This document shows, in pieces, positions 1-64,000 of a stretch of DNA of 64,000 nucleotides (positions within the stretch are counted from its first letter, which is position 1; each line of letters opens with the position of its first letter). This DNA comes from Gammaproteobacteria bacterium (GTDB lineage: Bacteria > Pseudomonadota > Gammaproteobacteria > UBA4575). The translations under genes were made by a program, and so were the position numbers. The notes below the pieces were generated by a model. That model was not told the origin of the DNA. It did no database searches and was given only the letters and a program-made list of their open reading frames with translations. The stretch covers positions 2,108,863-2,172,862 of the forward strand of contig OZ252002.1 of NCBI GenBank assembly GCA_965247265.1, written 5' to 3'.

Positions 1-32
1 TGTTTAACACACCTTCTTGTGTGTCATTTAGC

Positions 33-410
33 TCAAGCAAACGTGAAAGCCATTAAAGGACCCATCTCCGATACAGTGGTGCAAACTGGGTGCCCTTGAT
101 TACCAAAGATATCCCAAAATATTGTGGGGAATCCGCGTGGCGTATAATTTCCCACACCTGTTTCTGTCGCACGCTGTATCAATTTGGGTTTTGCTTCAAT
201 GGCTTGACTTATACCGCTCAAATCTCCCTTTATACCTGAGGCAAATACAGGTACGCCTAACTGAGAAAACCCTTCAGCCAGAATTTGCAACGTTATTGTT
301 TTCCCAGTGCCAGTAGCGCCTGCTATCAGCCCATGCCGATTAGCACGATTAAGCAAAAGCGTTTGCACAACCTCGCTTCCCCCAACTATGACGGATTGTT
401 TGGTAGCCAA
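33..410 (-). pseudogene. YjgR/DUF853-like P-loop ATPase, N-terminal 125 aa only; premature TGA at 33-35
   Basis: 'NRANRHGLIAGATGTGKT' and 'WDIFGNQGHPV' match the YjgR/DUF853 N-terminus; full-length homologues are ~500 aa, so the stop is premature. Confidence 0.5.
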
Positions 411-706
411 TAGAGTAGAATATTATCTAATTAATTATGTATGAATTCACGTATATTCATGAATTTGCAGCATGTCGCCCCAATGTGGCACTTAATACGA
501 ATCTCATAAGCAAATGATAACAAGTAAAATATAGTCCTTACAATCAATTGTTTACGAATATATACTGTGTTACAAACTAGAAATTGGCAGACCCGTTACT
601 TGCAGGAATTTTATTACTTCCAGTGAGATAATATACTCTAGTTACATAACACCAATAATACTAAGTTTAATTTCAACACAACGTTGCACTTCATGATGAT
701 TGAAAA

Positions 707-2800
707 ATGGACGTCTCAATCTTAATCTATAAAATGACTAAATTATTACATAATACAATTGTAACAATTGTTGCATGCGCTTGTGCAATTTCAATTTCTT
801 ACGCGAGCACTACTTCTAACCTACTTCCAGAAAACAAGCATAATCAAACAACTAAACTCATTACTCATTTTTTAGACAAGTACCATTATAAAGACTTTAA
901 TATAAATAATAATTTATCGAATGATATTTTAGATGCTTATCTAGAGTCACTAGATCCTAATAAGAGCTATTTTTATCAAAAAGATATTGATAGCTTTCAA
1001 AAATTTCGATTTAAACTTGATGACGCGCTAACACGTCCTGAGTTAAATGCCCCCTATCAAATTTTTAGGCTATATCAAGCGCGGGTAGATGAACGTGTGC
1101 TACATACATTAGAGCTTTTGAATAATAATTTTAATTTCACCATTAATGAAAATCTAATTATCGAGCGAGACGATCAAGGCTGGGTAACTAGTGAAACAGA
1201 GCTGAACGAAATTTGGAGAAAGCGTGTCAAGAATGACGTACTTTCGTTAAAACTCTCAGACAAATCGCCAGAAGAAATAAAGGAAACATTAGAAAAGCGA
1301 TATAAAGCGATTGCTAAGCGTAGTCAACAAGTCGATGCCGAAGACGTATATCAATTGTTTATTAATTCATTTGCGAGCACGCTCGAGCCACACACTAGCT
1401 ATTTGTCTCCGAGAAACTCTGAAAACTTCGAAATTAGAATGAGCTTATCTCTTGAAGGCATCGGTGCACTACTTCGAACTGATGGAGAATATACATTAGT
1501 AGAAAGAGTGATTCCTGGCGGCCCTGCTGATTTAAGCGATCTTCTTCATGCCTCGGATCGGATAGTTGGAATTGCCCAACAAAATGAAAAACAATTTAAA
1601 TATGTTGTTGGTTGGAAGCTAGAAGATGTCGTCAATTTAATACGAGGGGCAAAAGGAACAGTTGTAAAACTACAACTTTTACCAGGTAGCAAAGGTAAAG
1701 CTTCAAAAATAAAGGAAATCAGCATAACGCGTGACAAAGTAAAACTTGAAGAACAAGCTGCCAAAAGTGAAATTATTGAAATCAGTGATGATAATAGTAT
1801 TTATAAAATTGGTGTAATTGATATTCCAACTTTTTATATAGATTTTACAGCATATCAACGTGGTGATAATAATTACCGCAGCACCACACGAGATGTTGAT
1901 AAATTAATTCATGAATTTAATAATAAAACCATTGATGCATTAATTTTGGATTTGCGTGGAAATGGTGGCGGGTCATTAACAGAAGCTACACAGTTAACCG
2001 GCCTTTTTATTGATAAAGGACCCATCGTGCAAGTACAAGATTCAAGTGGACATATTGAAGTGCACCATGACCGCGACGCTAACGTCTCTTACGAGGGTCC
2101 TTTAGTTGTCTTAGTAGATCGATTAAGTGCATCTGCATCAGAAATTGTGGCCAGCGCCATACAAGATTACCAACGTGGCTTAGTGGTTGGAGAAACTACA
2201 TTTGGAAAAGGGACAGTCCAACAATTAGTCGATTTAAATAATTTTGGATCAAATGATGAATATAAGCTTGGTCATCTGAAAGCGACTATTGCCCAATATT
2301 TTCGAATAAATGGTGGCAGCACACAATACCGTGGTGTAATTCCCGATATTGATTTTCTGACTATTTTTGATGGCGAAAAATACGGGGAACGCGCATTAAA
2401 GAATGCATTGCCATGGAGTTCTATTTCTTCGCTAAATCACACCATTGGACCTGTCAATGAACAAGTAATTAATAATACTGCAATAATGCATCAATCAAGA
2501 ATCACATCAAATAAAAGTTTCAATTCTTTGTGTGAGATAATGCAACTTGATTTTGCATATAGAGACAAAAATTCTATATCCTTACTAGAATCTGCTAGAA
2601 AAAAGGAATATAAAACTTTTGAAGACACACGATCTTCTTATGAGAAAGTTTTAAAAAATACCAAACAAAATCTAAACATTTCTGATGACAGTGAAGAATT
2701 CAGCGACGTATTACTTGATGAGACTGCACATATCGCTTCCGATTTAGCTAAATTTTTAAAATCTAAAAATTCAAGTTCTTTTGTAGAGCGAAATCACTAA
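707..2800 (+). CDS. prc: tail-specific (C-terminal processing) protease, S41 family
   Basis: 697 aa; signal peptide, PDZ region, S41 core 'LVDRLSASASEIVASAIQDY' and a C-terminal extension typical of Prc. Confidence 0.85.
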   Translation: MDVSILIYKMTKLLHNTIVTIVACACAISISYASTTSNLLPENKHNQTTKLITHFLDKYHYKDFNINNNLSNDILDAYLESLDPNKSYFYQKDIDSFQKFRFKLDDALTRPELNAPYQIFRLYQARVDERVLHTLELLNNNFNFTINENLIIERDDQGWVTSETELNEIWRKRVKNDVLSLKLSDKSPEEIKETLEKRYKAIAKRSQQVDAEDVYQLFINSFASTLEPHTSYLSPRNSENFEIRMSLSLEGIGALLRTDGEYTLVERVIPGGPADLSDLLHASDRIVGIAQQNEKQFKYVVGWKLEDVVNLIRGAKGTVVKLQLLPGSKGKASKIKEISITRDKVKLEEQAAKSEIIEISDDNSIYKIGVIDIPTFYIDFTAYQRGDNNYRSTTRDVDKLIHEFNNKTIDALILDLRGNGGGSLTEATQLTGLFIDKGPIVQVQDSSGHIEVHHDRDANVSYEGPLVVLVDRLSASASEIVASAIQDYQRGLVVGETTFGKGTVQQLVDLNNFGSNDEYKLGHLKATIAQYFRINGGSTQYRGVIPDIDFLTIFDGEKYGERALKNALPWSSISSLNHTIGPVNEQVINNTAIMHQSRITSNKSFNSLCEIMQLDFAYRDKNSISLLESARKKEYKTFEDTRSSYEKVLKNTKQNLNISDDSEEFSDVLLDETAHIASDLAKFLKSKNSSSFVERNH

Positions 2801-2802
2801 TT

Positions 2803-3984
2803 CTACGTTAATTGACTAAAAATTCTAAACCCGGCAACGTACGTTCCAATTGCCGACCCTAATGAACTCAACAGAAATATCAATAAAATTCTTGCAACTC
2901 TGTTTTTGCGCCACCCCATTAGTGTAGATGTATCTTTACGCAACTCTCCAAAATCTTTAACTGTTGGCTTACGAATAAATATTTCGACAGCTGCAGTCAC
3001 CATGCCTGCTCCAATAGTTGGATTAAGAGATGTAATAGGAGCTGCCACAAATGCTGTGGCTATTGTGATGAGATGCGCGCCAGCAATTGCGGCACCAAAT
3101 GCCGACAAACTCCCATTAATTACCACCCACTGCCATATTAAATGCCATCCCAGCTCAGGACTTTTCTTAAAGCCAAGATAAAACCCTACGCATATTAGTG
3201 CAACAATTACCCATGGGATAAATTTAAACCAAGATCTTTTATGTGGGATTGTATCTAATTCTGCAATTACAGAATTTGGATTGAAGCCTTTATTTTTAAG
3301 ATACTGTGACATGCCTTTTACGTGCCCTGCTCCTACTACTGCAAGAATATTTTTAGCTTTATTCTCCTCAGTGGTTTTAAATAATTTTGCAGCCATGTAT
3401 TTGTCACGCTCATCAATGAGTGGCTTAAATAAATCTTCTGCTTCTTCAGAAAACTGTGTAAACGTTGTTTCTAAAATATCGCCACTTTTAAGCTTTTCTA
3501 TTTCTTCTTCAGTGACTTTTTCACGCGACAAGACACTGGTAAGTAAACCCGCAACTAAATATATTCGTTTCCAAAATGGAACATTATGGTATACGCGTTT
3601 AAGTGTTGTACCTACTTCTCGATCGATCAGGACTATTGGTATGTTAAGCATCTTTGCTTCTATGATTGCTGTTTTCATTTCTACACCTGGCTCAATACCC
3701 AATTGTTCAGCAATTCTTTGCTGATAAGCGCCCAATGCTAAGCTTGCTATCACCATACTGGCTTTTCCTTGGCGTATTACGTCGAATAGATCCATCTCCG
3801 CCAATAGACTGGGGCGCATAATCGAGTTGTACCGGCTTTGGCATAGCTCAATACATACCACATCAAATTCTTCAGACTGAACCAGCTCTTTAACTGCTTC
3901 GGCACTCGCTCTCGATACATGTGCAGTACCCAGTATAGTTAATTTGCTCTCGTCTATAGAAAGCGATTGAGTTGGTTCCATCAC
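2803..3984 (-). CDS. TraB/GumN family protein
   Basis: 393 aa; 'ILGTAHVS' N-terminal motif followed by C-terminal transmembrane segments, as in TraB-family pheromone-shutdown-like proteins. Confidence 0.55.
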   Translation of the reverse strand: MMEPTQSLSIDESKLTILGTAHVSRASAEAVKELVQSEEFDVVCIELCQSRYNSIMRPSLLAEMDLFDVIRQGKASMVIASLALGAYQQRIAEQLGIEPGVEMKTAIIEAKMLNIPIVLIDREVGTTLKRVYHNVPFWKRIYLVAGLLTSVLSREKVTEEEIEKLKSGDILETTFTQFSEEAEDLFKPLIDERDKYMAAKLFKTTEENKAKNILAVVGAGHVKGMSQYLKNKGFNPNSVIAELDTIPHKRSWFKFIPWVIVALICVGFYLGFKKSPELGWHLIWQWVVINGSLSAFGAAIAGAHLITIATAFVAAPITSLNPTIGAGMVTAAVEIFIRKPTVKDFGELRKDTSTLMGWRKNRVARILLIFLLSSLGSAIGTYVAGFRIFSQLT

Positions 3985-4057
3985 GTGAAAATTAAGGACT
4001 TGTTATTAACAATAATTATGAATATTAAAATTTACAGTTTTATTCAAAGCACGACAA

Positions 4058-4414
4058 CTAATCGTATTCATTATACTTTTTAGAACTGCCTTTAACTTTT
4101 TCAATCGGGTATCGCTTGTCATTGAGTTCCATCTTGCGCTTAGTCACTTCCATTAAATCAATATCTAATTGATCAGTAATTCGTAACAAAAATATAAATA
4201 TATCTGCAAGCTCAAAGGCTACAGCAGCTTGGCGTTGAGGTGAGAGCTTTTCGCTTTGTTTTTCTGTCATCCACTGAAAATTTTCAAGTAGTTCAGCTGC
4301 TTCAACTGATAGCGCCATAGCTAAATTTTTTGGGCTATGAAATTGCTCCCAATCTCGTACCTGTGCAAATATTTTTAGCTTAGACTTGAGTTCTTCAATT
4401 GCAGGTTCACTCAT
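4058..4414 (-). CDS. MazG-like nucleotide pyrophosphohydrolase
   Basis: 118 aa; 'LAMALSVEAAELLE...FELADIFIFL' EExxE/D core. Confidence 0.6.
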   Translation of the reverse strand: MSEPAIEELKSKLKIFAQVRDWEQFHSPKNLAMALSVEAAELLENFQWMTEKQSEKLSPQRQAAVAFELADIFIFLLRITDQLDIDLMEVTKRKMELNDKRYPIEKVKGSSKKYNEYD

Positions 4415-5787
4415 TATGTAGAATCCTTATCTGTAGCAGAGTTCTTTTCATTGTTGAGCGATTTATTATGCTCATGCACTAATTCCTTAATCGTCATGCT
4501 GCCCATCACTTTATTATAATGCTGATCAATACTGGTTAATAACGAATTTGTTGTAGAGAAAGTTTGATTCAGAAATGAATTAATATGACTATTAGGTTTT
4601 GGTTCACGTACAGTATCTATAACTGTTTTCAAGGTTAATTCACTTAACGGTAGTGCGGGACTATACGCAGGAAAATCCTCATCTGCCTTTAACAACAGCC
4701 CGTTCGATAAAAATAGATCTAATTGATATTCGATTGAATCCTTAGGTAGTTTTAGCATATCGACCAATTCATTTACAAAAACTGGCATTTTATTTTCGTA
4801 GTATCGTTGCCCAATTACTGTCATAAGTTCCAATGCTAGCTCTTCTTTCTGCCGATTTGTTAATGAATGCTCCTGTTTATAAATAGACAATGATTCAGGA
4901 TACTGTTTATAAAATGCAACACTTGAACCCACCAATAATATTAACCAGCTCCACCATAACCAAATCATAAATAAAAATATAAACGCAAAACTAGAATAGA
5001 TTGCAGTATATTGTGAAGACATAGACGACGAAATTCCTGCGGCAAACACCCATTCAATTGTTTGCCATAAAATACCAGCCACGATTCCACCCGTAATTGC
5101 TGGAACTGGTTTTACTTTAGTATTTGGAATAAATAAATATGTAAACGTAAATGCTGCAATGATTAGTAAATATGGAACCAACTTTGTTCCAAACCTTATT
5201 AGCGTACCAAAAGGCTCAATTGAGATAATGGCTTGAACAACAAGTGTGTTCATAGCAGTGCCTGTTACTGCAATGGCTATTAATACCAAAACCGGCCCTA
5301 CCATAATCACACTCAGATAGTTGCTAAATCTCCTAATTAAAGAGCCAGTTTGGTACACTTTCCACGTATAGTTAAATGCATACTCGATTTTTTGAATCAG
5401 CCTAACAATAATCCAAAGCAACAGGAATAAACCAATTCCGCCGAGTGCACCTACATCCACATTATCGACAAAACCGGTAATATTTACTGCAATTTCATTG
5501 CCCTAATCATCTAAAGGCTCTAGATAATTTTGTAGCAGAGGCTCCAATCGATTATGCACACCGAATGTCTTCATGATAGAAAAAATTACGGCAATTAAGG
5601 GTACTATTGATAATACTGTTGTAAATACCAAACTCATGGCACGTAAATTTAACTGGCCATCCATAAATTCCACGACCATGATATAAATAAAGCGAAAAAT
5701 TCCTAATATCCACGCTTTCCACCAAGCGCATTCACTTAAATCTGCTTCCCAGATTATTGCTTTTAATTTTTCTAAAAATGATTGCAT
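4414..5787 (-). pseudogene. yihY: YihY/BrkB family membrane protein split by an in-frame TAG at 5503-5505
   Basis: ORFs 5503..5787 and 4414..5460 are in the same frame and together make one contiguous YihY-like protein; only an amber codon separates them. Confidence 0.55.
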
Positions 5788-5936
5788 TAGGCTGTATTAA
5801 GTAACTTACCTATTTTGATCTCAAAATTGTATCAGATACCTTGTTGGCAAGTTAAAAACAAGCCAAAACTCATAGTTTATTAATAGTTGGCTTAATTTAT
5901 AGAATAAAAGGAATAATAAAAAAATGAGTATGGCTA

Positions 5937-6722
5937 TTACAATCCAGAACAAGCAGAGCATTTAGGATCTTTACGAATTTTGACCGTATGCCATTCCATA
6001 TTTAAGGCGTCAATTAAAAGCAATTTGTTGAGTAATTTGTCACCCCTATTGATTATTAATTTTATCACTTCTGTTGCTTGAATACAGCCAATCAACCCCA
6101 CTACCGATCCAAGTACTCCAGTTTGCGCACAACTTTCTTCAAGTTCTCCTTGGTTTGGATAAAGACATTGATAGCAAGCACTATTATTTTGCATAGAAAA
6201 AACTGTCACCTGGCCTTCAAATCGGATTGCTGCGCCCACAACAAGTGGTGTTTTTAGATTTACACACGCTAAATTTATTGCAAATCGAGCAGTAAAATTA
6301 TCTGTTGCATCAACCACAACATCTGCATTTTTAACTTCTTCTTCAAGCTCAAATTTATTTAATACTCTATTTAATGTTCGTACATTGATATTAGGGTTCA
6401 GTTCGCCTATTGAATGTATTGCTGATTGTACTTTTTCTTGTCCAAGATTTTTTGTCTTATGGATAATTTGTCTTTGTAAATTTGATAAATCAACCACATC
6501 TGGATCTACAACTGTCATTTCTCCAACACCGCTTGCTGCTAAATACATTGCAATGGGAGAACCCAGTCCGCCGACCCCAAATAATAAAACTTTTGAGCGA
6601 AGTAGTTTTTGTTGGCCATGAATATCAATCTGGGGCAACATAATCTGACGACTATAACGAAGTAAATCGTCATCGCTCAATTCATCTTCTTTAAATAGTG
6701 GCGCCATGTTTAATTCCATCAT
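5937..6722 (-). CDS. moeB: molybdopterin-synthase adenylyltransferase (ThiF/MoeB family)
   Basis: 'LLFGVGGLGSP' Rossmann motif, CxxC...CxxC zinc motif; sits in a cluster with mobA/mobB. Confidence 0.8.
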   Translation of the reverse strand: MMELNMAPLFKEDELSDDDLLRYSRQIMLPQIDIHGQQKLLRSKVLLFGVGGLGSPIAMYLAASGVGEMTVVDPDVVDLSNLQRQIIHKTKNLGQEKVQSAIHSIGELNPNINVRTLNRVLNKFELEEEVKNADVVVDATDNFTARFAINLACVNLKTPLVVGAAIRFEGQVTVFSMQNNSACYQCLYPNQGELEESCAQTGVLGSVVGLIGCIQATEVIKLIINRGDKLLNKLLLIDALNMEWHTVKIRKDPKCSACSGL

Positions 6723-6734
6723 TGCTGCATAATT

Positions 6735-7049
6735 TTATTCTTTACGCTTCGCTTCGCCTTCAGAAAATGTCTTCATCTGTTCAGGTGTTGCCTCTTTCAA
6801 ATATTTAGATTTCCATTCAGAGTAAGGCATCCCATAGATTAATTCTCTGGCTTGTTCATACTCCATTGAAATTCCTTTTCCTTCAGCAGCCGCTACATAC
6901 CACTTTGATAAACAATTTCTGCAAAAATCAGCTAAATTCATCAAATCTATATTTTGAACCTCTGTTTTAGCTCGCAAATGCTCAACTAACCTTCTGTATA
7001 CGGCAGCTTCGATTTCAATTCTGTCTTGCTCACCCATCTGATTACTCAT
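6735..7049 (-). CDS. DUF1244-family protein
   Basis: 104 aa conserved small protein with 'CRNCLSKWY' motif. Confidence 0.45.
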   Translation of the reverse strand: MSNQMGEQDRIEIEAAVYRRLVEHLRAKTEVQNIDLMNLADFCRNCLSKWYVAAAEGKGISMEYEQARELIYGMPYSEWKSKYLKEATPEQMKTFSEGEAKRKE

Positions 7050-7129
7050 TTTAAACTCCTCAAATAAAACAATTTACAACATTATATTTATTTTTTCTGG
7101 TATGTTTCAGCTTAACCCTAAAATAATCA

Positions 7130-7732
7130 ATGACTAAATATTTTATTGAAAATGTATCAGCAGTGATATTAGCTGGCGGTAAAGCAAGACGCATGGGTGG
7201 CCAAGATAAAGGCTTAATCGAAATTGCTGGCAAACCAATGATTGCCCATGTGATCAATAACTTGCAAAACCAAGTGTCTGAGATTTTGATTAATGCGAAT
7301 CGAAATTTAAAGATATATGAAAAATACGGATATAAAGTCTTCCCAGACCAATTAGATAATTATCAAGGCCCTTTAGCAGGAATCGCATCGGCCATGAATA
7401 ATGCATCTCATAATTTTCTATGCACCTGCCCTTGCGATGGGCCGTTAATCCCCAATGATCTTGTAGCGCGTCTATTTTCTGAAATGCTTAATCAAAATAG
7501 CGATATTTGCGTTGCCCATGATGGCGAGCGTATACAGCCTATTTATGCATTAATGAATTGCAATTTACATTCAGACTTAAATAAATATTTAAATAGTGGA
7601 AAGCGCAAAATTGATCATTGGTATGCTCAACACAATCTTGTCGAGGTTGACTTCAGCGATAAGAAAGAATGCTTTATAAATGTAAACACGCGTAATGATC
7701 TAAGCAACCTACCACAGCAACTATTAAACTAA
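7130..7732 (+). CDS. mobA: molybdenum cofactor guanylyltransferase
   Basis: 'VILAGGKARRMGGQDKGL' N-terminal nucleotide-binding motif. Confidence 0.8.
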   Translation: MTKYFIENVSAVILAGGKARRMGGQDKGLIEIAGKPMIAHVINNLQNQVSEILINANRNLKIYEKYGYKVFPDQLDNYQGPLAGIASAMNNASHNFLCTCPCDGPLIPNDLVARLFSEMLNQNSDICVAHDGERIQPIYALMNCNLHSDLNKYLNSGKRKIDHWYAQHNLVEVDFSDKKECFINVNTRNDLSNLPQQLLN

Positions 7733-7739
7733 TTTCCTT

Positions 7740-8276
7740 ATGGAAAAAATAAAATTCATTAAACCAATTATTGGTCTATGCGCCTATAGCGGATCGGGAA
7801 AAACAACGTTACTAGAAAAGCTAATTCCCATTTTTACTGCTTATAGGCTTAAGGTGGCTGTTATCAAACACGCACATCACACTTTTGATATCGATCACCC
7901 TGAAAAAGACAGTTATAAAATCAGGAAAGCGGGTGCTCAGCAAATTCTGATCTCCTCTCAAAATCGCTGGGCACTTATTCATGAAAATGTGTCAGAAAAC
8001 GCCGAATTATCCATTGAAGAAGCTTTAAATCAGATCAACATCGAAAATATTGATTTCATCATTGTTGAAGGATTTAAAGACTCACCAATCCCCAAGATTG
8101 AAATTCATCGGCCTGAATTAGGCAAGCCACTCATTTCAAACAGTGATGCCCATGTAATAGCCATAGCCACCGATAATATGGAAAAAACGCATTCTTCCCT
8201 TCCATTACTCGACCTCAATGACGCAGCAATAATCGCAAAGTTTATTAAGGATTATATATCCCGATACAGCGCATAA
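7740..8276 (+). CDS. mobB: molybdopterin-guanine dinucleotide biosynthesis adapter protein
   Basis: P-loop 'GSGKTTLLEKLIP'; lies 8 bp downstream of mobA. Confidence 0.8.
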   Translation: MEKIKFIKPIIGLCAYSGSGKTTLLEKLIPIFTAYRLKVAVIKHAHHTFDIDHPEKDSYKIRKAGAQQILISSQNRWALIHENVSENAELSIEEALNQINIENIDFIIVEGFKDSPIPKIEIHRPELGKPLISNSDAHVIAIATDNMEKTHSSLPLLDLNDAAIIAKFIKDYISRYSA

Positions 8277-8533
8277 ATGATCAGTACTCAGTTCTCCACT
8301 GAAGAATACAAAAATGTTATAATTCAAGCATATAATGATGCTTAAATGCCGGCTAAATAATTCAAAAGGCATATATTATACAAAGAAACACAATAAGTTG
8401 CTCTTTGTATGTAATCTAACTTATTAAATTTAAGTAAGGTCACAACATCTCCTTAACATCTAGGAGATAGGATCTATTGGCTAGCTATTTCGTTAGTTGT
8501 GATTAATTTTTATACAAATTCAGGAGAATTTAA

Positions 8534-9841
8534 ATGGCAGATCGAACCGTCACAGTAATTGACAACTCGACAGGGAAAAAGGTCGACCTACCCCTTTTAG
8601 ACGGTATTAACGGTCCAAGCGTAATTGATATCAGTAAATTATACAGAGAACTTGGTTACTTCACGTTTGATCCAGGCTTTGTATCCACTGCGAGTTGTGA
8701 TAGCAAAATTACATTTATTGATGGAGATATTGGTCAGCTTCGTTATCGCGGATATCCCATTGAACAGCTCGCCGAAAAAAGTACGTTCTTAGAAGTATGC
8801 TATTTACTACTTTATGGCGAACTCCCAAAAAAGACAGAATTTGAGGAATTTGAAGCTAGACTCCGACTGCATACTTTATTAGATGAAAAGATGCGTCGAT
8901 TTTATTTAGGCTTTCATAATGATGCGCATCCAATGGCCATGATGGTTGCTACAGTTGGAGCACTTTCTGCATTCTATAATGATCAAATCGATGTCAATGA
9001 TCCTGAATCTCGCGAGATTGCAGCAAAACGTCTCATAGCAAAAGTGCCTACCATGGCTGCATGGGTTTATAAATATACCGTTGGACAACCCTTTATGTTT
9101 CCAGATAATAATTTGGACTATGTAACAAATTTCTTGTACATGATGTTTGGATTTCCAACTATGGACTACAAACCCAACCCTGTTTTCGTTCGTGCCATGG
9201 ATGTAGTTCTCATTTTACATGCCGATCATGAGCAAAATGCATCGACTTCTACAGTGCGATTAGCGGGCAGCTCTGGTGCGAATCCTTATGCTGCATTATC
9301 AGCAGGCATTAGCTGTCTATGGGGGCCAGCTCATGGTGGTGCAAATGAAGCCGTAATTCATATGCTAGAAGACATTGTTAAATCAGATAAAGACGTTAAT
9401 TACTACATTGATCGTGCGAAAGATAAAAATTCAGGTTTCCGATTAATGGGATTTGGGCATCGTGTATATAAAAATTACGATCCTCGCGCAAAAATAATTC
9501 GCACCGTGTGTCATGAGTTGTTAGCAGAATTGGGTGACAATAATCCAAATCAACCTTTATTTGATACCGCTATGGAGCTAGAACGAATTGCACTGGAAGA
9601 CAATTATTTTGTAGAACGCAAATTGTATCCAAATGTGGATTTTTACTCTGGGATAATTTTGCGAGCCATGGGGTTCCCGCTAAATATGTATACCGTAATA
9701 TTTGCACTAGCGCGAACTGTGGGTTGGATTTCACATTGGAAAGAACATATGAATGATCCGATTGCGAGAATTGGACGGCCCCGCCAGCTATATACAGGTT
9801 CTGACGAACGAGACTATGTAGATATTGACAAGCGCGGTTAG
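8534..9841 (+). CDS. gltA: type II citrate synthase
   Basis: 435 aa; 'GFGHRVYK', '[12 protein letters not shown]' catalytic motifs. Confidence 0.9.
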
Positions 9842-11049
9842 TTTATTTGCGAAAAATACTTTCGCATGACTGGAGCAAAATGCTCCTCATCAATCAAGAA
9901 TGAGTCATGGCCATTAATTGAAGATAGGCGTGCAAATTCTACATCACGCCCTGCGTTGTCAATTCCGGTATAGATTTCTTCTTGCTGTTCAATTGGAAAT
10001 AAAATATCTGTCTCAACACCAATCACTAATGATCTCTTAGCATGAATTTTAGCAAGCCCCGCATTTACAGAACCACCATGCTCTGCTACATCAAATAGAT
10101 CCATTGCTCGAGACAAATACAAATAACTATTTGCATCAAAGGTATCGACAAATTTATGTGCGTTATAGTCAAGATAAGATTCAACTTCAAACTCAATACC
10201 AAATTTATCATCAGTACGTCGTGACGCATCAACGCGGGCACGGCTAAAACGTCGATTCCATTCTTCACCTGCACGGTACGACACTAAGCCCAATTTACGC
10301 GCTAACACCATCCCCTGTTTTGGTTCTTCATCTGGCTCGTAGCAACCTTTTTTCCATTCAGGATCACAACGAACAATTTCGCGTTGTAGAGAACGCATTG
10401 CAATAGCAAGCGGTAAAGAGCGACACGCTGAAGAAATAGTAACGAGATGGTCTACTTCATCGGGATACTGTAATGCATACGCTAAGGATGACATGCCACC
10501 CATAGACGCACCTACTACAGCACGCAAATAATCCACACCAAGCTCTTGCATTGCATGGTGACCCGCTTTGGCAATGTCCTCAATCGTCAGCTCAGGATAT
10601 TCTGAGCAATATTGTTTGCCCGTATTAGGATTAATTGAAGTCGGACTTGTTGATCCAAAGCAACTGCCCAGTGAATTTACACAAACAACATAGAAACGAT
10701 TGGTATCAATGGGTTTATCAGGACCGATCATGTATTCCCACCAACCAGGCGAAGAATCTTCAGCAGATGAGCAAGCATGTGCAGATGGAGAGAGCCCAGT
10801 AAATACTAATACAGCATTATCATGTGTCTCTGATAACTTTCCCCAAGATTCATACGCAACAATTACCTTAGGTAATGAACCGCCACGACGCATGATAAAA
10901 TCTGATGTTCCATAATCTCCATGCAACTCAATAAATCGCGTTGCAGTTGTTACACGATTTGGAATCGGATGAATATCTTTTGCAGCTGTGCTCACAATAA
11001 TTCTCTTCGTAGTCAAATATGTATTAATGTGTCTAATACAGTAGGCCAA
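9838..11049 (-). CDS. metX: homoserine O-acetyltransferase (alpha/beta hydrolase)
   Basis: 403 aa; 'GASMGGM' nucleophile elbow and N-terminal MetX architecture. Confidence 0.8.
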
Positions 11050-11113
11050 ATGTACCGCTTCCTATGAACCGATAAAATACTACAACAAGGATATTACTAT
11101 TAAATTTACCGCG

Positions 11114-11611
11114 TTAGACATGATTTCGTGGTCGTAGCGTCTGAATTATTGACAAACCGAATAGAGCAATAAATAGAATTAGCGTCTGTTCAGGAATCGT
11201 TATGCCTGCAAAAGTCCAACTCACATCGGCGCACGCTCCTGCGCCTGTAAGTATGCTTTTTATCACATCAAATATTGGCAAAGTGTCAAGCATGTAATAG
11301 AGGTCAGGTCCACACTCCGGAACCTGATCTTTAGGCAAATTTTGCAACCAAATGTGTCTAGCCGCAAGTGAGAGACCTATTAAACTCAAAATGCCACATA
11401 TACCTGCATATATTTTTGCAAAATATGATTTTGAGTTATGAAGTAATGCTAATAAAAATATTCCACCCAACGCTAATAAAACTACACGATCAAGTATGCA
11501 CAGTGGACACGGGTCTAAATACAATGTTTTTTCAAGGTATAATATTGCAAATAGTAAAGATGCAATACAAATCAAGAGGCCGTATAAATTTAACAAACGA
11601 TAGCTATACAT
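11114..11611 (-). CDS. dsbB: disulfide bond formation protein B
   Basis: 165 aa; four transmembrane segments with 'CPLC' and 'CGPD' cysteine pairs. Confidence 0.8.
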   Translation of the reverse strand: MYSYRLLNLYGLLICIASLLFAILYLEKTLYLDPCPLCILDRVVLLALGGIFLLALLHNSKSYFAKIYAGICGILSLIGLSLAARHIWLQNLPKDQVPECGPDLYYMLDTLPIFDVIKSILTGAGACADVSWTFAGITIPEQTLILFIALFGLSIIQTLRPRNHV

Positions 11612-11667
11612 TTTGATAAAGTTAATATTAAAGATTTATATAAACGAATAATATTTCGGATTCATGG

Positions 11668-12129
11668 CTAATGATTTACCAATTCGATATAGCTTTTCGG
11701 CGGATCTTGCAGCTGGAACGTCATTTCGGTTTTAATTTCCTCAATTGTAACATCATCACCCCGTTCAATTTGATTGTACTCAAACCGATCTTTTTTTACT
11801 GAATAAACTTTATAGACAATTTTCAAGTCTTCTTCATATATTTCGTAATACTTACCATTTTCAAAATCCCAACTCCCCGTTTGTGTTGTATGTTCAAATT
11901 CTTTATTTCCATCATGAACAAGCAGGTAACTGACTTCAAAAGACCCGTCTTGACTACGCACCATTTTCCAAGACTCATCCCATCCTTGATCATCGCCCTC
12001 CCCGTATTTACCTGCACCACGCCAAACTCCGATCAGCGCAGATTTTGCCTTACTATCATTATCTTTTAATTCAGGATTATTAGAACAAGAAACAAAAATT
12101 AAAAATGATATAACTAAAATATATTTCAT
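11668..12129 (-). CDS. lipoprotein, function unknown
   Basis: signal peptide followed by lipobox 'VSC'. Confidence 0.4.
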   Translation of the reverse strand: MKYILVISFLIFVSCSNNPELKDNDSKAKSALIGVWRGAGKYGEGDDQGWDESWKMVRSQDGSFEVSYLLVHDGNKEFEHTTQTGSWDFENGKYYEIYEEDLKIVYKVYSVKKDRFEYNQIERGDDVTIEEIKTEMTFQLQDPPKSYIELVNH

Positions 12130-12680
12130 GTATGAAACTGAAGATCTTTTGAGTTATTATTCAAATTCTTTAACACTTTAAACCAATGTACTATATCATC
12201 TAATGAATACGCTGCATTAGCAGGACTGGTGTTTGGGGACACAAAAATTATCGAATTTTTTAGCTTAATGTTCTGCTTTCCCCAGTCTAAATTTAATGAA
12301 TAATGTTCTGCATATTTTAAATAGTTTTTTGCTGCAACCTTGCCATGAAACCAGCAGATTTTTGGTGCATATTTTTCAATTTTAATTTTCAATAAAGGCG
12401 CCCATTTTATATAGTCTGCGCTACACAAGTCTTTCCCCATTGAAGAGTGTCTTTTAACCACATCAGTAAAACCTATCTTGTACTCGTTGAATATTTTCTT
12501 ATGTGCTTCTGCTGAGGGTGTCACTTTTTCAGCGATTAGCTCGCTTTTATCAAGAGCACTCCAAAACCGATTACGCGGATTGGCAAAGTAATACCCCTTC
12601 TCAACAGATATTGTTGAGGGGTTGAGCCCAATTGACAGTATCTCCAGACCATAATCGATATAATCAGGAAGTGTATTCAT
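12126..12680 (-). CDS. mug: G/U mismatch-specific DNA glycosylase (UDG family 2)
   Basis: 'ILSIGLNPS...GYYFANPRNRFW' Mug/TDG active-site motif. Confidence 0.75.
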   Translation of the reverse strand: MNTLPDYIDYGLEILSIGLNPSTISVEKGYYFANPRNRFWSALDKSELIAEKVTPSAEAHKKIFNEYKIGFTDVVKRHSSMGKDLCSADYIKWAPLLKIKIEKYAPKICWFHGKVAAKNYLKYAEHYSLNLDWGKQNIKLKNSIIFVSPNTSPANAAYSLDDIVHWFKVLKNLNNNSKDLQFHT

Positions 12681-12693
12681 ATGTGTTGGGCTA

Positions 12694-13266
12694 TTACATT
12701 TTATACGGCTGTTGCGCTTGATCCATTTCAGGCATCGTCAACATTCTTTGATCTTTCGGTTTATTCAATTCAATTTGTAAATACTGCACTCGATCTAAAA
12801 TTGTAGGTGGTTTTTCAGCTTGGTTTCTAAGAAACCTTGTGATCCAACTCGGACCATTTGCCAACTTTGGATTAAGCTGAATCGCTGTTTGATAGTCTTT
12901 GATGGCTGCATCATAATTTTTATTGCGATCATGCAAAATACCACGATTTGCATAGCTACCTGCAAACGTCGGCTCAAGCTCAATTATTTCATTATATAAT
13001 TTAAGTGACTCGTCATATTGATCGAGCTGCATTAATGATCTAGCAACTCCTCTTTTAGCATGAATATGTGATGAAATTTCTAATACAGCTTTACGGTAGC
13101 TTAAAAGTGCTTGCTCATATAAGCCATCTTCAAAATATTTATTCGCTGCGTAATACGCATTATCTCTTGCTGCGTTCTCGCGTATGGCACCATCGTATAT
13201 CGACCACGTAATCCATGCTATAGATAACAACAAGGCAAAACGCATTAATATTTTGTAAGATTCCAT
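12694..13266 (-). CDS. TPR-repeat protein with N-terminal transmembrane anchor
   Basis: several 34-aa TPR-like repeats. Confidence 0.55.
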   Translation of the reverse strand: MESYKILMRFALLLSIAWITWSIYDGAIRENAARDNAYYAANKYFEDGLYEQALLSYRKAVLEISSHIHAKRGVARSLMQLDQYDESLKLYNEIIELEPTFAGSYANRGILHDRNKNYDAAIKDYQTAIQLNPKLANGPSWITRFLRNQAEKPPTILDRVQYLQIELNKPKDQRMLTMPEMDQAQQPYKM

Positions 13267-13499
13267 CAGGGTCGTACACCTATACTTATGCAGAATAGAT
13301 ATGAAAATACTAAAACGACGATTGCAGCAATAACTCTTGCTCGTTTTAGTTGATGCTGTAAATTAGAAGATGTGAGCGTAGCGTTAGTTTTATGTTCTAT
13401 TCGCCTAACGCTAAATATCCAAATTAATTTAGTGACCGGAAAAAACAGCAACATTGCTAATATTAAAAATGAAACTAGAAAATACACATTCATTGCCAA
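13266..13499 (-). CDS. small membrane protein (DUF4212-like) coupled to the symporter gene
   Basis: 77 aa with two transmembrane segments, immediately upstream of the SSS transporter; this pairing is typical. Confidence 0.45.
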   Translation of the reverse strand: MAMNVYFLVSFLILAMLLFFPVTKLIWIFSVRRIEHKTNATLTSSNLQHQLKRARVIAAIVVLVFSYLFCISIGVRP

Positions 13500-13543
13500 C
13501 TAAGTAAATTTCACACTTATTCAATCTAAAGATGACAAACTTA

Positions 13544-15499
13544 TTACATTATTTCACTAGCCGTGGGCTGCTTAATATCTCCAATATCTTCGTGCAATAC
13601 AGAAACTTCTTTTTCAGGCACTTTAGACAATTCCATTTTATAGGCCAAGAACCACATCATAAATACACCTAGCGCCCACCACATGAGTTGCCACGCCCAA
13701 ATAGAGGGCATTCCAAATATCCAAGTATTGGTATCATTTGGATTGCCAAAAATGGTATTACCAATCACAGCGCCAGGACCAATTCCAAAAAAGAACCAAA
13801 CAAGTGTAATAAGCCATGCAATGGGGATTAAACCGCGTTTACGATCAGGCAATGAAGCATGCTCTCGTAAAAACGTATGAAATTTTAATTTGTGCGACAT
13901 TTCGTTAGCGGTTTGTGTGAACATTGAAACAATAATTGCTAAACCAAAATTAAAAAAGATTCCCCATCCCGCAGAATGAATAGTCATTGGCCATCTGCCC
14001 CATGGCATGAATTGTGAACCAATACTTTCGGTTAGTGTTACAGCAATAAGCCCTGCAATAAGTCCTATTACAATGCCTTGGCGCGTCAGCCACGGCCACC
14101 AACATACTGCGATTAAGGCAGGCCACATTTGAAAGCCATAGGCCACTGCAAGACCACCTAGCAGAACCAATGCATCCTTGCTTGTTGTTGCTACCACTAA
14201 AGCAGCAATGACAATCACTGCAACAAAAATGCGACCCCAGAGTTTTTGCTGAGAATGTGAAGCATCAGGAATGATATAGCGCTTCAATACGTCACGTGTA
14301 ATCATGCCTCCTGCCGTCGACATATATGCCGCACCTGTCGATTGCATGGCAGCTAGTGCACACACTGCAAGTAAGCCCACAAACCAAGGTGCTGTGTCTC
14401 CAAGCAAATGAATCAATTGCGGCACCAGCATCCCTTGTTTACCTGCAGATTCCATCAAGTCTTTACCTTGCAATCCCGCTGCCATTACATTGTTAACGAA
14501 TTCGGGATGTGCTTCGAGAAATTTCAAATCACCGCCCAAAAAGTGCCCGCCTAATCCTTGAAAGGCTGTAAACACCATAAGTATGAATCCAATTCCAAAT
14601 GACGAAGCCCAAACTTGTTGTGGAGCAAAAGGCTTAGGATCATTATTAGAAAACGCCCACATAGAAAATGCAGGTGCCGATTGAATACCCATCAGTGCAA
14701 ACATGTACGTCAAGATCATAATCCCTGTCCATGCACCACCTGTTGCGGATGGACCATTACTGACGAATTGAATCACACCGGGTATCGCCACATAGTGGCT
14801 AAAATCATCAGGCGTGCGCTTATCATCCATTGCTGCTAATGCACCAATAGCCTCATTAAGTCGCTCAAATCCCCCAACAAAATTTACAGCGATGATGCCA
14901 ATCGCAATTATTCCAAAGGCAAGTAAAATTGCTTGCAAAGTATCGACATAAGCCACTGCACGTAATCCACCCGATGCTACATAAATGAGCACGACTGCAG
15001 AAAGCAGCCACATTCCGATGTTTACATCAAGTAAGCCATCAGTAAGCACATTAAATAAGAATCCTGATGCACGCAACTGCACGCCTAGATATGGAATTGA
15101 AAATACCAAAGCAACAAGCACAACCAGTAGGCGTATGGCATCAGATTTAAAATAGGTAGAAAGCATTTCACCCGGTGTTACAAATCCAAAATGCTTACCC
15201 AATATCCACTGGCGCTTTAAAAATATGATTCCGGTAAAGGGTATCGTGATTGCATAAAAAGAGGCATAAGCATATTGAAAACCATCTCGAAACAACAAGC
15301 CCGGATGACCCATAAAAGTCCAACCCGAAAAGGATGTCGCTGTCGCAGCTAATACAAACACCCAGATTGAAATTTTGCGGCCGGCAATAAAATAGTCACT
15401 GGCCGTTTTAGCAGACATTGCACCTTTCACACCCCAAAAAATGCAATAGGCCCAATACAGTATTACAAAGACAAAGAGCCAAACGATCTTAGCATCCAT
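13544..15499 (-). CDS. sodium:solute symporter family transporter
   Basis: 651 aa polytopic membrane protein with SSS-family motifs. Confidence 0.8.
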   Translation of the reverse strand: MDAKIVWLFVFVILYWAYCIFWGVKGAMSAKTASDYFIAGRKISIWVFVLAATATSFSGWTFMGHPGLLFRDGFQYAYASFYAITIPFTGIIFLKRQWILGKHFGFVTPGEMLSTYFKSDAIRLLVVLVALVFSIPYLGVQLRASGFLFNVLTDGLLDVNIGMWLLSAVVLIYVASGGLRAVAYVDTLQAILLAFGIIAIGIIAVNFVGGFERLNEAIGALAAMDDKRTPDDFSHYVAIPGVIQFVSNGPSATGGAWTGIMILTYMFALMGIQSAPAFSMWAFSNNDPKPFAPQQVWASSFGIGFILMVFTAFQGLGGHFLGGDLKFLEAHPEFVNNVMAAGLQGKDLMESAGKQGMLVPQLIHLLGDTAPWFVGLLAVCALAAMQSTGAAYMSTAGGMITRDVLKRYIIPDASHSQQKLWGRIFVAVIVIAALVVATTSKDALVLLGGLAVAYGFQMWPALIAVCWWPWLTRQGIVIGLIAGLIAVTLTESIGSQFMPWGRWPMTIHSAGWGIFFNFGLAIIVSMFTQTANEMSHKLKFHTFLREHASLPDRKRGLIPIAWLITLVWFFFGIGPGAVIGNTIFGNPNDTNTWIFGMPSIWAWQLMWWALGVFMMWFLAYKMELSKVPEKEVSVLHEDIGDIKQPTASEIM

Positions 15500-15620
15500 C
15501 GAGACTCCTCCATCGATTCCGTTTTTTTAATTATTGCTATAAGGTTAAGCTTTGACTAACCTAGTATCTAGGAAGATTGTCCCATATATAGAATAATCTT
15601 AGTTAAACTTTTACTATAAA

Positions 15621-16340
15621 ATGTCTGGTAATTTAGAAAAATTCACTATTAAACCCATGGAGCTTGGGCCCATGGAAAACTTTGTCTATTTGCTGATAGA
15701 TGAAGATACGAAATCAGCAGCTGTGGTAGATCCAGCCTGGGATGTGCCTGCAATTATTAATCGAGCTCAACAACTCAACGTAACAATTACAGACATATTA
15801 CTTACACATAGTCATCATGACCATATTAACGGACTAGAGGAATTACTGAGCCACTATGATGCAAATGTGCATTTGCTAAAAAGTGAAGCGACCTTCTGGG
15901 GCGCAGAATTAATAAAACCAAGTCTTCATCATGGCGGCGATTGTGTAAATTTTGGCAACACCGAAATAGAAGTGTTACATACACCTGGACATACGCCAGG
16001 CTCTGCATGTTATCGCGTCGGCAATGACTTAATAACCGGTGATACTTTATTTGTATTTGGCTGTGGCCGATGTGATTTGCATGGTGGTGATCCAGAATTA
16101 ATGCACACAACATTAAAGCGTTTTCGTGATGAACTACCTGAATCCATTATCATTCATCCAGGTCATCACTATGCAATTAAAAAAACATCCACCCTTGGTG
16201 AAGAAATTGAAGGTAATCCGTTTATGCACTTTACTGAAGTAGATCAATTTGTACGTTACCGAATGAAAATTCATGATCAAGTTAGAAACTCTCCTTACGC
16301 ACCGGTGAAAATAGAAGAGCTTGACTCTCAAGACATTTAA
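15621..16340 (+). CDS. MBL-fold metallo-hydrolase (glyoxalase II-like)
   Basis: 'THSHHDH' metal-binding motif. Confidence 0.75.
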   Translation: MSGNLEKFTIKPMELGPMENFVYLLIDEDTKSAAVVDPAWDVPAIINRAQQLNVTITDILLTHSHHDHINGLEELLSHYDANVHLLKSEATFWGAELIKPSLHHGGDCVNFGNTEIEVLHTPGHTPGSACYRVGNDLITGDTLFVFGCGRCDLHGGDPELMHTTLKRFRDELPESIIIHPGHHYAIKKTSTLGEEIEGNPFMHFTEVDQFVRYRMKIHDQVRNSPYAPVKIEELDSQDI

Positions 16341-16412
16341 ATCATCTCAACTTTAGAACAACACTACGCAAATTAGAATTTGTATACGGCCTTCCCCATC
16401 GTCATATACCTC

Positions 16413-16787
16413 TTACCTGGATGCAGCTTTTTTACTTAGCGCTATTAAAATGTCACTTATTTCACTTGCTGAACCTAAGTAAGGAGCTACTTTAATTTCA
16501 GTTTGCGGATGCATTAACTGCGCCTTCTCTAGTTCAGCGGGAATATCAGCTACAACGTGTCTACCTGCCGATAGAAAATACGGTAATACCGTTACACATG
16601 ATGCCCCTTGCTGCACACATGCAGAAACTCCATCTGGTATTGACGGATCAGCAAGCTCTAAAAACGCACATTGCACGATGCGACATTCATTTTGAGGACT
16701 TGACGCCAAAACCTGGGTCAGCGCAAGTACCTCTTCATTCGATGCCTGTCTGCTGCTCCCATGAGCGATTAATAACAATGCTTGCAT
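16413..16787 (-). CDS. CbiX/SirB-type small chelatase
   Basis: 124 aa; 'LLIAHGS' N-terminus of the CbiX small form. Confidence 0.55.
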   Translation of the reverse strand: MQALLLIAHGSSRQASNEEVLALTQVLASSPQNECRIVQCAFLELADPSIPDGVSACVQQGASCVTVLPYFLSAGRHVVADIPAELEKAQLMHPQTEIKVAPYLGSASEISDILIALSKKAASR

Positions 16788-16858
16788 AGTTGGATGCTAG
16801 CACAGCAGTTTCCAGTGCCCTATTAGCCAATGAGTAATTTTAAATTAATTATTTGGGC

Positions 16859-16894
16859 AAAAAAAACCCACGTCTTGATTGGGGTGATGTGGGT
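16859..16894 (-). terminator. candidate rho-independent terminator downstream of the PilZ gene
   Basis: stem ACCCAC...GTGGGT followed on the minus strand by an 8-T run (A8 on the plus strand at 16859-16866). Confidence 0.4.
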
Positions 16895-17057
16895 CAGTTT
16901 CAGAAGGAGAGAAACTACAGTGGTTATTATAGAACTTCGAGAAATTTGAGCTTTACAGCTTATCTGGTAAAATAGGCCGCTTAGTACAAGAGATTCAAAA
17001 AAGGGAACATCTCAGCCAAAAGACCACATTTTCAGTAGTTTATTAGGCTAAGTCGGC

Positions 17058-17402
17058 TTATTTTGCAGGTTTTAAGTCTGTTTTTTTATAGGTAACAAAT
17101 GCCGCACCGATTTGATCAGTTCTAACCACAATCCCTTTCATTCTGGCCATGCGTTTCACCGAGCCAAATTGACTCACTAATATGATTTCTACCTTACAGC
17201 CTTTTCCTAAATTATGATTTAGAAGCTCAACATATAGGCCTCCATCACTAATATTTCCTTTATTGCCTCGTAAAGCTGGATGACCTGAACGCTTGATGTA
17301 AACTTCGCCCTCAAGATTCTGTCTATCATTTCTGGGATAAAATGATTCGCGAAGCTTAGACTTTTTAGGTTTTCTGAATATACCAAACATAATGATTAAC
17401 AC
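17058..17402 (-). CDS. PilZ-domain protein
   Basis: 'RxxxR ... DxSxGG' ('SDGGLYV') c-di-GMP-binding signature. Confidence 0.5.
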   Translation of the reverse strand: MLIIMFGIFRKPKKSKLRESFYPRNDRQNLEGEVYIKRSGHPALRGNKGNISDGGLYVELLNHNLGKGCKVEIILVSQFGSVKRMARMKGIVVRTDQIGAAFVTYKKTDLKPAK

Positions 17403-17552
17403 TGAAGGTTCGACATGCCTTCATGAATTGTTCCAACTCATTTCTCCAATTAAATGAGTAAGTTAAATCCTAACCATAATGAACTCTAGGTAGCACTGAT
17501 AGCTCACAACGGATAATGAGCAGGTATTTTCAGCTAAATGGGAGTCCAGTAT

Positions 17553-17861
17553 TTATTTTCGCTGCATGGCGCTGTCACGAAATTCTCGCCAATTTGGCCC
17601 AAGTGCTGATTGTTTTTCAGGGTCATCCTTGTATTTTCTATGCATGTGCCGATAGATGAAATATGGAATATTTAATGTAAACGCTGCCAATATCATAAAC
17701 ATGGCACCAATTAGTACTGCGGCATTGCCTTTAACTTCTATACCATGCCACCAGAACACAATGGCAGCGACACATACAATTGCAATCGTTATATAGGTTA
17801 ATTTTCGACTCAGCTGGTGAAATTCCTCTTGTAAGAATTTTGTTAACTTACTTTTATTCAT
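17553..17861 (-). CDS. membrane protein, function unknown
   Basis: two transmembrane segments; overlaps the downstream rhomboid gene by 4 bp. Confidence 0.4.
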   Translation of the reverse strand: MNKSKLTKFLQEEFHQLSRKLTYITIAIVCVAAIVFWWHGIEVKGNAAVLIGAMFMILAAFTLNIPYFIYRHMHRKYKDDPEKQSALGPNWREFRDSAMQRK

Positions 17862-18445
17862 GAAACTATCTTTTTATTTTTATTAAAATTTTTACACACT
17901 ATACAAACGGCTAATACCAAACCTCCCAACGAACCAAACATATGTGCCTCAACTACTACCCGACCACCCGCTGTGAACTCACTTCCTGGTAATGGGCCAA
18001 ACCAAATTTCCCATACAATTTTAATAACCACGAGTATTAACAATCCGATAGAGAGCATGGACTTACCCTCGGCAATATCAAGAATTAACAACGTAACCAA
18101 GAGCCCATGTAGCGCACCTGATAGGCCCACATACCAATATATAGAAGGATTAAATAACCATAAACCTAGCGTAACGGCAATACTACTGAGTAACATTACT
18201 AGTAGTAGTTCTGTGAAGGATAATATAGATGGAAATAAGTAAAATATTGCAACGAGAGCCAAGGCATTTAATACAAGATGTCGCCAATTGAGGTGAATAA
18301 AATTACCCGTAATAAATCTCCACCATTGACCTGCCTCAATTTCAGGCCTAGCGTATTGCAACCAGTCTGCACCACTCTTCAGACTAAGCTGTGCTAATAG
18401 TGCAAGTATAAAAATTATAATTAAAAATAAATTATTTTTTATCAT
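17858..18445 (-). CDS. rhomboid-family intramembrane serine protease (rhombosortase-like)
   Basis: six transmembrane segments; 'GLSGALHGL' GxSG and a downstream His. Confidence 0.6.
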   Translation of the reverse strand: MIKNNLFLIIIFILALLAQLSLKSGADWLQYARPEIEAGQWWRFITGNFIHLNWRHLVLNALALVAIFYLFPSILSFTELLLVMLLSSIAVTLGLWLFNPSIYWYVGLSGALHGLLVTLLILDIAEGKSMLSIGLLILVVIKIVWEIWFGPLPGSEFTAGGRVVVEAHMFGSLGGLVLAVCIVCKNFNKNKKIVS

Positions 18446-18580
18446 AAACTTATACTAATTTTATAACTTTAATTATTAACTAATACTTTTCAAACTCAAA
18501 CTTAATTAAGTTGTCAAAATCCACAGTAGTACACTCTAAATTGAAGTACGGCATATTACATGAAGTGATGCGAGGACATT

Positions 18581-19075
18581 TTGAATAGAAGAGTTTTTTT
18601 AATTGGTATTGTTGGGTTTTCGGCGTTTACCGCACTGCAGTTTAAATCTAGCCATAATAAAATTAACATTCAAGCAGGGTCTCATATTACTAAATGGCAC
18701 CGTGATGAAGCGTTTTGGCAAGAAAGGCTTACACCCGCCCAATTTGCAATACTTCGTACTGGAGCAACTGAACCCCGCTATTCAAGTAAGTTAACAAAAC
18801 AAACAGCTATGGGGACGTATTATTGCATTGGTTGTGAATTAGAGCTGTTTACATCTGAAATGAAATACGACAGTCAAACCGGTTGGCCAAGCTTTATGGA
18901 CCATATAAAAGGCAATCTAGAAGTCTACACGGATTTTAAAAATATTTATCCAACTGCAGCCTATCGGTGTGCGCAGTGTGGCGGACACCATGGCCATTTA
19001 ATTATGGATGGACCTTTACCAACAGGACAGCGCTGGTGCAATAATGGACAAGCGTTAAGGTTCTTGCCTGCCTAA
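18581..19075 (+). CDS. msrB: peptide-methionine (R)-S-oxide reductase with an N-terminal twin-arginine signal
   Basis: 'NRRVFLIG' Tat-like signal, two CxxC zinc pairs, catalytic 'RWCNN'. Confidence 0.8.
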   Translation: MNRRVFLIGIVGFSAFTALQFKSSHNKINIQAGSHITKWHRDEAFWQERLTPAQFAILRTGATEPRYSSKLTKQTAMGTYYCIGCELELFTSEMKYDSQTGWPSFMDHIKGNLEVYTDFKNIYPTAAYRCAQCGGHHGHLIMDGPLPTGQRWCNNGQALRFLPA

Positions 19076-19434
19076 TATTTTATGAGTCAAAAAATACCAC
19101 CTTTAGAACATGCATATCGAGGGTTTACTCATGAAGACAAACATCAGGCACTGGTAACGTTTACACAACAAGCCAGCGCGCATTTTCCAGAAATTCTGGA
19201 TTCCGAACGTGACAAAGCTGCTATTAAAAATACATATAGATAATATTGAATCACATCTCAGCCGATCAAACCAAGATACACAAGCAATCATAAATGCCTT
19301 AAATTCGATCACAAATATCGCAGAAAAAAAGCAAACTGACATGCGCATTGCTCGATTACATCGACGAGTTAATAGAAATGATTAGCCCGCGGCAATAAAA
19401 ATAATTTTGTGTGATTTATTCAAACTTCTGCAAA

Positions 19435-20613
<1,179 letters not shown>

Positions 20614-20628
20614 TCACCCCTCACTAAA

Positions 20629-22785
20629 TTACGCATTTTGCGTATAATAAGTTTCATTGTTTTCAGCCCTAAACAGCAAAGAATCTGTTGGTTTATAGAT
20701 TGAACTGATATGTGCGTATTGATTTGCACGCTCACAAAAATTAATCAAACCAATATCATCGATGTATCTCAATGCGCCTCCGCGAAAACTTGGAAATGCA
20801 ATGCCTAGTATTAAGCCCATGTCCGCATCTAATGGATGATCTACAACACGATCATCTACACATCGGACTGTTTCCATGCACATTGGAATCATCATGCGAT
20901 CTATAATTTCTTCATCGCTAATCTCAATTGTGTTTGAACGAATGCTATCAAGTAGTTTTGTCGACACATTATCTATTAATTTATTCTGTTTACCTTTTTT
21001 ATCCAGCTTGTATTTATAAAACCCCTGACTATTTTTTTGACCCAATCGATTATTCTCATACATTAGATCTGAAGCTGTTTTGTATTCTTTAGCCATTCGA
21101 TCTGGGTATCCTGCTGCCATAACTTCTGATGCATGATGCGCAGTATCAATCCCTACGACATCTAATAAATAAGCAGGACCCATGGGCCAACCAAACTTTT
21201 CCATAACTTTGTCAATTCGATACACATCGATTCCCTCGCGCACTAATGCATCAAAACCTGAAAGATATGGAAATAGCACACGATTGACTAAAAAGCCTGG
21301 GCAATCATTAACTACAATGGGTGTTTTACCCATCGCCTTGGCATACGCCACTGTTGTAGCAACCGCTACCTCACTTGATCGTTCGCCACGAATGACTTCA
21401 ACTAATGGCATTCGGCAAACAGGGTTAAAAAAGTGCATACCGCAAAAACGTTCAGGGCTGCGCAAAGACTCAGACAGTTTTGTAATTGAAATTGTTGATG
21501 TGTTTGATGTAATAATGCAATCTTCATTCACATACTCTTCGACTTCGGCTAACACAGCAAATTTTATTTTTTCATTTTCTACAACAGCTTCAACCACCAA
21601 ATCGGCAACATTAAAATCGCCATAGCTCAAAGAAGTATCGATTTTGTTTAACGTCATAGGCACATTTTCTGCTTTGAGCTTACCGCGTTTCACTTGCTTC
21701 GCTAATAGTTTACTTGCTTCATTTAAACCAAGCTCTAACGCTTCAGATTTTATATCCTTCATCAAAACAGGTATGTCTTTACAGGCTGATTGATAGGCAA
21801 TTCCACCGCCCATTATGCCGGCACCCAATACTGCGGCATGCTTTACGGCTTGCGCACGTTTAATAATTTCTTTACTAACTTTTTTGATGCGCTGATCGTT
21901 TAAAAATAATCCAACTAAATTTCGTGCAACTCTTGTTTTGGCCAATTTTACAAATCCATTAGCTTCAATCTTCATTGCTTCATCACGCGACATCGTTGCG
22001 TGAAGTTGAACAGTTTCAACTGCTGCAATGGGTGCAGGATAATGTCGGCCTGCTTTTGCTGCAACAACTTCTTTTGCAGATTCAAATGCTAAGATGCTTT
22101 CTAGCTGATTAAGTCGCAATGGTTGGCGCTTTTCTTTTTTTCTAGACTGATAATCTAACTTTCCATCAAAACACTGGTTGATTATATGCAATGCAGCGGC
22201 AAGGAGTTGATCGTGACTTACTACTGAATCCACCGCGTGTTGTTTAAAAGCATCCTCTGCTGTTTTATCTTCACCAGTACAAATCCATTCTAACGCGTTA
22301 TCCGCACCAATAAGCCGAGGTAATCGAACTGTCCCTCCCCAACCTGGATAAATGCCTAACTTTACTTCTGGCAAACCAATACGTGCATTATTGGCCATTA
22401 CACGAAAATCTGTGCTTAGTGCAAGTTCGCACCCTCCACCCAGGGCATAACCGTTCACTATAGTGACAGTTGGAATTTGCAAATCTTCAATTCTGCTAAA
22501 TAATGATTGGGTGTTCTCGACCCATTGCAATAGTTCATTGTCAGGTAATTCAAAATAGCTTAAAAACTCAGTAACATCTGCGCCAACAATAAACACTTCT
22601 TTGTTGCTAGATATAATTAGTGCACAAAGTGCATCATTTTCTTCAACTGCATTAATAGCATCGTCTAATTCTTGAATTACAGTTCTGCTTAACGTATTTA
22701 CACTTGCATCCTCTAGGTCAAACACAAGGTGCGCGACAGACCTTTCAAGGATTTCAATGGATACGGCTTTACCTGAATAAAACAT
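20629..22785 (-). CDS. fadB: fatty-acid oxidation complex alpha subunit (enoyl-CoA hydratase / 3-hydroxyacyl-CoA dehydrogenase)
   Basis: 718 aa; crotonase fold plus 'GAGIMGGGIA' NAD-binding motif; directly upstream of fadA. Confidence 0.9.
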   Translation of the reverse strand: MFYSGKAVSIEILERSVAHLVFDLEDASVNTLSRTVIQELDDAINAVEENDALCALIISSNKEVFIVGADVTEFLSYFELPDNELLQWVENTQSLFSRIEDLQIPTVTIVNGYALGGGCELALSTDFRVMANNARIGLPEVKLGIYPGWGGTVRLPRLIGADNALEWICTGEDKTAEDAFKQHAVDSVVSHDQLLAAALHIINQCFDGKLDYQSRKKEKRQPLRLNQLESILAFESAKEVVAAKAGRHYPAPIAAVETVQLHATMSRDEAMKIEANGFVKLAKTRVARNLVGLFLNDQRIKKVSKEIIKRAQAVKHAAVLGAGIMGGGIAYQSACKDIPVLMKDIKSEALELGLNEASKLLAKQVKRGKLKAENVPMTLNKIDTSLSYGDFNVADLVVEAVVENEKIKFAVLAEVEEYVNEDCIITSNTSTISITKLSESLRSPERFCGMHFFNPVCRMPLVEVIRGERSSEVAVATTVAYAKAMGKTPIVVNDCPGFLVNRVLFPYLSGFDALVREGIDVYRIDKVMEKFGWPMGPAYLLDVVGIDTAHHASEVMAAGYPDRMAKEYKTASDLMYENNRLGQKNSQGFYKYKLDKKGKQNKLIDNVSTKLLDSIRSNTIEISDEEIIDRMMIPMCMETVRCVDDRVVDHPLDADMGLILGIAFPSFRGGALRYIDDIGLINFCERANQYAHISSIYKPTDSLLFRAENNETYYTQNA

Positions 22786-22900
22786 TGCTGGTATGAAAAG
22801 AGAATTAAACTTGTATTATTATTGAGCTCATTTTACTAACATTAACGCTAAATGCATAACATTAAACGATGACACACACATATAAAAGGTAATAATTATT

Positions 22901-23335
22901 ATGACGGAACTTACGCTCGAGCAAGCTAATAAGATTATTGAAGCCGCACATAATGAAGGAGAAACACGTAAACTGGCAGCACTGACTGTAGTTGTATTAG
23001 ATGCTGGCGGTCATATAAAAACAATATCACGAGCTGATGGTGCGAGCTTCATGAGACCGCAAATTGCAATGGCAAAAGCCTGGGGAGCAATTGGTGTTGG
23101 AGTATCTTCTCGAAAATTAGGCGAAATGGGAGAGGAACGCCCTATGTTTATGAATGCGCTGATTAATCTTTCTAACCAGAGACTCATGCCTGTGCCGGGT
23201 GGTGTTTTAATTAGAGGTCAACAAAATCAGCTGATTGGCTCAGTAGGCATTACTGGGGATTTATCTGATCAAGATGAGCATTGCGCAGTCGCCGGCATAC
23301 AAGCTGCCGGACTCATTGCAGATACAGGGAAATAA
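22901..23335 (+). CDS. GlcG/HbpS-like (DUF336) haem-binding protein
   Basis: 144 aa DUF336 fold signature. Confidence 0.55.
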   Translation: MTELTLEQANKIIEAAHNEGETRKLAALTVVVLDAGGHIKTISRADGASFMRPQIAMAKAWGAIGVGVSSRKLGEMGEERPMFMNALINLSNQRLMPVPGGVLIRGQQNQLIGSVGITGDLSDQDEHCAVAGIQAAGLIADTGK

Positions 23336-23338
23336 TTT

Positions 23339-23569
23339 CTAATGTATTTTGTGATCGTAATCTGAAATATCATCAATATCGATTTTTTTAGATCGACGTT
23401 GCGAACGGCGTCTATCTCTAGCTACGACATTGCCATCACTATCAACAAGCGGAAATTCTTTTGCTTCTTGACATCTTCGATCAATGCCCGTTCGCGGATC
23501 TTCCGTGGTTGGAGTTGAATCAAGCTCTTCAATAATCTCTTTGATCGTATTGTCAAATTTATCATTCAT
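23339..23569 (-). CDS. small acidic/basic hypothetical protein
   Basis: ORF only. Confidence 0.3.
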   Translation of the reverse strand: MNDKFDNTIKEIIEELDSTPTTEDPRTGIDRRCQEAKEFPLVDSDGNVVARDRRRSQRRSKKIDIDDISDYDHKIH

Positions 23570-23892
23570 GCTCGATTAACCCGAAATTGCAGACAAACAT
23601 ATAATTGCATAATTCATTTGTGGAATTTGAGCATTAGCTCAGATAATGCACAATTATTAATTAAACCTATAAAAAAGAGATAGTTACATATTGTAAATTG
23701 CAAGTAATATGAATTGCCATTATGAATTAAGTCGAAACAAACCAGCTAATAGGACTATTAAGATAATCGACTAGTAAGCACGACAAAATCATACTGTAAT
23801 TACTCATCAATCTTGGCTCAGTAATGATCAAATTAATTAATTAATTTTTATTTGTTAATTAATTAAACTGCATTTTTTATTAGGAGAAATGA

Positions 23893-25080
23893 ATGATTAA
23901 GCCGCATGGTTCAACATCTTTAAAACCTTTATATGTTCAAAGTGATGACGAGCGTAAACAATTAGAGCAAGAAGCTAAAAGCTTACCTTCAATTACTATA
24001 AATTCTGCAACAGCCTCAAATGCTGTGATGTTAGGTGCAGGTTATTTCACTCCACTAACAGGATTTATGAATATTGCTGATGCCATGTCTGTTGCCAACA
24101 CCATGCAAACCAGTGACGGTTTATTTTGGCCAACCCCGATTTTAAATATTGTTGAAGACGTCTTATCAATAGAAACTGCAAAACGAGTTGCTTTATGTGA
24201 TTCAAATATTGAAGGTAATCCTATACTTGCTATTCAAGACGTGGAATCAATTGAAGAACTAAGTGAAAATCAGATTAATACAATTACTGAAAAAGTTTAC
24301 TGCACTACAGAAACCGATCACCCAGGTGCTGCTACATTTATGTCGCATGGCAAGTATGTAATTTCAGGTCCAATCCAAGTGCTTAACTATAGTTACTTTA
24401 GAGAAGAATTCCCCGAGACATTCAGAACTGCAGTTGAAATACGAGATGAAATTGAGAAACGCGGTTGGAATTCAGTTGTCGGATTTCAAACGCGAAATCC
24501 AATGCATCGGGCTCATGAGGAACTATGCAAAATGGCTCAAGCGGCTACAGGTGCAGATGGTGTATTAATACATATGTTGCTGGGCAAATTGAAACCAGGC
24601 GATATCCCTGCTCCTGTACGTGACGATGCCATTCGTAAAATGGTTGAACTCTATTTTCCTCCTAATACGGTCATGATCACAGGCTATGGATTTGACATGC
24701 TATACGCAGGCCCCAGGGAAGCGGTGCTGCATGCAGTATTTCGTCAAAATTGCGGATGCACACATTTCATCATTGGACGTGATCACGCAGGCGTAGGCGA
24801 CTACTATGGCGCATTCGATGCACAAACAATTTTTGATGATGAGGTCCCTAAGCATGCGCTTGAAATTGAAATATTCCGAGCAGACCATACTGCATACTCT
24901 AAAAAATTGAACAAAGTTGTCATGATGCGTGATGCGCCAGACCATAATAAAGAAGACTTTGTACTGCTATCGGGAACCAAAGTACGTGCAATGCTTGCAG
25001 CAGGTGAAAACTTGCCTTCAGAATTTGCAAGACCTGAAGTTGCAAAAATACTAATGGACTATTATCTAGAGGCCATCTAG
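23893..25080 (+). CDS. sat: sulfate adenylyltransferase (single-chain ATP sulfurylase)
   Basis: 'GFQTRNPMHRAHE' and 'HxxxG'-type nucleotidyltransferase motifs. Confidence 0.85.
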   Translation: MIKPHGSTSLKPLYVQSDDERKQLEQEAKSLPSITINSATASNAVMLGAGYFTPLTGFMNIADAMSVANTMQTSDGLFWPTPILNIVEDVLSIETAKRVALCDSNIEGNPILAIQDVESIEELSENQINTITEKVYCTTETDHPGAATFMSHGKYVISGPIQVLNYSYFREEFPETFRTAVEIRDEIEKRGWNSVVGFQTRNPMHRAHEELCKMAQAATGADGVLIHMLLGKLKPGDIPAPVRDDAIRKMVELYFPPNTVMITGYGFDMLYAGPREAVLHAVFRQNCGCTHFIIGRDHAGVGDYYGAFDAQTIFDDEVPKHALEIEIFRADHTAYSKKLNKVVMMRDAPDHNKEDFVLLSGTKVRAMLAAGENLPSEFARPEVAKILMDYYLEAI

Positions 25081-25139
25081 CCCTCTATTTTGTATTAACA
25101 AGCTCCAAACTATGAGAGCATGTTAATTCTCTTTGCAAT

Positions 25140-25856
25140 TTAAATTTGTACTTCAATGGATGAAGACACACGATTTTCAATTTCATCTAGATCTTCATAA
25201 TTATCTGAAAGGATTGCAAAGACACCTTTATCAGCAGCGACTAGCACTCCTTTAAAGCGATCATCATCTAAAGTAATAGAATTGCCTATCTTTTCCCAGG
25301 ACAGATAAATGACGGTTACGGCTTTCCCACGATAATCAAGTATAAAATGCGGCACAACGTGATTACCAAATGGGCAGTTTTCAGCAAAACGAACATAACC
25401 TATCTCTTCATTTGCGATAATCCCATGTTGTTCAAACATAGAATTTAATGAAGCTAATTGTATGTTTTCATCCTTTTCCAATATAAAAAGTTCATAATTG
25501 ACGTGTGCCAATACTCGATCTTCTAAGCTATTAATTTGCCCAAGTTTGTACATGCCAATAGATGATCCAAGGGCAAGTACAATTCCTGCAGCCATAGACA
25601 TCCATGTAACGTTTCGCCGTTTTTTAGCGTGAGGAATTTGGCTTTGGCCCATACGTTGAGCCAAAATGATTCTTGATTCTAGCCCTTCGGGCACTTCAAC
25701 CTTCATTGCAGATGAGAGTTTAGTATCAAAGCGTTTGATATCACGCAAATAATCTGCACAATTTTCGCAATCTGTAAAATGCTCTAGAATCTCAGAATCC
25801 TTAGAGTTAGGATTTGTTGTAAGTTCTCTACGAACCTCTATACATTTTGTATCCAT
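25140..25856 (-). CDS. anti-sigma factor (zinc-finger, single transmembrane segment)
   Basis: N-terminal 'HxxxCxxC' ('HFTDCENCADYL'), central transmembrane segment; lies downstream of the ECF sigma gene. Confidence 0.55.
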   Translation of the reverse strand: MDTKCIEVRRELTTNPNSKDSEILEHFTDCENCADYLRDIKRFDTKLSSAMKVEVPEGLESRIILAQRMGQSQIPHAKKRRNVTWMSMAAGIVLALGSSIGMYKLGQINSLEDRVLAHVNYELFILEKDENIQLASLNSMFEQHGIIANEEIGYVRFAENCPFGNHVVPHFILDYRGKAVTVIYLSWEKIGNSITLDDDRFKGVLVAADKGVFAILSDNYEDLDEIENRVSSSIEVQI

Positions 25857-25878
25857 ACTATATATAATTCCCTATATT

Positions 25879-26370
25879 CTAAATCTCAACAATATTCTCA
25901 CTATCATTCAAACCATCATCTTCTAACATCGCACGTAATTTTTTACGCGCACGAAACACGCGTGTCATTACCGCACCCGATTTTATTCCCATAATTTCGC
26001 CAATTTCATTACAGGTATAACCGCCGAGCACTTGCAATAAAAGAGGCTCTAAATATTCCTCAGGTAAATCTTTTAGACTTTTACGCAATGCAATAACTTC
26101 AGTCTTCGCAAAGTCATCTTCAAGCTGTGCATATTGATCAATATTAACCTCATCAATGGAACTCGTTACCGGCCTAATTTTTTCAAATCTGCGCGCATTT
26201 TCACGTCGGTATATCGTAAACAACCAACTCTTCACTGCGTCTGGGTCCTTCAAGGAGTCCATTACTTTCCACGCACGCAAAAAAGTCTCTTGAACCAAAT
26301 CTTCTGCAACTTGAGCATCTTTAGTGAGCCATAACCCATAGCGATATAAATCCTTGGAGTATGCGTTCAC
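25879..26370 (-). CDS. ECF (sigma-70 group 4) sigma factor
   Basis: region 2 'ETFLRAW' and region 4 helix-turn-helix. Confidence 0.8.
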   Translation of the reverse strand: MNAYSKDLYRYGLWLTKDAQVAEDLVQETFLRAWKVMDSLKDPDAVKSWLFTIYRRENARRFEKIRPVTSSIDEVNIDQYAQLEDDFAKTEVIALRKSLKDLPEEYLEPLLLQVLGGYTCNEIGEIMGIKSGAVMTRVFRARKKLRAMLEDDGLNDSENIVEI

Positions 26371-26531
26371 TATGGCTTCAAATTGTGATGATTTAGCCCG
26401 TTAACAAGACCGGCTTTTTTGTCCATGGCTTACAGTTTCTAAGGACTTAGTTATTGTTGTTTATGATAAATATTGCTAATTATCACATATTAATTAAATT
26501 GCTTTTGCATAATTTACATTAATCAATCAGC

Positions 26532-27365
26532 CTATTTGAGATCTGATTTTTCTCCCATCAGCAAGCCAGGATCTAGGCGTTGTTGGAACCAATTCATCCT
26601 CCAATCTAGGTGTGAACCTGTCACCCTTCCGGTCTCACCAACAAGTGCAATCTGTTGGCCCTGCTCTATCCGATCACCCACATCTACAAGTATCTTATGT
26701 AAATGCAAAAAAGACGATGAAAGATTATGACCATGATCAAGCACAATGGTGCCGCCTGAAAAATACATATCGTCATTGACATACGTCACCACACCCGCTG
26801 CAGGGGCAATGACAGACGTCCCAACTGGGGCCGCGACATCTATTCCAAAATGAGGCTGCCGTGGCTGTCCATTAAGTATTCGTTGACTCCCATATACGCC
26901 AGATATTGGACCTTTAACAGGCCAGAGGAAATTTGTATTGAAATCCATACGATCATCATTAATGCTTCGCGCCTCAGATATTTCTTTGCTTTCTTTTTGA
27001 ATTCGTTTTAAAACGTCTTGATCCGGATTTACTTTCTTATCGGGTAATCCATCAATTTTCTGAACCTGATATTCGCGCGCAATTATTTTTAGTCGATGGA
27101 CATATTTTGTTCCATCCACGGATTTAGTAATAAGTGTTGAATCTGACGGATAATCACGCCCGAAACCTAATATAAATTCGCCTTCTGAAGATACACGTAC
27201 ATCGTGTTCATTAATTTTAATTTTTGTGCCCGGCGAAACTTTTCCAAATACCAGCCCACCCTGAATAAGGTTACCAGTAAGATTTACTTGCCCATTGTCT
27301 GCATTTACAGCTGCTGCGAGTAGCAGCGTTATTAAACATAAACTATTACTAAATTTTAAACGCAT
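26532..27365 (-). CDS. M23-family metallopeptidase
   Basis: 'HFGIDVAAPVGT' and 'HLHF' LytM motifs; signal peptide. Confidence 0.75.
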   Translation of the reverse strand: MRLKFSNSLCLITLLLAAAVNADNGQVNLTGNLIQGGLVFGKVSPGTKIKINEHDVRVSSEGEFILGFGRDYPSDSTLITKSVDGTKYVHRLKIIAREYQVQKIDGLPDKKVNPDQDVLKRIQKESKEISEARSINDDRMDFNTNFLWPVKGPISGVYGSQRILNGQPRQPHFGIDVAAPVGTSVIAPAAGVVTYVNDDMYFSGGTIVLDHGHNLSSSFLHLHKILVDVGDRIEQGQQIALVGETGRVTGSHLDWRMNWFQQRLDPGLLMGEKSDLK

Positions 27366-27519
27366 TCTTTATGAAAAAATTATACGAATTATGTCATCAC
27401 ACCATAAATGTAACAGTGCCGTAGTCTTACAAAATTTGTAATGACGTCAGAAGCAATCTAAATTAGAGCAAGAAAAATGTAAATAGAAGGTTAGTGAATA
27501 CTATGAACTATCAGAATAC

Positions 27520-27759
27520 TTAGTGATTATTCAATTTTGTAATCTTGTTTGCTATTTGATCTCGCAATATACCAGTGTCAATGCGTGGATCTTTCTTTAC
27601 AACAGGTTTCTTTTTGTTTTTATCATGATCTTCTGTCATCCATAAATGATCAATCACGGTATCATCACTCTCAACGGACGCGGCAGATTTGTGCTGACTT
27701 TTCCCAGCTTTTGTCTGCTTTTTATCTAATAATATATCTATTAGTGATTTTTTAGCCAT
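27520..27759 (-). CDS. small basic hypothetical protein
   Basis: ORF only. Confidence 0.3.
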   Translation of the reverse strand: MAKKSLIDILLDKKQTKAGKSQHKSAASVESDDTVIDHLWMTEDHDKNKKKPVVKKDPRIDTGILRDQIANKITKLNNH

Positions 27760-28313
27760 TATAATACTCTCCGCAGCTCACCTGTTTATTTCAATAATAA
27801 AGTACTGCAAATCAATAAAAATAGAGACTTATCACATATAGTAAATCTAAAAACATTCCGACGTTTATTATTAAGTGTCAAATGGTGTAAGCGGTAGTAA
27901 TTTTTGGTTTAACGGTTATACAATATTATTTTAGCGCCAGATTAGATCTAACTATGTAATGGCCAAATGACGTAACGATTCAAGCATTCAATCTAATTAA
28001 ACGTTTTCACTCATTTTAGGTTAATTTAATATTTTGAATTGTCTAAATTCAAAACTTTATTTACTACATCCGCTTTATATCGTTACTTAATAATTGAGTC
28101 CTGCACAATCGAATTACGCACCTATTGCACAACGCACAGCTACATCTATATTCGTTGCCCAATTAAGACTACAGTTCAATGCTATCTCAGCTAAGGTATT
28201 GAATTTTTATACTTTGCCAGTATGGCTCCAACAGGTCATCTGCTGTACGATAGGATGTAAATCCTGTGGCATTGACCACAATAACAATCCTAGATTATAA
28301 GGAGAAAAATTAG

Positions 28314-28496
28314 ATGGTTACTAATGTTGGTGATGTCGAACGTATGCTCAGAATTTTGGTGGGTTTACTGTTTATAGGCCTTGCATTTGCACAGGGTGGA
28401 ATGTGGTGGCTAGGCTTACTCGGTGTTATCCCGGTATTCACCGGCCTGATGGGTTGGTGCCCCGTATATCTCAATTTTAAGATTTCAACCTGCTAA
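28314..28496 (+). CDS. DUF2892 (YgaP-like) small membrane protein
   Basis: 60 aa with two transmembrane segments and 'GWCP' motif; good RBS 'AAGGAG'. Confidence 0.5.
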   Translation: MVTNVGDVERMLRILVGLLFIGLAFAQGGMWWLGLLGVIPVFTGLMGWCPVYLNFKISTC

Positions 28497-28620
28497 TTAG
28501 GCTCGTTTAGCCCTTAGGGGCCTTACATTTATCTGTTTTTGCCTGAAAATTAGTCCTCATTCAGGATGTGACTGCTATTGACAGTCCATATTTAATTGGA
28601 AAATTGAATATTCTATACAG

Positions 28621-29184
28621 ATGAGCCTAAAAATAGAAAAATTGCGTGACCACCTTGAGGGTGACTATCCCGTTGATGTAATTGGCATTTATATCAACCG
28701 TAGAGGTGTGCGAATACAGTATCGTGAAAAATCTGGTGATGACTCATTTGATCGAAAACTTCGCAAGGCCCAATTAATTGAATCAGTAGGGTCTTTCATG
28801 AAAAAGGCTGCCTATATGGATGCCAATCTCGATCGTAATAGCAAAATGATGTTGCAACTTGAAAGTAGTGAGGTAGCCATTACCATTCAACGCGTCTCTA
28901 GTAATTCAGTTATACAAACCCCGGATGAATATCGAATACGCGAAGATGTTGTGCGCAATACAGAAGAACAGTATATTTTTGCCACAAAATACTTTTCAAT
29001 TGATTGTAAAGACGTGGCAGAACATACAGCAGAAACTCTAAAAAAATATACATGTGCAGAAAGCCAAAAAAAATATATTTTAGAATTGCAACATCTCGGT
29101 GCGTCTAATCAATACACCGCCTACGCAACGTTTCACACAGACAATTCATATTCAGCCATCATGTCATCCGAATTATTTAACTAG
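28621..29184 (+). CDS. hypothetical protein
   Basis: ORF only; no recognisable motif. Confidence 0.35.
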   Translation: MSLKIEKLRDHLEGDYPVDVIGIYINRRGVRIQYREKSGDDSFDRKLRKAQLIESVGSFMKKAAYMDANLDRNSKMMLQLESSEVAITIQRVSSNSVIQTPDEYRIREDVVRNTEEQYIFATKYFSIDCKDVAEHTAETLKKYTCAESQKKYILELQHLGASNQYTAYATFHTDNSYSAIMSSELFN

Positions 29185-32072
29185 CTGCTGCTAAGAGTTT
29201 TCTTACCGAAGGTTTTGCAATTCTGAACTCTGAAGATTCAAAAAACTCTTGAATCGGTATTGGTCGGTCAGAGTGAAATCCTTGTGCATAATCAACACCA
29301 ATAACTTTGAGCACATCCAGAATTTATTCATTTTCTACATATTCCGCAATGGTCTGCTTACCTAATACATGGCCCATGTCATTAATAGCATTCACCATCG
29401 CTCTGCTTACATCATCATGATGAATATCTTTTACAAACATGCCATCTATTTTTAAGTAGTCTACAGGCAGGGTTTTTAAATATGCGAAAGAAGATAACCC
29501 TGCACCAAAATCATCAAGCGCAAAATAGCAACCCAAGTCTTGAGCTTTTGCATAAAAGCAGTTGCTTGATTTAGATTGGCGATAGCTGCTGTTTCAGTTA
29601 TCTCAAAACAAATTTTACTTGGCTGTATCTTGTATTCTTTTAATTTTGCCACAATAAATGGCAAAACCCTTCTGATACCAGCGATTGTCCCGATAAATTA
29701 ATAGAGCATTTATCAATTTGCATAAGCACATTTGGATTCTCGGCGAGCAGTCTAAGCACATGATTTAAAATCCATCGATCAAGTTTAGGCGCTCTGTTAT
29801 AGCGCTCAACCGCTGGCAAAAATGCATTAGGAGGGACTAGTCGCCCAGACTCATCCTTCATGCGTATTAGAATTTCAAATGCATTTTTATCAACCTGAAT
29901 ATTTCTATTAGATTTTATATTGATTATTGATTGGGCAGTAACAACTAATTTTCCTTCATTTAAAGCCTTGTCAAATCGTTGCAACCACCTTTCTTGTCCT
30001 CGTCGCCGATTAATATCAATATCGCCTTCTCTAAATATTCTAACGCAATTTCTACCTGACTCTTTAGCTAAATAACAAGCACTATCAACGGATGACAATA
30101 CATATGAAATATCAAAACATCTTGAATTTATTTCAGCAACTCCAATACTTGCTTCAATATTGAAGCTCTTTTGTTCCCATATAAACTTATATTCTTGAAT
30201 TGTTTTTAAGATTTCATGTGCTTTTTCTTCAGCTCGCGTTAAATTACAGGCTGGCAGTAATAAAGCAAATTCATCCCCTCCAATTCGCGTGAGAATATCT
30301 GAATCTCTAAGACTACTATTAACTAAGTTACTAAATTGAATTAATAACTCATCACCAGCAGCATGACCATATAAATCATTAATCATTTTAAATCGATCTA
30401 AATCAATATAAATTAGCGAACTAATTTGCTTCATGGTTTTAGCATCAAGTATTGCTTTTCTAACTTTACGTTCGAACTCAGATCGATTAATTAATCTTGT
30501 TAAGGAATCATGACTTGCTTGATATCGCAAACGTCTGGCAAGTGTTCTAAGATTGGTTACATCGTTCATTACCAACACTGCACCATATATTTTCCCTGTT
30601 TGAGAAATTAGCGGTGTAGCAATAACTTGAACAGTAAATTTTGCGCCTGCTTTAGTGACAATATCTGCATGTACTTTTTGATTACTTTTTGCTCGTCCAG
30701 ATAAGCATGAAAGCACAGGGTTTGAAATGTGAATATCAGATTCTTCATTATACAAACTCAGTATTTTGTCAATATGCTTTCCTCGAGCTTCACGCTCTGA
30801 GCAATTTAAAAATCGACTTGCCGCTTCATTAATGTACTGCACTTCGCCTCGCTCATTAGTGGTTAATACCGCATCCACAATAGAGCGTAATGTAGCGACC
30901 ACTTTATCTTTCTCATTGGCTAACTGAGCTTGAGATTGCTTTTGAAGATGTATATCACTAATAGAACCGACAATTTTGGCAACATTCCCCGTGTAGTCGT
31001 AATTTGCATTTCCACCAATTATAAACCAACGATAACCTTTACCCTTAACAGCCAAGCGAGTTTCATGGGACAGATTTTGTCGTTTATTCTCAAGAAACGT
31101 CGCCCATGAACTACTAAAAGCTGTACGATCATCTGGATGAATTAATTTTTTGAAGCTGTGCAAGTCCTAAATCGCATTCGTCAGGAACGAGCCCTAATAA
31201 CTCATACATGGGCTCGGACCACCACTCTTTACCCTCTAATCCTGCTTGCCATTCCCAAATGCCTTCTTGTGCGCCTTGAATCGCATTTTCAAATTTAACT
31301 TCACTTTCTTTAAGCGCTTCTTCTACTTTTGAGCCTGAAGTGTAATCAGTAAAAGTCCAAACCAAAAATGATCCATTAATTTTTCGTACCAGCTTAATAT
31401 TAACTAGCAACCACAAATTATTTCTATTCCAACGATTCCCACTATTTGATTTTGCTGAAAGTTTATAATCTTTTACAAATCCCTGATCTACTAACAACTT
31501 ATTTATTTTCTAATTGTTTGCGGATCTGTGAAAACATTTCGCAACCTTGCATTTTTTTCTTTTCCAGGAACGATATTTAACATGCGCATTGCCATTTGAT
31601 TCATGACAATGACTTTGTCACTATTATTTTGAGTAACACAAACCGATACAGGTATTGCATCAATAAAATTCGACCAACGCTCTGTTATCGATGCTTTAGC
31701 ACTTGAATTATTTTCAACATCTTTACTGCTATCTATTGCGTACTGAATACTTTCAATGCGAATAGCTTTACTTCCCTTATCTAAATAATATTTCCACTCA
31801 AAATTGCAACCATTAACATTATTTGCAGCCACTACAACATCGCCACTATGAAGCGCGCGATTAATTAATTCAAAATGGTCACCGGGAAGAAATCGGTTTA
31901 ATTTTGCTAGTTTTAATGTATTCAGTAACAATCGAGAAGATTCATTAGCTTTAATAATTCTTCCATCAAATCGGCATACGAGTTCAAGGGGGCCTGAATC
32001 ATCAGATCGACTTGAGATGTTCGATACAAGTTTTTTGATATTGCGAAAATGCGCTTGAGAACTGCTAGACAT
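29177..32072 (-). pseudogene. PAS-PAS-GGDEF-EAL c-di-GMP signalling protein, broken into at least 5 frames
   Basis: Fragments in order: ORFs 31503..32072, 31129..31497 and 29640..31163 (PAS, 'GGDEF', start of EAL), 29476..29664 ('EITE'), 29324..29536 ('ALDDFGAG', 'YLKIDG'), and an unlisted last frame ending 29177 ('GVDYAQGF'). Confidence 0.7.
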
Positions 32073-32382
32073 TTTAATAGCTAGGGATTTGTGCTGAGCA
32101 TCTCACACAGAATTTCAAATACTGCACTACCTAAGGACGTAGCACGCAACCCACACTCCAACTCCAAATTACTGATTACAGATGAATTTTAGCTTTAACC
32201 GATTGATAAAACCGTGACTCAGTAGAGCGAGTGTGTAATTTTAAGCATGAGCTGCTCGGCTAGAAAACGCTATAAAAACGAATTATTTTCATAACGCTAT
32301 ACAATTCAATGAGTTAATTATAATTAACTCAAAGTGATTTATATTTAGACAGATTGTGAATTACTCGACAATTCTGTTGATA

Positions 32383-32988
32383 TTATGGCCCATATTGAAA
32401 TGGCGAAGCTAAACCTGCTTTACCAGATTGGTACCATTCTATGCCATTATCATGATAACGAGCTCGTTTGGACTCATGAACAACAAGGGGGTTACCAGGC
32501 GCTACAGCCAAAGGTGGATTCGTTACAATAACAGGTTTTCCTTCCTCACCTTCCATCGGATACATTTCATTTTCACCCACACCTTCGATCACCAAATGTT
32601 TCTTTGTTCCTGTGCTTTCGTAGGTAATTTTAGCTTTTTTAGCGCTCATCACTTCGCTCACCAGGCTCGCAATAACACCTAAATGCCCTCCACCTTCACC
32701 ACTCCATAAAGAGCAAATTGCATCAAACTGTTCATCACTAGCACTGTCATCAACATAGAGTGCAAGCCGCCAATTTCCTTTGGTGAGATTACCTGGCGCA
32801 TGCAACCACACTCCGATATTAATACCGCCTAAATCTACATCTCCACAATGACCATTCTCAATGTTCCAACCAATAATGGCTTCACAAAAACCATCTGTAG
32901 GATCTTTTAATAGAATGCACGGACAAACATTCTCGCAGTTGCAAGATTCAAAATAAGTGCCTTCTACTTTCCAATTTGTTATTGCCAC
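32383..32988 (-). CDS. DUF1326-family protein
   Basis: N-terminal Cys cluster 'CNCENVCPC'; divergently paired with a DUF2182 gene, as is typical. Confidence 0.55.
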   Translation of the reverse strand: MAITNWKVEGTYFESCNCENVCPCILLKDPTDGFCEAIIGWNIENGHCGDVDLGGINIGVWLHAPGNLTKGNWRLALYVDDSASDEQFDAICSLWSGEGGGHLGVIASLVSEVMSAKKAKITYESTGTKKHLVIEGVGENEMYPMEGEEGKPVIVTNPPLAVAPGNPLVVHESKRARYHDNGIEWYQSGKAGLASPFQYGP

Positions 32989-33238
32989 TGCATACCTCCA
33001 AAAGAGTGTGTAAAGATCGACAGCTTAAAACGATAACATAAGAATAACTTGTACTGAAGCCTGAATAGAATCAAGTAAAATTGATTTATTTTTAAATAAT
33101 AAAGATTAAACTTAACAAATTATTAATTTATTATTATCTTTTAATTCAATAATTTAAATATTATATTTAAATTATATTATTATTACTATGAATGTCAAAT
33201 TTGATGCGTTTTAATATTATTTTGAAGTAATTTTAACA

Positions 33239-34039
33239 ATGAAATTACCTGCGATAGCAAGCTCAACCCTAGGCCTAAAAGATAAAAAAATTATCATATC
33301 TGGGCTATTTATCGTTGCTGGGATGGGATGGCTATACATGTTTTATATGGCATGGGCAATGGAGAATATGCACCTGGTTGATATGTGGATGCCGCCGCGC
33401 GGCGGCGCACGCCCCTGGACCAGTTGGGATTTTTTCATGTTATTTGCAATGTGGTTAATCATGATGGTGGCAATGATGACACCCACTGCTGCACCAATGG
33501 TCATGATGTTTTCCACTGTAAATAAGAATAAAAAGGCTAAACAGCAATCCTACACATCTACTTTCATTTTCTTAGCGGGTTATCTCGTTGCATGGGCCAT
33601 TTTTAGCCTTGTGATTTCTGCCATACAGTGGCCTTTACATGAACATGGCCTTTTAAATCCAATGATGAATAGTCGTAGTTACTTAATGAGTGGTGGGATA
33701 TTAATATTAGCAGGCTTCTATCAATGGACCCCAATGAAAAATATATGCCTGAAGCATTGCCGTACACCAATTGGCTTCTTAATGACTGCCTGGAGGAATG
33801 GAACCTGGGGAGCATTTAAAATGGGCCTACATCATGGCCTTTTCTGTGTCGGATGCTGCTGGGCACTCATGGCAATTTTATTTTCGGTCGGTGTTATGAA
33901 TATGCTTTGGGTAATCCTTATTACCCTATTAGTTTTAATCGAAAAAATTCTACCCTTTTCGCCACTCATGATGAGAGTTCTGACCGGCCTCATATTAATC
34001 TTTTGGGGTATATATTGGATAAGCCTTTATCCTTGGTAG
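33239..34039 (+). CDS. DUF2182-family membrane protein
   Basis: polytopic protein with MxxM-rich loops and 'HHGLFCVGCCW'. Confidence 0.55.
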   Translation: MKLPAIASSTLGLKDKKIIISGLFIVAGMGWLYMFYMAWAMENMHLVDMWMPPRGGARPWTSWDFFMLFAMWLIMMVAMMTPTAAPMVMMFSTVNKNKKAKQQSYTSTFIFLAGYLVAWAIFSLVISAIQWPLHEHGLLNPMMNSRSYLMSGGILILAGFYQWTPMKNICLKHCRTPIGFLMTAWRNGTWGAFKMGLHHGLFCVGCCWALMAILFSVGVMNMLWVILITLLVLIEKILPFSPLMMRVLTGLILIFWGIYWISLYPW

Positions 34040-34315
34040 ATATACTTAAAGATCTGAGAAACTAAATTTAACAAACATTTGTTGTGTCCGCACCTCTCTT
34101 GATGCGTTGATATGCATTCGATATAACTGGCGGATGCGATCAATATCTACTGGCAGATGTAACAGTAATATTCGTCTACTTATTCTGTGCAAAAAAACAT
34201 TTTATACCAAATACCTTCGTCTTGACTCACTAAAGCGTTATGATCCTTGTTAACATGAATTATAAAAATTTAATGTAATACTGCATTCTAAATACATGCA
34301 GCGGGAGAATTTAAC

Positions 34316-34648
34316 ATGTTTGGATTAGGTGGGAAAAACAAGGACTTCAAAGCAACGATAAAAAATACGGGGCAAACTTTTGATGTAAAGGGTGGAATTA
34401 ACCTGTTACAAGCAGCGAAAAATGCAGGAATTGAATGGCCTTGTGACTGTAAAGTTGGTTCCTGTGGCAGCTGTCGAGCAAAGCTTATTAGTGGCAAAGT
34501 TAAAGAATTGACAGACTTTGCATACACGCTTGACGGTGACATGTTAAAAAATAATTACATCCTTGCATGCCAGTCACGATTAAAAACCGATGTAGAAGTA
34601 GAACTGGACTTTGACCAAGAGGCGATAAATCCCGATTACAAAACATAG
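34316..34648 (+). CDS. plant-type [2Fe-2S] ferredoxin
   Basis: 'CDCKVGSCGSCRAKL...ACQ' four-cysteine pattern. Confidence 0.7.
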   Translation: MFGLGGKNKDFKATIKNTGQTFDVKGGINLLQAAKNAGIEWPCDCKVGSCGSCRAKLISGKVKELTDFAYTLDGDMLKNNYILACQSRLKTDVEVELDFDQEAINPDYKT

Positions 34649-34704
34649 AGTTTTCTTTTTATTTAATCGCGTGACAAATACACCGTATTTGTCACCTTTT
34701 TAAT

Positions 34705-35145
34705 TTGAAGATTGCTAAATTGTTCTGGAACGATTTTCACACTTGGAAAGAAAGTGCATACAATACCATGTGGTGCCTTCTAGGCTGTTCTATTGGTGAT
34801 TTTGGCACAATTGCGTTTTTTCAATATTTTAAGATAGACGCCAATACAGTAATTATACTTACGTTAGCGATCATAAATGGTTTAATAACCAGCATACTTC
34901 TTGAAACATTTATTTTAGTCCGCAAAAGCTTTGCGCTCAAACAAGCATTGAGCACTGCGATGGGGATGAGTTTTATTTCAATGCTCTCGATGGAAATTAT
35001 GATGAATATTACTGATTTCTTTCTTACAGGAGGTGCAAAATTAGTTTGGTGGGTAATTCCTATCATGTTGACAGTAGGATTTTTAACGCCATGGCCATAT
35101 AATTATTGGCGATTGAAAAATTTTGGCCAAGCTTGTTGCCACTAA
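34705..35145 (+). CDS. DUF4396-like integral membrane protein
   Basis: four transmembrane segments with 'CLLGCSIGDFG'. Confidence 0.4.
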   Translation: MKIAKLFWNDFHTWKESAYNTMWCLLGCSIGDFGTIAFFQYFKIDANTVIILTLAIINGLITSILLETFILVRKSFALKQALSTAMGMSFISMLSMEIMMNITDFFLTGGAKLVWWVIPIMLTVGFLTPWPYNYWRLKNFGQACCH

Positions 35146-35151
35146 TTAATT

Positions 35152-37053
35152 TTGTCTAAAAACACTGACTCAAACAAAAATAATCAATTTCAACTCCTGA
35201 GAAAAAAGCGATTCAGGTCTTTTTTTCTTACACAATTTTTTGGCGCATTCAATGATAATGTATTTAAAAATTCACTATTCATTTTAATAGCTTTTAAAAG
35301 CATCTATTCAGGATCAGATGAATCCAATGCGATAATTAATTTAGCCGCTATTATGTTTATATTTCCGTTTTTTTTGTTCTCAGCAATAGCTGGACAAATT
35401 GCTGATCGATTCGAAAAATCGAAATTAATTAGACAAATAAAATTGGCAGAAATTGGCATTATGTTGCTCGCCGCAATTGGGTTTTACATTGACAATATCC
35501 CTCTACTGCTTGTCACATTATTTTTAATGGGTTTTCAATCTTCAATATTTGGCCCTATTAAATATTCGATTATCCCGCAGCACTTAAGGAAAGAAGAAAT
35601 TGTAGGTGGGAACGCTCTGGTTGAATCAGGAACATTTATTGCAATCTTGTTAGGCACAATGCTTGGTGGAATTCTAATTGGAATTTCGGATAATTCTAAG
35701 CTATTAGTACCCTTTGTGGTTTTAGCACTTTCTGTAGCAGGCTATATTAGTAGTTTGTCTATCCCAACAGCTCCGCCTATGGATCCACAATTAAAAGTTA
35801 AGTGGAATCCGCTCATTGAAACATTCAAAAATATAAAAACTTTAAAGAGTGACAGTACTGTTTTTCACTCTGCGCTGGGCATTTCATGGTTCTGGTTTCT
35901 TGGCGCAACGTATATCACTCAGTTACCAAACTTTACTCGATTATCACTGGGTGCAAACGAGCATGTCGTTACCTTTTTTCTAGCTTTATTTTGCATTGGC
36001 ATAGGAACTGGTTCTCTATTGTGTGAACGATTATCTAACCGCACGATAGAACTGGGCCTTGTGCCAATTGGATCAATTGGCTTAACAATATTTGGTGCGG
36101 ATGTATTTTTTGCATGCAATATCACTACCTCTTCAACCTTGGTGGGCATTCAAGAATTCATCCTCAATCAATCAAATTGGCGATTAATCATTGATATCTT
36201 TTTGCTTGGTATCTTTGGAGGTATTTATATTGTACCGCTATATGCATTGATTCAAACGCGATCAAATCCAAGTAGACGATCAAGAGTAATTGCAGGTAAT
36301 AACATTTTGAATGCAGTCTTTATAGTAGGCGCAGGTCTATATGCAATATTTTTATTAAGTGCAGGATTGACAATTCCTCAGCTATTTTTAGTTGCTGCAA
36401 TACTTAATGCTGTAGTTGCAATTTATATTTATTCGCTTATACCAGAATTTTTTATACGATTTATCGTATGGATATTGGTACATTTAATATACAGAGTTGA
36501 AAAATCTAACTTACAGAAAATACCTGACGAAGGCCCTGCCTTAATTGTTTCAAATCATGTAAGTTTAATGGATGCGCTCATAATAGGCGGATGCGCTCGC
36601 CGACCCATTCGATTTGTGATGAACTATAAAATTTTTAATATCCCTTTTTTGCGATTAATTTTCAAAACTGCAAATGCAATTCCTATTTCGTCAAAAAATG
36701 AAAATCCCGCTCTTCTTGATAAAGCATATAAACAAATTGCTAAAGAGCTAAATGCCGGAAATATTATTGGTATCTTTCCCGAAGGAAAACTAACGATAGA
36801 TGGGGAAATAGACACATTCAAGCTTGGTGTTGAACGCATTGTAAATGAATCACCAGTGACAGTTGTGCCTATCGCATTAGATGGACTGTGGGGCAGTTAT
36901 TTTAGCAATTGTGGCGGCAAACCGATGCAAGGTATACCAAGAAAAATTTGGCCGAAAATTAAGATGATTGTTGGTGATCCTCTAGATGCAAGTACAATTA
37001 CTGCGAATAATCTACAAAATATTGTAACGGATCTGATAAAAAATAAGGCCTGA
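35152..37053 (+). CDS. lysophospholipid transporter (MFS, LplT-like) fused to a PlsC-type acyltransferase
   Basis: N-terminal 'FFLTQFFGAFNDNVFKNSL' LplT signature; C-terminal 'NHVSLMD' HX4D and 'FPEG' acyltransferase motifs. Confidence 0.7.
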   Translation: MSKNTDSNKNNQFQLLRKKRFRSFFLTQFFGAFNDNVFKNSLFILIAFKSIYSGSDESNAIINLAAIMFIFPFFLFSAIAGQIADRFEKSKLIRQIKLAEIGIMLLAAIGFYIDNIPLLLVTLFLMGFQSSIFGPIKYSIIPQHLRKEEIVGGNALVESGTFIAILLGTMLGGILIGISDNSKLLVPFVVLALSVAGYISSLSIPTAPPMDPQLKVKWNPLIETFKNIKTLKSDSTVFHSALGISWFWFLGATYITQLPNFTRLSLGANEHVVTFFLALFCIGIGTGSLLCERLSNRTIELGLVPIGSIGLTIFGADVFFACNITTSSTLVGIQEFILNQSNWRLIIDIFLLGIFGGIYIVPLYALIQTRSNPSRRSRVIAGNNILNAVFIVGAGLYAIFLLSAGLTIPQLFLVAAILNAVVAIYIYSLIPEFFIRFIVWILVHLIYRVEKSNLQKIPDEGPALIVSNHVSLMDALIIGGCARRPIRFVMNYKIFNIPFLRLIFKTANAIPISSKNENPALLDKAYKQIAKELNAGNIIGIFPEGKLTIDGEIDTFKLGVERIVNESPVTVVPIALDGLWGSYFSNCGGKPMQGIPRKIWPKIKMIVGDPLDASTITANNLQNIVTDLIKNKA

Positions 37054-37068
37054 TAGCATGCGTTTGTG

Positions 37069-37338
37069 TTATTCAGTTGAGGACCGAATATATTTGCTCA
37101 AGTGATACGATGCAAGACATTGCTCATCATTTGATATCTTACTAGAAATACTTCTATAAACATTTACAAACTGTCTAGAGTTGATAATCTTGATTTCTGA
37201 ATTCCCTTGCTGCTTAACGTACCAGTTTGGAAATACAACTACGCCAAATATCGTAAATTTCTTATTCGAATTAACTTGTAGTGTATTTCTTAAAATATCA
37301 CATGACTTTTTTATGTCTTCAACTGGATCCCTATCCAT
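37069..37338 (-). CDS. hypothetical protein
   Basis: ORF only. Confidence 0.3.
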   Translation of the reverse strand: MDRDPVEDIKKSCDILRNTLQVNSNKKFTIFGVVVFPNWYVKQQGNSEIKIINSRQFVNVYRSISSKISNDEQCLASYHLSKYIRSSTE

Positions 37339-37481
37339 TGGGTATCCGTTTTACGTTAAGTTTTTATTTTTATAAACAATATTTGCTTCACCATTTTCAG
37401 GAGGAGGCAAATCAATAACGTCAATGATCATTATTCCAAAATTTGCACATACAGAATATTTGTATGTGCTTTCATGAATTT

Positions 37482-37850
37482 TTATATTTTGAACACTCGA
37501 GTATTGCTACCGTTAATAGCACTTTTTAAATAGTGCGAGATATGCTTCTCGCCTTTTTTCCCGTTACTTAAAAACCCAATCTCTTGATGAAACTGTCGTT
37601 GCTTTACAAATGCTATGACTAGAGATATGAAAAATAACCCAGATATGATAAAAGGCACTGGTGGAATTTCCTCAATCCACCGATACCATTCAAGCACGGT
37701 GAAAATAAATAGCATTCCACTTATTAAATAGTACGGTCGAAACTGATCGCTCAGCTTTAACTGTATTGTTTGATCAATTATTTGACTATCGGCGCTACTA
37801 TTTTGAAATTGCCCGACTTCATTTGTAGCAGCCATATTAGCTTTCGCCAT
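37482..37850 (-). CDS. membrane protein, function unknown
   Basis: two transmembrane segments. Confidence 0.35.
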   Translation of the reverse strand: MAKANMAATNEVGQFQNSSADSQIIDQTIQLKLSDQFRPYYLISGMLFIFTVLEWYRWIEEIPPVPFIISGLFFISLVIAFVKQRQFHQEIGFLSNGKKGEKHISHYLKSAINGSNTRVFKI

Positions 37851-38001
37851 GTTTCTAATCCCATATCAGAAAAACTATTGAAAATTATGTTATAAAACAG
37901 GTACTTATATTTTAAAACGCGATATGAGCCACACTTTTTCAGACCAAAGACCTGAAATTTTTATCGTTTTGAAATTTATTATATGTGCTCGATATTTGTA
38001 A

Positions 38002-38892
38002 TTACCGCATTACGGTCACTGATGAGCGATCAAAAATATCGGTATATTTTTTCATAAACTGTTCGGCTAATGACTCCGCTTCATTCAATTCAAAATAATC
38101 CATATTTGCTGCATGATGCTCTCGCCGATAACTCCCAAATGGCGGATTTTGTGCAACGGCTGTTGCAGCCCGCGCGTAAGCCTGCATTTTATTTTGCGCT
38201 ACGCCAATACCTTGAGAATATACTTCACTTAACGCAAATTGTGCAGGTATGTGCCCTTTTCGAGCTGCGTTCAGTAAGCGAATTTGAATTTCTGAGTTAA
38301 ACTCAAGATCTTCACTTGCTTTATTAAGCTCTTGCTTGAACCCGTTTGTAGCAACTAGTTTATTCCCTGAATTGACATTTGATTTTTTTGGATCGTTATT
38401 GCTGTTTTCAATTTCTTTATCTGCAATTTGTTGCTTTGTATGTTTATTATTACTCAAGTCCATCGCATAAATAAATACAGCTAACCCATAGTTTGCTTGT
38501 TTGCTTCCGAGCTCTGCCGCCTGTTGCATTAATCTATAAGAAGTTGCATAGGTCTCATCAAACTTTAATGGATATACCTGATTACCTTCAAATACTTGCC
38601 CATTATCTACTTCAAGATCACATCCAATACAAAAATAACAAACGCTGGTCTGATATATTCTACTTGCTGTATCGAACGAATCATCTGAAGTCTGATTTAC
38701 ATCGGCAACGCATTGTTCAATATTTTTTATATCAATAGATTGTGCAATTGAGGATAAAACCGCATCTCCGGACGTGGCTGCTAACAATGAGCCAACTAAT
38801 AAATTAATACCAATTAAGGTGATTAACGATTTTGAAAAGTAATTCTGTGTCGTTGCATAAAACATCTTCATAACGTATTCCCGAAATAGCAA
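38002..38892 (-). CDS. secreted Sel1-repeat protein
   Basis: signal peptide; 'AQFALSEVYSQGIGVAQNKMQAYAWARAA' Sel1-like repeats. Confidence 0.5.
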   Translation of the reverse strand: MLFREYVMKMFYATTQNYFSKSLITLIGINLLVGSLLAATSGDAVLSSIAQSIDIKNIEQCVADVNQTSDDSFDTASRIYQTSVCYFCIGCDLEVDNGQVFEGNQVYPLKFDETYATSYRLMQQAAELGSKQANYGLAVFIYAMDLSNNKHTKQQIADKEIENSNNDPKKSNVNSGNKLVATNGFKQELNKASEDLEFNSEIQIRLLNAARKGHIPAQFALSEVYSQGIGVAQNKMQAYARAATAVAQNPPFGSYRREHHAANMDYFELNEAESLAEQFMKKYTDIFDRSSVTVMR

Positions 38893-39089
38893 GCAACAGG
38901 ATACAAACTATATCAAGTACTATTTCACGCAACTTTTGTAATGATGATAAACGGATTGAAATTATCAACAAATGGTATAGAGCTAATACATAACACTCAA
39001 ATTTTCAATGCCTGATGAACAGTAATGAATACGCATCTAAGCTTAAGTGATAGAAAATACTGCGATTTTTAGTAAGCGATATTAATTAG

Positions 39090-39347
39090 TTATTGTTTCG
39101 CGGCGTTTTTCGCCTCTTGAATATTGGTATCACTGGCATCTTGTAAAATCGTATTCGCTTCTTCTTTATCAAACTCGTAAACAAGATTGTCTCTGTAATA
39201 ATCGACAACTTTATTCATTATCCGAATAATTTCGTAATCCTTAAGCTTATTGGTGTTCTTAATACCTTCCATATATTTCAACACTTTATGCTCAAGTGTG
39301 CTTTCGCCAAAATAACTCATGTGAAATCCAGATCCTTTAATATACAT
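39090..39347 (-). CDS. hypothetical protein
   Basis: ORF only. Confidence 0.3.
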   Translation of the reverse strand: MYIKGSGFHMSYFGESTLEHKVLKYMEGIKNTNKLKDYEIIRIMNKVVDYYRDNLVYEFDKEEANTILQDASDTNIQEAKNAAKQ

Positions 39348-39782
39348 AAAATAATAGTTTCTATGAGGCGGTTATGTGAATCTAAATTTAGCCAAACGCA
39401 TGATTAAGAGTGATAAAAGGACTTAGATACTCAATAACTATTGCAATTTACAAGAATTAGCTTTTATAAAACTGCCGTCAAATGTCTGCGAAGATTAAAA
39501 ACAAGACTTATAATTTGAACGAACAAATTTTCAGTGAACGAAGTATTTCTTCTTTTTTATCATAAACTTACATCATTTATTTTATCATTTTTAATTGTAT
39601 CCATACATATTTAAATCAACGAGATATATCTAAATCTTATGTTTTATACATATATGTACGGGTGGCTGCATACCCAGTTACTCTATATACTTAATACTGA
39701 ATAAACACTTAGTTTTGATAGAAAATTTGATAATAATAAGAAACGTACCCAGCCTTCAAATTTTATAAATATTGAGACTTAC

Positions 39783-40280
39783 ATGAATATTGTTAATGGA
39801 CAAGATGCATTCACAAACGATTCATCTAACGGTAATGAATCATACATTAACGCTGACATTATTACTCATATCGAAACGATTAATAGTATCGCGCGTAAAA
39901 AAACTACTGATTATTTAAGAAAGTATCAAGTCAACTATCAGCAATGGTGCATACTCAAGGCAATCCATCTTGAACTCGCAACCACGCCTGCCAAAGTCTC
40001 TGCATCTATTTTTACAGATTCGGGCACTATAAGCCGGCAACTTGAATTGCTTGAAGCCAAGGGACTTGTCAGCCGCGAGCACAGTAAAAAAGATCGAAGA
40101 GTCGTAAATTTAGCACTATCGCCAAAGGGTGAACACATTGCGAGTGATGGAATTAAATTTACTGATAAGCTTTTTGAATCCGTTCAAAATGAAATTGGAG
40201 ACATTAAAACTACTGAGTTGCTTGAAACATTAGAAAAAGCACTTAGAAGTTCTGCCTTTCAATTAGATAATGACCATTAG
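39783..40280 (+). CDS. MarR-family transcriptional regulator
   Basis: winged helix-turn-helix 'QQWCILKAIHL...LLEAKGLVSREHSKKDRRVVNLALSPKG'. Confidence 0.7.
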   Translation: MNIVNGQDAFTNDSSNGNESYINADIITHIETINSIARKKTTDYLRKYQVNYQQWCILKAIHLELATTPAKVSASIFTDSGTISRQLELLEAKGLVSREHSKKDRRVVNLALSPKGEHIASDGIKFTDKLFESVQNEIGDIKTTELLETLEKALRSSAFQLDNDH

Positions 40281-40938
40281 AAATCCTAACCACTAAAAAC
40301 AGACATATCCCATCAAGAATTGAAAAGCCCCCTATACAGGGGCTTTATTATGTAAGCGTATAAAACGCTTGGAGTTGGACTCGGTATAGTGATCTTTAAG
40401 TATTACTGATATTTATGTTGATACAAATAAATTGCAGTAGAAACCATAACTACTAATAATGCGATTACATCAAATAGAATAATTGTTTGAGTGGCTTCCA
40501 TTTTACTTCCCCACTTATTTACAAGTTAATACGGGCTCCCCGCAATTCAATATTTCCATTTAACGCATAAATATTTTTACTGCGTTCTGAGCTGTGCAAT
40601 CCAGTCGTATATCTCTAAGACTTGATCACGACTCAAAAAACAATCTTGCGCTTCGTCTGTTTGAAACGTTGGCTTAGAAGAAAATGACTGCAACTTTTCT
40701 TTGGCACGAAGCTTTAACAACCTAGTTGGATGATAAAGTCGTTGAATACTTTTAGCTGATAACATAAATACTCCTTAATTCAACTAAACTTACTTCATAT
40801 TGCCAGATGGTCCCCTGGCCTCACTGTTATAACTCATTGTATTGATGTGATATTAACTTTCTACACTCACTTTACCGAATGGCTTCTCAAATATGATTAA
40901 TGGCGCATAAGTCACGGATTTTACGTAAGTTTTTTGAA

Positions 40939-41409
40939 CTACGTCACACTTTTTACGTCATTTTTTAAAGATGAACTATTATCAATTGGTATTGCGTACG
41001 CCTGATGTATTATTTTCGGCCAACGAGAGTACCAAGCATTTTCCTGCTCAGGCTCTATTGTTACTACATACACGCGTTGCTCATATTTATAATGCGCAAT
41101 GAGCCCTTGCAAGCACTGCCCCTTTATTAAATCAAACCAATGATTCGTACCATCGTATGATTTTTCCATAAATGATTTAACTGGTACCTTTACTGGTTTT
41201 GGCAACCATCGATCCCATTGCCCTTTATATATGGTTTCTAATCTAGCCCAACCCCCTAATGGGAGCTTACCCTTTTGCTGTTTACGTCTCCCCCACGGCA
41301 CAAGTATTAAATTATTTGATTTTGTAATTACAGGAAGCGTTGCAATTGGATTATGAAAATACACACGTTGGTCATTATTCTCATAAGAATATAATATTGC
41401 ACTACTCAT
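40939..41409 (-). CDS. unknown protein translationally coupled to dinB (third gene of the SOS cassette)
   Basis: ATGA start/stop overlap at 41406-41409 (start at the internal Met of ORF 40939..41439); no recognisable domain. Confidence 0.4.
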   Translation of the reverse strand: MSSAILYSYENNDQRVYFHNPIATLPVITKSNNLILVPWGRRKQQKGKLPLGGWARLETIYKGQWDRWLPKPVKVPVKSFMEKSYDGTNHWFDLIKGQCLQGLIAHYKYEQRVYVVTIEPEQENAWYSRWPKIIHQAYAIPIDNSSSLKNDVKSVT

Positions 41410-42626
41410 ACTGTTTTGCGGTGCCCATCTGGCTTCCATGCAGGTGCAATAACATTTGGCATATCTGAACGATGCAATAAATTTGCAGGTGCCAGTGTGA
41501 ATTCACCGTAACGTTCGTTAATTTGATCCATTGCTGAATTAATTTGATCACGCTTTACATCCTGCTTGCTAAATAATGAAAATTGGTGGCTTTTATTTTT
41601 TGGATCTAGGGCAGTAATTTGCACCTGGAAACAACCTTGGCCTTGCCAATAATTACACAACAAACCATTTGCGAGTGCTTTGATTTTATAACTGTCATCT
41701 GTAGGCTCTTGCGTTTTTAATTTTTTAGCCAACCATCCTTGTTCGGTTAAAAAACCTATAAAGAAATATTGTGCTTCAAACCTGTGTTTGCGCAAGCGCG
41801 TGGCCACCTTTTCTGCCATATGGTGCAGATACGCTTTTAAAGTTTTTAGATCTTTTGTATTTGGTGGCATTACTTTGCCATGCCCAATCGATTTGGGTGC
41901 AGGAATAGTTTGTTGTAATGGTTCAGGGTCTAAACCTTGCGCCATATACCAGATTCGCCGACCGGGATTACCAAAGCGCCTGGCAAGCTCACCGATGGGC
42001 AACTTCTCCATATCACCACAAACATAAACACCTCGGTCTTCCAAATACTTGCCTATCCCTTTGGAAATGCCACATAATTCTGTTACAGAGATACCTTTTA
42101 AATAATCTCTAGATTCCCAGGGAGGTATGACAACCAAGCCATCGGGCTTGTCGCGCTTCGCGGCATGTTTAGCGGTAGTTTTATCACCGCTAATTCCAAC
42201 ACTGCAGGGCACTTCCCCTGTATCGTAAACGACATCTTTAACTAGCTTTCCAATATTCGCAGGATTGCCATAAATACCTTGGCAATGCGTAATATCAAGA
42301 AATGCCTCATCAACCGAAAAAACTTCAATATCAGGCGTAATGTTTTGTAACGCAGACATAATATTAGTAGAGGCCTCTGCGTAACGATAAGGTCTAGCCG
42401 GAACCTGGACGACCTCAGGACATAATTGCAAAGCTTGCTTGAGCCGTGTGCCTGTTTTAATTCCATATTGCCTTGCTTCGTAAGAGCACGTAATAAAACA
42501 AGTGCCTGTTAAGCCGTTTGTAATGCCGATAGGTCTACCACGTAATTCTGGATAATCATGCTGCTCAATACTGGCAAAGAATGCATCCATATCGATTAAC
42601 ACAATGGCGCGATCCCAACGTTTCAT
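41406..42626 (-). CDS. dinB: Y-family DNA polymerase (DinB/Pol IV-like) with intact catalytic residues
   Basis: 'LIDMDAFFASIE' and 'SVDEAFLDIT' catalytic Asp/Glu motifs; 406 aa; lies 3 bp after lexA. Confidence 0.8.
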   Translation of the reverse strand: MKRWDRAIVLIDMDAFFASIEQHDYPELRGRPIGITNGLTGTCFITCSYEARQYGIKTGTRLKQALQLCPEVVQVPARPYRYAEASTNIMSALQNITPDIEVFSVDEAFLDITHCQGIYGNPANIGKLVKDVVYDTGEVPCSVGISGDKTTAKHAAKRDKPDGLVVIPPWESRDYLKGISVTELCGISKGIGKYLEDRGVYVCGDMEKLPIGELARRFGNPGRRIWYMAQGLDPEPLQQTIPAPKSIGHGKVMPPNTKDLKTLKAYLHHMAEKVATRLRKHRFEAQYFFIGFLTEQGWLAKKLKTQEPTDDSYKIKALANGLLCNYWQGQGCFQVQITALDPKNKSHQFSLFSKQDVKRDQINSAMDQINERYGEFTLAPANLLHRSDMPNVIAPAWKPDGHRKTV

Positions 42627-42629
42627 TTC

Positions 42630-43220
42630 TCATGTATACATTCTCACTTGACCAACTAATACGCCTTGTATTGTGATGCGGTCAGCCGAATAATCTTTGG
42701 GTTGCATATTCCTATTCGCAGGAACCAAACGAATAATATCTTTGCTAAGAAATTTAATTCTCTTTAGTGTTGCTTCATGGTCATCAACAAGCGCGACAAC
42801 AATTTGGTTATTACGTGCAGTATTGGATTGTTCAATAATAACGAGATCCCCACTACGAATGCCTTCATCTATCATGGAATGGCCTTTAACTTGTAATACA
42901 TAGCGATTAGAACCACCTAACAAGTGTGCAAAACTAATAAGTTCACGATCCTCAATCGCCTCAATAGGTTTTCCTGCAGCAATGCGCCCAAGTAGAGGTA
43001 ATTCATCGTAATCAGGATGATCAACGAGCTCTATGCCACGGTGCCTTTGATGTCGCCGAATATATCCCTGCTCTTCCAGAACTGATAAATACCTATGAAC
43101 CACACCTTTAGACTGAATGCCCAAGCCCTCAGCAATCTCCGTCAGTAAAGGCGCCTTGCGGTATCTAAGGAGGTAATCCGCTATAAATCGCAGTGTGGTT
43201 TGTTCTCGCTCAGTTAGCAT
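42630..43220 (-). CDS. lexA: LexA repressor
   Basis: 'RIAAGKPIE' Ala-Gly self-cleavage site, 'GHSM' Ser and 'LKRI' Lys of the S24 peptidase domain, N-terminal helix-turn-helix. Confidence 0.85.
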   Translation of the reverse strand: MLTEREQTTLRFIADYLLRYRKAPLLTEIAEGLGIQSKGVVHRYLSVLEEQGYIRRHQRHRGIELVDHPDYDELPLLGRIAAGKPIEAIEDRELISFAHLLGGSNRYVLQVKGHSMIDEGIRSGDLVIIEQSNTARNNQIVVALVDDHEATLKRIKFLSKDIIRLVPANRNMQPKDYSADRITIQGVLVGQVRMYT

Positions 43221-43224
43221 ATAT

Positions 43225-43264
43225 GTTCTCTCTAAGTTCTCATAATAGAGAACTTAAAGAGAAC
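43225..43264. promoter_or_regulatory. candidate LexA operator array (GTTC/GAAC tetrads) in the lexA promoter
   Basis: GTTC at 43225 and 43237, GAAC at 43250 and 43261; includes GAAC-N7-GAAC and the palindrome AGTTCTC-N5-GAGAACT; no CTGT-N8-ACAG box present. Confidence 0.3.
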
Positions 43265-43326
43265 TTTCAACCTCTATGCCAACTAAATTGCTTGGATCCA
43301 ATTAAAATTAAAGCAGACATTAAAAC

Positions 43327-44379
43327 TTATCTATTTGGATACGCAAGAGGTGGTGCTCTTAATTTAGATTGTATACGTCTTCTTAATCCAAAGAATTTTT
43401 TATCAATCCAATTAAACCACACAAATTTGAGCTTAGCGCAAACTCTTAAATAGTGATATGTTGATCTTATATTTCCTCTATTAACTATTTCTTCCAAATC
43501 CGGCAAATTCATAAATTTAGTTGCTGAATACAAATTCGCATAAAGTTGTCGGTCAACATCATGCTTACGCGCAAGAGCTAACATCTCTTGCCAATCAACA
43601 CCATAGGAATACATGAGTTGTGTTCTGGCTAACTCATGTAACTGCCGAATCTCTATATATCCTCTTTTGTGAAGCCTATCAATGATACAACTATGTAAAA
43701 AACTATGAAAAATTCTGTATGTTGGCACTAAAACCTTAGCTTCAGCATTATTTGGCAATACTATATCAACACTCTTTTCCCATGCTAACTTAGTTGGGAA
43801 TATTTTTTGTTTTGAGTAGCGTACTAGATCACGATGCAATTCAACCATTGCACATTCACCATCTTTAATTAAGGGCGGATAGTGATGATGCATATAAATA
43901 AAATCCATATGTTCGCCAGTATACCTATAGCCATATTTAATTAAATTTTTGCTGACTCTTTCAATTTCATTTTCAGGTACTAAAATATCTAGATCTGATA
44001 ATAGACGATCACCATAATCTGCGAAAGTATCTAAAAATAAATGGGCTGCACCTTTCATCAAAAGAGGCTTCACGCCTAAACTATTAATCACTGAAATCGC
44101 ATCCATTAATTGTGATTTCATTAATAAATTGCGTTTGCAATTCAATAGGTTCATTTCTTTAATATAAGAAATGAAATCTTTTGGAATCTGATTAAGTAAC
44201 TTTTTATCGACTAATGTAGGATAAAGTGCCTGCACAATTGAGTGATTCCCAGCAATTTGTGCTACCAGCTCCCACTCAATATTTTCATTCTTCTTTAACA
44301 GATGAATTAAACCATCACGTGAAAAATATGGCGAAACTGTTCCAGCCACAAATTTATATGCTTCATAGTAACTCTGCAT
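43327..44379 (-). CDS. NTP_transf_5-type nucleotidyltransferase, the type found in lasso/RiPP kinase clusters
   Basis: 350 aa; 'GDRLLSDLDILVPENE' Pol-beta-like GS...DxD motif; directly downstream of the HPrK-like gene. Confidence 0.6.
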   Translation of the reverse strand: MQSYYEAYKFVAGTVSPYFSRDGLIHLLKKNENIEWELVAQIAGNHSIVQALYPTLVDKKLLNQIPKDFISYIKEMNLLNCKRNLLMKSQLMDAISVINSLGVKPLLMKGAAHLFLDTFADYGDRLLSDLDILVPENEIERVSKNLIKYGYRYTGEHMDFIYMHHHYPPLIKDGECAMVELHRDLVRYSKQKIFPTKLAWEKSVDIVLPNNAEAKVLVPTYRIFHSFLHSCIIDRLHKRGYIEIRQLHELARTQLMYSYGVDWQEMLALARKHDVDRQLYANLYSATKFMNLPDLEEIVNRGNIRSTYHYLRVCAKLKFVWFNWIDKKFFGLRRRIQSKLRAPPLAYPNR

Positions 44380-44422
44380 TACAACAACTCTGTAACTAGA
44401 TCTGCTGCGCTTTTAAGATCAT

Positions 44423-45566
44423 TTATCTGCAATTCAAATGCAGGAATGTCGGGATCCACGCAATTAACTCAGTGACCGTATTTGTGTTTAATGTCTGACC
44501 TGTGTAATAGCCTGCTTTTGTCAAACGCACTAAAGCCTCAGCAGATGATATTTTCTCGATGTGCGTATCAAATTCTTGTGAGTAAACAGGAAACACAATA
44601 GCTTTGACAGGTTCACCATATTTAATTGATTATTATTGGGTAAATTGCAAGGTTGTATATATTTAACAACCTTATCATCCTGCCTCAAATGAATAGGCAT
44701 ATCGGTGATACTTGGTAAGAATTCTTCAATGACATCCCAACTTCCTTCTTTAAGACCGATAACGCCTGGTGCTGGACGAATTTTTTTATCGTGCGTCAGA
44801 ATTGATACTTCGTCTGTAAATACTTTTTTCCTAAGCACATCAGCGCTGCCACTAATGTAGATTTTCCACTACCTGGACTTCCACTTAAAAGCACAACACC
44901 ATTATCATCTGAAATTGCGCCGGCATGAAATACTGAAAGATTATCAGCCTCTTGGTAACCTGTGATTAAAATAAACGCATTGGTAATTGGAGCTATTTCA
45001 TTCAGAGAATCACATGTAGCGAGCACTTTACCCAATTTAATAAATTCAAAACGATTTCCAACTTCAAGTATAGTAATATTATGCATTCGTGAAGAGCTAT
45101 CTGTCTCTTTCAAATGAGAAACTATCGGAGTTACAACCTTTAGGATAGACACACTTGATGCATTAATACAAAATGTTGAATCCAAGTATTGAAAAGTTCC
45201 ACAGTGAAATGAATGAATTTTATCTACATTTAATTTTGACTTATTTTTTAGATTAAATAATTTTTCATCATCAGCTAAATTATTTGCAATTTTTTTATCA
45301 CCAATAAATCCTAAATTAAGCCACTCTTCAAATATCAGCGACACATCAGATATAATCTCTTCTTTTAACAAACCATATTTTTTAGATATACATTTTGTTA
45401 TCTCATCAATTGATAGTTCTTGCTCATGCAGATTCCAAATCTCTGAAGCTGTTTGATTCAGTAATGCCAGTTCCTTCGAATAATCGTCAAACAGAATCAG
45501 CTCATTTTCGATTGAGAATGATCTGATTGCCCTATTTTGATGTGGGTATGTAGGCAAACAATCCAT
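44423..45566 (-). pseudogene. PqqD-like RRE fused to an HPr-kinase-C-like (lasso-peptide kinase-like) domain, with at least 2 frameshifts
   Basis: N-terminal 'ELILFDDYSKELALLNQTASEIWNL' (PqqD/RRE); P-loop 'LLSGSPGSGKSTL' (HPrK C-terminal domain). Reading frame changes near 44800-44840 and 44530-44600 and continues to the TAA at 44423. Confidence 0.6.
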
Positions 45567-45642
45567 TTGAGTAAGCTTTATGATAGTCCGTTATTAAACG
45601 GTAAAGATCATAGCAAATGGAATATAGAAAATAAGAGAATGA

Positions 45643-45668
45643 GTGCACGATATGAGTATCGTGTACAT
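45643..45668 (-). terminator. hairpin between the small peptide genes and the RRE-kinase gene (candidate attenuator/terminator)
   Basis: TGCACGATA-tgag-TATCGTGTA inverted repeat followed by a T-rich tract on the minus strand. Confidence 0.35.
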
Positions 45669-45764
45669 ATTGAACACATGTAAATATTTCAATTCAGAAT
45701 ATCAAGCTGAAACGCTGTCCTGTCATTGCAGCAAATTAAATAAATATTAACTATTTAAAATTAG

Positions 45765-46001
45765 CTAACTGCAATAACCTTTTGCCCTCGCTACTGCCTG
45801 TTCTACAAAATTTCCACTGCATGAAGTAGTTTGAGTCGTTTGCACGGTATTATTACCATCAGTCCCATTAATAGATTCTGCAAATACTTTGCCGCTTGGT
45901 TGGCTCATAAGCAATAACGCTGGTGGCGTGTAAACTGCAAATTTACCAGCTGACTTCAAGAATTTGCGTCTTGTATTAATATCAGTGGATTTATTACCCA
46001 T
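45765..46001 (-). CDS. small precursor-like peptide A (78 aa), Tat/leader-like N-terminal region, C-terminal Ser
   Basis: 'TRRKFLKSAGKFAVYTPPALLLMSQPSGKVFA' is shared with its neighbour; the 37-aa tail has 2 Cys and ends '...GYCS'; RBS AAGGA is 9 nt before the internal Met (4th residue of ORF 45765..46010), preferred start. Confidence 0.5.
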   Translation of the reverse strand: MGNKSTDINTRRKFLKSAGKFAVYTPPALLLMSQPSGKVFAESINGTDGNNTVQTTQTTSCSGNFVEQAVARAKGYCS

Positions 46002-46053
46002 AGGTACCATCCTTAGTTGCTACTGTTTAGAAACAATAAAGTTTCAATTTAAT

Positions 46054-46287
46054 TTACGAGAATAATCTCCTCAAAATTCTATAAATTATACTGCCATCAT
46101 ATTGGTGATCTCCAGTATGCTCACCATCGGTATATCCACCGGTTTTTTTAAATGTGGCATGGCTAGGCTTATTCATTAACATTAATGCAGGTGGTGTATA
46201 TACTGCAAACTTTCCTGCTGTTTTAAGAAATTTTCGTCTCGATTCAGTCTTATTTGAATTTGAATCATTGTTTTTATTTGTATCCAT
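46054..46287 (-). CDS. small precursor-like peptide B (77 aa), paralogue of A with a divergent C-terminal tail ending in Ser
   Basis: 'SRRKFLKTAGKFAVYTPPALMLMNKPSHA' is conserved; the tail 'TFKKTGGYTDGEHTGDHQYDGSIIYRILRRLFS' is unrelated to A; RBS GGAGG is 8 nt before ATG(MDTNK). Confidence 0.5.
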   Translation of the reverse strand: MDTNKNNDSNSNKTESRRKFLKTAGKFAVYTPPALMLMNKPSHATFKKTGGYTDGEHTGDHQYDGSIIYRILRRLFS

Positions 46288-46781
46288 ACGGATATCCTCC
46301 CTGTGATTTTTCCAGAACATATTAAATTTTAATAGTTTCAGCAAATAAATTTTGTGATCCTACGCACAACAAAAATTGCATTAAAAATACTGATTAATTG
46401 GTGATTTATTACGCTGAATATTATTAATATATTCTTTTCCACATCTTTCTACAAAGCTAATTATTATGACAAATTTGAATTTGGATCACGTTTTGTAAGG
46501 CACTGAATATCTATACTATTAAAGTACTCATATTTTGTAAAAATTATGTAGTTTTTTTACTTCTGATAAATATGTCCCTGACGTTTTTTATATTATATAA
46601 AAAACATGTTTATTTTTAATGAAATCTATCGATAGCTATTTGAAGAAATATGAAAATAAAACTGTTAATCGTATTGTTTAATGACAGTACGCGTTAAGAA
46701 TAATTTAATTGAAAATAAAGTTATATTAGTGGAGCTATATTCACTATTTTCGTAAAGATTCCATGAAATAAACGTGAATTT

Positions 46782-47412
46782 TAATAATCCTCCAAACCAT
46801 TTGTACGAATCGATTGAATTGCAATTATAGGGCTGCTCCCAATGGTGAGATCTTCGTTAAATTTATGTGAGTAGGAAAAATTAAAAAATAATTGCGAAAA
46901 ATCTATCCCGGCTGTACCTGCACCAAATACACTGGGAAATGTAGCGACAGGTGCAGGACCTGGTCCATCAGGATCAAAAGAAGCGGACCCACCGCTACTG
47001 CTGTAACTCGTATTTAATCCAACATTACCATATAAAGAAAAACCTATCGCATCTTTTTCAGAAATCCATTTATTAATTCCAAAGCTTGCAATTAAGAATA
47101 AATCATTACGGCTGTTTTGAGACGCAGGACCAATAGTAAATGCCCTCCTGCCCCATTTGCAAGACTCTCTGATGACGAATATCCTCGGTCGGGATGAAAC
47201 AATATTGTTCCTACGTCAAATTGATTGCCTATGAACACCATACCAGCAGGGTTTGTTGCAGCAGCCATTGTATCCAACGGTAATGCAGCGCCTGCACCAG
47301 CAAGTGCACGTGTTTTAATTCCTGTGCCGTGCGCAAAATATCCGTTTGTAGTATTTCCAATTACTGGAATGAATATTAAAAGCACTATCACATAGATATT
47401 ATTTAATTTCAT
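46782..47412 (-). pseudogene. FadL/TodX-family outer membrane protein, disrupted (frameshift near 47095, probably internally deleted)
   Basis: N-terminal ORF 47092..47412 has a signal peptide and 'TMAAATNPAGM'; a C-terminal beta-barrel region ending '...TNGLEDY*' is in another frame (46782..47090); the total is about half the length of FadL. Confidence 0.4.
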
Positions 47413-47449
47413 TTATTTCTTCCATGTATTTCTTCAACCTAAATTTTGA

Positions 47450-47996
47450 TTACCTCTTGGCTGTTACTTCATCAACTGAAGCTAATTCTGCTTCGTTCCC
47501 CCACTTAGTGCGTTCATGATTCACTACTGCAACCACTTCTACGTCACTTAGCTGTGCACCAAACCCTGGCATCGGTGATGGATAGTTAATCCCATCTATT
47601 TCTTTATCCTTTAAACCATTTAGAACAACATCTATATGATCACTTTTATCTTTACTTTATACTGTTTTATTTCCTGCAAGCGCTGGAAAGACTCCCGGTA
47701 ATCCTTGGCCATTAGCCTGATGACACGATGCACAATAGTTTCCATATATTTGTCCACCCAATGCATTATCCTCGTTTGTTGCGACCTTACTGAGTTCAGG
47801 ATTATTTTTTTCTTTTTGTGCTGCAACATTAGACTGATACGTACCATACTCCAAAACAAGATACCCGACAGCCCATGAAAAGATGATAAGACATAAGACC
47901 CATGCCCATGTTGGGATAGGAACAGGATTTTCAATTCGAATTGGTTCGAACTCATCACCAATACGACTGCTATATGCATTCGCTAAATAGAAAGAC
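47450..47996 (-). pseudogene. CcoP-like membrane-anchored monohaem cytochrome c; 5'-truncated and frameshifted
   Basis: 'ENPVPIPTWAWVLCLIIFSWAVGYLVL' (CcoP transmembrane segment 2-like) and 'CASCH' haem site in one frame; 'SPMPGFGAQLSDVEVVAVVNHERTKWGN' C-terminus in another frame (shift near 47650); no start codon before the transmembrane segment. Confidence 0.5.
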
Positions 47997-48300
47997 TAAT
48001 AATTTATTTTCAGCAAGCATAGGAAAGCTTCTGGTTGAATATGCTGATTTAGATCAGTCAAATTTACTGAGGTTTAATAAATATTATATTAATCATCTTT
48101 TAACTGATCTAATACAGTAAAGGCTAATATTCTCTTTGACCTCTATAACTTCAAGCAAGCACAGTCCATAGCCCTTTAAAAGTCAGCTTTAACTGTAGGT
48201 TCACATTAATAACAAGTAAGTTGAATAATAGCTTTTATCTAAATTTGAAGCCCGAATCAGCATATAATCGGGCTTCTTAGTTATAAAAGAATACTAATTA

Positions 48301-48747
48301 TCAATTAATCTTAACATGTATTTGTTTTGGTTTTGCTTCCTCTGCTTTTGGTATAGTTAATTCCAAAACTCCATTGCTAAAAGATGCTTGCGCATTATTG
48401 ACATCAACTTGCTTAGGCAGGGAAAAACTTCGTTCAAATGAACCATATACGCACTCAGTACGGTGTTCACGATGCTCATCTGTAACTTTTTCAGTGTTTT
48501 TTTCACCACTGATTATTAATGTATTATCATCAATTGTGACATCGACATCATCCTTTTTAACTCCTGGAATCTCGCCTTTAACAATATAGGCGTCCTTGGT
48601 TTCTTTGATGTCGACAGAAGGAACCCAATTCCCACTTAATATTCCTTCATCCTCCTTACGTAAACCAGAAGCACTTGTAGGAAATTGATAACGCTTAAGC
48701 ATCTCCCCCATCTCACGAAACGGGTCAAATTGTATTATATTGTTCAT
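48301..48747 (-). CDS. Hsp20/alpha-crystallin small heat-shock protein
   Basis: 148 aa; ACD-domain motifs 'VDIKETKDAYIVKGEIPGVKKDDVDV...GVLELTIPK'. Confidence 0.85.
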   Translation of the reverse strand: MNNIIQFDPFREMGEMLKRYQFPTSASGLRKEDEGILSGNWVPSVDIKETKDAYIVKGEIPGVKKDDVDVTIDDNTLIISGEKNTEKVTDEHREHRTECVYGSFERSFSLPKQVDVNNAQASFSNGVLELTIPKAEEAKPKQIHVKIN

Positions 48748-49004
48748 AATAATCTCCTATAAAATAAATTACTCAACGTATATTTAGTTTAAGTAGGGCC
48801 ATATGCTTGTTTTTCAAGCCTATACGTGAAAATTTAAAAATAAATTAAACGTATTTCGCTTTTAACTAATCTAAATCAATTTATAGATAGCTCTTTATTC
48901 CTCGTTATTCAATCAGTGGTTACTCACTGACATAGATCAATATAAGTTTTCTTAAATTTCGATATATATAATTTATCCAAATTAAACTTTTAAAAGATAC
49001 TAAA

Positions 49005-49373
49005 ATGAACCCAACGTTATTCGATAAAATTGGCGGAAAGGAAACTGTTGAGAAAGCCTCACATTTTCTGTATGTAAATATTTTGCGGGATAGTCGAATT
49101 AAACATTTCTTTGAAAATGTCGATATTGAAATACAGAAGCGCAAAATGTCGGCATTTTTAACATATATATTTGGCGGGCCATCTCTTTACACAGGAAGAG
49201 GTATGCGTCTCGCACATAAAGGTGCAGTTGAAAATGGATTAAACGATGATCATTTTAATGCCATGATTGATTGTGTGAGAGCTGCACTAAATGAGTTAAA
49301 CATTGATAACACCTCCATTAATCAAGTTACAAAAACTATCGAAGAACATCGTGATGATGTGCTAAACAGATGA
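49005..49373 (+). CDS. glbN: truncated haemoglobin (2/2 Hb, group I)
   Basis: 'FDKIGGKETV...FY..V..D..I..FF' and 'FGGPSLYTGRGMRLAH' trHbN signature. Confidence 0.8.
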   Translation: MNPTLFDKIGGKETVEKASHFLYVNILRDSRIKHFFENVDIEIQKRKMSAFLTYIFGGPSLYTGRGMRLAHKGAVENGLNDDHFNAMIDCVRAALNELNIDNTSINQVTKTIEEHRDDVLNR

Positions 49374-49696
49374 TGAAACTACGTATATAAGAAAGTTTAC
49401 ATAATGGTTATTAAACGAATCTACTTGAACCAACTATCAATGACTTAAAAATCATTATAAAAATAATGATTAGCACCCAAATCAGGAAACTCAACAACTT
49501 CTTTAATCTTCTCGGCTAGGGCAATTACTTTAGGGTCATTCGATATTAGAGTATGGTAGTTGAGCGCTCAACCACACTCAGTTTATATGCTGTTTATATA
49601 TAGTGTCTTTATAACTCTAACAAAACTTGGTGCCCCAAAGTTTCCCCTAAATTTAATTCATCATAAAAAATTCAGCAGTAATAGCGAAACTTTAAT

Positions 49697-49906
49697 TTAA
49701 ACAGTAACAATATTTTCGGCTTGCGGGCCTTTTTGACCTTGAGTGATTGTGAATTCTACTTTTTGACCTTCTGCCAAAGTTTTGAATCCTGCACTAGCAA
49801 TTGAGCTATAGTGCACAAATACATCTGGGCCAGACTGCTGCTCTATAAAACCAAATCCTTTAGATTCGTTAAACCATTTAACTGTTCCATTTACTGTGTT
49901 AGACAT
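49697..49906 (-). CDS. cold-shock protein (CspA family)
   Basis: '[15 protein letters not shown]' RNP1 and 'VFVHY' RNP2. Confidence 0.9.
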
Positions 49907-50157
49907 AATAATATTCCTAAATAATTAAAAAATAAGTGCGCCTCTTGTTAGACATGAATAGCGTGAGAATAGACTAATTTTAAAAACTTCAGGACGGGGT
50001 ATTACGAATAAAACAACGAAATGAAAATATAAACAAAAGACTTTCTTTAAGCTGATTTGCAGACTATAAGGCTGAAATTTTGAAGTCAACCTATTTTACA
50101 AAAATTTAGATGTAAATCATCATTTGACAGGCACATTACTCTACCAAAAGATAACTA

Positions 50158-50188
50158 AATGTCCGCTTTGGGTCGATAGCGGTCATTT
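50158..50188. repeat. hairpin repeat copy 1
   Basis: AATGTCCGCT-TTGGGTCGAT-AGCGGTCATT. Confidence 0.7.
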
Positions 50189-50522
50189 ATTTATTAGCAG
50201 AAATCATTGCTACAGCATGGCTTGTTATCTCTTGATAAACCCCTTCCCCTCCTGGGAGGCTTAAATTTAAATTATGATCCCAATGTGAATTTTCATTTTG
50301 ATTTTCTAATGCTGCAAAGCTGATAGAAAAATTTGACTCTTTACCATCCCACACAAATAGTATTCTGCTATGCGGTTTTCCTAATTCCAACGTGAAACTT
50401 CCAAATACCATTGGGTAATACGAATGTCGGTATACGGCGATCCCAGATTCTCTTAATTCTTCTGCTATGAATAAGAGCGACTTTATATGTTCTATCGCTT
50501 GTTGTGAGATATTCATTACCAA
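50187..50522 (-). CDS. hypothetical protein bracketed by two copies of the hairpin repeat
   Basis: 111-aa ORF; repeat copies lie at 50158-50188 and 50536-50568. Confidence 0.35.
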   Translation of the reverse strand: MVMNISQQAIEHIKSLLFIAEELRESGIAVYRHSYYPMVFGSFTLELGKPHSRILFVWDGKESNFSISFAALENQNENSHWDHNLNLSLPGGEGVYQEITSHAVAMISANK

Positions 50523-50535
50523 TTATTATTACATT

Positions 50536-50568
50536 GTAATGTCCGCTTTGGGTCGTTAGCGATCATTC
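50536..50568. repeat. hairpin repeat copy 2
   Basis: GTAATGTCCGCT-TTGGGTCGTT-AGCGATCATTC. Confidence 0.7.
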
Positions 50569-51066
50569 CCTTTTCTGCTTTCTCCACTCCCATGGCTTTA
50601 CTCTTTCACTCTCTGGTAGCTTCCAAATTCCTACCTTACTCTCTTGCGCCTCTTCTTCAAATTCATATAAACGTTCAGTCGTTGCATACTTAGGGTACAC
50701 ATACGCATATCCACCTTTCACTAATTCACCATTCACCCATACGTCTCCAACATAGACATGCCCTACAATGCGGTCGTAACGATCTATATCAACTTCATAA
50801 ACATCGACGACTTTACCGGCAACGTAATCCACTAAGGCTTCTTTAGATTTTTTCCAGAAAGGTTGGCCTCGCTCAGGCGCATCAATTTCAGCTAAACGTA
50901 TACGAAGTTCTTCATTATCAATCAAGATTCTGATGCTGTCCCCATCCGTAACTTTAACAACTTCACCTCTGTAAGCTATTTTTGTGCTTTGTACGTCACT
51001 ACATGTGACATAGAAGAAAGCAATGGAGCTAATGAAGAATAGGTAAAAAAGAGATTTCTTGATCAC
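50563..51066 (-). CDS. thermonuclease (SNase-like), secreted
   Basis: 'VTDGDSIRI...IRLAEIDAPE' and 'R...Y...VW' SNase catalytic motifs; signal peptide. Confidence 0.7.
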   Translation of the reverse strand: MIKKSLFYLFFISSIAFFYVTCSDVQSTKIAYRGEVVKVTDGDSIRILIDNEELRIRLAEIDAPERGQPFWKKSKEALVDYVAGKVVDVYEVDIDRYDRIVGHVYVGDVWVNGELVKGGYAYVYPKYATTERLYEFEEEAQESKVGIWKLPESERVKPWEWRKQKRE

Positions 51067-51505
51067 AAGTAATCAGCTACCTTCATACACGGCTCCTGCG
51101 ATGTGAAAACCTTTTGCACTCACTGTTTTGGAAGCGTCAAGAAAATATAATTCGGTCTCTCCTTCTTGGACATGCGTTTTATCAGAATCTTGGTATTCCA
51201 TTATTGACGGATAGGCCCAGATTTCGATGGTGCTGCCATTGGGGACTTCATCCCAATAATTCTCGATTGCACCCCATATGGGTTGGCCTTGTTTAGTAAA
51301 AGTTTGTATACGACTTGGTTCCCCAAATTGAGCAGTAATCTCATCACGTGCGGCTCCCACATTGAAATCAGCGTGCATTGGTACAGGCACATCGTCACTA
51401 CATGAGACAATTAATACCATGAACGGGAGGATTAAAAAGTATTTAATGCTTCTTAATCTTTTTATTTTCATCTGTTGAGTCCTAATTCGTGATGAATTTA
51501 TATTT
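50985..51505. repeat. segmental duplication, copy A (thermonuclease 5' end + lipoprotein gene)
   Basis: ~85% identical at the nucleotide level to 58665..59200. Confidence 0.6.
51073..51471 (-). CDS. lipoprotein, copy 1 (paralogue at 58764..59162)
   Basis: lipobox 'VSC'; ~85% identical to the second copy. Confidence 0.5.
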   Translation of the reverse strand: MKIKRLRSIKYFLILPFMVLIVSCSDDVPVPMHADFNVGAARDEITAQFGEPSRIQTFTKQGQPIWGAIENYWDEVPNGSTIEIWAYPSIMEYQDSDKTHVQEGETELYFLDASKTVSAKGFHIAGAVYEGS

Positions 51506-51905
51506 AGAATTTGTGTTCTGTATCACTGGGAACTAAATCATCTGTGGTCCAACTTGAAACTTTACTCCAAGCTTCTTCTAATATTGTTTCCAAGTTGGTT
51601 TTGAGCTCCTGGATGGAGACTGAATTGATGATGGTTTCATGCTGCCATATATGATCGCGTTCTTCGAGTTGATACGCACAAATCCATAACGTCCAGGTAA
51701 GCTCCTTTTCGTTTTGAAGATAGATTTGTATCAATCTATGTAAACTATCCACCCAGCGTAATTCACGGTCCGGCCAGTTCTTGGTATTTTTGCCTAGTGG
51801 AATATCTTTACTACTTGCAAATTTCTCCAGTATTGGATCAAGGCTTTCCAATGGTTTTGCAAGTCTTACCCATTCCTCATCTGTTCCATGAAAACCATTT
51901 GCCAT
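51504..51905 (-). CDS. hypothetical protein
   Basis: ORF only. Confidence 0.35.
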   Translation of the reverse strand: MANGFHGTDEEWVRLAKPLESLDPILEKFASSKDIPLGKNTKNWPDRELRWVDSLHRLIQIYLQNEKELTWTLWICAYQLEERDHIWQHETIINSVSIQELKTNLETILEEAWSKVSSWTTDDLVPSDTEHKF

Positions 51906-52142
51906 AATTAATGCTTTTTAATCTCTTTATTCCCTTGAACAGTCTCCACTTGCTTGATCACTGATAACATCACTTCCATTCCCATCTTAAAAATCTCTTT
52001 GGCTTCTTCTGTCAGAACCCATGGTCGGCTTGCGAGAGGTGGATTATGTCTTACATGTTGCCAATAACCGTATTTGGTGTGAGATTAGATGAAATTCAAA
52101 TAAGACAATTAACTGTGTGGCTTATTCACAATTAAGTAAGTT

Positions 52143-52179
52143 TGAACGTCCGCTTTCGGCCATTAGCAGACATAACGTT
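52143..52179. repeat. hairpin repeat copy 3 (degenerate right arm)
   Basis: GAACGTCCGCT-TTCGGCCATT-AGCAGACATAACGTT. Confidence 0.6.
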
Positions 52180-52270
52180 TAGGATCAGCGGCCGCACGAC
52201 CACGTTTAACTTTAGCTACCTATCCATCAAGGTCCGCTGCATCCGCTTGTTAGGCGGTGTAAATACTGTT

Positions 52271-53083
52271 TCAAAATACAATGGTCACACGCAAGAAGGC
52301 TGCAGTAATAGATGTGGTGTCCTTGTTTGAGCTTTGATTGTGCACGTTGAAGAGGTCATCTAATTCCCTTTCAAGGTCCGAGGCATTGCCATTCTTTTCA
52401 GCAGCCACGAATGCATTCATGGTCGGTCCGTAGTATTCTTTATAAGTCCTCATATACTCGGTAGCTGATACGGGCGCATTAAAAGTCCATGAATCTCGGG
52501 AAAATGATATGTGGTCCGCTGGTACACCAGCCGCTACAAAACGCTCGGTTACGTTACCTTCAACACCCCAGGTCATCGGGCTAATGAATCCTTCTGGCGG
52601 CGGCGGCATATAGGCAGAGACGATTTTTAGGATTTGTGCCACTAGTGTTGGATCATTCGGAATCCAGTTCCCCATGATTATCCTGCCTCCGGGACGGGTT
52701 ACTCGAACCATCTCCTTAGCTACGTCAAACGGATTTGGTGCGAACATGGCTCCAAAGATGGATACAACAAGATCAAATGAATCATCTGCTAGCTCATGTA
52801 AATTACTGGCATCGCCTTGCTGAAACCTGCAATTTACGAGATTTTCCTTCAAGGCTCTTTTGTTCGCGGCTTCAAGCAGATTATCCGCGATATCCACACC
52901 CACTACTTCAGCTCCAAGCCTTGCCGCGGGTAAAGCAGTGGTTCCATCACCACAACCAAGATCCAGCACTTTCAGGTCTTTGTGAACGCCGATGTTTTCG
53001 ACAAGTGCTTCTCCACTCTCTCGCATAGTATCGGCAATGCGTGTGAAATCGCCTTTTTCCCATAGAGCTTTATTTTGATTCAC
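52271..53083 (-). CDS. class I SAM-dependent methyltransferase
   Basis: 'VLDLGCGDGTTAL' motif I. Confidence 0.75.
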   Translation of the reverse strand: MNQNKALWEKGDFTRIADTMRESGEALVENIGVHKDLKVLDLGCGDGTTALPAARLGAEVVGVDIADNLLEAANKRALKENLVNCRFQQGDASNLHELADDSFDLVVSIFGAMFAPNPFDVAKEMVRVTRPGGRIIMGNWIPNDPTLVAQILKIVSAYMPPPPEGFISPMTWGVEGNVTERFVAAGVPADHISFSRDSWTFNAPVSATEYMRTYKEYYGPTMNAFVAAEKNGNASDLERELDDLFNVHNQSSNKDTTSITAAFLRVTIVF

Positions 53084-53275
53084 GATATCTCCTGACGAGA
53101 TTGGTTAAGATATTGAGTATATCCGCCTAACATATTAATACATGGCGATTTTGCTTAGATATCACGCTATACGTGTAGAATCTGCAAGATCCACCATTAA
53201 CATGCATTAACACCAATTAAATAGTGATACCTGAGCATTTTTGCATTGATATCGCATATATATGGTTAGTATTGC

Positions 53276-53306
53276 AATGCCTGCTTTCGGCCAAAAGCGG
53301 TCATTC
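53276..53306. repeat. hairpin repeat copy 4
   Basis: AATGCCTGCT-TTCGGCCAAA-AGCGGTCATTC. Confidence 0.65.
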
Positions 53307-53341
53307 GCCATGCTATTTAATTAGCCATACGCCTAGAATAA

Positions 53342-53647
53342 TTATTCCAAGACCAATGATTCGAAGTGCCGTAATCTTTCCATCCGCAAATAAAGATGAA
53401 AAACAAACGAAACTATTAAACCTACAGAAATAACGAAAGTGATTGCATATGGAGAACTTTTTAATGCGTAATATGTAGCCACGCCAAAACCAGCACTACC
53501 TATAATTACTAGTCCAAAATTAATTAGATTGCTAACCGGAGCAATTAATGCGTATTTAAAAGATGCCACTTCACCTGTTCGGAGACCATAATAAGAGAAT
53601 AGAGTGTAGGACACTATTGTCGCGACTATCGCTAAAATCCAATTCAT
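53342..53647 (-). CDS. small membrane protein
   Basis: three transmembrane segments. Confidence 0.35.
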   Translation of the reverse strand: MNWILAIVATIVSYTLFSYYGLRTGEVASFKYALIAPVSNLINFGLVIIGSAGFGVATYYALKSSPYAITFVISVGLIVSFVFHLYLRMERLRHFESLVLE

Positions 53648-53725
53648 TGTTTGCTCAGCTCTTTAGTATTTTTAAATTTGTGAACATGCTTTTTAGATTA
53701 TATAGTATCTGTATTCACCTCATCC

Positions 53726-53767
53726 AATGTCCACTATGTGTCGCTTACCGGCCAAAAGCGGACACTC
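53726..53767. repeat. hairpin repeat copy 5 (9-nt insertion in the left arm)
   Basis: AATGTCC[actatgtgt]CGCTTACCGGCCAAAAGCGGACACTC. Confidence 0.55.
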
Positions 53768-54038
53768 ACGATCTTGGAGTTACTTCCCTACGAATATAAT
53801 ACGAAGTATTTTAAGGAGGGCTTTGTTGCCCCTTATTAACATTAGAGTTTGAATTTTCTCTACAAGGTGTTTGAAATGGATAATAAAAAGCTGAAGGTAA
53901 GATAGCAAATCCAACAAGCGTTGATATAAGAATATGTTTTATTGTGCGCTTAGTGGTGACTTATTGGTGACTCATTTTTTTATTGAAATGAGCTATATGT
54001 TCTAGCAACTTATATATTGCTGTTTTTAGAGGATAAAT

Positions 54039-54088
54039 TGGCGCGCCCGGAGGGACTCGAACCCCCGACCACCTGGTTCGAAGCCTAG
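54039..54088 (-). other. tRNA-Arg(UCG) 3' fragment (anticodon loop to CCA), att-like remnant, copy 1
   Basis: minus-strand reads ...CUUCGAA (anticodon UCG)-CCAGG-UGGUC-GGGGGTTCGAGTCCCTC-CGGGCGC-G-CCA; the 5' half (D-arm, 5' acceptor) is absent. Confidence 0.6.
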
Positions 54089-54139
54089 TATACATTTCAA
54101 TGATTACAATGAGTTAAATTTAAAAACTATTTAGATTAT

Positions 54140-54170
54140 GAATGTCCGCTTTCGGCCAATATCTTTATTT
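54140..54170. repeat. hairpin repeat copy 6 (left arm + loop only)
   Basis: GAATGTCCGCT-TTCGGCCAAT, then diverges; 50 nt from the tRNA fragment. Confidence 0.55.
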
Positions 54171-54692
54171 TTGTATTGATTCTAGATACAAAAGCAGTTC
54201 GAAGATTCTTCCTCTTACAAGCGTTTCAGAATAGCGAGTTCTTATTTCAAGCCAATGTTCCGTATTATAGCGGTCACCCCATACTGGCATTACACGCGGG
54301 CCGTGAGATTTTATTTCTTCACGTCCATCAATGATTCGATATAGTTTGCTGAATGGAAATTCAGCATAATTCTTTTTTTGAATTAAGGTTAAATTTGCAG
54401 GTTTCTCCATTAATGCAAATGCGTAAAAGCCATTACCCTTTCCATCCAAACCATGACAAAGCGAACAGGTTCTCTCATACTCTTTTTGACCCATAAGAAC
54501 CGCATCTTTTGTTTGTTTTATTAACTCTTCTTCGTCAATATTCTCTTTGGCGCGCACATCGGTGATTACATTAATTTCTTTTTGAGCATTAATAAGCTCT
54601 TCAACATCTTGCGCAAAAGTTTGATGAACTATTACGCTTAAAATACATGTAAATATAATTAGAATTCGAGAGCGTAGGCGAATATATTTCAT
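54165..54692 (-). CDS. class I c-type cytochrome, secreted
   Basis: 'CSLCHG' haem-binding site and 'MPVWGD' Met ligand; signal peptide from the internal Met (MKYIRLRS) of ORF 54165..54746. Confidence 0.7.
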   Translation of the reverse strand: MKYIRLRSRILIIFTCILSVIVHQTFAQDVEELINAQKEINVITDVRAKENIDEEELIKQTKDAVLMGQKEYERTCSLCHGLDGKGNGFYAFALMEKPANLTLIQKKNYAEFPFSKLYRIIDGREEIKSHGPRVMPVWGDRYNTEHWLEIRTRYSETLVRGRIFELLLYLESIQK

Positions 54693-54827
54693 TGTCATTA
54701 AAAAATAAAATTTAATGCAAAATATTTTATACGATTTTAATATCACTGATATGATTTAGATCAAATATTTCAAGGATTTATGGCAGGTTGGAGTACGTAT
54801 TAGAATACATATAAGTACTGATCAAGA

Positions 54828-55358
54828 TCAATGCGGTCCATTTTTTTTATGCATATAATGCGCAATTCCACTTAGTGCCATCATCCAACGGGCCAAAACA
54901 AATGTAGGCCCTTTCGTATGGGCAAGTTCATGTCCAAACATTATGCCAAGCCCAAGATAGATGCCGGCAGATACGGTTGCTCCATACAACTGCCAACCTG
55001 TAACACCATGATGTATGGTTACACCTAATATTTCTGATGTACCAAATGGAACACCAGTAACGTATTCGTACACCCGCCATACAAGTGCAAGTTGCAACAT
55101 AACAAACACTGGGTACTGTACCCACATCATTATCTTTAAAAGCCAATCTATGTCATATGCATCACCATCATCATCTCGTCCTGCAGGTTCACAATGAATA
55201 GATTTAATTGCGCTAGTTGCATAATCAACGATGATTGAGGCAATGAAAAGACCAACACCCGTCCAAACCCATGGGCCGCCAATAACCACGCCCAGTAAAG
55301 CTAAAAATATTAAGCTTGGTGTCAAAAAATATCGAATGTTTACTAAAACTTTATGCAT
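54828..55358 (-). CDS. membrane protein with 'HELAHTK' His-box (AlkB/desaturase-like N-terminal fragment?)
   Basis: 176 aa, four transmembrane segments, only one His-box; full-length family members are ~400 aa. Confidence 0.35.
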   Translation of the reverse strand: MHKVLVNIRYFLTPSLIFLALLGVVIGGPWVWTGVGLFIASIIVDYATSAIKSIHCEPAGRDDDGDAYDIDWLLKIMMWVQYPVFVMLQLALVWRVYEYVTGVPFGTSEILGVTIHHGVTGWQLYGATVSAGIYLGLGIMFGHELAHTKGPTFVLARWMMALSGIAHYMHKKNGPH

Positions 55359-55399
55359 GTTCGCATCCTCACTTACAAACTAAAATTTTATATTTTTAA

Positions 55400-56194
55400 T
55401 TAATAGTCACTGATTTGGACGGATTTTAATTGCCCTTGAAATGTTTCATGTGCATTTGGAAGAAAATCATAAGCAACTAAATCTTGCCCACATTGGCTTT
55501 TTCTGGTTTTAATTCGATCAAACCAGATCTTTACATTTTTTCTTTCATCAATAAGTGAACTACAATTAGCCATCTCACAAAGATGCAAATAAACCGTCCA
55601 ATGTAGATCTGCCCAAGTATATTTGTCACATACAATGTACTTGTTTCTCTCTAGCTGTTTATCTAATGCATCAAAAAATACTTTTAAATCTTCACAGCTT
55701 GCATCAATCACCTGGTTACCTGGCGAATAAGAGGGGTCGCTATACTTTTTAGAAATTGATTCATGAACAATAAAATTTACAAGAGGAGCAACATTCGCGA
55801 CAGCAATATCAACCCAGTAATCTTGCAGCGCAGCAAGTGAAGCATTACGCGGTGTTATCGAATAACCCAATCCCCTTGCATTTATAAATGCGGTAATTGC
55901 ATCACCACCATATGTAATGAAATCAGCTTCTTTTAAGCAAGGTGTGATTGAAAAGAGTGAAATCTCTTCAATGTACTCGTCCATTTGATCTACCGAGTCA
56001 GCAATCATGCTGTAACAATTCATTTCCATACCTTGTTCAGCTGCGGTGATAATACATTTAAGTGTATCGGGGTCTGTTGGGCTACCAATTAGTTCAAGCA
56101 CATACTGTGTTTTTTTCATGTCGCCAGATAATCCGTATCTGGAACTGTCATTTGATCCCGCTTTTTCAGCCATTAAATTAAATATATCTGTCAT
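55400..56194 (-). CDS. GST-like protein (thioredoxin-fold N-domain + GST-C-like), paralogue 1
   Basis: 'TPCLKEADFITYGGDAITAFI' cis-Pro loop region; tandem with a paralogue. Confidence 0.45.
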   Translation of the reverse strand: MTDIFNLMAEKAGSNDSSRYGLSGDMKKTQYVLELIGSPTDPDTLKCIITAAEQGMEMNCYSMIADSVDQMDEYIEEISLFSITPCLKEADFITYGGDAITAFINARGLGYSITPRNASLAALQDYWVDIAVANVAPLVNFIVHESISKKYSDPSYSPGNQVIDASCEDLKVFFDALDKQLERNKYIVCDKYTWADLHWTVYLHLCEMANCSSLIDERKNVKIWFDRIKTRKSQCGQDLVAYDFLPNAHETFQGQLKSVQISDY

Positions 56195-56229
56195 GATTAT
56201 TTACCTGTATTAAAAATGTTTACAAAATT

Positions 56230-56856
56230 TTATGCGGCTACTTTTTCAACCTTAGATTCATAACCAGGAATATCTGCCTTTACTCTAGTTAGCCAATTAT
56301 TTATATTTTCATAACTGCTAAAAACTTCGCTCTGGCCAGACTCCTCAAGCATTTTAAATACTCCTGACCAATGAATATCTGCTAAAGAAAATTCTCCAAC
56401 AATATAGTCTTTATCTTTAATATTTTTATCAAACACTTCTAAAACTTTTTTAATTTCTTTTTTTCTATTAGAAATATTATTTAGCAGAGGTTCAAATTTT
56501 TTGGTCAGTACTTGTATCCAATACTGCTGCATTGCTAAAACACGCGCCTTTCTAGGGTGGATTGTGGGCGTTCGTCCTTTTATATTTAAATAGGTCAACA
56601 CACCTCTCATACCAGTAACAATAAAGTCACCATCTTTTAAACAAGGAAACTGAGTCAAATTATCCATATGTAAAGACTCGGATAACTTTTCATCATCTAA
56701 TGACGAAACATTCCATTCAATGTCAACAGGAAGGTCCCTATAAGATGCCAAAAAGATACATTTATATGATTCAGAATCACCTGGCTGACATACTAAGTTA
56801 GAAGTTTCGTTTGCCTTTTTTTTCGATTTAAATAAGCCCATTGCATTAATCTCCAA
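56230..56856 (-). CDS. GST-like protein, paralogue 2
   Basis: 'QFPCLKDGDFIVTGMRGVLTYL' cis-Pro loop region. Confidence 0.45.
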   Translation of the reverse strand: MEINAMGLFKSKKKANETSNLVCQPGDSESYKCIFLASYRDLPVDIEWNVSSLDDEKLSESLHMDNLTQFPCLKDGDFIVTGMRGVLTYLNIKGRTPTIHPRKARVLAMQQYWIQVLTKKFEPLLNNISNRKKEIKKVLEVFDKNIKDKDYIVGEFSLADIHWSGVFKMLEESGQSEVFSSYENINNWLTRVKADIPGYESKVEKVAA

Positions 56857-56989
56857 TAATTATAGCGACCTGATTTAATTGTCTTTATTCAATTTCCTTG
56901 ATTTAAACATTGAATAATTTCAATTTAAAAATCTTGTTTACCGATTTCAAGAAAGGAAATAGCATACTTACGTAATTCATAAGAAATAC

Positions 56990-57061
56990 TGATCTGAGTC
57001 AGGTTAAAATTGCTAAAATATCAGGCAGGTATGTAAAATTGATTTATACTGATCTAGATCA
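56990..57061. promoter_or_regulatory. two FNR-type boxes in the divergent GST-like/fnr promoter region
   Basis: TGATCTGAGTCA (56990-57001) and the perfect palindrome TGATCTAGATCA (57050-57061), both TGAT-N4-ATCA; FNR consensus is TTGAT-N4-ATCAA. Confidence 0.4.
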
Positions 57062-57168
57062 GAAATATGGGATTTACTATATGCGCATCACTATAAACAT
57101 ACTTAAAGACATATGTATTTAAATAAAAATGAAATTTAGTCTCTCGTTATAATTATCATAATTTCTAG

Positions 57169-57918
57169 GTGGCAATGACTAGCACAGAGCATAAAATTAA
57201 CTTCAAGTCATTAAAAGCTTCTTGTCATAACTGCTCTTTGGTAGAACTATGCCTGCCAAGAGGATTAGCTACCAATGACTTAAGTGCATTAGATGATTTA
57301 ATTCAGCAGTGCAGACTTGTTAAAAAAGGTGATCCTATTTTTAGTCAGGGGGAAAAATCCGGATGCATTTTTGCAGTGCGATCAAGCTCAGTAAAGTCTT
57401 TTACGACAGCAAGAAATGGTGAAGAACAGATTTTGGGATTCCATTTACCTGGTGAATTACTTGGTCTAGATGGTCTCGATAATCAAATCCATAGCTGTTC
57501 TGGTATTGCATTAGATACATCTACAATTTGCGAGTTACCCATAGATGAATTGAATGTTTTGTGTGTAAAAATGCCTGGCCTGCAGCAGCAATTACTGAGT
57601 CTAATTAGTGATGAAATTACTAAAGATCACTCGATGCTCCTTTTGTTAGCACGGCGTAATTCCGAGCAAAAGCTGGCCACATTTTTTATCAACCTCTCAA
57701 ATCGCTTTAAAGTCCGTGGCTATTCAGCTAATGAATTTGGTTTGACGATGAGCCGATGCGATATAGGTAACTATCTAGGACTTGCAGATGAGACAGTGAG
57801 TAGATTAATAACTAAATTTAGAGAAAATAAAGTTATTGATGCTGATAGAAAGAAAATAAAGATACTCAACCACGAATTATTATGCAAAGTGGCTGAAGGT
57901 GATTGCAATTTAAATTAA
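57169..57918 (+). CDS. fnr: FNR-type (Crp/Fnr family) [4Fe-4S] oxygen-sensing regulator
   Basis: N-terminal 'CHNCSLVELC' (C-x2-C-x5-C) plus central 'ICELP' Cys; recognition helix 'ETVSRL'. Confidence 0.75.
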   Translation: MAMTSTEHKINFKSLKASCHNCSLVELCLPRGLATNDLSALDDLIQQCRLVKKGDPIFSQGEKSGCIFAVRSSSVKSFTTARNGEEQILGFHLPGELLGLDGLDNQIHSCSGIALDTSTICELPIDELNVLCVKMPGLQQQLLSLISDEITKDHSMLLLLARRNSEQKLATFFINLSNRFKVRGYSANEFGLTMSRCDIGNYLGLADETVSRLITKFRENKVIDADRKKIKILNHELLCKVAEGDCNLN

Positions 57919-58072
57919 TAATTAAATAAGCTAATTTCACCACCGCTAATCAACATGCCTAATGGAATAAAGTTTGTTCTTCCAAAATATTAATCTCCTT
58001 TTTAAAGATTATGATGTGGATTCATATTTTAACTGCTTTAAACTAAACTTTATGGGCTTCTTCATTAAACTA

Positions 58073-58108
58073 TTTGAACGTCCGCTTTCAGCCAAAAGCG
58101 GTCATTCA
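58073..58108. repeat. hairpin repeat copy 7
   Basis: TTGAACGTCCGCT-TTCAGCCAAA-AGCGGTCATTCAA. Confidence 0.7.
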
Positions 58109-58205
58109 ATTTCTAACGATTTTCCTTGATTATTTTCTAAACAACAAACGATTGTTTACAAAAGCATGTTTTATATATTTTTGTTATGGAGTGCATTAGG
58201 TTATC

Positions 58206-58544
58206 TCAGTCTGTATCTATGATGTGACGTTCTTCAAATTCAATTATTTCTCCACATTTTAAATCTTGGATATATTTAGGATTATCTTCTAACTGTCCTA
58301 ATAATTTATTATATTGTACTAATAGAATCTCAACCCACAATTGCTCTGTGCTCGGGATTTCTGGATCATCACTTTTAAAATTAAATATAAGCTTTACTTT
58401 ATGCCCTTTCTCTAGGGGTTCAATCGCTTCTTTTGAAGGTTTAGATAGTGTATATGGAAACTCTTCTGACAGCTTTTGTGCATCTTCAAGCTTCCAACTT
58501 TTATCTATCACTGTTTCTCTTTTGGGTCGAAAGCGGACATTCAA
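58206..58544 (-). CDS. hypothetical protein (true start uncertain; the annotated start lies inside a repeat copy)
   Basis: the first residues 'MNVRFRP' are encoded by the hairpin repeat. Confidence 0.3.
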   Translation of the reverse strand: MNVRFRPKRETVIDKSWKLEDAQKLSEEFPYTLSKPSKEAIEPLEKGHKVKLIFNFKSDDPEIPSTEQLWVEILLVQYNKLLGQLEDNPKYIQDLKCGEIIEFEERHIIDTD

Positions 58545-58545
58545 C
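58516..58545. repeat. hairpin repeat copy 8 (loop + right arm only)
   Basis: TTTTGGGTCGAA-AGCGGACATTCAA. Confidence 0.55.
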
Positions 58546-58664
58546 CCGTCCTCAAATTATCTGAAAATATTGTTAAATGATTGGATGATGCGCATGTCAA
58601 AATTATATTTCTTTAACCTTTCTTCCAAAACTTATTTCTTTAATCTCTCTTTTGCTATTAAGTA

Positions 58665-59200
58665 GACTTTCTTTGCGCTTTGTACATCATTGCAAGTGAC
58701 ATAAAAAAATGCGATTGCACTGATGAAGAATAAGTAGAAGAGAGATTTTTTGATCACAAGAAATCAGCTTCCTTCATACACAGCTCCTGCGATGTGAAAT
58801 CCTTTTCCACTCACTGTCTTAGAATCATCTAAAAAATATAATTCGGTTTCACCTTCTTGGACATGAGTGTTATCAGAATTTTGGTATTCTATTGTAGATG
58901 GGTACGCCCAGATTTCGATCGTGCTGCCATCGGGTATTTGTTCCCAATAACTCTCTATTGCCCCCCATATCGGTTGGCCTTGTTTAATAAAGGTTTGCGT
59001 ACGACTGGGTTCACCAAATAGTGAGGTAATCTCATCACGTGCGGCTCCCACATTGAAATCAGCGTGCATCGGTACTGGCATTTCGTCTTCGCATGAGACA
59101 AGCAATACAATGAGCGGAAGAATTAAAAAGTAATTAATGCTTCTTAATCTTTTTATTTTCATCTGTTGAGTGCTGATTCGTGATGAATTAATATTTTTCA
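58665..59200. repeat. segmental duplication, copy B (thermonuclease N-terminal remnant + lipoprotein gene)
   Basis: matches 50985..51505; only ~30 codons of the thermonuclease are retained before divergence. Confidence 0.6.
58764..59162 (-). CDS. lipoprotein, copy 2 (paralogue of 51073..51471)
   Basis: start taken at the internal 'MKIKRLRS' of ORF 58764..59201; lipobox 'VSC'. Confidence 0.5.
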   Translation of the reverse strand: MKIKRLRSINYFLILPLIVLLVSCEDEMPVPMHADFNVGAARDEITSLFGEPSRTQTFIKQGQPIWGAIESYWEQIPDGSTIEIWAYPSTIEYQNSDNTHVQEGETELYFLDDSKTVSGKGFHIAGAVYEGS

Positions 59201-59351
59201 TAACTTGCTTTGCCTAAACACTACGCTGCAAATAAAATTAAAATGAGTGGTGGGAGTTTTTTCATTGCATCCCCTCTACTTATTATTCTTATAGGGGAAT
59301 CATACTCCTAGGCCCAACAAAATTCTGAGCCATTGATTTATCTATATTTCT

Positions 59352-59384
59352 AATGTTTGCTTTCGGCCAATAGCGGATGTTAGG
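59352..59384. repeat. hairpin repeat copy 9 (degenerate)
   Basis: AATGTTTGCT-TTCGGCCAAT-AGCGGATGTT. Confidence 0.55.
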
Positions 59385-59420
59385 ATTTTTTGATGATTCA
59401 TTGATTTAGACCAGTATAAA

Positions 59421-59846
59421 TTGACAATCTACTCTATAATATTATTTACGATTACGAAAATAAACCAAATAAATATTATAAATCCAACCTTATTTGAAAA
59501 AATCGGTGGTAAAGAAACTGTAGATAAAGCAGCAAAATTTCTATATGTAAACGTATTGCGCGATGATCGCCTCAAGCGCTTTTTCGAAGGCACTGATATG
59601 CAAAAGCAAGAGCGCATGATGAGCGCATTTTTGGTTAACATTTTGGGTGGCCCGTCACTTTACGTTGGAAAACACATGCAGCGTGCGCATGCGGATTCGG
59701 TTAAAGATGGACTGAGTGACAAGCATGTTGACGCGATGATGGAATGTGTGGGTGCGGTGCTTCGTGAATTGAAAATAGAAGCCGATCTAATTAGTGAAGT
59801 TATAAAGACAATTGAAAAGCATCGGGACAGTGTACTTGGTAGATGA
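59421..59846 (+). CDS. truncated haemoglobin paralogue 2 (start uncertain)
   Basis: 'FEKIGGKETV...ILGGPSLYVGKHMQRAH'; the position of copy 1's ATG reads ATA here; the only in-frame ATG is 30 codons upstream. Confidence 0.6.
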   Translation: MTIYSIILFTITKINQINIINPTLFEKIGGKETVDKAAKFLYVNVLRDDRLKRFFEGTDMQKQERMMSAFLVNILGGPSLYVGKHMQRAHADSVKDGLSDKHVDAMMECVGAVLRELKIEADLISEVIKTIEKHRDSVLGR

Positions 59847-59944
59847 GCTAATATTATCGTTCATTCAAAAAGTAATTCATGTTAGTTCTATTATTAAAAA
59901 CGCTGAAGCGAAGTCGCGGAAATAAGAATTGTTTTGTATGTTAA

Positions 59945-59982
59945 AGGCTACAATTTGAATGTCCGCTTTGGGTCGGAAGCGG
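59945..59982. repeat. hairpin repeat copy 10
   Basis: TTGAATGTCCGCT-TTGGGTCGGA-AGCGGTCATTCACAA. Confidence 0.7.
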
Positions 59983-60213
59983 TCATTCACAATATTTCTG
60001 CCTAATATAAATTCCCTTTTAGCTTTTCTTTTAGCTCTTAATATAAGTGTAAAATTGTATTATTAGCACTATTCTTAAGAACGATCAGAGTAAACATGGC
60101 TTATTTTATATAAAATGTAGTTTTAAAATTTCTATCGTACAGTAAAGTATAAGCTACTCTGTATTAAGAATTATAAATAACCATCTCTTTTTTTAACAAA
60201 AGACAAAATTGAC

Positions 60214-60984
60214 ATGAAAAAAATACTTATTGGTTTAGTAGTCTTAATAATTATTATTGCAGGCGCTGCATATTATCTTTTTAGCAATTTAGACAATATT
60301 GTGAAGGCCGCAATTGAAAAATACGGATCAGAAGTGACTCAAACAAGCGTGAACGTGAGCAGTGTACACATTGGATTAACCGATGGGCTAGGGACAATTA
60401 AAAATTTAGTTATTGGTAATCCTAAAGGATTTGATAGCGACTATTTGTTTCAAATGGACAACATAGGCGTACAACTAAATTTAGATAAAATTTCTAAAGA
60501 TTTAATCATAATCAATCAAATCATGCTGGATGGCCCTTCTATCATTTATGAATTGAACAACACTACTAGCAACGTCGATGTGGTTAAAAAGAATGTTGAT
60601 GCTTATGCAGGTAGTGGTGCTGAGAACAAAGAGCGCGATCAAAGTGCTGGACCTAAATTGATTATTGAAAATTTCATTATCAAGAACGGTGATGTAAAAG
60701 CAGTATCGAATATGGTAAAGGATAAAACCTTATCCACTAAACTCCCAACTATCCATTTGCGTGATATTGGGAAAGAGACAGGTGGTGCTACCTCTGCAGA
60801 AGTGTCAAAGATCATCATTACGGAGTTGACGAAAGAAACAAAAGCTGCAGCTGGCGACCTTGATTTACGCTCCTTGATGAATGAGGAGATGTTGAAGAAT
60901 CTCGATACAGAGACATTAAAAGATGTGGATAAGCTTAAAGGCCTTGAAAAGGAAGTGGGTGACAAACTAAAGAAGATGTTTTAA
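60214..60984 (+). CDS. membrane-anchored protein of unknown function (AsmA/DUF748-like?)
   Basis: N-terminal transmembrane segment, rest hydrophilic. Confidence 0.35.
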   Translation: MKKILIGLVVLIIIIAGAAYYLFSNLDNIVKAAIEKYGSEVTQTSVNVSSVHIGLTDGLGTIKNLVIGNPKGFDSDYLFQMDNIGVQLNLDKISKDLIIINQIMLDGPSIIYELNNTTSNVDVVKKNVDAYAGSGAENKERDQSAGPKLIIENFIIKNGDVKAVSNMVKDKTLSTKLPTIHLRDIGKETGGATSAEVSKIIITELTKETKAAAGDLDLRSLMNEEMLKNLDTETLKDVDKLKGLEKEVGDKLKKMF

Positions 60985-61022
60985 CTCAAATCTTTTTATT
61001 CAACTCAAATTTAATTTAGAAT

Positions 61023-61054
61023 CAATGTCCGCTTTGGGTCGTTAGCGGACATTG
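61023..61054. repeat. hairpin repeat copy 11 (perfect 11-bp stems)
   Basis: CAATGTCCGCT-TTGGGTCGTT-AGCGGACATTG. Confidence 0.75.
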
Positions 61055-61059
61055 CGTAA

Positions 61060-61338
61060 CTAATTTTGTATTAACCTTTCCCTAAACTCCCTCGGCACCT
61101 CTTCATCCAACCAAACATTATTCGGTTCCTTCCATTCCTTAACCCTTGGCTTTCTTATCTGATAACATCGATACGTAATCTTCCCTTCTTCTTCAAGCTT
61201 TGCGTAAATGGCTCTTAATGATAAGCATGCATCTGCTACATGCACCACATCTACTGGCTCCCATTCCACATATGGCTTCTTCATTATCTGATCAGCCTTG
61301 ATAATCTCTTCTTTTATATTGGCGTGGATTTCAATCAA
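61060..61338 (-). CDS. hypothetical protein
   Basis: ORF only. Confidence 0.35.
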   Translation of the reverse strand: MIEIHANIKEEIIKADQIMKKPYVEWEPVDVVHVADACLSLRAIYAKLEEEGKITYRCYQIRKPRVKEWKEPNNVWLDEEVPREFRERLIQN

Positions 61339-61655
61339 AATTGATCCTTCTTGATGTTAAAATGGCCTATATCGACTAACCCCTACCCTTACCCTTACTT
61401 ACCCATATATAAGCGATTTTCCCCTCTGAAAGCCGCATAGAATAGGGCCGAAATTCAAGTTTTTAAGGGTCTTAGGTATCTATAAATAGCTAGAAACTTG
61501 GTCTTATTATTCAGGTCTAAAGTCATACCTATTGTTTGGTTAGCTCCATTACCAATGGATGGGTTATAGAAGTTATTCAGTAGGTGCTCGCCATCGTAGG
61601 CTTGTGTGTATCCCTAAGCACAAACCATCTGTTAGTGGTGGCGTTCTTTCACTAT

Positions 61656-62201
61656 TTAATTTCTAGTTGCTCTAGCAATCTCTTCAAAGTTTATATCTTT
61701 ATAGCTGAACACTTGGTTATTCATTAGACTTTTATCATAATTATCTACCCAATCCTTATGAAGCCCTAAATCCATATGTGTGGGTGGGGCAATAGTAAAC
61801 GTCACAGAGTATAAATCTGATGTTTTTCCAGGAAGAGAAATGTTTCTTGCATAATGAAAGTTATCGACTAAATTAATATGCGGTAGCAAATCTACGAAAG
61901 CGCTTAACCCTGTTGTTTGATTAACAACTTTAGCAGTAATGTAAAGGTAAGGTACAAAACCTCCTTCTGGTGTTCCCTCAGGAATGTCTTTATCAGCCCA
62001 ATTAACACGCGCTTCGATATGAACATGGGTTTCACTCTCATTAATATGGCGCATGCTTGGCATTATCTGATCCTTGATGGCTCCTTCAAAAATGAACACG
62101 ATCCCTGGTGATACAGTTTCTTCACCAATAACCAATTCAATTGCATGAACAATTGAAAAATTAGCTAAAACGAAAAAAATTAATATTAACTTCTTAATCA
62201 T
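61656..62201 (-). CDS. P19/FtrA-family periplasmic Fe/Cu-binding protein
   Basis: 'HVHIEARVNWAD...PEGGFVPYLYITAKVVNQTTG...LPHINLVDNFHYARN' aligns with Campylobacter P19 'IHLEADIHA...PEGFWMPYLTIAYEL...MPMVADDGPHYGAN'. Confidence 0.6.
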   Translation of the reverse strand: MIKKLILIFFVLANFSIVHAIELVIGEETVSPGIVFIFEGAIKDQIMPSMRHINESETHVHIEARVNWADKDIPEGTPEGGFVPYLYITAKVVNQTTGLSAFVDLLPHINLVDNFHYARNISLPGKTSDLYSVTFTIAPPTHMDLGLHKDWVDNYDKSLMNNQVFSYKDINFEEIARATRN

Positions 62202-62705
62202 TAGATTTTCCTTATTTATTTTTGAGTTTAATACACAGCCTGGCTAGATTTAATTGTATTGTTAATGTTTAGCTTTGTTTTAAAAATAGCCCTTGTAACC
62301 ATATCGTTGCCCCTTAGTAAATTTTCTTTGAATTTTATAAATTCCGATTAGTGAAAATTGATTAGTCTTGGATTAATCATAGGTTCGTGCAGGATCTGTT
62401 TTTTTGTGCTTGTTATGTGACATGTTTCAATAATATCTATTTGCTAATAATAACGATTCGCATTAGTATTCGCAATAAGTTTACATCATTTTGGAAGAAT
62501 TAATTAAGATTTACTAAATTTTATGAAGTTTTTTCTCTATTAAACAGTAACTTATTTATTGTCCTTGCAGCTATCACTGCTTTACAAATGTAACTTCTTG
62601 GAGAATCCCATGTAAAAGCAATAGAATAATTGCAAAATTCTTTTCGCGAAATTTTCGCGGCGAAAAGTTTAGATGTTCTAAATTTATCTAAGCCCTTGTT
62701 TTTTA

Positions 62706-62750
62706 TGGCGCGCCCGGAGAGATTCGAACTCCCGACCACCTGGTTCGAAG
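62706..62750 (-). other. tRNA-Arg(UCG) 3' fragment, copy 2 (direct repeat of 54039..54088)
   Basis: ...CUUCGAA-CCAGG-UGGUC-GGGAGTTCGAATCTCTC-CGGGCGC-G-CCA; differs from copy 1 by compensating T-stem substitutions. Confidence 0.55.
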
Positions 62751-62918
62751 GGAAATAGTTTGAATTCCTTCAAATAGCGAGTCTAACTATAAACACATTA
62801 AAATCATAACGTTAAATACACGACGATCTTCGCGGACTATTGCGTCTCCAGTCATAAACAGTTTTAAACAACAGCTATTTTACTAAGTGTGGTCACAAAT
62901 CCGGTCACAACATAATCA

Positions 62919-63446
62919 TTAAGAAGAAACAGGCATAAACTGAAGGACACTTGGGAGACGCACTTCTACACGGCTTCTCAATAATGCATCATCTTTGCAT
63001 GCACTGATAAATGCATTAACGCCATGCACAACATCATTAATGAAAGACTTCATGCCAATTATTACGAGATTACTATTTTCGTTTGGATCATATGCATGTT
63101 TGCCGCCGTCGTGATATACGTATTTAATCGTATCAGAGTCTTCTGTGTGCAACTCGGCAGTCGAACCATATGTATGCAGAAAAGCACAACGCGCAGCATA
63201 AACATCCTTGCCTCTATATTGATATGGTTGATCTGCGTGACCTTGAAGATAAGTGTCAACCCATTGCTTAAAATCAGACCGAGTAACTCTATCTTTGTCT
63301 ACAGGCCTGCCAAGAGATGCTAGAAGATCTATACATATAAATGACATGGCAACTGCTGCGGTATTAATATCAGCTTCATCACATCGTTTTATCTCACTAA
63401 CTAAACCAACTATAGCTTTCCAGTTTTCTGTAGATTCAGTTCCCAT
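62919..63446 (-). CDS. hypothetical protein
   Basis: ORF only. Confidence 0.35.
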   Translation of the reverse strand: MGTESTENWKAIVGLVSEIKRCDEADINTAAVAMSFICIDLLASLGRPVDKDRVTRSDFKQWVDTYLQGHADQPYQYRGKDVYAARCAFLHTYGSTAELHTEDSDTIKYVYHDGGKHAYDPNENSNLVIIGMKSFINDVVHGVNAFISACKDDALLRSRVEVRLPSVLQFMPVSS

Positions 63447-63556
63447 AATTATTTATGCTCCTCAATCACAACGTGGTCGAGCTATGAGGTAATCACATAG
63501 CTAATACTCAGAGAATGGTAGGTGGTCATAGAGAGCTAAAGACGGTCTATTGGAGC

Positions 63557-63958
63557 CTACGACTTCCCTTTTAGATATAATTTGAGTTGTTCTATGCTTA
63601 GAGCAGGCTGCGTTTTATGTATCATGGCATGGCAGTTAGGACATACAGGAACTAAATCATTAACTGGATCCAGTATATATTCTTTACGTATGTCGGCCAA
63701 TGGAATCTTATGGTGTACATGTATGTAATTCTCTCCCAATGGACCATAAAACTTTTTAAATTCAAAGCCACATACTTTACATTTGTATCCATGATGTTTA
63801 ATGCATTCAGCTCTTGCTTTGTCATCTCGCTCGTATGTATTTACAGATATTTGCTTAGATGCACCTTCTATAAACTGCTTTGGAGTTACTATTTCCTCTG
63901 GAAGACTATTACCCAGAAAATTATCAGATGCATACCAATCATTGCCAATTCGCTTCAA
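63557..63958 (-). CDS. HNH endonuclease
   Basis: 'CKVCG...HVHHKIP...CPNCHAMIH' HNH/zinc-finger motif. Confidence 0.6.
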   Translation of the reverse strand: MKRIGNDWYASDNFLGNSLPEEIVTPKQFIEGASKQISVNTYERDDKARAECIKHHGYKCKVCGFEFKKFYGPLGENYIHVHHKIPLADIRKEYILDPVNDLVPVCPNCHAMIHKTQPALSIEQLKLYLKGKS

Positions 63959-64000
63959 GAATTTATTTATAATCTTTGGTTCAAAACTTTCGATTTTTGA

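Follow-up and report, generated by a model that had tools for sequence, protein, structure and literature searches.

LexA is a textbook example of a regulator that has altered its binding motif many times; such changes are regarded as monophyletic and as frequent sequels of lexA duplication. In Alphaproteobacteria, the LexA SOS box is the direct repeat GTTC-N7-GTTC (PMC3323433; PMC8565304). LexA-headed, damage-inducible translesion operons with non-standard operators of their own have been described in Pseudomonas putida (lexA2-imuA-imuB-dnaE2) and in Geobacter (lexA-imuB-C-polY) (PMC6511836; PMC3765255), and SRAP-DinB(-LexA) gene neighbourhoods have also been reported (Aravind, Anand and Iyer 2013; PMC3765255). 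In the literature covered by our search, most subscription journals being outside it, no report of a GTTC-type LexA motif in Gammaproteobacteria was found.

In this study, a 64-kb stretch of gammaproteobacterial DNA (the window) was analysed. Judging from its sequence, the region described below is probably an autoregulated, LexA-repressed translesion-synthesis operon, lexA-polY-orfX, controlled via a GTTCTC direct-repeat operator; we give this reading a probability of roughly 80%. In silico, the operator resembles that of the alphaproteobacterial system in its tetranucleotide, its 7-nt gap and its arrangement as a direct repeat, whereas the host is a gammaproteobacterium and the conserved unit is the hexamer GTTCTC. 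With the LexA-headed mutagenesis cassettes, the operon shares lexA as the first gene and a non-standard operator of its own; it differs from them in lacking imuA, imuB, dnaE2 and ImuB-C, in having an intact polymerase with a SRAP-fold partner and in that its operator also serves operons devoid of lexA. As in the SRAP-DinB(-LexA) neighbourhoods, an S24 repressor, a Y-family polymerase and a SRAP-fold protein are united in one operon (PMC3765255).

Operon layout and promoter anatomy

The genes and the predicted control elements of the locus have the following positions in the window:

40939..41409, minus strand: orfX, 156 aa, a predicted short SRAP/YedK-fold protein
41406..42626, minus strand: polY, 406 aa, a Y-family DNA polymerase (IMS, IMS_C)
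42630..43220, minus strand: lexA, 196 aa, assigned by TIGR00498, PF01726, PF00717 and alignments to the E. coli and Thermotoga LexA proteins
43225..43241, plus strand: putative operator O2, an inverted copy of O1 and an exact plus-strand match, reading GAGAACTTAGAGAGAAC on the coding (minus) strand
43242..43247, minus strand: -10 hexamer TATTAT of the sigma-70-like site, also the loop of the O1/O2 dyad
43248..43264, minus strand: putative operator O1, GTTCTCTTTAAGTTCTC, an exact GTTCTC-N5-GTTCTC direct repeat
43265..43270, minus strand: -35 hexamer TTGAAA of the lexA promoter, belonging to the best sigma-70-like site in 40500-43500

The ORF coordinates bear out the original prediction that lexA, a Y-family polymerase and a 156-aa ORF form one tight minus-strand unit. 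Of the spacing given for it, the ATGA overlap between the polY stop and the orfX start stands, whereas the "3-bp gaps" come down to a single 3-nt gap between lexA and polY. Among the related loci with upstream sequence, orfX always follows polY. The 84 related loci also include polY-orfX operons without an adjacent lexA, and on one chromosome (OZ244982.1) the double operator is found twice, at distinct promoters, one of which has no neighbouring lexA (L004, L081).

The scan of 40500-43500 returned a sigma-70-like site (TTGAAA, 17 nt, TATTAT) with 10/12 matches. O1 occupies exactly the whole 17-nt spacer between the -35 and -10 hexamers, and O2 lies just downstream of the -10 hexamer, over the predicted transcription start, ending 4 nt ahead of the ATG. 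The four tetrads reported earlier for this promoter are present, with minus-strand starts at 43264 and 43253 (GTTC) and at 43239 and 43228 (GAAC), and they make up the sole GTTC-N7-GTTC and GAAC-N7-GAAC in the 64-kb window. However, the real repeated unit is the hexamer GTTCTC, and the four tetrads are parts of two exact copies of GTTCTC-N5-GTTCTC, a sequence that by our own calculation is expected by chance about 0.01 times per 64 kb. O1 and O2 together form a perfect 17-bp dyad centred on the -10 hexamer, and the previously noted AGTTCTC/GAGAACT palindrome is the inner portion of it. It should be noted that the two repeats form such a dyad in the window clade, which, as a counterpoint to the direct-repeat view, permits a palindromic reading.

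A closer scan upheld the claim that the canonical box is missing: the 64 kb contain no exact CTGT-N8-ACAG, and the best candidate in the promoter has 3/8 mismatches. A third, degenerate repeat in lexA codons 1-6 (43202-43218) was rejected as non-significant, as it has two mismatches and 2.3 such sites are expected per window. The Rfam search of the window gave no match.

LexA and its predicted operator in related loci

The LexA protein scored 141.2 bits against TIGR00498 (cut-off 110.95), 33.7 against PF01726 (cut-off 23.7) and 94.5 against PF00717 (cut-off 23.3). It has an N-terminal winged-HTH with the recognition helix SKGVVHRY, a predicted Ala82-Gly83 cleavage site and a predicted Ser115/Lys153 dyad; its AAG (81-83), GHSM (Ser115) and TLKR (Lys153) align with AAGEP, GMSM and TVKR of E. 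coli LexA. Thus, the domain architecture, the cleavage site and the catalytic dyad are those of the E. coli-type protein, the length is similar (196 versus 202 aa), and autoregulation from the own promoter, predicted for the window, is also shared. The recognition helices differ, being SKGVVHRYLSVLEE in the window and SPNAAEEHLKALAR in E. coli, and the overall identity of the two proteins is about 35% (96 bits). The identity to alphaproteobacterial LexA is 35-37% overall and 39-42% in the DNA-binding domain, and the recognition helices have S-K-x-G-x-H-R in common (SKGVVHR in the window, SKSGIHR in Alphaproteobacteria). Meanwhile, the named Rhodobacterales LexA proteins are longer (229-249 aa), with a linker between the N- and C-terminal domains that exceeds that of the window LexA by approximately 35-45 residues.

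The protein belongs to a large LexA family found in gammaproteobacterial MAGs, and no E. coli-type LexA was present among the best 150 representative clusters (125-216 bits). It groups with LexA proteins from related gammaproteobacterial MAGs whose operator is the same one, the outcome named in the LexA half of the refuting condition set for the originally suggested horizontal acquisition. In the neighbour-joining tree (100 bootstraps), the alphaproteobacterial group falls into the next larger clade with a bootstrap of 0-10%. As the deep nodes of this tree are unsupported, it justifies no claim of shared descent with alphaproteobacterial LexA, nor one of convergence.

The conservation of the operator was followed in 84 related loci comprising 814 kb, in which 44 promoters are lexA-first. 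The comparison showed that the GTTC-N7-GTTC direct repeat, of the alphaproteobacterial type pointed out originally, is the conserved element. It occupies the place equivalent to O1 in 35 of the 44 lexA-first promoters, and in most lexA-first loci TTGAAw is conserved immediately ahead of it. The downstream GAGAAC-N5-GAGAAC occurs in 14 lexA-first and 8 polY-first promoters, and how far it lies from the upstream repeat varies. Both repeats are present in 12 of the lexA-first promoters and the upstream direct repeat alone in 23; the exact repeat is absent from 7 of the 44, some of which have variant or one-mismatch repeats. In an alignment of 47 distinct sites, the T and C after GTTC are found in 46-47 sites in the first unit and in 40-45 in the second, the GTTC tetrads themselves being fixed by the search pattern. 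The spacer is A/T-rich, and the resulting consensus, aaT-GTTCTC-wwwww-GTTCTC-tat, has an 11-bp period. When up to one mismatch was allowed over the 814 kb, 70 sites were obtained, every one of them in the 200 nt preceding the first gene of a cassette; a single shuffling of the complete sequence set yielded four.

Before polY-orfX without an adjacent lexA, some loci carry GAGAAC-N5-GAGAAC (L011, L013, L018, L020, L023, L038 and L058) and others the canonical box TACTGTATATAATCACAGTA (L041, L045, L052, L064-66, L073, L076-78 and L080). The direct repeat and the canonical SOS box thus alternate between lineages before orthologous polY-orfX genes and do not co-occur. The polY-orfX operons of other Gammaproteobacteria that carry the canonical box share it with the E. 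coli-type system, unlike the window. Variant operators coincide with changes in the predicted recognition helix of LexA: GTTGTC in L079 is paired with HRANISKH and GTACTC in L036 with SRGTVNRY, and L047, also with a variant operator, has SRGAVRRH, whereas the loci with GTTCTC operators have S(K/R)Gx(V/I)HR. Within the short flanks of the 84 loci, we found no recA, ssb or other classical SOS genes and no E. coli-type or canonical lexA.

Competing readings and the proposed regulation

The region had been regarded as a possible horizontally acquired mutagenesis cassette. However, the GC content of the cassette (41.4%) is close to that of the citrate synthase (40.7%) and FadA (42.4%) genes of the same window, the downstream genes (orf62, MarR, orf85, orf296 and MFS-acyltransferase) are syntenic in L001, L003, L005 and L081, and the LexA with its operator is common to many gammaproteobacterial lineages. 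As neither GC content nor local synteny is unusual, a recent horizontal transfer is unsupported. A different explanation would be that this LexA is an extra, cassette-specific and laterally spread protein that controls lexA/polY/orfX operons only, while a canonical LexA or some other regulator runs the actual SOS regulon. We consider this a serious possibility, though on the unlikely side. It is consistent with the location of all the operators found at cassette promoters, with a LexA that is not of the E. coli type and with the low GC content (33%) of the adjoining RiPP-like accessory locus. There are also precedents, namely P. putida LexA2 with imuA-imuB-dnaE2 and the Geobacter lexA-operon LexA, which does not bind recA; the Geobacter lexA-polY operons are transcribed as self-contained units (PMC6511836), and duplicated lexA genes whose motifs have diverged are familiar from the literature (PMC8565304). 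Nevertheless, the composition of the cassette is not atypical, close relatives keep the synteny, and the family occurs very widely in gammaproteobacterial MAGs. Moreover, the operator also stands before lexA-less operons and alternates there with the canonical SOS box from lineage to lineage, and the loci examined, with their short flanks, contain no canonical lexA.

Two further explanations concern the dyad itself. LexA could read inverted repeats (the inner GTTCTC-N6-GAGAAC, the outer pair or both), the direct repeat being incidental, as most characterised LexA proteins bind palindromes (PMC3323433), the window LexA is without the long alphaproteobacterial linker, and the perfect 17-bp dyad of the window folds at -26.5 kcal/mol (z -7). 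We find this improbable in view of the 23 lexA-first promoters in which the upstream direct repeat has no inverted partner, the polY-first promoters with a lone GAGAAC-N5-GAGAAC copy and the repeat-to-repeat distance, which ranges from approximately 6 to more than 20 nt among the loci. The gap within the repeat is 5 nt in every site, including the 70 near-exact ones, all at cassette promoters, this being the only gap length searched. The same dyad, which would give a strong hairpin if transcribed, could also be an RNA or DNA structure (a terminator or insulator against read-through from the upstream NTP_transf_5 gene, a co-directional gene ending at 43327) or a mobile repeat. This seems very improbable: no T-run follows the stem, the terminator scan was empty there, the loop of the hairpin is the -10 hexamer, and the element was never found away from cassette promoters. 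The hairpin is not conserved either, because most loci have a single repeat.

The reading of the region as a LexA-repressed operon with a direct-repeat operator has its in silico basis in the identity of the genes, the anatomy of promoter and operator, and a repeat that is conserved in about 80 loci and confined there to promoters. To this are added the exchange of the repeat for a canonical SOS box before orthologous polY-orfX operons and the pairing of variant operators with altered recognition helices. According to it, LexA would bind the GTTCTC direct repeat with its 11-bp period, where we infer both the binding and its stoichiometry. With O1 filling the promoter spacer and the opposite-facing O2 covering the transcription start, the bound LexA would exclude RNA polymerase. 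DNA damage would then lead to the RecA-stimulated self-cleavage of LexA at Ala82-Gly83 by Ser115/Lys153 and free the promoter. From the freed promoter, new LexA would be produced together with a catalytically competent polY, equipped with clamp-binding-like and UmuC-like C-terminal motifs, and the presumably translationally coupled SRAP-fold orfX. Given the 196-aa length and the short linker of this LexA, the alphaproteobacterial analogy is not enough to assume that its dimer binds a direct repeat.

A wider and more doubtful proposal, taken as a whole, is that this LexA family, rather than the E. coli type, would be the master SOS repressor in a large uncultured gammaproteobacterial radiation (Woeseiaceae, Arenicellales, Thioalkalispiraceae, Acidiferrobacteraceae and the window clade) and would read an alphaproteobacterial-style GTTCTC repeat with a short linker of E. 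coli length. It further holds that the short SRAP-fold protein would be the obligate partner of a distinct translesion polymerase and, in the window clade, would have lost the ability to crosslink abasic sites covalently (Cys2 to Ser, His to Tyr). If LexA were indeed such a master repressor, direct-repeat binding would either go back to the ancestor of Alpha- and Gammaproteobacteria or have arisen independently. A GTTC-type direct-repeat operator across many gammaproteobacterial lineages would be a well-sampled new case of motif change, for which the orthologous polY-orfX genes offer a natural control, as some lineages place them behind the canonical SOS box and others behind the direct repeat. 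It would also supply a short-linker LexA with which to study the recognition of direct repeats by a dimer.

The polymerase and its SRAP-fold partner

The polY protein scored 142.5 bits for IMS and 40.8 bits for IMS_C, and the presence of the acidic motifs DMD and SVDE agrees with the original description of a catalytically intact polymerase. It also has a clamp-like motif, QFSLF, and, at the C-terminus, a short putative motif of the UmuC type. Its scores lie under every NCBIfam DinB cut-off (238.6 versus 381 for PRK03103 and 222.4 versus 256 for PRK02406). Residues 362-382 resemble positions 3-23 of DUF4113 (E 0.0034; 17.8 bits, under the gathering threshold of 24). Only the first part of this RecA-NT-like domain is common to such C-terminally extended polymerase groups (PMC6511836).

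The third gene had been described as an unknown ORF, a label that no longer fits, as AlphaFold models and Foldseek assign orfX a SRAP/YedK-like fold. For two independent models (pLDDT 85.8 and 91.5), Foldseek gave a probability of 1.00 only for YedK (6kbu, 2icu) and BB2244 (2bdv), with TMq of 0.52-0.64, and the next-best match had E of at least 0.3 and a TM of approximately 0.2. At the sequence level, orfX matched nothing in Pfam or NCBIfam, and SRAP was absent at E up to 10 for all 22 family members tested. The PDB profile search with orfX produced no sequence match to YedK, and hhalign of the two aligned only WYSRWPKI with IHDRRPLV (probability 0.3).

The orfX family is also shorter than the SRAP proteins YedK and HMCES (136-156 versus 220-260 aa). 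Most of its members begin with MCGG, and their HxRWP motif resembles HDRRP of YedK. Glu82 is invariant in the family, and the position of the SRAP Asn is apparently taken by an invariant Trp54 (WAR versus NAR of YedK in a by-eye alignment). SRAP proteins conserve an Asn and a Glu in their central part and a C-terminal His, and their Cys at residue 2 is absolutely conserved (PMC3765255). The second residue is Cys in 102 of the 121 orfX-family members and Ser in 16, which form the window clade and include orfX; at position 127, His is found in 100 of the 121 and Tyr in orfX. With Ser and Tyr in place of the Cys2 and His of most family members, the orfX proteins of the window clade are probably unable to form the Cys2 thiazolidine crosslink. 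The role of orfX is probably abasic-site or ssDNA binding or that of a polymerase accessory. This polymerase-coupled short family may serve as a compact system for studying the role of SRAP proteins beside translesion polymerases, with one of its subclades having neither the Cys nor the His.

Composition of the cassette

The cassette consists of three minus-strand open reading frames arranged head to tail, with a gap of 3 nt between lexA and polY and an ATGA overlap at the polY/orfX junction.

Promoter elements and genes of the cassette (window positions)
43270-43265, minus: -35 element TTGAAA of the best sigma-70-like promoter of the region
43247-43242, minus: -10 element TATTAT, separated from the -35 by a 17-nt spacer
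43220..42630, minus: lexA, 196 aa, TIGR00498, LexA DNA-binding and S24 peptidase domains
42626..41406, minus: polY, 406 aa, Y-family core with IMS and IMS_C
41409..40939, minus: orfX, 156 aa, SRAP fold by structure model

The LexA protein scored above the curated cut-off of TIGR00498 (141.2 bits; cut-off 110.95), and the profile search recovered both of its domains. Aligned over its full length with the E. coli and Thermotoga LexA proteins, it shows an Ala82-Gly83 bond and a Ser115/Lys153 dyad. The polymerase matches IMS (142.5 bits) and IMS_C (40.8 bits) and retains both acidic motifs, DMD and SVDE; it falls below all NCBIfam DinB cut-offs. At its C-terminal end, a QFSLF motif is followed by a stretch resembling the first 23 positions of DUF4113 (E 0.0034, below gathering), which we equate with the short UmuC-type C-terminal motif described in many Y-family groups by Timinskas and Venclovas (PMC6511836).

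The product of orfX, which matches nothing in Pfam or NCBIfam, had been regarded as unknown; structure models now give it a fold. The AlphaFold models of the window protein (pLDDT 85.8) and of its Cys2-type relative P0153 (pLDDT 91.5) both match only E. coli YedK (6kbu, 2icu) and Bordetella BB2244 (2bdv) in the PDB, with a probability of 1.00, TMq of 0.52-0.64 and a best E of 9.5e-4. The next-best match has an E of at least 0.3 and a TM of about 0.2. Sequence methods detected no relation between orfX and SRAP proteins. By these models, orfX is predicted to be a short SRAP-fold protein. In SRAP domains, which span 220-260 residues, the defining features are Cys2, Asn and Glu in the centre, and a C-terminal His (PMC3765255); the orfX proteins have only 136-156 aa. 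The family begins with MC in 102 of 121 members, Glu82 is invariant, and His127 (100/121) lies inside an HxRWP motif resembling HDRRP of YedK. By-eye correspondence puts a seemingly invariant Trp at the position of the SRAP Asn. The window clade (16/121) carries Ser2 together with Tyr127. Since the fold matches but Cys2, the C-terminal His and the length do not, the window copy is called short SRAP-fold and is not classed as an SRAP member.

YedK and HMCES crosslink abasic sites in single-stranded DNA through Cys2. By analogy, the Cys2 members of the orfX family could do the same, the Ser2/Tyr127 proteins are probably incapable of it, and the latter may instead bind DNA or the polymerase non-covalently. 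Operons combining SRAP and DinB, sometimes with LexA, have already been noted by Aravind and colleagues (PMC3765255).

The proposed operator and its distribution

The original prediction of a lexA promoter with GTTC/GAAC tetrads and no CTGT-N8-ACAG box was borne out by a motif search of the whole window. No CTGT-N8-ACAG occurs in the 64 kb, and the nearest approach to it in the lexA promoter has mismatches at 3 of 8 positions. The repeated unit proved to be a hexamer, GTTCTC, rather than a tetrad. One copy of the repeat (O1), exactly GTTCTCTTTAAGTTCTC, fills the entire 17-nt promoter spacer; the inverted copy (O2), GAGAACTTAGAGAGAAC, lies immediately 3' of the -10 hexamer and ends 4 nt short of the ATG. 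These two are the sole GTTC-N7-GTTC and GAAC-N7-GAAC sequences in the window, as well as its sole exact GTTCTC-N5-GTTCTC matches. A degenerate third repeat (GTTCTCGCTCAGTTAGC on the plus strand, 43202-43218, 2 mismatches) is located in lexA codons 1-6, 23 nt from O2; alone it is statistically non-significant and was rejected as an operator.

Relatives of orfX were found in 261 GTDB representative genomes. The 80 loci listed from these belong almost entirely to Gammaproteobacteria MAGs (including Woeseiaceae, Arenicellales, Thioalkalispiraceae, Ectothiorhodospiraceae and Acidiferrobacteraceae) or unclassified Pseudomonadota, the exception being one Anaerolineae MAG; no title among them names Legionella. 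Wherever upstream sequence was present, polY lay immediately 5' of orfX, with lexA 5' of polY in about half of the loci. GTTC-N7-GTTC was present in 35 of 44 promoters of cassettes beginning with lexA, usually as TTGAAw-GTTCTC-N5-GTTCTC-TAT, in which the repeat forms the promoter spacer as in the window. The downstream inverted copy occurred in 14 of these 44, and both copies in 12. In the 47 distinct sites, each GTTC is followed by a nearly invariant T and C, and the 5-nt gap is A/T-rich. Allowing one mismatch, 70 sites were found in the 814 kb compared, every one of them within 200 nt 5' of a cassette's first gene; one shuffle of all 814 kb gave 4.

Two kinds of element occur in the promoters of polY-orfX operons that lack an adjacent lexA: the direct repeat, as GAGAAC-N5-GAGAAC right after a -10 of TATCCT or TATCAT, or the textbook SOS box TACTGTATATAATCACAGTA. 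The same operon is thus predicted to be LexA-controlled in both kinds of genome, with an operator type that varies by lineage. On the chromosome OZ244982.1 the double operator occurs twice, at a lexA-polY locus and, 130 kb apart, at a polY-orfX locus lacking lexA, so the repressor would there control, in trans, at least one promoter besides its own.

A reading of the window repeats as nested palindromes is also conceivable. Indeed, O1 and O2 form a perfect 17-bp dyad centred on the -10 hexamer, which, transcribed whole, is predicted to fold into a strong hairpin (-26.5 kcal/mol, z -7); no terminator-type T-run follows it. However, 23 lexA-first promoters contain the upstream direct repeat alone, and promoters of operons beginning with polY contain the downstream repeat alone. 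Moreover, the distance between copies varies between about 6 and over 20 nt, whereas the internal gap is 5 nt at every site recovered in a search restricted to 5-nt gaps. These three points favour the direct repeat as the operator unit. It shares this construction with the accepted alphaproteobacterial LexA motif, GTTC-N7-GTTC (PMC3323433; PMC8565304).

At the GTTCTC loci, the LexA recognition helix reads S(K/R)Gx(V/I)HR. One locus (L079) pairs GTTGTC repeats with the helix HRANISKH, and in two others (L036, with GTACTC, and L047) the helix His is replaced by Asn or Arg; by sequence, variant operators coincide with variant recognition helices. The lexA promoters of L034 and L053 (about 4070-4155) and of L047 (1-52) carry an approximately 50-bp palindrome, G(T/A)(T/C)CTCACTTCGTAGCCTA...TAGGCTACGAAGTGAG(A/T)AC, in place of the two simple direct repeats; this LexA family thus has more than one operator architecture.

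Taken together, we regard the cassette with high confidence as a predicted autoregulated, LexA-controlled translesion operon. No classical SOS gene occurs in the sequence of the loci compared, and the data are compatible both with a LexA that governs the whole SOS response and with one confined to such cassettes. The cassette combines a gammaproteobacterial LexA family, an alphaproteobacterial-style direct-repeat operator, a non-DinB Y-family polymerase and a short SRAP-fold protein; the literature searched, of incomplete coverage, yielded no description of a direct-repeat LexA motif in Gammaproteobacteria.

Relationships of the LexA protein

Relatives of the window LexA number in the thousands. 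The nearest 120 are 64-100% identical to it, and the named ones among these come from gammaproteobacterial or Pseudomonadota MAGs. Of its best 150 matches among 1.84 billion cluster representatives (125-216 bits), most of those at the top carry the S(K/R)Gx(V/I)HR helix, and none of the 150 has the E. coli-type recognition helix. They also include a group marked by a 20-residue signature, which we assign to the alphaproteobacterial LexA type because a search with one member returned named Rhodobacterales LexAs. Alphaproteobacterial LexAs share 35-37% identity with the window protein (118-126 bits; DNA-binding domain 39-42%), E. coli LexA shares 35% (96 bits; 32%) and a provisional B. subtilis LexA sequence 36% (37%). 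At 196 aa, the window protein lacks the long linker of its alphaproteobacterial counterparts (229-249 aa). A neighbour-joining tree placed all 20 sampled cassette LexAs in one 55-taxon group and the alphaproteobacterial LexAs in the next larger clade, both at bootstrap values of 0-10%. Judged from these comparisons, the window LexA is distinct from canonical gammaproteobacterial LexA, is no recent import from Alphaproteobacteria and represents a separate, deep family.

A LexA 66% identical to that of the window (P0111) is listed on 74 contigs and in 162 index blocks. Three of its loci (L082-L084, 4001-5810) have lexA-polY and the same GTTCTC-N5-GTTCTC repeat and no orfX; the basic unit may be lexA-polY, with orfX as an extra that only some loci carry.

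Genomic neighbourhood

The proposal of a LexA cassette with an alphaproteobacterial-style operator stands; recent horizontal acquisition of it is not supported. The GC content of the cassette (41.4%) is ordinary for the window (citrate synthase 40.7%, FadA 42.4%); that of the adjoining RiPP-like genes is 33%. Synteny is retained downstream (orf62, MarR, orf85, orf296 and MFS-acyltransferase) with four related loci (L001, L003, L005 and L081), and upstream the window has its PqqD and NTP_transf_5 genes in common with L001 and L081. Horizontal transfer in the distant past, or an old replacement by a paralogue, is conceivable. The OZ244982.1 locus syntenic with the window (L081, 4013-5821) contains lexA-polY without orfX, and the second operon of that contig, polY-orfX with its own double operator, lies at L004 (4784-6429). 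The window polY is 79.8% identical to the L004 copy vs 70.7% to the syntenic one, which suggests paralogue exchange.

Directly 5' of lexA, two genes at 43327-45566 (minus) encode an NTP_transf_5 (PF14907) protein and a P-loop protein with a PqqD domain; the pair looks like RiPP (lasso-peptide-like) accessory genes. A MarR-family regulator gene (39783-40280, plus), syntenic in the same four loci, converges towards the cassette; no connection to the GTTCTC repeats was found. On the cassette strand 3' of orfX, an open reading frame of 62 aa (40577-40765, minus) matches no family; it has a good AAGGAG ribosome-binding site, 47-52% identity to its counterparts in L001, L003 and L005, and an equal-length counterpart at the same position in L081.

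Follow-up and report, generated by a model that had tools for sequence, protein, structure and literature searches.

HPr-kinase homologues are known to phosphorylate lasso-peptide precursors, and a nucleotidyltransferase glycosylates the phosphate thus added (PMC8498205). Actinobacterial lasso precursors have the conserved motif YxxPxL in their leaders, and these leaders bind the B1 RRE (PMC6784204). Such lasso tailoring systems (paeninodin PadeK; pseudomycoidin PsmK/PsmN), together with the B1 RREs TfuB1 and TbiB1, resemble the locus described here in the type of RRE, in the YxxPxL leader and in an operon that unites the precursor with a nucleotidyltransferase and an enzyme of the HPr-kinase fold; moreover, lasso kinase substrates end in Ser, as do both peptides of this locus. 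Export signals that double as maturation leaders, as proposed here, are found in the bufferins and oxazolins (MNIO RiPPs with Sec signals) and in lipoprotein-pathway RiPPs. In bufferin precursors the Sec signal peptide seems also to belong to the sequence that the enzyme recognizes, and for the bufferins and oxazolins the RRE partner is thought to mask the signal until modification is complete, no dedicated protease or exporter being needed (PMC12452194). Tat proofreading of the TorD/DmsD type offers another parallel: S-RR-x-FLK is shared, as are a weakly hydrophobic stretch, basic residues in the putative c-region and a candidate AxA-like site, and a cytoplasmic binder is predicted here. On the enzyme side, the uncharacterized HPr-rel-A system (TIGR04352 kinase and TIGR04353 PqqD chaperone) is the nearest curated family to the kinase half of our enzyme and shares the pairing with PqqD; its cassette also includes a nucleotidyltransferase.

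The window (the whole stretch of 64,000 nucleotides that was analyzed) carries two small genes, A and B, whose peptides share the block RRKFLK[ST]AGKFAVYTPPAL[LM]LM (T-RRKFLKSAGKFAVYTPPALLLM in A, S-RRKFLKTAGKFAVYTPPALMLM in B) and then continue into unrelated tails. On the same strand lie a frameshifted gene whose product would join a PqqD/RRE domain to an HPr-kinase-like domain (PqqD-kinase) and an intact PF14907 nucleotidyltransferase gene (Table 1). The initial annotation had described the shared leader with diverging tails and had pointed to a ribosome-binding site before each gene; both descriptions are borne out by the two minus-strand ORFs and by the position of AAGGA and GGAGG before the respective start codons. 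Both leaders contain a Tat-type motif (T-RR-K-FLK in A, S-RR-K-FLK in B) followed by YTPPAL, an instance of the YxxPxL motif bound by lasso-peptide B1 proteins. With cleavage at the sites suggested in that annotation, the tail of A comprises 37 aa with two Cys, and that of B 33 aa rich in Gly, His and Asp.

Table 1. Features of the peptide-cassette locus, with positions in the window
Feature	Position	Strand	Remarks
PF14907 (NTP_transf_5) nucleotidyltransferase	43327..44379	-	350 aa, intact; Pfam E 4.1e-29
PqqD/RRE + HPr-kinase-like fusion gene	44382..45566	-	split over three frames; orthologues ~397 aa
Precursor gene A	45765..46001	-	78 aa; ATG 46001, stop 45765; ORF and translation
Layout of gene A			MGNKSTDINT-RRKFLKSAGKFAVYTPPAL-LLMSQPSGKVFAES-INGTDGNNTVQTTQTTSCSGNFVEQAVARAKGYCS
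Junction Ser43 of A (VFA-E-S)	45873..45875	-	14 residues past YxxPxL anchor
Leader block of A (RRKFLKSAGKFAVYTPPAL)	45915..45971	-	
AAGGA ribosome-binding site, gene A	46010..46014	-	8 nt 5' of ATG; read from sequence
Precursor gene B	46054..46287	-	77 aa; ATG 46287, stop 46054; ORF and translation
Layout of gene B			MDTNKNNDSNSNKTES-RRKFLKTAGKFAVYTPPAL-MLMNKPSHATFKKT-GGYTDGEHTGDHQYDGSIIYRILRRLFS
Junction Thr49 of B	46141..46143	-	14 residues past YxxPxL anchor; candidate modification site or part of signal-peptidase site
Leader block of B (RRKFLKTAGKFAVYTPPAL)	46183..46239	-	Tat-type S-RR-x-FLK, then YxxPxL
GGAGG ribosome-binding site, gene B	46296..46300	-	8 nt 5' of ATG; read from sequence

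The locus also differs from each of these systems. Compared with lasso tailoring, RRE and kinase form a single protein, a Tat consensus and a signal-peptidase-like region are present in the leader, no cyclase or B2 protein was found in the ORFs scanned, many tails are unable to form a lasso ring, and it is a Ser/Thr at the junction of leader and tail, not the C-terminal Ser, that is conserved family-wide. In bufferins, oxazolins and lipoprotein-pathway RiPPs the signal is of the Sec or lipoprotein type, the enzymes are an MNIO and a DUF2063-RRE, and the cores are metal binders with Cys motifs, whereas here the signal is predicted to be of the Tat type, the enzymes are an RRE-kinase and a PF14907 protein, and the tails are hypervariable. 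PqqD is fused here but separate in HPr-rel-A, and both HPr-rel-A models score below their cut-offs on our proteins. Unlike the passengers of TorD and DmsD, which are cofactor enzymes, the passenger here is a variable peptide of 25-60 residues; the binder would be an RRE-kinase, and the Tat HMMs remain below threshold.

The leader blocks of A and B (57 nt) differ at 14 positions, 12 of them third codon positions, with one amino-acid change. When 31 distinct homologous genes were compared in pairs, the 19-codon block differed on average by 0.176, 0.057 and 0.617 at the first, second and third codon positions respectively, and divergence so heavily weighted to third positions indicates purifying selection on the translated sequence. 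Judged from these codon-level patterns, A and B are real, translated and selected genes. An Rfam scan of the window gave no match, and between gene A and the kinase gene neither a terminator nor an attenuator is supported, the hairpin at ~45640-45663 being weak (z = -1.19) and a consensus scan finding none on that strand.

The initial annotation had proposed conservation of the leader in homologues as a check, and the leader is indeed kept in 86 unique peptides of genomic and metagenomic origin (the metagenome homologues being gathered with the peptide alignment) and in the representatives of 623 clusters at 50% identity from a library of 1.84 billion proteins (E <= 1e-3; 127 with E <= 1e-10), all of 52-139 aa. 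Neither Pfam nor NCBIfam holds a model for this family, which is spread mostly over uncultured Proteobacteria, the assigned genomes being chiefly gammaproteobacterial with one Accumulibacter. Contigs that carry such genes are present in marine-sediment samples. RR...A-x-Y-x-x-P-x-[LIVM] is present in 145 of the 150 best-matching representatives; of these 145, 113 have a Ser before RR, 111 have FLK after RR-x and 114 have Pro at +6, with small residues enriched at +7, +9, +10, +12 and +14. Lys is common in the c-region of the representatives at +5 and +13; c-region Lys also occurs in Tat "Sec-avoidance" signals. Exactly 14 residues after A-x-Y-x-x-P-x-[LVM] stands a Ser or Thr (130 of 144 representatives), which is the sole Ser/Thr in twelve tails and is followed by the hypervariable tail. 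The tails include His-rich, poly-Gly, Arg/Lys-repeat, Pro-rich, highly basic amphipathic and Cys-looped types, and the RiPP-like combination of conserved leader and hypervariable core, first remarked in A and B, holds over hundreds of homologues. The emphasis placed earlier on the C-terminal Ser did not carry over to the family: just 18 of 145 representatives end in Ser, which is kept in a single sub-clade (...LRxLFS, including B), whereas the junction Ser/Thr is kept in 90%, and the C-terminal residue was thus rejected as a family-wide modification site. Also rejected was Cys-pair parity as a sign of an oxidizing compartment: two-Cys peptides outnumbered one-Cys peptides by 17 to 2 among the first 34 peptides, and the argument was dropped because this excess vanished in the larger sample (30 versus 29 among 144 representatives).

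The Tat motif reported earlier for the leader recurs as S/T-RR-x-FLK in A and B and in the family at the frequency given above, and it is followed by what looks like an n-h-c layout, with a short, weakly hydrophobic stretch and then an AxA-like region. In profile searches, TIGR01409 reached at best 13.9 bits (cut-off 16.7) on one homologue and did not match A or B, the Pfam Tat-signal profile (PF10518) did not match the peptides, and the peptides' sole profile matches, all sub-threshold, were to Tat signal models. The junction Ser could be just the -1 or +2 residue of a signal-peptidase site and not a phospho-acceptor.

The enzyme is a fusion of ~400 aa, with an N-terminal PqqD/RRE domain (Pfam E 4e-9) and a P-loop kinase of the HPr-kinase/PEPCK fold. 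Sequence searches of the PDB with single proteins returned nothing significant, so a profile search was required: with a profile of 47 fusion proteins, the best solved structures were the lasso B1 RREs TfuB1 (6jx3, E 5.6e-11) and TbiB1 (5v1u, E 2.7e-10), and HprK (1jb1) was matched at E 0.019. An AF2 model (pLDDT 90) superposes on the TbiB1 and TfuB1 leader complexes with a TM of 0.86-0.89 and an rmsd of 1.1-2.4 A, and Foldseek assigned the rest of the model to PEP carboxykinase (E 2.9e-7) and HprK/P (3tqf, 2qmh). TIGR04352 (HprK_rel_A) matched the kinase half at E 8.5e-26, with 75-91 bits against a cut-off of 200, and TIGR04353 matched the PqqD domain of the fusion with 17 bits against a cut-off of 35. 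The kinase half also carries the precomputed Pfam assignment PF27840 (named ScmC), and the literature on "ScmC" yielded unrelated acronyms only. H215, G233-S-G-K-S-T238 and D253 are invariant in the 47 diverse fusions; the HprK-type set of a Walker-A GxSGxGKS/T with an upstream His and a downstream Asp is present on an HprK/PEPCK fold, and we infer that these invariant residues are the counterparts of the catalytic set of HprK/P.

Linkage between peptides and enzyme was counted over those peptide genes for which 900 nt or more of sequence was available downstream (n=60). In 30 of the 60, a PqqD-kinase gene lies at most 600 nt downstream on the same strand. Moreover, when distant enzyme homologues (23-42% identity; L033, L034 and L035) were taken as anchors, RR...AxYxxPx[LVM] peptides were found immediately upstream, and the peptide motif co-varies among linked loci (YTPPAL, YAPPAI, YMSPLM, YTAPAV). 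A PF14907 nucleotidyltransferase usually follows the kinase, as it does in L005, L010, L014, L021, L023, L030, L034, L035, L038 and L045. In the annotated cassettes (L034, L035 and L038) no protease or exporter gene was seen, nor was any other small ORF seen in the cassettes as an alternative substrate. Orphan copies of the peptide gene occur as well: OZ244982.1 has four peptide genes and one cassette, and CBDCUI01 likewise. Two loci with unfused HprK-like and PqqD genes (L036, L037) were examined for similar peptides; no YxxPxL peptide was found in them, and their context is different (PhyH, P450). The recurrent pairing of peptides bearing Tat and docking motifs with an RRE-kinase fusion points to a so far undescribed family of peptides that are modified and exported, and our literature search found no description of such a system of Tat-leader peptides and PqqD-kinase.

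The reading that we favor, and to which we give somewhat better than even prospects, is that A and B are RiPP-like precursors in which the N-terminal 40-45 residues are both Tat signal peptide and maturation leader. The initial annotation had posed Tat export and RiPP precursor as alternatives; each part is supported, its RiPP part by a maturation-type PqqD/RRE enzyme directly downstream in half of the assessable loci, distant ones included, but the either/or is not, and both are probably true at once. We infer the following route. In the cytoplasm, the lasso-B1-type RRE of the PqqD-kinase would bind A-x-Y-x-x-P-x-[LVM], a segment predicted to lie inside the hydrophobic region of the signal. 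The tethered HPr-kinase/PEPCK-fold domain would then phosphorylate a hydroxyl residue, the likeliest target being the Ser/Thr exactly 14 residues past the anchor; for a single sub-clade, the Ser at the C-terminus may be the target instead. Where present, the PF14907 nucleotidyltransferase might extend the phosphate, by analogy with the phosphoglycosylation of the lasso peptide pseudomycoidin. Release from the RRE would expose S-RR-x-FLK to the Tat translocase, and cleavage by signal peptidase I in the conserved P-S-x-A-x-F-A-x-S region would free into the periplasm a hypervariable, mostly hydrophilic peptide of 25-60 residues. One enzyme cassette could serve several precursor genes scattered over the genome.

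Several observations were counted against this reading: i) The remaining half of the 60 peptide genes has no adjoining enzyme gene; ii) Whole-genome co-occurrence of peptides and cassette covers two MAGs; iii) The cassettes of one clade, like that of the Accumulibacter locus, lack the nucleotidyltransferase; iv) In 33 of 144 tails the net charge is +8 or more, which may bear on their fitness for Tat export; v) The uncharged stretch after the Lys (FAVYTPPALLLM...) is about 12-17 residues long and includes Pro-Pro.

The last two points, together with the sub-threshold Tat HMMs, would fit RiPP precursors whose leader is merely Tat-like, with RR and FLK contacting the RRE or kinase, the product remaining in the cytoplasm or leaving by another route, and an unlinked protease removing the leader; leader conservation far above that of ordinary signal peptides likewise points to a protein-binding role. 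However, S-RR-x-FLK is the exact Tat consensus (111/145), the apparent n-h-c layout includes a Pro that is conserved and AxA-like positions with small residues, no protease or exporter gene was seen in the annotated cassettes, and RR is not required in the leaders that lasso B1 proteins bind (PMC6784204). We regard a merely Tat-like leader as unlikely. The fusion might also be a signal-peptide-binding chaperone or ATPase akin to TorD and DmsD, timing or licensing export with no covalent modification: the binding site of the RRE would lie within the signal peptide, some clades do without the nucleotidyltransferase, and apart from the junction residue the tails have no universally conserved hydroxyl. 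Such a role appears improbable in view of the invariance of His, P-loop and Asp across 47 diverse fusions, the Ser/Thr that 90% of members keep at a constant spacing from the docking motif, as would suit a tethered active site, and the genuine kinase activity of the closest characterized relatives from peptide pathways (PMC8498205).

With half of the peptide genes orphaned among unrelated neighbors, these could be ordinary Tat-exported small proteins that stand by chance beside a kinase and nucleotidyltransferase acting on some different substrate. We judge this very improbable, given a same-strand adjacency that recurs in 30 of 60 loci and is kept, along with a co-varying motif, where enzyme identity is as low as 23%, a YxxPxL in the peptide that matches the B1-type RRE of the enzyme, and cassettes in which no alternative small ORF was seen. 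Alternatively, A and B might be lasso precursors with a tailoring kinase and nucleotidyltransferase (a pair known from paeninodin- and pseudomycoidin-type clusters), the cyclase and B2 protease lying elsewhere; the YxxPxL leader and the lasso B1 proteins as best structural matches of the RRE accord with this, and the junction S/T-G-G resembles the lasso T-x-G junction. Yet no lasso cyclase (Asn-synthetase-like, C) or transglutaminase-like B2 was found among the window ORFs scanned (~10 kb around the cassette and ten larger ORFs farther away), in the Pfam-annotated L034, L035 and L038, or in ten ORFs scanned from L010 and L023. Lasso ring closure needs Asp/Glu at core position 7-9, which many tails (poly-Gly, Arg/Lys repeats, Pro-rich) lack, and the lasso core feature of an N-terminal Gly/Ala/Ser/Cys with Asp/Glu at 7-9 is not family-wide. 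To our knowledge, lasso leaders are also without RR-x-FLK, and a lasso origin seems to us scarcely credible.

If the favored reading of a leader that is also a Tat signal is true, it would provide substrates for the fusion class named "PqqD family peptide modification chaperone", which has had none, and would add a Tat version to the idea of the export signal as RiPP leader; we know of such double use so far only for Sec and lipoprotein signals. It also suggests a simple route, of two or three genes, by which exported peptides of very diverse sequence could be phosphorylated and perhaps nucleotidylated or glycosylated as well. How cells block export by a signal peptide before its passenger has been modified is a question that it raises, and binding of the RRE to the h-region is our proposed answer. 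More tentatively, and at a little short of even chances, the family may represent the first natural Tat-dependent RiPP class, in which the Tat signal is the leader, the RRE-kinase gates export until the fixed-distance Ser/Thr has been phosphorylated and, in cassettes with the nucleotidyltransferase, decorated further, the general Tat and signal-peptidase machinery replaces a dedicated protease and exporter, and one cassette serves many precursors.

In the genome under study, the state of the cassette is mixed. The nucleotidyltransferase matches PF14907 with 102.3 bits against a cut-off of 31.2 and retains the G-[AS]...D-x-D motif (KGAA...SDLDILV). The kinase gene is recognizable by Pfam PqqD (E 1.7e-7) and a TIGR04352 fragment match, and the intact orthologue from L005 aligned to it by tblastn in four pieces (E 1e-88). 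Reading of the sequence placed single-base frameshifts near 44825, 44625 and 44452, and with these three frameshifts the kinase gene of the window is probably a pseudogene. Random sequencing error was considered as their source and called unlikely: eleven intact long ORFs (16.4 kb) with 38 long homopolymers contain zero frameshifts, and the frameshifts cluster in the kinase gene, whereas long housekeeping ORFs show none; two of the three lie in runs no longer than three bases. With the kinase gene in this state, the cell may now make the peptides in unmodified form, or the system may be in decay. A protein 99% identical to A (P0001) is present in a JGI metagenome, and the end of the B tail (...ILRRLFS) recurs in the cassette-linked relatives L038 (LRRFFS), L052 and L060 (ILRRFFS / LRRFFS) and L046 (FRSLFS).

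The peptides of genes A and B, two small minus-strand genes, share a Tat-like leader block (19 codons, 57 nt) followed by unrelated tails, exactly as the initial annotation had stated and as both translations read. The two blocks differed at 14 nucleotides, 12 of them at third codon positions, with one amino-acid change; thus their similarity reflects neither a recent DNA duplication nor a chance match. A word-indexed protein search returned eight relatives that all shared this N-terminal block and differed in their tails, and pattern scans added 23 loci from GTDB genomes and 69 from JGI metagenomes, giving 86 unique peptides. Within the 19-codon block, pairwise nucleotide differences among 31 distinct genes averaged 0.176 at the first codon position, 0.057 at the second and 0.617 at the third, indicating strong purifying selection on the leader protein sequence. 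Moreover, when 1.84 billion cluster representatives were searched exhaustively with an HMM, 623 proteins matched at E <= 1e-3 (127 at E <= 1e-10), all of 52-139 aa and all aligned via their N-terminal ~50 residues. The proposed conserved leader with hypervariable cores was thus borne out in both the 86 peptides and 145 of the top 150 representatives. Neither Pfam nor NCBIfam held a model for such peptides. Assigned host genomes were all uncultured Gammaproteobacteria (Thiogranum, Thiohalobacter, MAGs), plus one Candidatus Accumulibacter.

Features of the peptide-kinase locus and peptides at distant loci (window coordinates)
Feature	Position	Strand	Detail
Gene A	46001-45765	minus	78 aa, MGNKSTDINTRRKFLKSAGKFAVYTPPALLLMSQPSGKVFAESINGTDGNNTVQTTQTTSCSGNFVEQAVARAKGYCS
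Shine-Dalgarno of gene A, AAGGA	46014-46010	minus	8 nt 5' of ATG
Gene B	46287-46054	minus	77 aa, MDTNKNNDSNSNKTESRRKFLKTAGKFAVYTPPALMLMNKPSHATFKKTGGYTDGEHTGDHQYDGSIIYRILRRLFS
Shine-Dalgarno of gene B, GGAGG	46300-46296	minus	8 nt 5' of ATG
PqqD-kinase fusion gene, directly downstream of A/B	45566-44382	minus	PqqD at N-terminus, Pfam E 1.7e-7
Kinase frameshift 1	near 44825	minus	in GGAAAAAAG
Kinase frameshift 2	near 44625	minus	TTAAAT
Kinase frameshift 3	near 44452	minus	ATCCCG
PF14907 nucleotidyltransferase, intact	44379-43327	minus	Pfam E 4.1e-29
Peptide upstream of distant homologue, locus 1			SRRDFIKKAGKFAIYAPPAIMLM
Peptides upstream of distant homologue, locus 2			ERRHFLAKSRYAVYMSPLMLSM + ERRIFLSKSKYATYMSPVMLSM
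Peptide upstream of distant homologue, locus 3			SRREALALVGKHAVYTAPAVLAVL

Among the top 150 representatives, 145 carried RR followed by the anchor A-x-Y-x-x-P-x-[LIVMFA]; Ser preceded RR in 113 of these 145 and FLK followed RR-x in 111. C-terminal to the anchor, M-L-[LM]-[MS]-K-P-S-x-A-x-[FI]-A-[KQ]-[ST]-G-G was semi-conserved. The tails (median 35 residues) were highly diverse in composition: poly-Gly, HHGHHDGG repeats, SFKS repeats, Arg/Lys repeats, C-G-x-G-L-L-x-x-L-F-C loops, GGGWLQDLLNR and ...LRRFFS.

Downstream sequence of 900 nt or more was available for 60 unique peptide genes, and for 30 of these the fusion gene lay at most 600 nt downstream on the same strand. Where the flank reached 2.5 kb or more (18 loci), the nucleotidyltransferase was also present at 10. 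On the enzyme side there were ~80 fused homologues, and the named ones carried no annotation beyond "PqqD family peptide modification chaperone". Three distant ones (42%, 23% and 25% identity) each had one or two small upstream ORFs of the same architecture and drifted sequence; thus RR and A-x-Y-x-x-P-x-[LVM] co-travel with the enzyme over wide evolutionary distance. Peptide genes not beside a fusion were orphans in unrelated neighbourhoods. The two best-assembled genomes each held four peptide genes and one cassette, in agreement with the one-enzyme/many-precursors layout of other RiPP families; a single cassette would then serve several precursors per genome.

Several loci varied in their surroundings. 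A Thiogranum-like clade and an Accumulibacter locus (L029, L032, L079, L091, L094, L095, L100, L033) had peptide and PqqD-kinase without an adjacent PF14907 gene, and their tails were His/Gly-rich or of GNNGIGNG...PKPND type. An OmpA-like beta-barrel gene stood directly upstream of the peptide gene, with or without the kinase, at metagenomic loci L003 (4904-5461), L005 (614-1207) and L004 (1-240). At L035 (5531-5999), two precursor genes in tandem, whose leader has diverged (ERRHFLAKSRYAVYMSPLM / ERRIFLSKSKYATYMSPVM), lay within a polysaccharide-export locus (Wzz, glycosyltransferases, Poly_export), a setting that may point to a connection with the cell envelope.

As to enzyme identity, the B1 RREs with characterised structures are TfuB1 and TbiB1, and these lasso proteins were the best solved structures for a profile of 47 fusions (6jx3, E 5.6e-11; 5v1u, E 2.7e-10), which matched HPr kinase weakly (E 0.019). 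In the AlphaFold2 model of P0009, an intact orthologue (mean pLDDT 90), residues 1-90 matched the TbiB1/TfuB1 leader complexes (TM 0.86-0.89, rmsd 1.1-2.4 Å), and the rest matched ATP-dependent PEP carboxykinase (E 3e-7) and HprK/P, members of one fold superfamily. A His, G-S-G-K-S-T and an Asp were invariant in the fusions. The kinase half came nearest to NCBIfam model TIGR04352 (E 8.5e-26), yet far under its cut-off, and the P-loop following the PqqD domain in the window product was related to HprK-related kinase A. In actinobacterial lasso precursors the leader motif YxxPxL is conserved, and the leader binds the B1 RRE via a conserved hydrophobic patch (PMC6784204). Y-T-P-P-A-L occurs in the A/B-type peptides and a B1-like RRE in the linked enzyme, a pairing that is the strongest argument for the peptides being enzyme ligands, most likely substrates. 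By analogy, the system would resemble the lasso tailoring branch in its working, with leader YxxPxL and B1-type RRE common to both; yet it does not amount to a lasso cluster, since no cyclase or B2 protease was found in scanned ORFs of the window, L010 and L023 or in Pfam-annotated L034, L035 and L038, and many tails cannot form the ring.

Whether the leader serves export or modification had been posed as an alternative, Tat-exported peptides or RiPP precursors with a Tat-mimicking leader. Several features would fit a Tat signal: i) S/T-RR-x-FLK, the textbook Tat consensus and almost invariant across the family, is followed by an uncharged stretch of 12-17 residues and a conserved Pro, with Lys common in the c-region; ii) small residues occupy A-x-A-compatible positions, with candidate cleavage at V-F-A↓E-S (A) and S-H-A↓T-F (B); iii) most tails are small, unstructured and hydrophilic, and Tat can carry such passengers; iv) annotated cassettes (L034, L035, L038) had no protease or transporter gene, as would be the case if the general export and signal-peptidase systems took over these roles. 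On the other hand, the sole profile matches, to Tat-signal models TIGR01409 and TIGR02811, all fell under threshold, so that formally the HMMs do not call a Tat signal. In bufferins the Sec signal peptide also appears to contribute to the sequence that the enzyme recognises, and it may stay masked until modification is complete (PMC12452194). They offer a precedent for signal-as-leader logic, Sec there versus putatively Tat-type here; our literature searches turned up no natural counterpart of Tat type. The two alternatives therefore merge in our best explanation, held at slightly better than even confidence: a new family of RiPP-like peptides whose leader doubles as a Tat signal and whose enzyme is a fusion of lasso-B1-type RRE and HPr-kinase fold, usually with a PF14907 nucleotidyltransferase. 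We infer that the RRE would bind YxxPxL, the kinase-fold half would act on the peptide, and general export and signal-peptidase machinery would replace a dedicated protease and transporter.

The initial annotation had emphasised the C-terminal Ser as the modified residue. A, B and an ...LRxLFS sub-clade end in Ser, but only 18 of 145 members do, so the proposal fails family-wide. Position +14 after the anchor, at the leader/core junction, was Ser/Thr in 130 of 144 representatives (90%), 12 of which had no other tail Ser/Thr. This residue ranks first as candidate site, tentatively and at well below an even chance, because a fused RRE-catalytic-domain enzyme would favour a fixed docking-target spacing; alternatively, it may belong to the signal-peptidase site.

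Against the intact 397-aa orthologue, the window kinase gene aligned in four pieces across three frames (E 1e-88). Similar breaks occurred in accessory genes (GGDEF-EAL, cytochrome c, FadL-like porin), while eleven long window ORFs, controls of 16.4 kb with 38 long homopolymers, had no frameshifts. The gene is therefore probably a pseudogene of recent origin, a sequencing artefact being the less likely reading. With the source genome's kinase apparently inactivated, the A and B peptides may be relics or may work unmodified.

The PAS-GGDEF-EAL gene (29177-31163, minus), in at least four frame pieces across the EAL domain, is a probable pseudogene. Just upstream of A/B (47092-47412 and 47450-47854, minus), the gene for a FadL-like outer-membrane protein is cut short at 106 aa and that for a cytochrome c is split between two frames; taken with the broken kinase gene, they suggest local decay of accessory functions. 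Between A and the kinase gene, a 7-bp hairpin with a U-rich tract (45640-45663, minus) did not outscore shuffled sequence (z = -1.19). Near the cassette, ORFs of 110-300 aa at 40939-41439, 37482-37850, 38002-38892, 50187-50522 and 51073-51905 (all minus) had no Pfam or NCBIfam match. Directly 3' of the nucleotidyltransferase are genes for LexA and then a DinB-type (Pol IV) polymerase (41406-43220, minus), and this order is conserved in two related MAGs (L010, 11554-13377; L038, 10775-12586).

Follow-up and report, generated by a model that had tools for sequence, protein, structure and literature searches.

A widespread REP-like hairpin repeat at the boundaries of accessory gene modules in Proteobacteria

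Hairpin copies in the window

The window, that is, the whole stretch of 64,000 nucleotides analyzed here, carries 11 copies of a short hairpin within positions 50157–61054, all in one orientation with the centre read on the plus strand. A pattern search allowing up to three mismatches recovered six full copies vs. none expected in 100 shuffles, and a single-arm search and a repeat finder added the degenerate and half copies. The other 53 kb contained no copy, the chance expectation there also being 0, and the single-arm search of positions 1–50156 and 61055–64000 returned just 3 matches vs. 3.2 expected, i.e., chance level. These searches bore out the preliminary description, which had counted 11 copies in 11 kb and none in the preceding 50 kb, and had distinguished two centre types, GGGTCG and CGGCCA; we found GGGTCG in five copies and CGGCCA or CAGCCA in six. 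Among nine copies that were folded, five gave a stable DNA hairpin (dG −7.8 to −11.7 kcal/mol, z ≤ −4.5), while the remaining four were decayed. The copies had all been described as intergenic, which applies to most of them, but two extend over the stop codons of genes on the minus strand (50187 and 50563). The features are as follows (dG in kcal/mol).

50157..50568, minus strand: ORF111 module, arranged hairpin–ORF–hairpin; ORF of 109–111 aa with no Pfam match
50157..50188, plus strand: hairpin copy, centre GGGTCG, T.T stem mismatch, dG −7.8, z −5.0; runs into the stop codon of ORF 50187–50522 (minus strand) and bounds the ORF111 module on its 3′ side
50537..50568, plus strand: hairpin copy, centre GGGTCG; bounds the ORF111 module on its 5′ side and contributes the TGA with which the SNase-like gene 50563–51066 (minus strand) ends
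52143..52174, plus strand: hairpin copy, centre CGGCCA, 3′ arm decayed, no stable fold
53275..53306, plus strand: hairpin copy, centre CGGCCA
53726..53768, plus strand: hairpin copy, centre CGGCCA, with an insertion or a duplicated 5′ arm
54140..54160, plus strand: half copy, 5′ arm and CGGCCA centre, then unrelated DNA
58076..58107, plus strand: hairpin copy, centre CAGCCA, dG −8.2, z −4.6; between a convergent fnr-like gene and DUF2314 gene
58516..58545, plus strand: half copy, GGGTCG centre and 3′ arm; gives rise to an artefactual ORF start
59351..59382, plus strand: decayed hairpin copy, centre CGGCCA; flanking genes divergent
59957..59988, plus strand: hairpin copy, centre GGGTCG, identical to the consensus of the preliminary description, dG −10.5, z −5.6; downstream of a globin gene
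61023..61054, plus strand: hairpin copy, centre GGGTCG, perfect 12-bp stem, dG −11.7, z −6.0; flanking genes convergent

The accessory segment of the window is rearranged relative to that of relatives. A decayed orthologue of the 50157 copy was found at the same place in one relative (L177), indicating that not all copies are recent joints. A tRNA 3′-end fragment lies 57 nt from the half copy 54140..54160, and the copy 52143..52174 adjoins a possible attC-like site of a methyltransferase gene.

Sequence conservation and occurrence of the element

The 28-mer core of the element, which measures 28–32 nt, consists of an 11-nt arm, an asymmetric 6-nt centre and a second 11-nt arm, ATGTCCGCTTT-NNGYCR-AAAGCGGACAT. 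In the consensus, derived together with the discrete centre classes from 601 oriented copies, TGTC pairs with GACA within an 11-bp stem whose outer bases are paired; the enrichment of pairing stops 2–3 nt beyond the core, and a T.T stem mismatch recurs in many copies as a conserved irregularity. Double changes in the arms of the 601 copies were no commoner than independence predicts, arm statistics being biased by the metagenome search pattern, in which the 5′ arm and centre were fixed. This lack of compensatory covariation indicates that conservation acts on the sequence and not on the pairing. Tandem composites always joined unlike centre classes, and the half copies 54140 and 58516 break at the borders of the centre.

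The same 28-mer was present in isolates of Alpha-, Beta- and Gammaproteobacteria (Lysobacter, Frateuria, Rhodanobacter, Marinimicrobium, Telluria, Massilia, Brevundimonas, and Kiloniella) and in many MAGs, with the identity extending to bases outside the search pattern; some of the MAG matches that fall in odd phyla may be binning errors. It further occurred in 120+ metagenome contigs from soil and sediment (GC 0.35–0.67), on a Pantoea megaplasmid and in defence hotspots of Escherichia coli prophages, and reached hundreds of copies per genome in Xanthobacteraceae. Given that one sequence, including its centre, spans proteobacterial classes, metagenomes of 35–67% GC, Pantoea and E. coli prophages, the element is not lineage-specific as had been supposed.

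REP/BIME sequences and the GTAG/CGTC palindromic superfamilies are short (20–40 nt), mostly extragenic and often located at gene 3′ ends, and the CGTC superfamily is defined by an unpaired CGTC/TGTC head, an 8–9 bp stem starting with AT, a 4–5 nt loop and a CCA tail (Di Nocera et al., 2013; PMC3733652). The hairpin resembles REP/BIME in being a short, mostly extragenic palindrome at gene 3′ ends that may overlap C-termini and may cluster, and its designation as REP-like holds in this sense; like the CGTC class, it has no adjoining transposase. However, its TGTC/CGTC bases are paired rather than forming a head, its stem has 11 bp vs. 8–9 bp starting with AT and its centre 6 nt vs. 4–5 nt, the CCA tail is lacking, copies follow each other head-to-tail (93% co-oriented) vs. 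head-to-head dimers, and the sequence is conserved across classes whereas REPs are species-specific. The CGTC superfamily was rejected on head, stem length, centre size and tail, and the GTAG type, which fits in palindrome, repetition and extragenic position, on the absence of a GTAG head from the 601-copy consensus and of inverted doublets from the neighbour orientations. GTCCGC, GCGGAC, and TGTCCG do not occur in the supplements of PMC3733652, nor does GTCCGC in its text.

A MITE-like nature, also proposed earlier, was dismissed on size, as the element totals ~32 nt with pairing that ends 2–3 nt outside the core, vs. terminal inverted repeats around 50–500 bp with a target-site duplication. 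Nor did the suggested terminator role find support: the GC-rich stem followed by a T-run of an intrinsic terminator was not seen, terminator-like sites were not in excess (8 vs. 7.5 expected), and only two of them touch a copy, both through an alternative small stem. A structured RNA family was rejected as well, with no Rfam family matched by the hairpin and no excess of compensatory changes.

Arrays and homology breaks at the hairpins

Copies cluster in local arrays amid small accessory genes, with GST, cupin, ABM, methyltransferase, FosA, and GNAT among the gene content. On the Pantoea plasmid, 28 copies were found in ~48 kb and then none over the next 42 kb, and a further locus (L233) holds six copies within 5 kb, where both strands carry genes; in these two and in the window, co-oriented sites divide small cassettes within a local array. 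Adjacent copies were co-oriented 93% of the time (208:15 at distances of 200–3000 bp and 68:10 at <200 bp), while the intervening genes face both ways. Between co-directional genes the hairpin orientation was skewed 18:3, on one side of the hairpin stops faced it about twice as often as starts, and GC skew agreed with hairpin orientation 31:19. One copy, in L177, directly follows an intrinsic terminator.

Such arrays recall integron attC arrays and CALINs, in which co-oriented hairpin-forming sites separate small, often promoterless accessory genes, with a gene content like that seen here, and units bounded at the site recur elsewhere. In contrast to attC, the hairpin measures 28–32 nt vs. 57–141 nt and has no RYYYAAC/GTTRRRY boxes, its sequence itself is conserved and not only its structure, and the genes lie in both orientations. 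An attC assignment thus failed on the R″/R′ boxes and length, and no IntI or other recombinase was found in the window (40–64 kb) or in the annotated Pantoea array stretch. The dif/pdif sites of XerC/XerD share the 11-6-11 nt architecture and bracket short modules in different contexts, but Acinetobacter pdif modules have inverted site pairs vs. direct pairs here, and some hosts carry far more copies of the hairpin. By eye, we know of no sequence similarity between the hairpin and the dif consensus or E. coli dif. IS200/IS605-type ends and PATEs likewise place direct-orientation hairpins with imperfect stems and strand asymmetry at both ends of a movable unit; however, a single element here forms the hairpins at both ends, instead of separate left-end and right-end types, we could recognise no target tetranucleotide, and no Y1 transposase was found in the loci searched.

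Homology between unrelated contigs ends at hairpin edges; 30% of homology-block ends lay within 10 nt of a hairpin vs. 5.8% for random positions. The ORF111 module (50157–50568) recurs in three unrelated genomic contexts. Its homology to L294 and L295 starts at the 50537–50568 copy and ends at the 50157–50188 copy, with 77–83% column identity from hairpin to hairpin and unrelated flanks on both sides, so the ORF noted earlier as lying between two copies forms a self-contained unit that is also present in other places. The SNase gene with its hairpin is kept as a unit in L223, where homology breaks just past the hairpin, and five loci in E. coli rac/Qin-like prophages share a common backbone up to the hairpin, followed by unrelated defence cargo. 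L287 and L289 show 100% identity over the 150 nt to the left and background similarity over the 150 nt to the right, and cargo in L292 and L288 is bracketed by two hairpins. These comparisons support the earlier idea of a recombination hot spot. Flanking copies frequently differ in centre class (50537/52143 in the window; L292). L287/L289 and the downstream hairpin of ORF111 suggest a crossover at the junction of centre and 3′ arm, while at L184/L211 the divergent arm is the one beside the conserved module; the crossover point that these examples indicate is not consistent.

Proposed module exchange and alternative explanations

These observations are best explained if the hairpins are junction repeats from a REP-like family of very wide distribution and mark the points where genomes swap accessory modules of one or two genes, a reading to which we assign a probability of about 55%. 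In the window, the hairpins lie in an accessory segment of an uncultured gammaproteobacterium that has been rearranged, with the ccoNOQP/desaturase region of relatives replaced there. Modules would enter and leave via recombination at the hairpins, possibly by short-homology or structure-induced recombination between dispersed copies, or alternatively through a sequence-specific enzyme acting in trans, and the hairpin sequence may spread between taxa by travelling with the modules. Against exchange, breaks at hairpins could passively reflect selection that holds a gene and its 3′ end together. Moreover, the segmental duplication of the window (50971–51520 vs. 58662–59190, 83%), which had been noted in the same region, is not bounded by hairpins, and no partner enzyme was found among the loci searched.

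A dedicated site-specific recombination system, like attC or Acinetobacter pdif modules, in which the 11-nt arms would bind a recombinase, the 6-nt centre would act as overlap region and centre classes as compatibility classes, would account for the 11-6-11 architecture with conserved, non-covarying arms and few discrete centres. It would also suit the co-oriented arrays of small genes, the modules bracketed by direct copies, the composites of unlike centres and the half copies broken at centre borders. We nevertheless regard it as unlikely, because no recombinase adjoins any array examined, hundreds of active sites per Xanthobacteraceae genome would be dangerous, flanking copies are often of unlike class, and the crossover position is inconsistent. 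Across 1.4 Mb of loci, just one tyrosine recombinase gave a clear match to IntI1, and no integrase was found near the window copies. Still less do we favour a selfish REP/REPIN of the classical type, whose non-autonomous hairpin would be copied on single-stranded DNA by a single-copy RAYT (Y1 HUH transposase) and would have an incidental link to module boundaries. Size, palindromy, extragenic position and the conserved T.T mismatch do resemble Y1 transposase substrates, the strong regional co-orientation would be consistent with insertion that follows the replication strand, and a hairpin–gene–hairpin unit with direct hairpins resembles IS200/IS605 architecture. However, the unpaired GTAG or CGTC head is absent, copies are head-to-tail instead of inverted doublets, GC skew agreement is just 31:19, and one sequence spans classes, in contrast to REPs, which are species-specific and change together with their RAYT (PMC3733652). 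In addition, tblastn and phmmer searches of the window and of ~1.9 Mb of hairpin-centred loci with E. coli RayT gave no homologue, although this single query can miss distant RAYT groups.

Copies at or over stop codons (50187, 50563), the 18:3 bias between co-directional genes, the roughly twofold preference for stops on one side and the L177 copy behind a terminator would be expected of an element acting at the RNA level, namely a 3′ stem-loop that travels with each gene and serves to stabilise or terminate transcripts. This explanation appears improbable, as the T-run, an excess of terminator-like sites, an Rfam match and compensatory covariation are all lacking, conserved mismatches are tolerated, and the centre keeps its sequence from class to class, a constraint that a structural role would not impose. 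Furthermore, copies are co-oriented whatever the gene direction, and one lies between divergent genes (59351).

Module exchange at the hairpins, if correct, would provide a sequence tag by which exchangeable modules and hypervariable arrays, phage-defence hotspots included, could be located in genomes and metagenomes, and would point to a route of recombination for which no integrase has to lie alongside. That both arms and the centre are conserved across classes implies a specific protein partner, which could be found through phylogenetic profiling. As a bolder and tentative extension, for which the odds are perhaps one in a few, the hairpins may constitute a gene-cassette system that spans the Proteobacteria and lacks an integrase in cis, in which a putative trans-acting enzyme would mobilise one- or two-gene modules at the 28-nt (11-6-11) site, build co-oriented arrays on chromosomes and megaplasmids, and mark the cargo boundary of E. 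coli prophage defence hotspots. The hairpin also accounts for a large class of spurious annotated ORFs, with peptides such as VRFGSKADI, VRFRPKADI, and MSALGQKRT.

Hairpin copies in the window and their genomic setting

Searching the window with the consensus of the preliminary description (≤3 mismatches) returned 6 full hairpin copies vs. none in shuffled sequences, and a single-arm search together with a repeat finder added degenerate and half copies, giving a total of 11 between 50157 and 61054. The proposed repeat family is real, and so is its clustering, as 11 copies fall in 11 kb and none in the other 53 kb, where the only 3 single-arm matches equal the chance expectation. Based on the asymmetric centre, 11 of the 11 copies share the + strand orientation; five carry the centre GGGTCG and six CGGCCA or CAGCCA. 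Stable DNA hairpins were predicted for 5 of the 9 folded copies (dG −7.8 to −11.7 kcal/mol, z ≤ −4.5), and the rest are decayed. A decayed orthologue of copy 50157 is present at L177, a locus from a relative of the window organism, indicating that some copies are old and inherited in place. The earlier statement that all copies are intergenic had to be narrowed by two copies, which either overlap or provide the stop codons of the minus-strand genes at 50187 and 50563. The window copies are not intrinsic terminators, the suggested terminator role is not supported, and no Rfam family matches the hairpin.

From 601 oriented copies, a consensus of ATGTCCGCTTT-NNGYCR-AAAGCGGACAT with an 11-6-11 architecture was derived, whose centres fall into a few discrete classes (GGGTCA/G, CGGCCA, GCGCCA, GTGCCA, and GGGCCA). 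Pairing enrichment stops 2–3 nt beyond the 28-nt core. The arms carry many one-sided changes, with recurrent T.T and C.A mismatches, while double arm changes are not more frequent than expected under independence. This lack of an excess of double changes indicates that the hairpin sequence is conserved beyond mere pairing, which favours a sequence-specific partner over a purely structural RNA role.

The citrate synthase of the window organism, an uncultured gammaproteobacterium, has its best named relatives in Thioalkalivibrio (~70% identity). Core genes (gltA, fadBA, metX, prc, and sulfate adenylyltransferase) occupy 1–40 kb of the window, and a GST-GST-fnr block is common to the window and the related loci L119 and L120 (Fnr identity 84 and 79%, respectively). 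In these two relatives, ccoNOQP and an intact fatty-acid desaturase gene take the place of the hairpin-rich segment, where the window keeps fragments only.

Gene remnants in the window
47092-47412, FadL remnant
47632-47979, CcoP-like cytochrome remnant
54828-55358, N-terminal 176 aa of the desaturase

These results indicated that the cbb3 oxidase operon was lost from this part of the window genome, and that the hairpins sit in replaced accessory DNA. The small genes of the hairpin-rich segment encode an SNase-like protein, a methyltransferase, two globins, a cytochrome c, DUF2314, and DUF748; no integrase or transposase was found in the window at 40–64 kb.

Several other features of this region were observed. 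Two 45-nt direct repeats (54039-54083 and 62706-62750; 93% identical) match the 3′ part of a minus-strand tRNA and give a weak tmRNA-like Rfam match, while the window has no intact tRNA; they flank part of the hairpin region and resemble att-type scars left behind by integrated islands. The methyltransferase gene region (52172-52256 on the minus strand, 52271-53083, and 53126-53132) has a higher GC content, with GTTAGGC immediately 5′, and 3′ of the gene an integron attC-like element, GCCTAACAAGCGG...CCGCTGATCCTAAACGTTATG, ends 2 nt from hairpin 52143. As this element folds no better than shuffles (z −0.25), the methyltransferase gene is at most a possible integron-type cassette. The 5′ leader of the cspA gene (49663-50068, minus strand) resembles the Rfam cspA thermoregulator, with 37.7 bits (E 6.7e-7) falling short of the gathering score of 78.

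Module boundaries and co-oriented arrays

Comparison of the fetched loci (L-numbers) showed that hairpins are located where exchangeable modules begin and end, and that they occur in co-oriented arrays. Across all of these loci, 30% of homology-block ends lie ≤10 nt from a hairpin vs. 5.8% for random positions. In the pairs L184/L211 and L127/L136, homology ends at the outer edge of the hairpin, and at L223 the window SNase gene is kept with its 3′ hairpin (70% amino-acid identity), the DNA past the hairpin being unrelated.

The clearest case of a putative module joint, as judged from sequence comparison, is the ORF111 module (50157-50568), a minus-strand ORF of 109–111 aa between two hairpins. 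Its ORF (50187-50522), already noted in the preliminary description as bracketed by two copies, is represented in the protein database by just three relatives. The unit recurs at L294 and L295, where homology spans from hairpin to hairpin and ends on both sides, and the three contexts are unrelated.

Contexts of the ORF111 module
Window, adjoins cspA and the SNase gene
L294, close to toxin-antitoxin genes and an island with a P4-type integrase
L295, tRNA-Val gene 50 nt upstream

At L294, which is from a relative of the window organism, the P4-type integrase/AlpA/DUF3987 island (12336-16365) separates the ORF111 module from an imuB-like gene that is syntenic with window 41406-42626.

Five E. 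coli rac/Qin-like prophages (L287 and L289-L292) have a common backbone that extends to a family hairpin, GTCCGCTTTGTGCCAAAAGCGGAC, downstream of a DUF977 gene; beyond it, their defence cargo (DUF4209, AAA ATPases, QueH plus Kiwa, and SMEK) is unrelated. In detail, the 150 nt to the left of the hairpin are 100% identical between L287 and L289, while the 150 nt to the right are at background. The cargo of L292 is bracketed by two hairpins, and at the P2 hotspot of a P2-like prophage (L288), hairpins bracket a restriction endonuclease adjoining retron Ec67. Hairpins at the boundaries go unmentioned in two papers on defence hotspots. An 83% identical duplication in the window (50971-51520 vs. 58662-59190), comprising a lipoprotein-like gene plus the ~30 initial codons of the SNase-like gene, was considered as a hairpin-bounded cassette and rejected, as its ends do not match hairpin positions.

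Neighbouring copies at 200–3000 bp spacing are co-oriented at 208:15, far exceeding what gene direction or 8-kb GC skew predicts; GC skew and coding strand account only weakly for hairpin orientation (56:37, 31:19, and 33:19). Copies cluster locally among small accessory genes, in the window as well as in three other arrays.

Hairpin arrays and composites
L233, 6 hairpins in 5 kb at ~900-bp spacing; units of 1–2 genes on either strand
L162, 14 hairpins in 12.9 kb
Pantoea vagans plasmid pPV989-508 (L296/L297), from 468 kb over the record start to 8 kb, 28 co-oriented hairpins in ~48 kb
Alphaproteobacterial triple-hairpin composite, centres GGGTCA, ACCCCC and GTGCCA
Four-hairpin composite unit, ~190 bp

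On pPV989-508, the hairpins separate small accessory genes (two fosA-like, GST, cupin, LysE, GNAT, and NamA), the 42 kb following the array contain none, and no recombinase is annotated in the array. They are often paired, with centres CTCGCTCA and GTGCCA, the pairs being composites of differing centre classes. Tandem composites mix centre classes in a single orientation per array; the triple composite has conserved 17-nt spacers (GTGCAGTGCA...) between its hairpins, and composite tandem arrays of one or the other kind were found at Xanthobacteraceae loci (L031, L058, L065, L066, and others) and at L124, L146, L164, L166, L182, L199, L222, and L235.

Possible routes of module exchange

Module exchange would proceed through recombination at the hairpins, for which three routes are possible: dispersed copies may recombine through short homology, a site-specific enzyme may act on the hairpins in trans, or a Y1-type single-strand mechanism may operate. 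Regarding candidate enzymes, a single tyrosine recombinase with a clear match to IntI1 was found in 1.4 Mb of loci. As E. coli RayT, the REP-associated tyrosine transposase, has no Pfam match at E ≤ 0.001, the actual E. coli sequence was used directly as query, and no homologue was detected in ~1.9 Mb of loci. Clustering of neighbour proteins returned lineage-typical families only (ABC substrate-binding proteins, histidine kinases, and LysR regulators). Transposases of the IS110 family were found near hairpins at three loci only.

IS110-family transposases (Pfam DEDD_Tnp_IS110, Transposase_20) beside hairpins
L017, 1146-2213
L059, 2492-3526
L093, 2-874

At L017 and L093, hairpin arms ~175 nt apart lie downstream of the transposase gene, and IS1111-type elements may use the hairpin family as a target. 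Regarding the crossover within the hairpin, the L287/L289 pair and the ORF111 module, at its downstream hairpin, suggest the junction of centre and 3′ arm, while L184/L211 does not; half-site breakpoint analysis was confounded by hairpins with a 7-nt centre and did not yield a clear cleavage position.

Known elements and taxonomic spread

The hairpin element behaves as a REP does, and in part as an attC or pdif site does, without the defining features of each. It lacks the unpaired GTAG or CGTC head and the inverted doublets of REPs, and its stem and loop sizes differ from those of the CGTC class. Both the RYYYAAC/GTTRRRY boxes and the IntI of integron attC sites are absent, and hairpin modules are bounded by direct pairs, whereas pdif modules have inverted site pairs. 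The strings GTCCGC/GCGGAC are absent from the GTAG/CGTC REP survey with its supplements, the RepRanger catalogue, and the Coxiella MITE paper. Searching the literature by sequence string or peptide motif returned nothing relevant, and no description of the element was found in the REP surveys that could be searched. The hairpin-frame peptides VRFGSKADI, VRFRPKADI, and MSALGQKRT are known from junk ORFs, so that the hairpin sequence has been met often and yet apparently never characterised.

The family is not lineage-specific, contrary to what had been supposed. When one genome per species was scanned in the isolate/MAG survey, the hosts among the matches listed included isolates of Gammaproteobacteria (Lysobacter, Frateuria, Rhodanobacter, Noviluteimonas, Pseudoxanthomonas, and Marinimicrobium), Betaproteobacteria (Telluria and Massilia), and Alphaproteobacteria (Brevundimonas and Kiloniella), along with many Xanthobacteraceae MAGs. 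Copies are rare in viral contigs (45 stretches) and on plasmids other than those of Pantoea, while Pantoea megaplasmids and E. coli prophages carry the family. With a stricter 26-nt pattern, the matches listed included metagenome contigs of 35–67% GC. Bases outside the search pattern (AT before and GGACAT after) are kept in most of the genome-scan matches listed, indicating that these matches are not due to chance.

Follow-up and report, generated by a model that had tools for sequence, protein, structure and literature searches.

Two displaced tRNA-Arg(UCG) 3' halves in a decayed gammaproteobacterial mosaic probably mark site-specific insertion into the resident tRNA gene

The window, i.e. 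the whole stretch of 64,000 nucleotides analysed here, carries two 3' halves of a tRNA-Arg(UCG) gene, referred to below as copy 1 and copy 2. They lie in a variable region between a conserved backbone on the left and DNA that runs off the window on the right. The features of this region are the following (where no strand is given, none applies or none was assigned):

41406-46344, minus strand: backbone with a Y-family polymerase gene, lexA, NTP_transf_5, a frameshifted PqqD-like gene and two small ORFs, common to the loci of the relatives L166, L167 and L168
46345-62611: variable zone, from the backbone to the copy 2 trailer, absent from L166 and L168
50158-61053: cluster of REP-like hairpin repeats (AATGTCCGCTTTGGGTCGnnAGCGGACATT), flanking copy 1 to its left and right
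54039-54085, minus strand: copy 1, tRNA-Arg(UCG) 3' half from G30 to CCA, 47 of 47 nt matching the tRNA consensus
54165-54746, minus strand: c-type cytochrome gene, with Pfam Cytochrome_CBB3 and Cytochrom_C matches below the curated cut-offs
54828-55358: truncated FA desaturase gene, aa 1-170 of 394
54849-57936: core module desaturase-GST-GST-Fnr, conserved in five relative loci
55400-56194: GST-like gene, part of the core module
56230-56856: second GST-like gene, part of the core module
57169-57918, plus strand: fnr gene (NCBIfam, 263 bits vs a cutoff of 228)
62612-62705, minus strand: copy 2 trailer, about 94 nt
62706-62750, minus strand: copy 2, tRNA-Arg(UCG) 3' half from C32 to CCA, a 45-nt match
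62751-64000: putative inserted DNA, its first 1.25 kb, running off the window and unlike the 5' flanks of the relatives
62919-63446, minus strand: 175-aa ORF, between copy 2 and the HNH gene
63557-63958, minus strand: HNH endonuclease gene (Pfam HNH, E=5e-8; PADLOC mREase_IV and ZorE-like matches)

Each copy comprises the anticodon loop CUUCGAA (anticodon UCG), the variable loop, the T-arm, the acceptor 3' strand and CCA. Together they form a direct 45-nt repeat pair (54039-54083 and 62706-62750, both in minus sense and about 8.7 kb apart), whose minus-strand reading is CTTCGAACCAGGTGGTCGG(G/A)GTTCGA(G/A)TC(C/T)CTCCGGGCGCGCCA. Searched for with up to three mismatches, this 45-nt pattern occurs at exactly two sites in the window, compared to none in 100 shuffles. 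The copies differ from each other at three positions. The G/A and C/T differences face each other in a single T-stem pair, which is G-C in one copy and A-U in the other; the third difference is located in the T-loop. Both resulting alleles occur as intact genes in other genomes: the copy 1 allele (GGGGG/TTCGAGT/CCCTC) is found in 10 of 86 intact genes, and the copy 2 allele (GGGAG/TTCGAAT/CTCTC) is the commonest one with 55 of the 86. Copy 2 is furthermore identical at 45 of 45 nt to the intact tRNA of locus L084 and identical over the 45 aligned columns to that of L166 (alignment A1).

ARAGORN detects no tRNA in the window, and an Rfam search of the window yields nothing at gathering score, with no match to a group I or II intron; weak Rfam matches to HPnc0260 and tmRNA were dismissed as merely the tRNA-like sequence itself. 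The 5' half (GCGCCCGTAGCTCA, three mismatches) is absent from the whole window, and no acceptor 5' strand is present within 1.5 kb upstream of either copy. Thus, neither the nearby 5' half nor the anticodon-loop intron expected of a split or intron-containing tRNA was found. The pattern search, ARAGORN and the 5'-half search hence bear out the first-pass annotation of this DNA, which had described minus-strand fragments running from the anticodon loop to CCA and lacking the 5' half. The compensating T-stem change that it had noted between the copies is real as well. Each fragment corresponds to an allele found in natural intact genes, which is in line with two separate sources and thus with the two independent integration events that it had suggested.

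In other Gammaproteobacteria, the 45-mer belongs to an intact tRNA-Arg(tcg) gene in 87 of 120 matches, and about one quarter of the matches are displaced fragments. For all 32 fragments with enough flank, a set which includes both window copies and 30 independent fragments from other genomes, the identity to the tRNA stops 0-5 nt upstream of C32, so that the end points are not randomly spread. In the window, copy 2 matches the tRNA as far as C32 and copy 1 as far as G30, i.e. both break off 0-2 nt from C32. Both copies therefore end at the anticodon loop, the canonical crossover sublocation of Islander class A (Hudson, Lau and Williams 2015, PMC4383910). In many Gammaproteobacteria, elements that carry an integrase target this gene too, as does one provirus contig, and one integrase family adjoins the CCA end in many of the surveyed loci. 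At these other loci, the integrase-arm-like motif WWTCAAnnnnTTR is associated with a trailer-side integrase (9/17 vs 6/70, Fisher p=1.3e-4). A tblastx comparison of both flanks of each window copy with 118 tRNA-Arg loci revealed no shared element genes. According to the survey, anticodon-centred integration into tRNA-Arg(UCG) is frequent across uncultured Gammaproteobacteria. The data support the assignment of the two half-genes to the anticodon-centred att type, as genuine displaced 3' halves of tRNA-Arg(UCG).

The closest relatives found are L166 and L168, whose LexA proteins are 91% and 87% identical, respectively, to that of the window. L166 comes from ERZ893782 (k147_3447009), and L119 and L167 come from ERZ25072999. 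Collinearity between the window and L166 extends from 32.4 to 46.3 kb. Beyond PqqD, an intact tRNA-Arg(tcg) gene follows after 3.0 kb in L166 and 1.9 kb in L168, at a distance of 1.4-2.4 kb from the small backbone ORF, at a syntenic locus and oriented like the window copies; the displaced fragments hence show the target-gene orientation used as a criterion in Islander. L084 has its tRNA-Arg beside lexA, but this arrangement does not hold for the present lineage, as the closer relatives carry NTP_transf_5, PqqD and the small ORF between lexA and the tRNA. The trailer of copy 2 shares homology with the sequence that follows the intact tRNA-Arg gene of L166 (alignment A1), with a local alignment score of 64 vs 18.9 ± 2.6 for shuffles, i.e. 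about 17 SDs. The synteny with the intact gene of the relatives and the homology between the trailers of copy 2 and L166 suggest that the right end of the window is the resident tRNA-Arg locus, with the gene interrupted at its anticodon loop. Given the synteny with L166 and L168, an intact tRNA-Arg(UCG) gene to the right of 64 kb is a reasonable expectation.

The copy 2 trailer also holds a near-match to WATCAANNNNTTR (WWTCAAnnnnTTR), and it could be either native flank or the relic arm of an element. No integrase was found on the trailer side, neither at copy 2 in the window nor in L166, and viral sequences searched with words of the copy 2 trailer gave only matches of chance length (19-33 nt). 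Neither trailer is predicted to contain an intrinsic terminator, and an interpretation of the conserved trailer as a tRNA terminator was therefore dropped. The copy 1 trailer shows no homology to the trailers of L166, L168 or copy 2; it weakly resembles integrase-side arms in three of the surveyed loci (L115, L059 and L113).

From 62751 onward, no similarity to the tRNA 5' flanks of L166 or L168 can be detected, and judged from its sequence this DNA would be the start of an insertion that exits the window. The 5' flanks of the relatives hold a 139-aa ORF in L166 and a 158-aa ORF, DAO, GDPD and glycerol kinase genes in L168. The visible 1.25 kb of this putative newest island is not distinctive in composition. 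Its 175-aa ORF belongs to a patchily distributed family with 60-71% identity across Gamma- and Deltaproteobacteria. Homologues in L124 and L125 stand in unrelated contexts, and the ORF has no match in plasmid/phage collections, Pfam, NCBIfam or PADLOC. The gene to its right had been assigned as an HNH endonuclease in the first-pass annotation, in agreement with the Pfam match listed above. The same annotation had reported no integrase in the window, and we likewise found none, neither by Pfam on the larger ORFs between 41.4 and 64 kb (excluding two ORFs of 111-122 aa at 49-50.5 kb) nor by using an HMM built from 12 integrases adjoining this tRNA elsewhere, which gave nothing at E≤10 against the six-frame translation of the whole window. 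Islander demands a tyrosine integrase inside the island and, for a tandem array, an own fragment and an own integrase for each member; the window contains two fragments and no integrase.

Between the copies lies the core module desaturase-GST-GST-Fnr, in which the regulator gene scores as a true Fnr (NCBIfam). This module is present in five relative loci that contain no tRNA fragment and whose flanks differ in all five. The tRNA-Arg loci of L166 and L168 lack the stretches from 46.35 to 62.6 kb and from 62.75 to 64 kb; the segment from 54.85 to 57.94 kb, however, is found at other loci in every relative examined. The desaturase breaks off 763 bp from copy 1, and the cytochrome gene sits between copy 1 and this breakpoint; tblastx against L119-L123 yielded no counterpart of the cytochrome in the Fnr loci of the relatives. 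The region further contains three pseudogenes; besides the truncated desaturase, a FadL and a PqqD-like pseudogene were recognised. Hairpin repeats of the REP-like type, which are found nowhere else in the window, belong to a family that also occurs in the relatives L120-L123, and a paralogous 500-nt segment is present on both sides of copy 1. A metagenome scan with P19 returned only homologues of at most 70% identity and no synteny. No oldest tRNA fragment is present at the backbone junction near 46.3 kb.

Taking together the core Fnr module in five fragment-free loci, the truncated desaturase, the pseudogenes and the lineage-shared hairpins, the 8.7 kb between the copies appears to be a decayed mosaic that includes core genes, and no discrete element. 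The earlier description of these 8.7 kb as one islet is therefore not supported: the segment holds the core Fnr module, and the hairpins straddle copy 1. Nor do the copies bound the variable DNA, as had been assumed, since the zone that varies relative to the closest relatives spans 46.35-62.6 kb, thereby extending 7.7 kb to the left of copy 1, and variable DNA resumes to the right of 62751. The hairpin repeats do lie between the copies as described, but they also extend left to 50.1 kb.

In our view, the locus is probably best explained by a resident tRNA-Arg(UCG) gene that was split by one or more site-specific insertions, with the two copies as att relics and a mosaic between them. According to this model, the tRNA-Arg(UCG) gene of a marine gammaproteobacterium would have been split in the anticodon stem-loop by an insertion of the tyrosine-integrase type. 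Copy 2 and its trailer of about 94 nt would represent the 3' half that last belonged to a working gene, and the incoming DNA would start at 62751 and bring in the 175-aa ORF and the HNH endonuclease. Its far end beyond 64 kb should then contain a regenerated intact tRNA-Arg(UCG), probably together with an integrase. Copy 1, whose natural allele is a different one, would be the second att relic, left by another element that is now without integrase. The region from 46.35 to 62.6 kb would be a long-resident, decaying mosaic of accessory genes, the three pseudogenes, a local bloom of hairpins and the core module; the latter must have arrived or become trapped there through rearrangement. For copy 1, two scenarios appear about equally likely. 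Either it belongs, as an older member, to a serial array at the same tRNA, in which case the copy 2 trailer would be a relic integrase-side arm that L166 also has, or it represents an att core brought in by an element (as a passenger attP or through integration at a secondary site) and now lies in native DNA downstream of the gene.

It is unlikely, by comparison, that 54086-62705 represents a single 8.7-kb islet (E1), in which copy 1 would be the native half and copy 2 would have been supplied by E1 and later displaced by a second island. Such an islet would be consistent with the co-orientation of the copies, their different natural alleles and a spacing like that of a small island, with the integrase-arm-like motif in the copy 2 trailer and with the complete lack of 46.35-62.6 kb in L166 and L168. 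However, it would have to contain the Fnr module known from the five fragment-free loci, its desaturase is truncated close to copy 1, hairpins and the paralogous segment are present on either side of copy 1, and the variable zone runs on to the left. In addition, no integrase was found, and L166 has the copy 2 trailer after its intact tRNA, yet no island signature. More doubtful still is the idea that the Fnr module itself moves as hitch-hiking cargo of tRNA-Arg-linked island arrays. It would account for the two flanking att scars and the different flanks in the five relatives and, if true, would make a global regulator horizontally or intragenomically mobile in a marine lineage.

We consider it very improbable that the copies are duplicated tRNA-Arg genes wrecked by ordinary deletions or rearrangements with no integrase involved. 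The lack of an integrase and the richness of the region in pseudogenes and rearrangement scars would suit this explanation, but random deletions would scatter their end points, whereas the ends lie 0-2 nt from C32 here and 0-5 nt from it in 30 other fragments; moreover, a compensatory pair of which both alleles are functional elsewhere does not fit decay after duplication. A role of the halves as functional RNAs, either as pieces of a split or intron-containing tRNA or as 3' modules that process or stabilise the cytochrome c and 175-aa ORF mRNAs, is hardly credible, even though a same-strand ORF ends 80-170 nt upstream of each half and the compensatory change keeps the T-arm intact, as the 5' half and an upstream acceptor 5' strand are missing, no group I/II intron or other Rfam match was found, pre-existing natural alleles explain the compensatory pair, and identical half-genes are common att scars elsewhere.

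Among the islands collected with Islander, the anticodon-centred class accounts for 2083 of 3919, a 3' fragment is present in 3760 of the 3919, and 125 arrays of two or more islands are known, each member of which needs its own integrase (PMC4383910). The window resembles class A in its displaced 3' tDNA fragments, which have the orientation of the gene, run from the anticodon stem-loop to CCA and carry alleles that differ from the regenerated gene or other copies. In contrast to that class, the window is without integrase or intact tDNA, so that neither candidate passes the filters from this sequence, and core genes lie between its fragments. Two co-oriented fragments of one tDNA with different alleles at a distance of about 8.7 kb are likewise reminiscent of tandem island arrays (PMC4383910). 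Here, however, an integrase is lacking, the intact locus of a relative shares the copy 2 trailer, and a backbone-junction fragment is missing.

The locus is an ordinary, if messy, case of a well-known process, the repeated insertion of mobile DNA into a tRNA gene, and it leaves the current understanding of how such elements work unchanged. Element-borne att cores, whether as a passenger attP or through secondary-site integration, are known for lambdoid and P4-like integrases. A core of this kind would account for the presence in native DNA of a solitary 3' half with a foreign allele that ends exactly at the crossover region, but no arm-type repeats or integrase were identified beside copy 1. 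Partial tRNA genes that were wrongly scored as tRNAs in prokaryotic genomes have reportedly been the subject of a study. The window halves are similar to these in being non-functional 3' pieces and probably leftovers of mobile elements, but ARAGORN and Rfam make no call here, and hence no annotation problem arises. For annotation purposes, the region from 46 to 64 kb is best read as a decayed plastic zone with no defined island, and the two half-genes should not be annotated as tRNAs; what they indicate is that the resident tRNA-Arg(UCG) locus is a hot spot of insertion.

Two 45-nt 3' halves of a tRNA-Arg(UCG) lie on the minus strand of the window, each comprising the anticodon loop (CUUCGAA), variable loop, T-arm and acceptor 3' strand up to CCA. 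With up to 3 mismatches allowed, the 45-nt pattern matched these two sites only and was absent from 100 shuffles. The copies differ at 3 positions, two being both sides of one T-stem pair (G-C in copy 1 vs A-U in copy 2) and the third lying in the T-loop. ARAGORN found no tRNA gene in the window, and Rfam gave no match at gathering score and just noise at E<=10 between 53.5 and 64 kb. The 5' half of tRNA-Arg is absent across the entire window, and the 1.5 kb upstream of each copy contains no acceptor 5' strand; a split or intron-containing tRNA gene was thus rejected. Gene assignments in the right part of the window are based on Pfam and NCBIfam.

Features of the right part of the window
41406-42626: Y-family polymerase
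42630-43220: true lexA
43223-43267: palindrome upstream of lexA, probably an SOS box, also conserved upstream of lexA in L084, a locus with an intact tRNA-Arg next to lexA
43327-44379: NTP_transf_5
44382-45566: PqqD-like pseudogene, broken over at least 3 frames vs 396 aa in L166, a relative's lexA locus
to 46344: two small ORFs
46784-47412: FadL/Toluene_X remnant, pseudogene, aa 1-214 alone kept, in two frames
between FadL remnant and first globin: HSP20
49005-49373: first globin (truncated haemoglobin)
between first globin and methyltransferase: SNase, then two unknown ORFs
52271-53083: SAM methyltransferase
between methyltransferase and copy 1: 101-aa membrane ORF
54039-54083, minus strand: copy 1, by sequence comparison, tRNA consensus match to 54085
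54165-54746: c-type cytochrome, right of copy 1
54828-55358: FA desaturase, truncated pseudogene, aa 1-170 of 394 kept
between desaturase and Fnr: two GST-like genes
57169-57918: Fnr
right of Fnr: DUF2314, then lipoprotein-like ORF
59421-59846: second globin (truncated haemoglobin)
between second globin and P19: DUF748, then 92-aa ORF
61656-62201: P19 (Fe2+ transport protein), left of copy 2
62706-62750, minus strand: copy 2, by sequence comparison
62919-63446: 175-aa ORF, right of copy 2
63557-63958: HNH, right of the 175-aa ORF

No integrase is among the genes assigned in the window, and an HMM of 12 integrases found beside tRNA-Arg elsewhere did not match its six-frame translation. The first-pass annotation, which had reported two tRNA-Arg(UCG) 3' halves without a 5' part, no integrase in the window and an HNH endonuclease gene just past the second half, is thus confirmed in its observations, with the 175-aa ORF lying between copy 2 and the HNH gene. 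Its interpretation as a bracketed 8.7-kb islet is partly supported, as detailed below.

A pattern scan with one genome per species found at least 118 loci with the 45-mer. Almost all carry the label Gammaproteobacteria or unclassified Proteobacteria, and labelled families include Woeseiaceae, Steroidobacteraceae, Arenicellales, Legionellales and Coxiellaceae. Of 120 matches, 87 form the 3' portion of an intact tRNA-Arg(tcg), and the others are fragments, including a few cut by contig ends. Where a fragment has enough upstream sequence (32 fragments, both window copies counted), tRNA identity always ends 0-5 nt upstream of C32, within the anticodon stem-loop. Random truncation would not produce such a uniform stop. 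The end points represent the anticodon-centred att class, the most frequent one in the Islander survey of tDNA islands (2083/3919; PMC4383910); a 3' fragment is carried by 3760 of those 3919 islands (PMC4383910). Each window allele is found in intact genes of other loci (copy 2 allele in 55/86, copy 1 allele in 10/86). The compensatory T-stem difference therefore reflects two natural sources and not selection on the fragments, in line with the earlier proposal of different attP versions.

The integrases at these tRNA-Arg(tcg) genes (L001-L118) belong to one tyrosine integrase family of ~360-375 aa. In coordinate-checked loci their genes lie 17-66 nt from the CCA end and converge on the tRNA gene; in other integrase-carrying loci the distance is at most 2 kb. 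Just after CCA, in the trailer, the IHF-consensus-like motif WWTCAAnnnnTTR associates with a same-side integrase (9/17 motif loci vs 6/70 motif-less, p=1.3e-4). One IMG/VR provirus contig carries an intact tRNA gene beside a weak integrase-like ORF (HMM E=3e-18). A second trailer type at tRNA-Arg(tcg) loci carries repeated TTCCGGnCACATGG words.

LexA homologues led to closer relatives, namely L166 (91% identical), L168 (87%) and L167 (84%). The window is collinear with L166 over 32.4-46.3 kb, with amino-acid identity up to 90%. An intact tRNA-Arg(tcg) follows 3.0 kb beyond PqqD in L166 and 1.9 kb beyond it in L168, in both cases oriented like the window copies, with its 3' end facing PqqD and lexA. 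Copy 2 is identical to the L166 tRNA 3' half at 45/45 aligned positions, and its trailer aligns with that of L166 at positions 22-94 after CCA (~77% identity; alignment score 64 vs 18.9 +/- 2.6 for shuffles). The copy 1 trailer matches neither the L166 or L168 trailer nor that of copy 2. Synteny, orientation and the copy 2 trailer, as compared with these relatives, identify the right-hand locus as the resident tRNA-Arg(UCG) locus. For window 46.35-62.6 kb and 62.75-64 kb no counterpart was found in the L166 or L168 loci, which shows that the variable zone is far larger than the interval between the copies.

The interval itself is not uniformly foreign. Window Fnr has many relatives at 75-84% identity, and the order small ORF, 394-aa desaturase, two GST genes, Fnr is kept in all five relative loci (L119, L120, L121-L123), none of which carries tRNA-Arg or its 3' half. 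Window homology to this module begins at 54849; only desaturase residues 1-170 are left, and the remaining part is found nowhere in the window. Therefore, the left third of the supposed islet is chromosomal and conserved as a module, and its breakpoint lies 763 bp from copy 1. Because the module flanks differ in every relative (3 distinct contexts among the five loci), it may, with low probability, move along with tRNA-Arg-linked island arrays. Its position between the scars is the one mildly unusual feature. L167 and L119 lie on the same 2.67-Mb contig, where lexA and Fnr are 1.08 Mb apart vs 14 kb in the window, implying that one of the two lineages underwent a large rearrangement or translocation.

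Strict matching gives 7 copies of a REP-like hairpin, AATGTCCGCTTTGGGTCGnnAGCGGACATT, and loose matching ~11, all within 50.1-61.1 kb (50158-61053) and none in the other 53 kb of the window. The family is also found in relatives' loci L120-L123, so it is the lineage's own. Moreover, a ~500-nt segment is duplicated (50971-51469 and 58662-59160, 83-97% identity), spanning paralogous ORFs (51073-51471 and 58764-59201) with no family match, and three genes of the zone (PqqD-like, FadL remnant, desaturase) are pseudogenes. Taken together, hairpins, duplication and pseudogenes describe an old, tolerated, reshuffled stretch and not a recent import. The DNA between the copies is missing from the tRNA-Arg loci of L166 and L168 and holds hairpin repeats, but it does not form a coherent islet, as the variable zone is much larger, the hairpins spread left past copy 1 to 50.1 kb, and the Fnr module is kept in relatives at other loci. 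Base composition is even across the region save for one kilobase at the methyltransferase, where GC reaches 46.6% vs ~36%; no other kilobase in the window's right half exceeds 45%.

Foreign-looking DNA begins exactly at the fragment boundary, 62751, and 1.25 kb of it is visible. The 175-aa ORF has 258 unannotated homologues, 60-71% identical and patchy over Gamma- and Deltaproteobacteria (Steroidobacteraceae, Deltaproteobacteria, Marinobacter, Algiphilus, Shewanella, Desulfobacter); one lies amid transposase genes, another between rlmB and a TetR gene. Neither phage or plasmid collections matched the family, nor did Pfam, NCBIfam or PADLOC match the ORF. The HNH protein resembles nuclease parts of type IV restriction enzymes and ZorE. 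This DNA resembles accessory cargo, consistent with copy 2 being a displaced half that marks the near end of an insertion. We infer that copy 2 is the attR-type junction left when an element was inserted at the anticodon loop by a tyrosine integrase; the far end, the regenerated, working tRNA-Arg gene and any integrase would then lie right of the window. A homologue of the 175-aa ORF is followed by a 101-aa ORF in L125 and a 184-aa ORF in L124.

Two origins of copy 1 appear about equally likely. The copies may belong to a serial array (E0, copy 1, E1, copy 2, E2), in which case the window genome and L166 would both have inherited the copy 2 trailer as a relic integrase-side arm. The shared orientation, the integrase-linked motif and the lack of 46-62.6 kb in relatives favor such an array, which however would place a core module inside E1, has no fragment at 46.3 kb and no integrase at all. 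Alternatively, the copy 2 trailer may belong to the native flank, with copy 1 as an att core brought by an element (passenger attP or secondary-site integration) into a native Fnr neighbourhood. Trailer homology with L166, the hairpins and the truncated desaturase agree with this origin, but a rearrangement bringing the Fnr neighbourhood beside the tRNA is needed.

The feature is a new instance of the well-known tDNA-island phenomenon in a degraded, integrase-less state. Fragment orientation and crossover sublocation are as in Islander islands, which, in contrast to the window, carry an integrase inside, and one per member in arrays. The two globins, together with cytochrome c, P19, HSP20, desaturase and Fnr, give the zone an oxygen/redox flavour; each globin is 61% identical to the single globin beside the L119 Fnr neighbourhood. 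Among P19 homologues from marine metagenomes, 9/39 loci (L128, L129, L139, L140, L148, L156-L158, L165) have a tRNA-Asn(gtt) 2-5 kb away; in L138 the neighbour, at 3 kb, is instead a tRNA-Arg(tcg).
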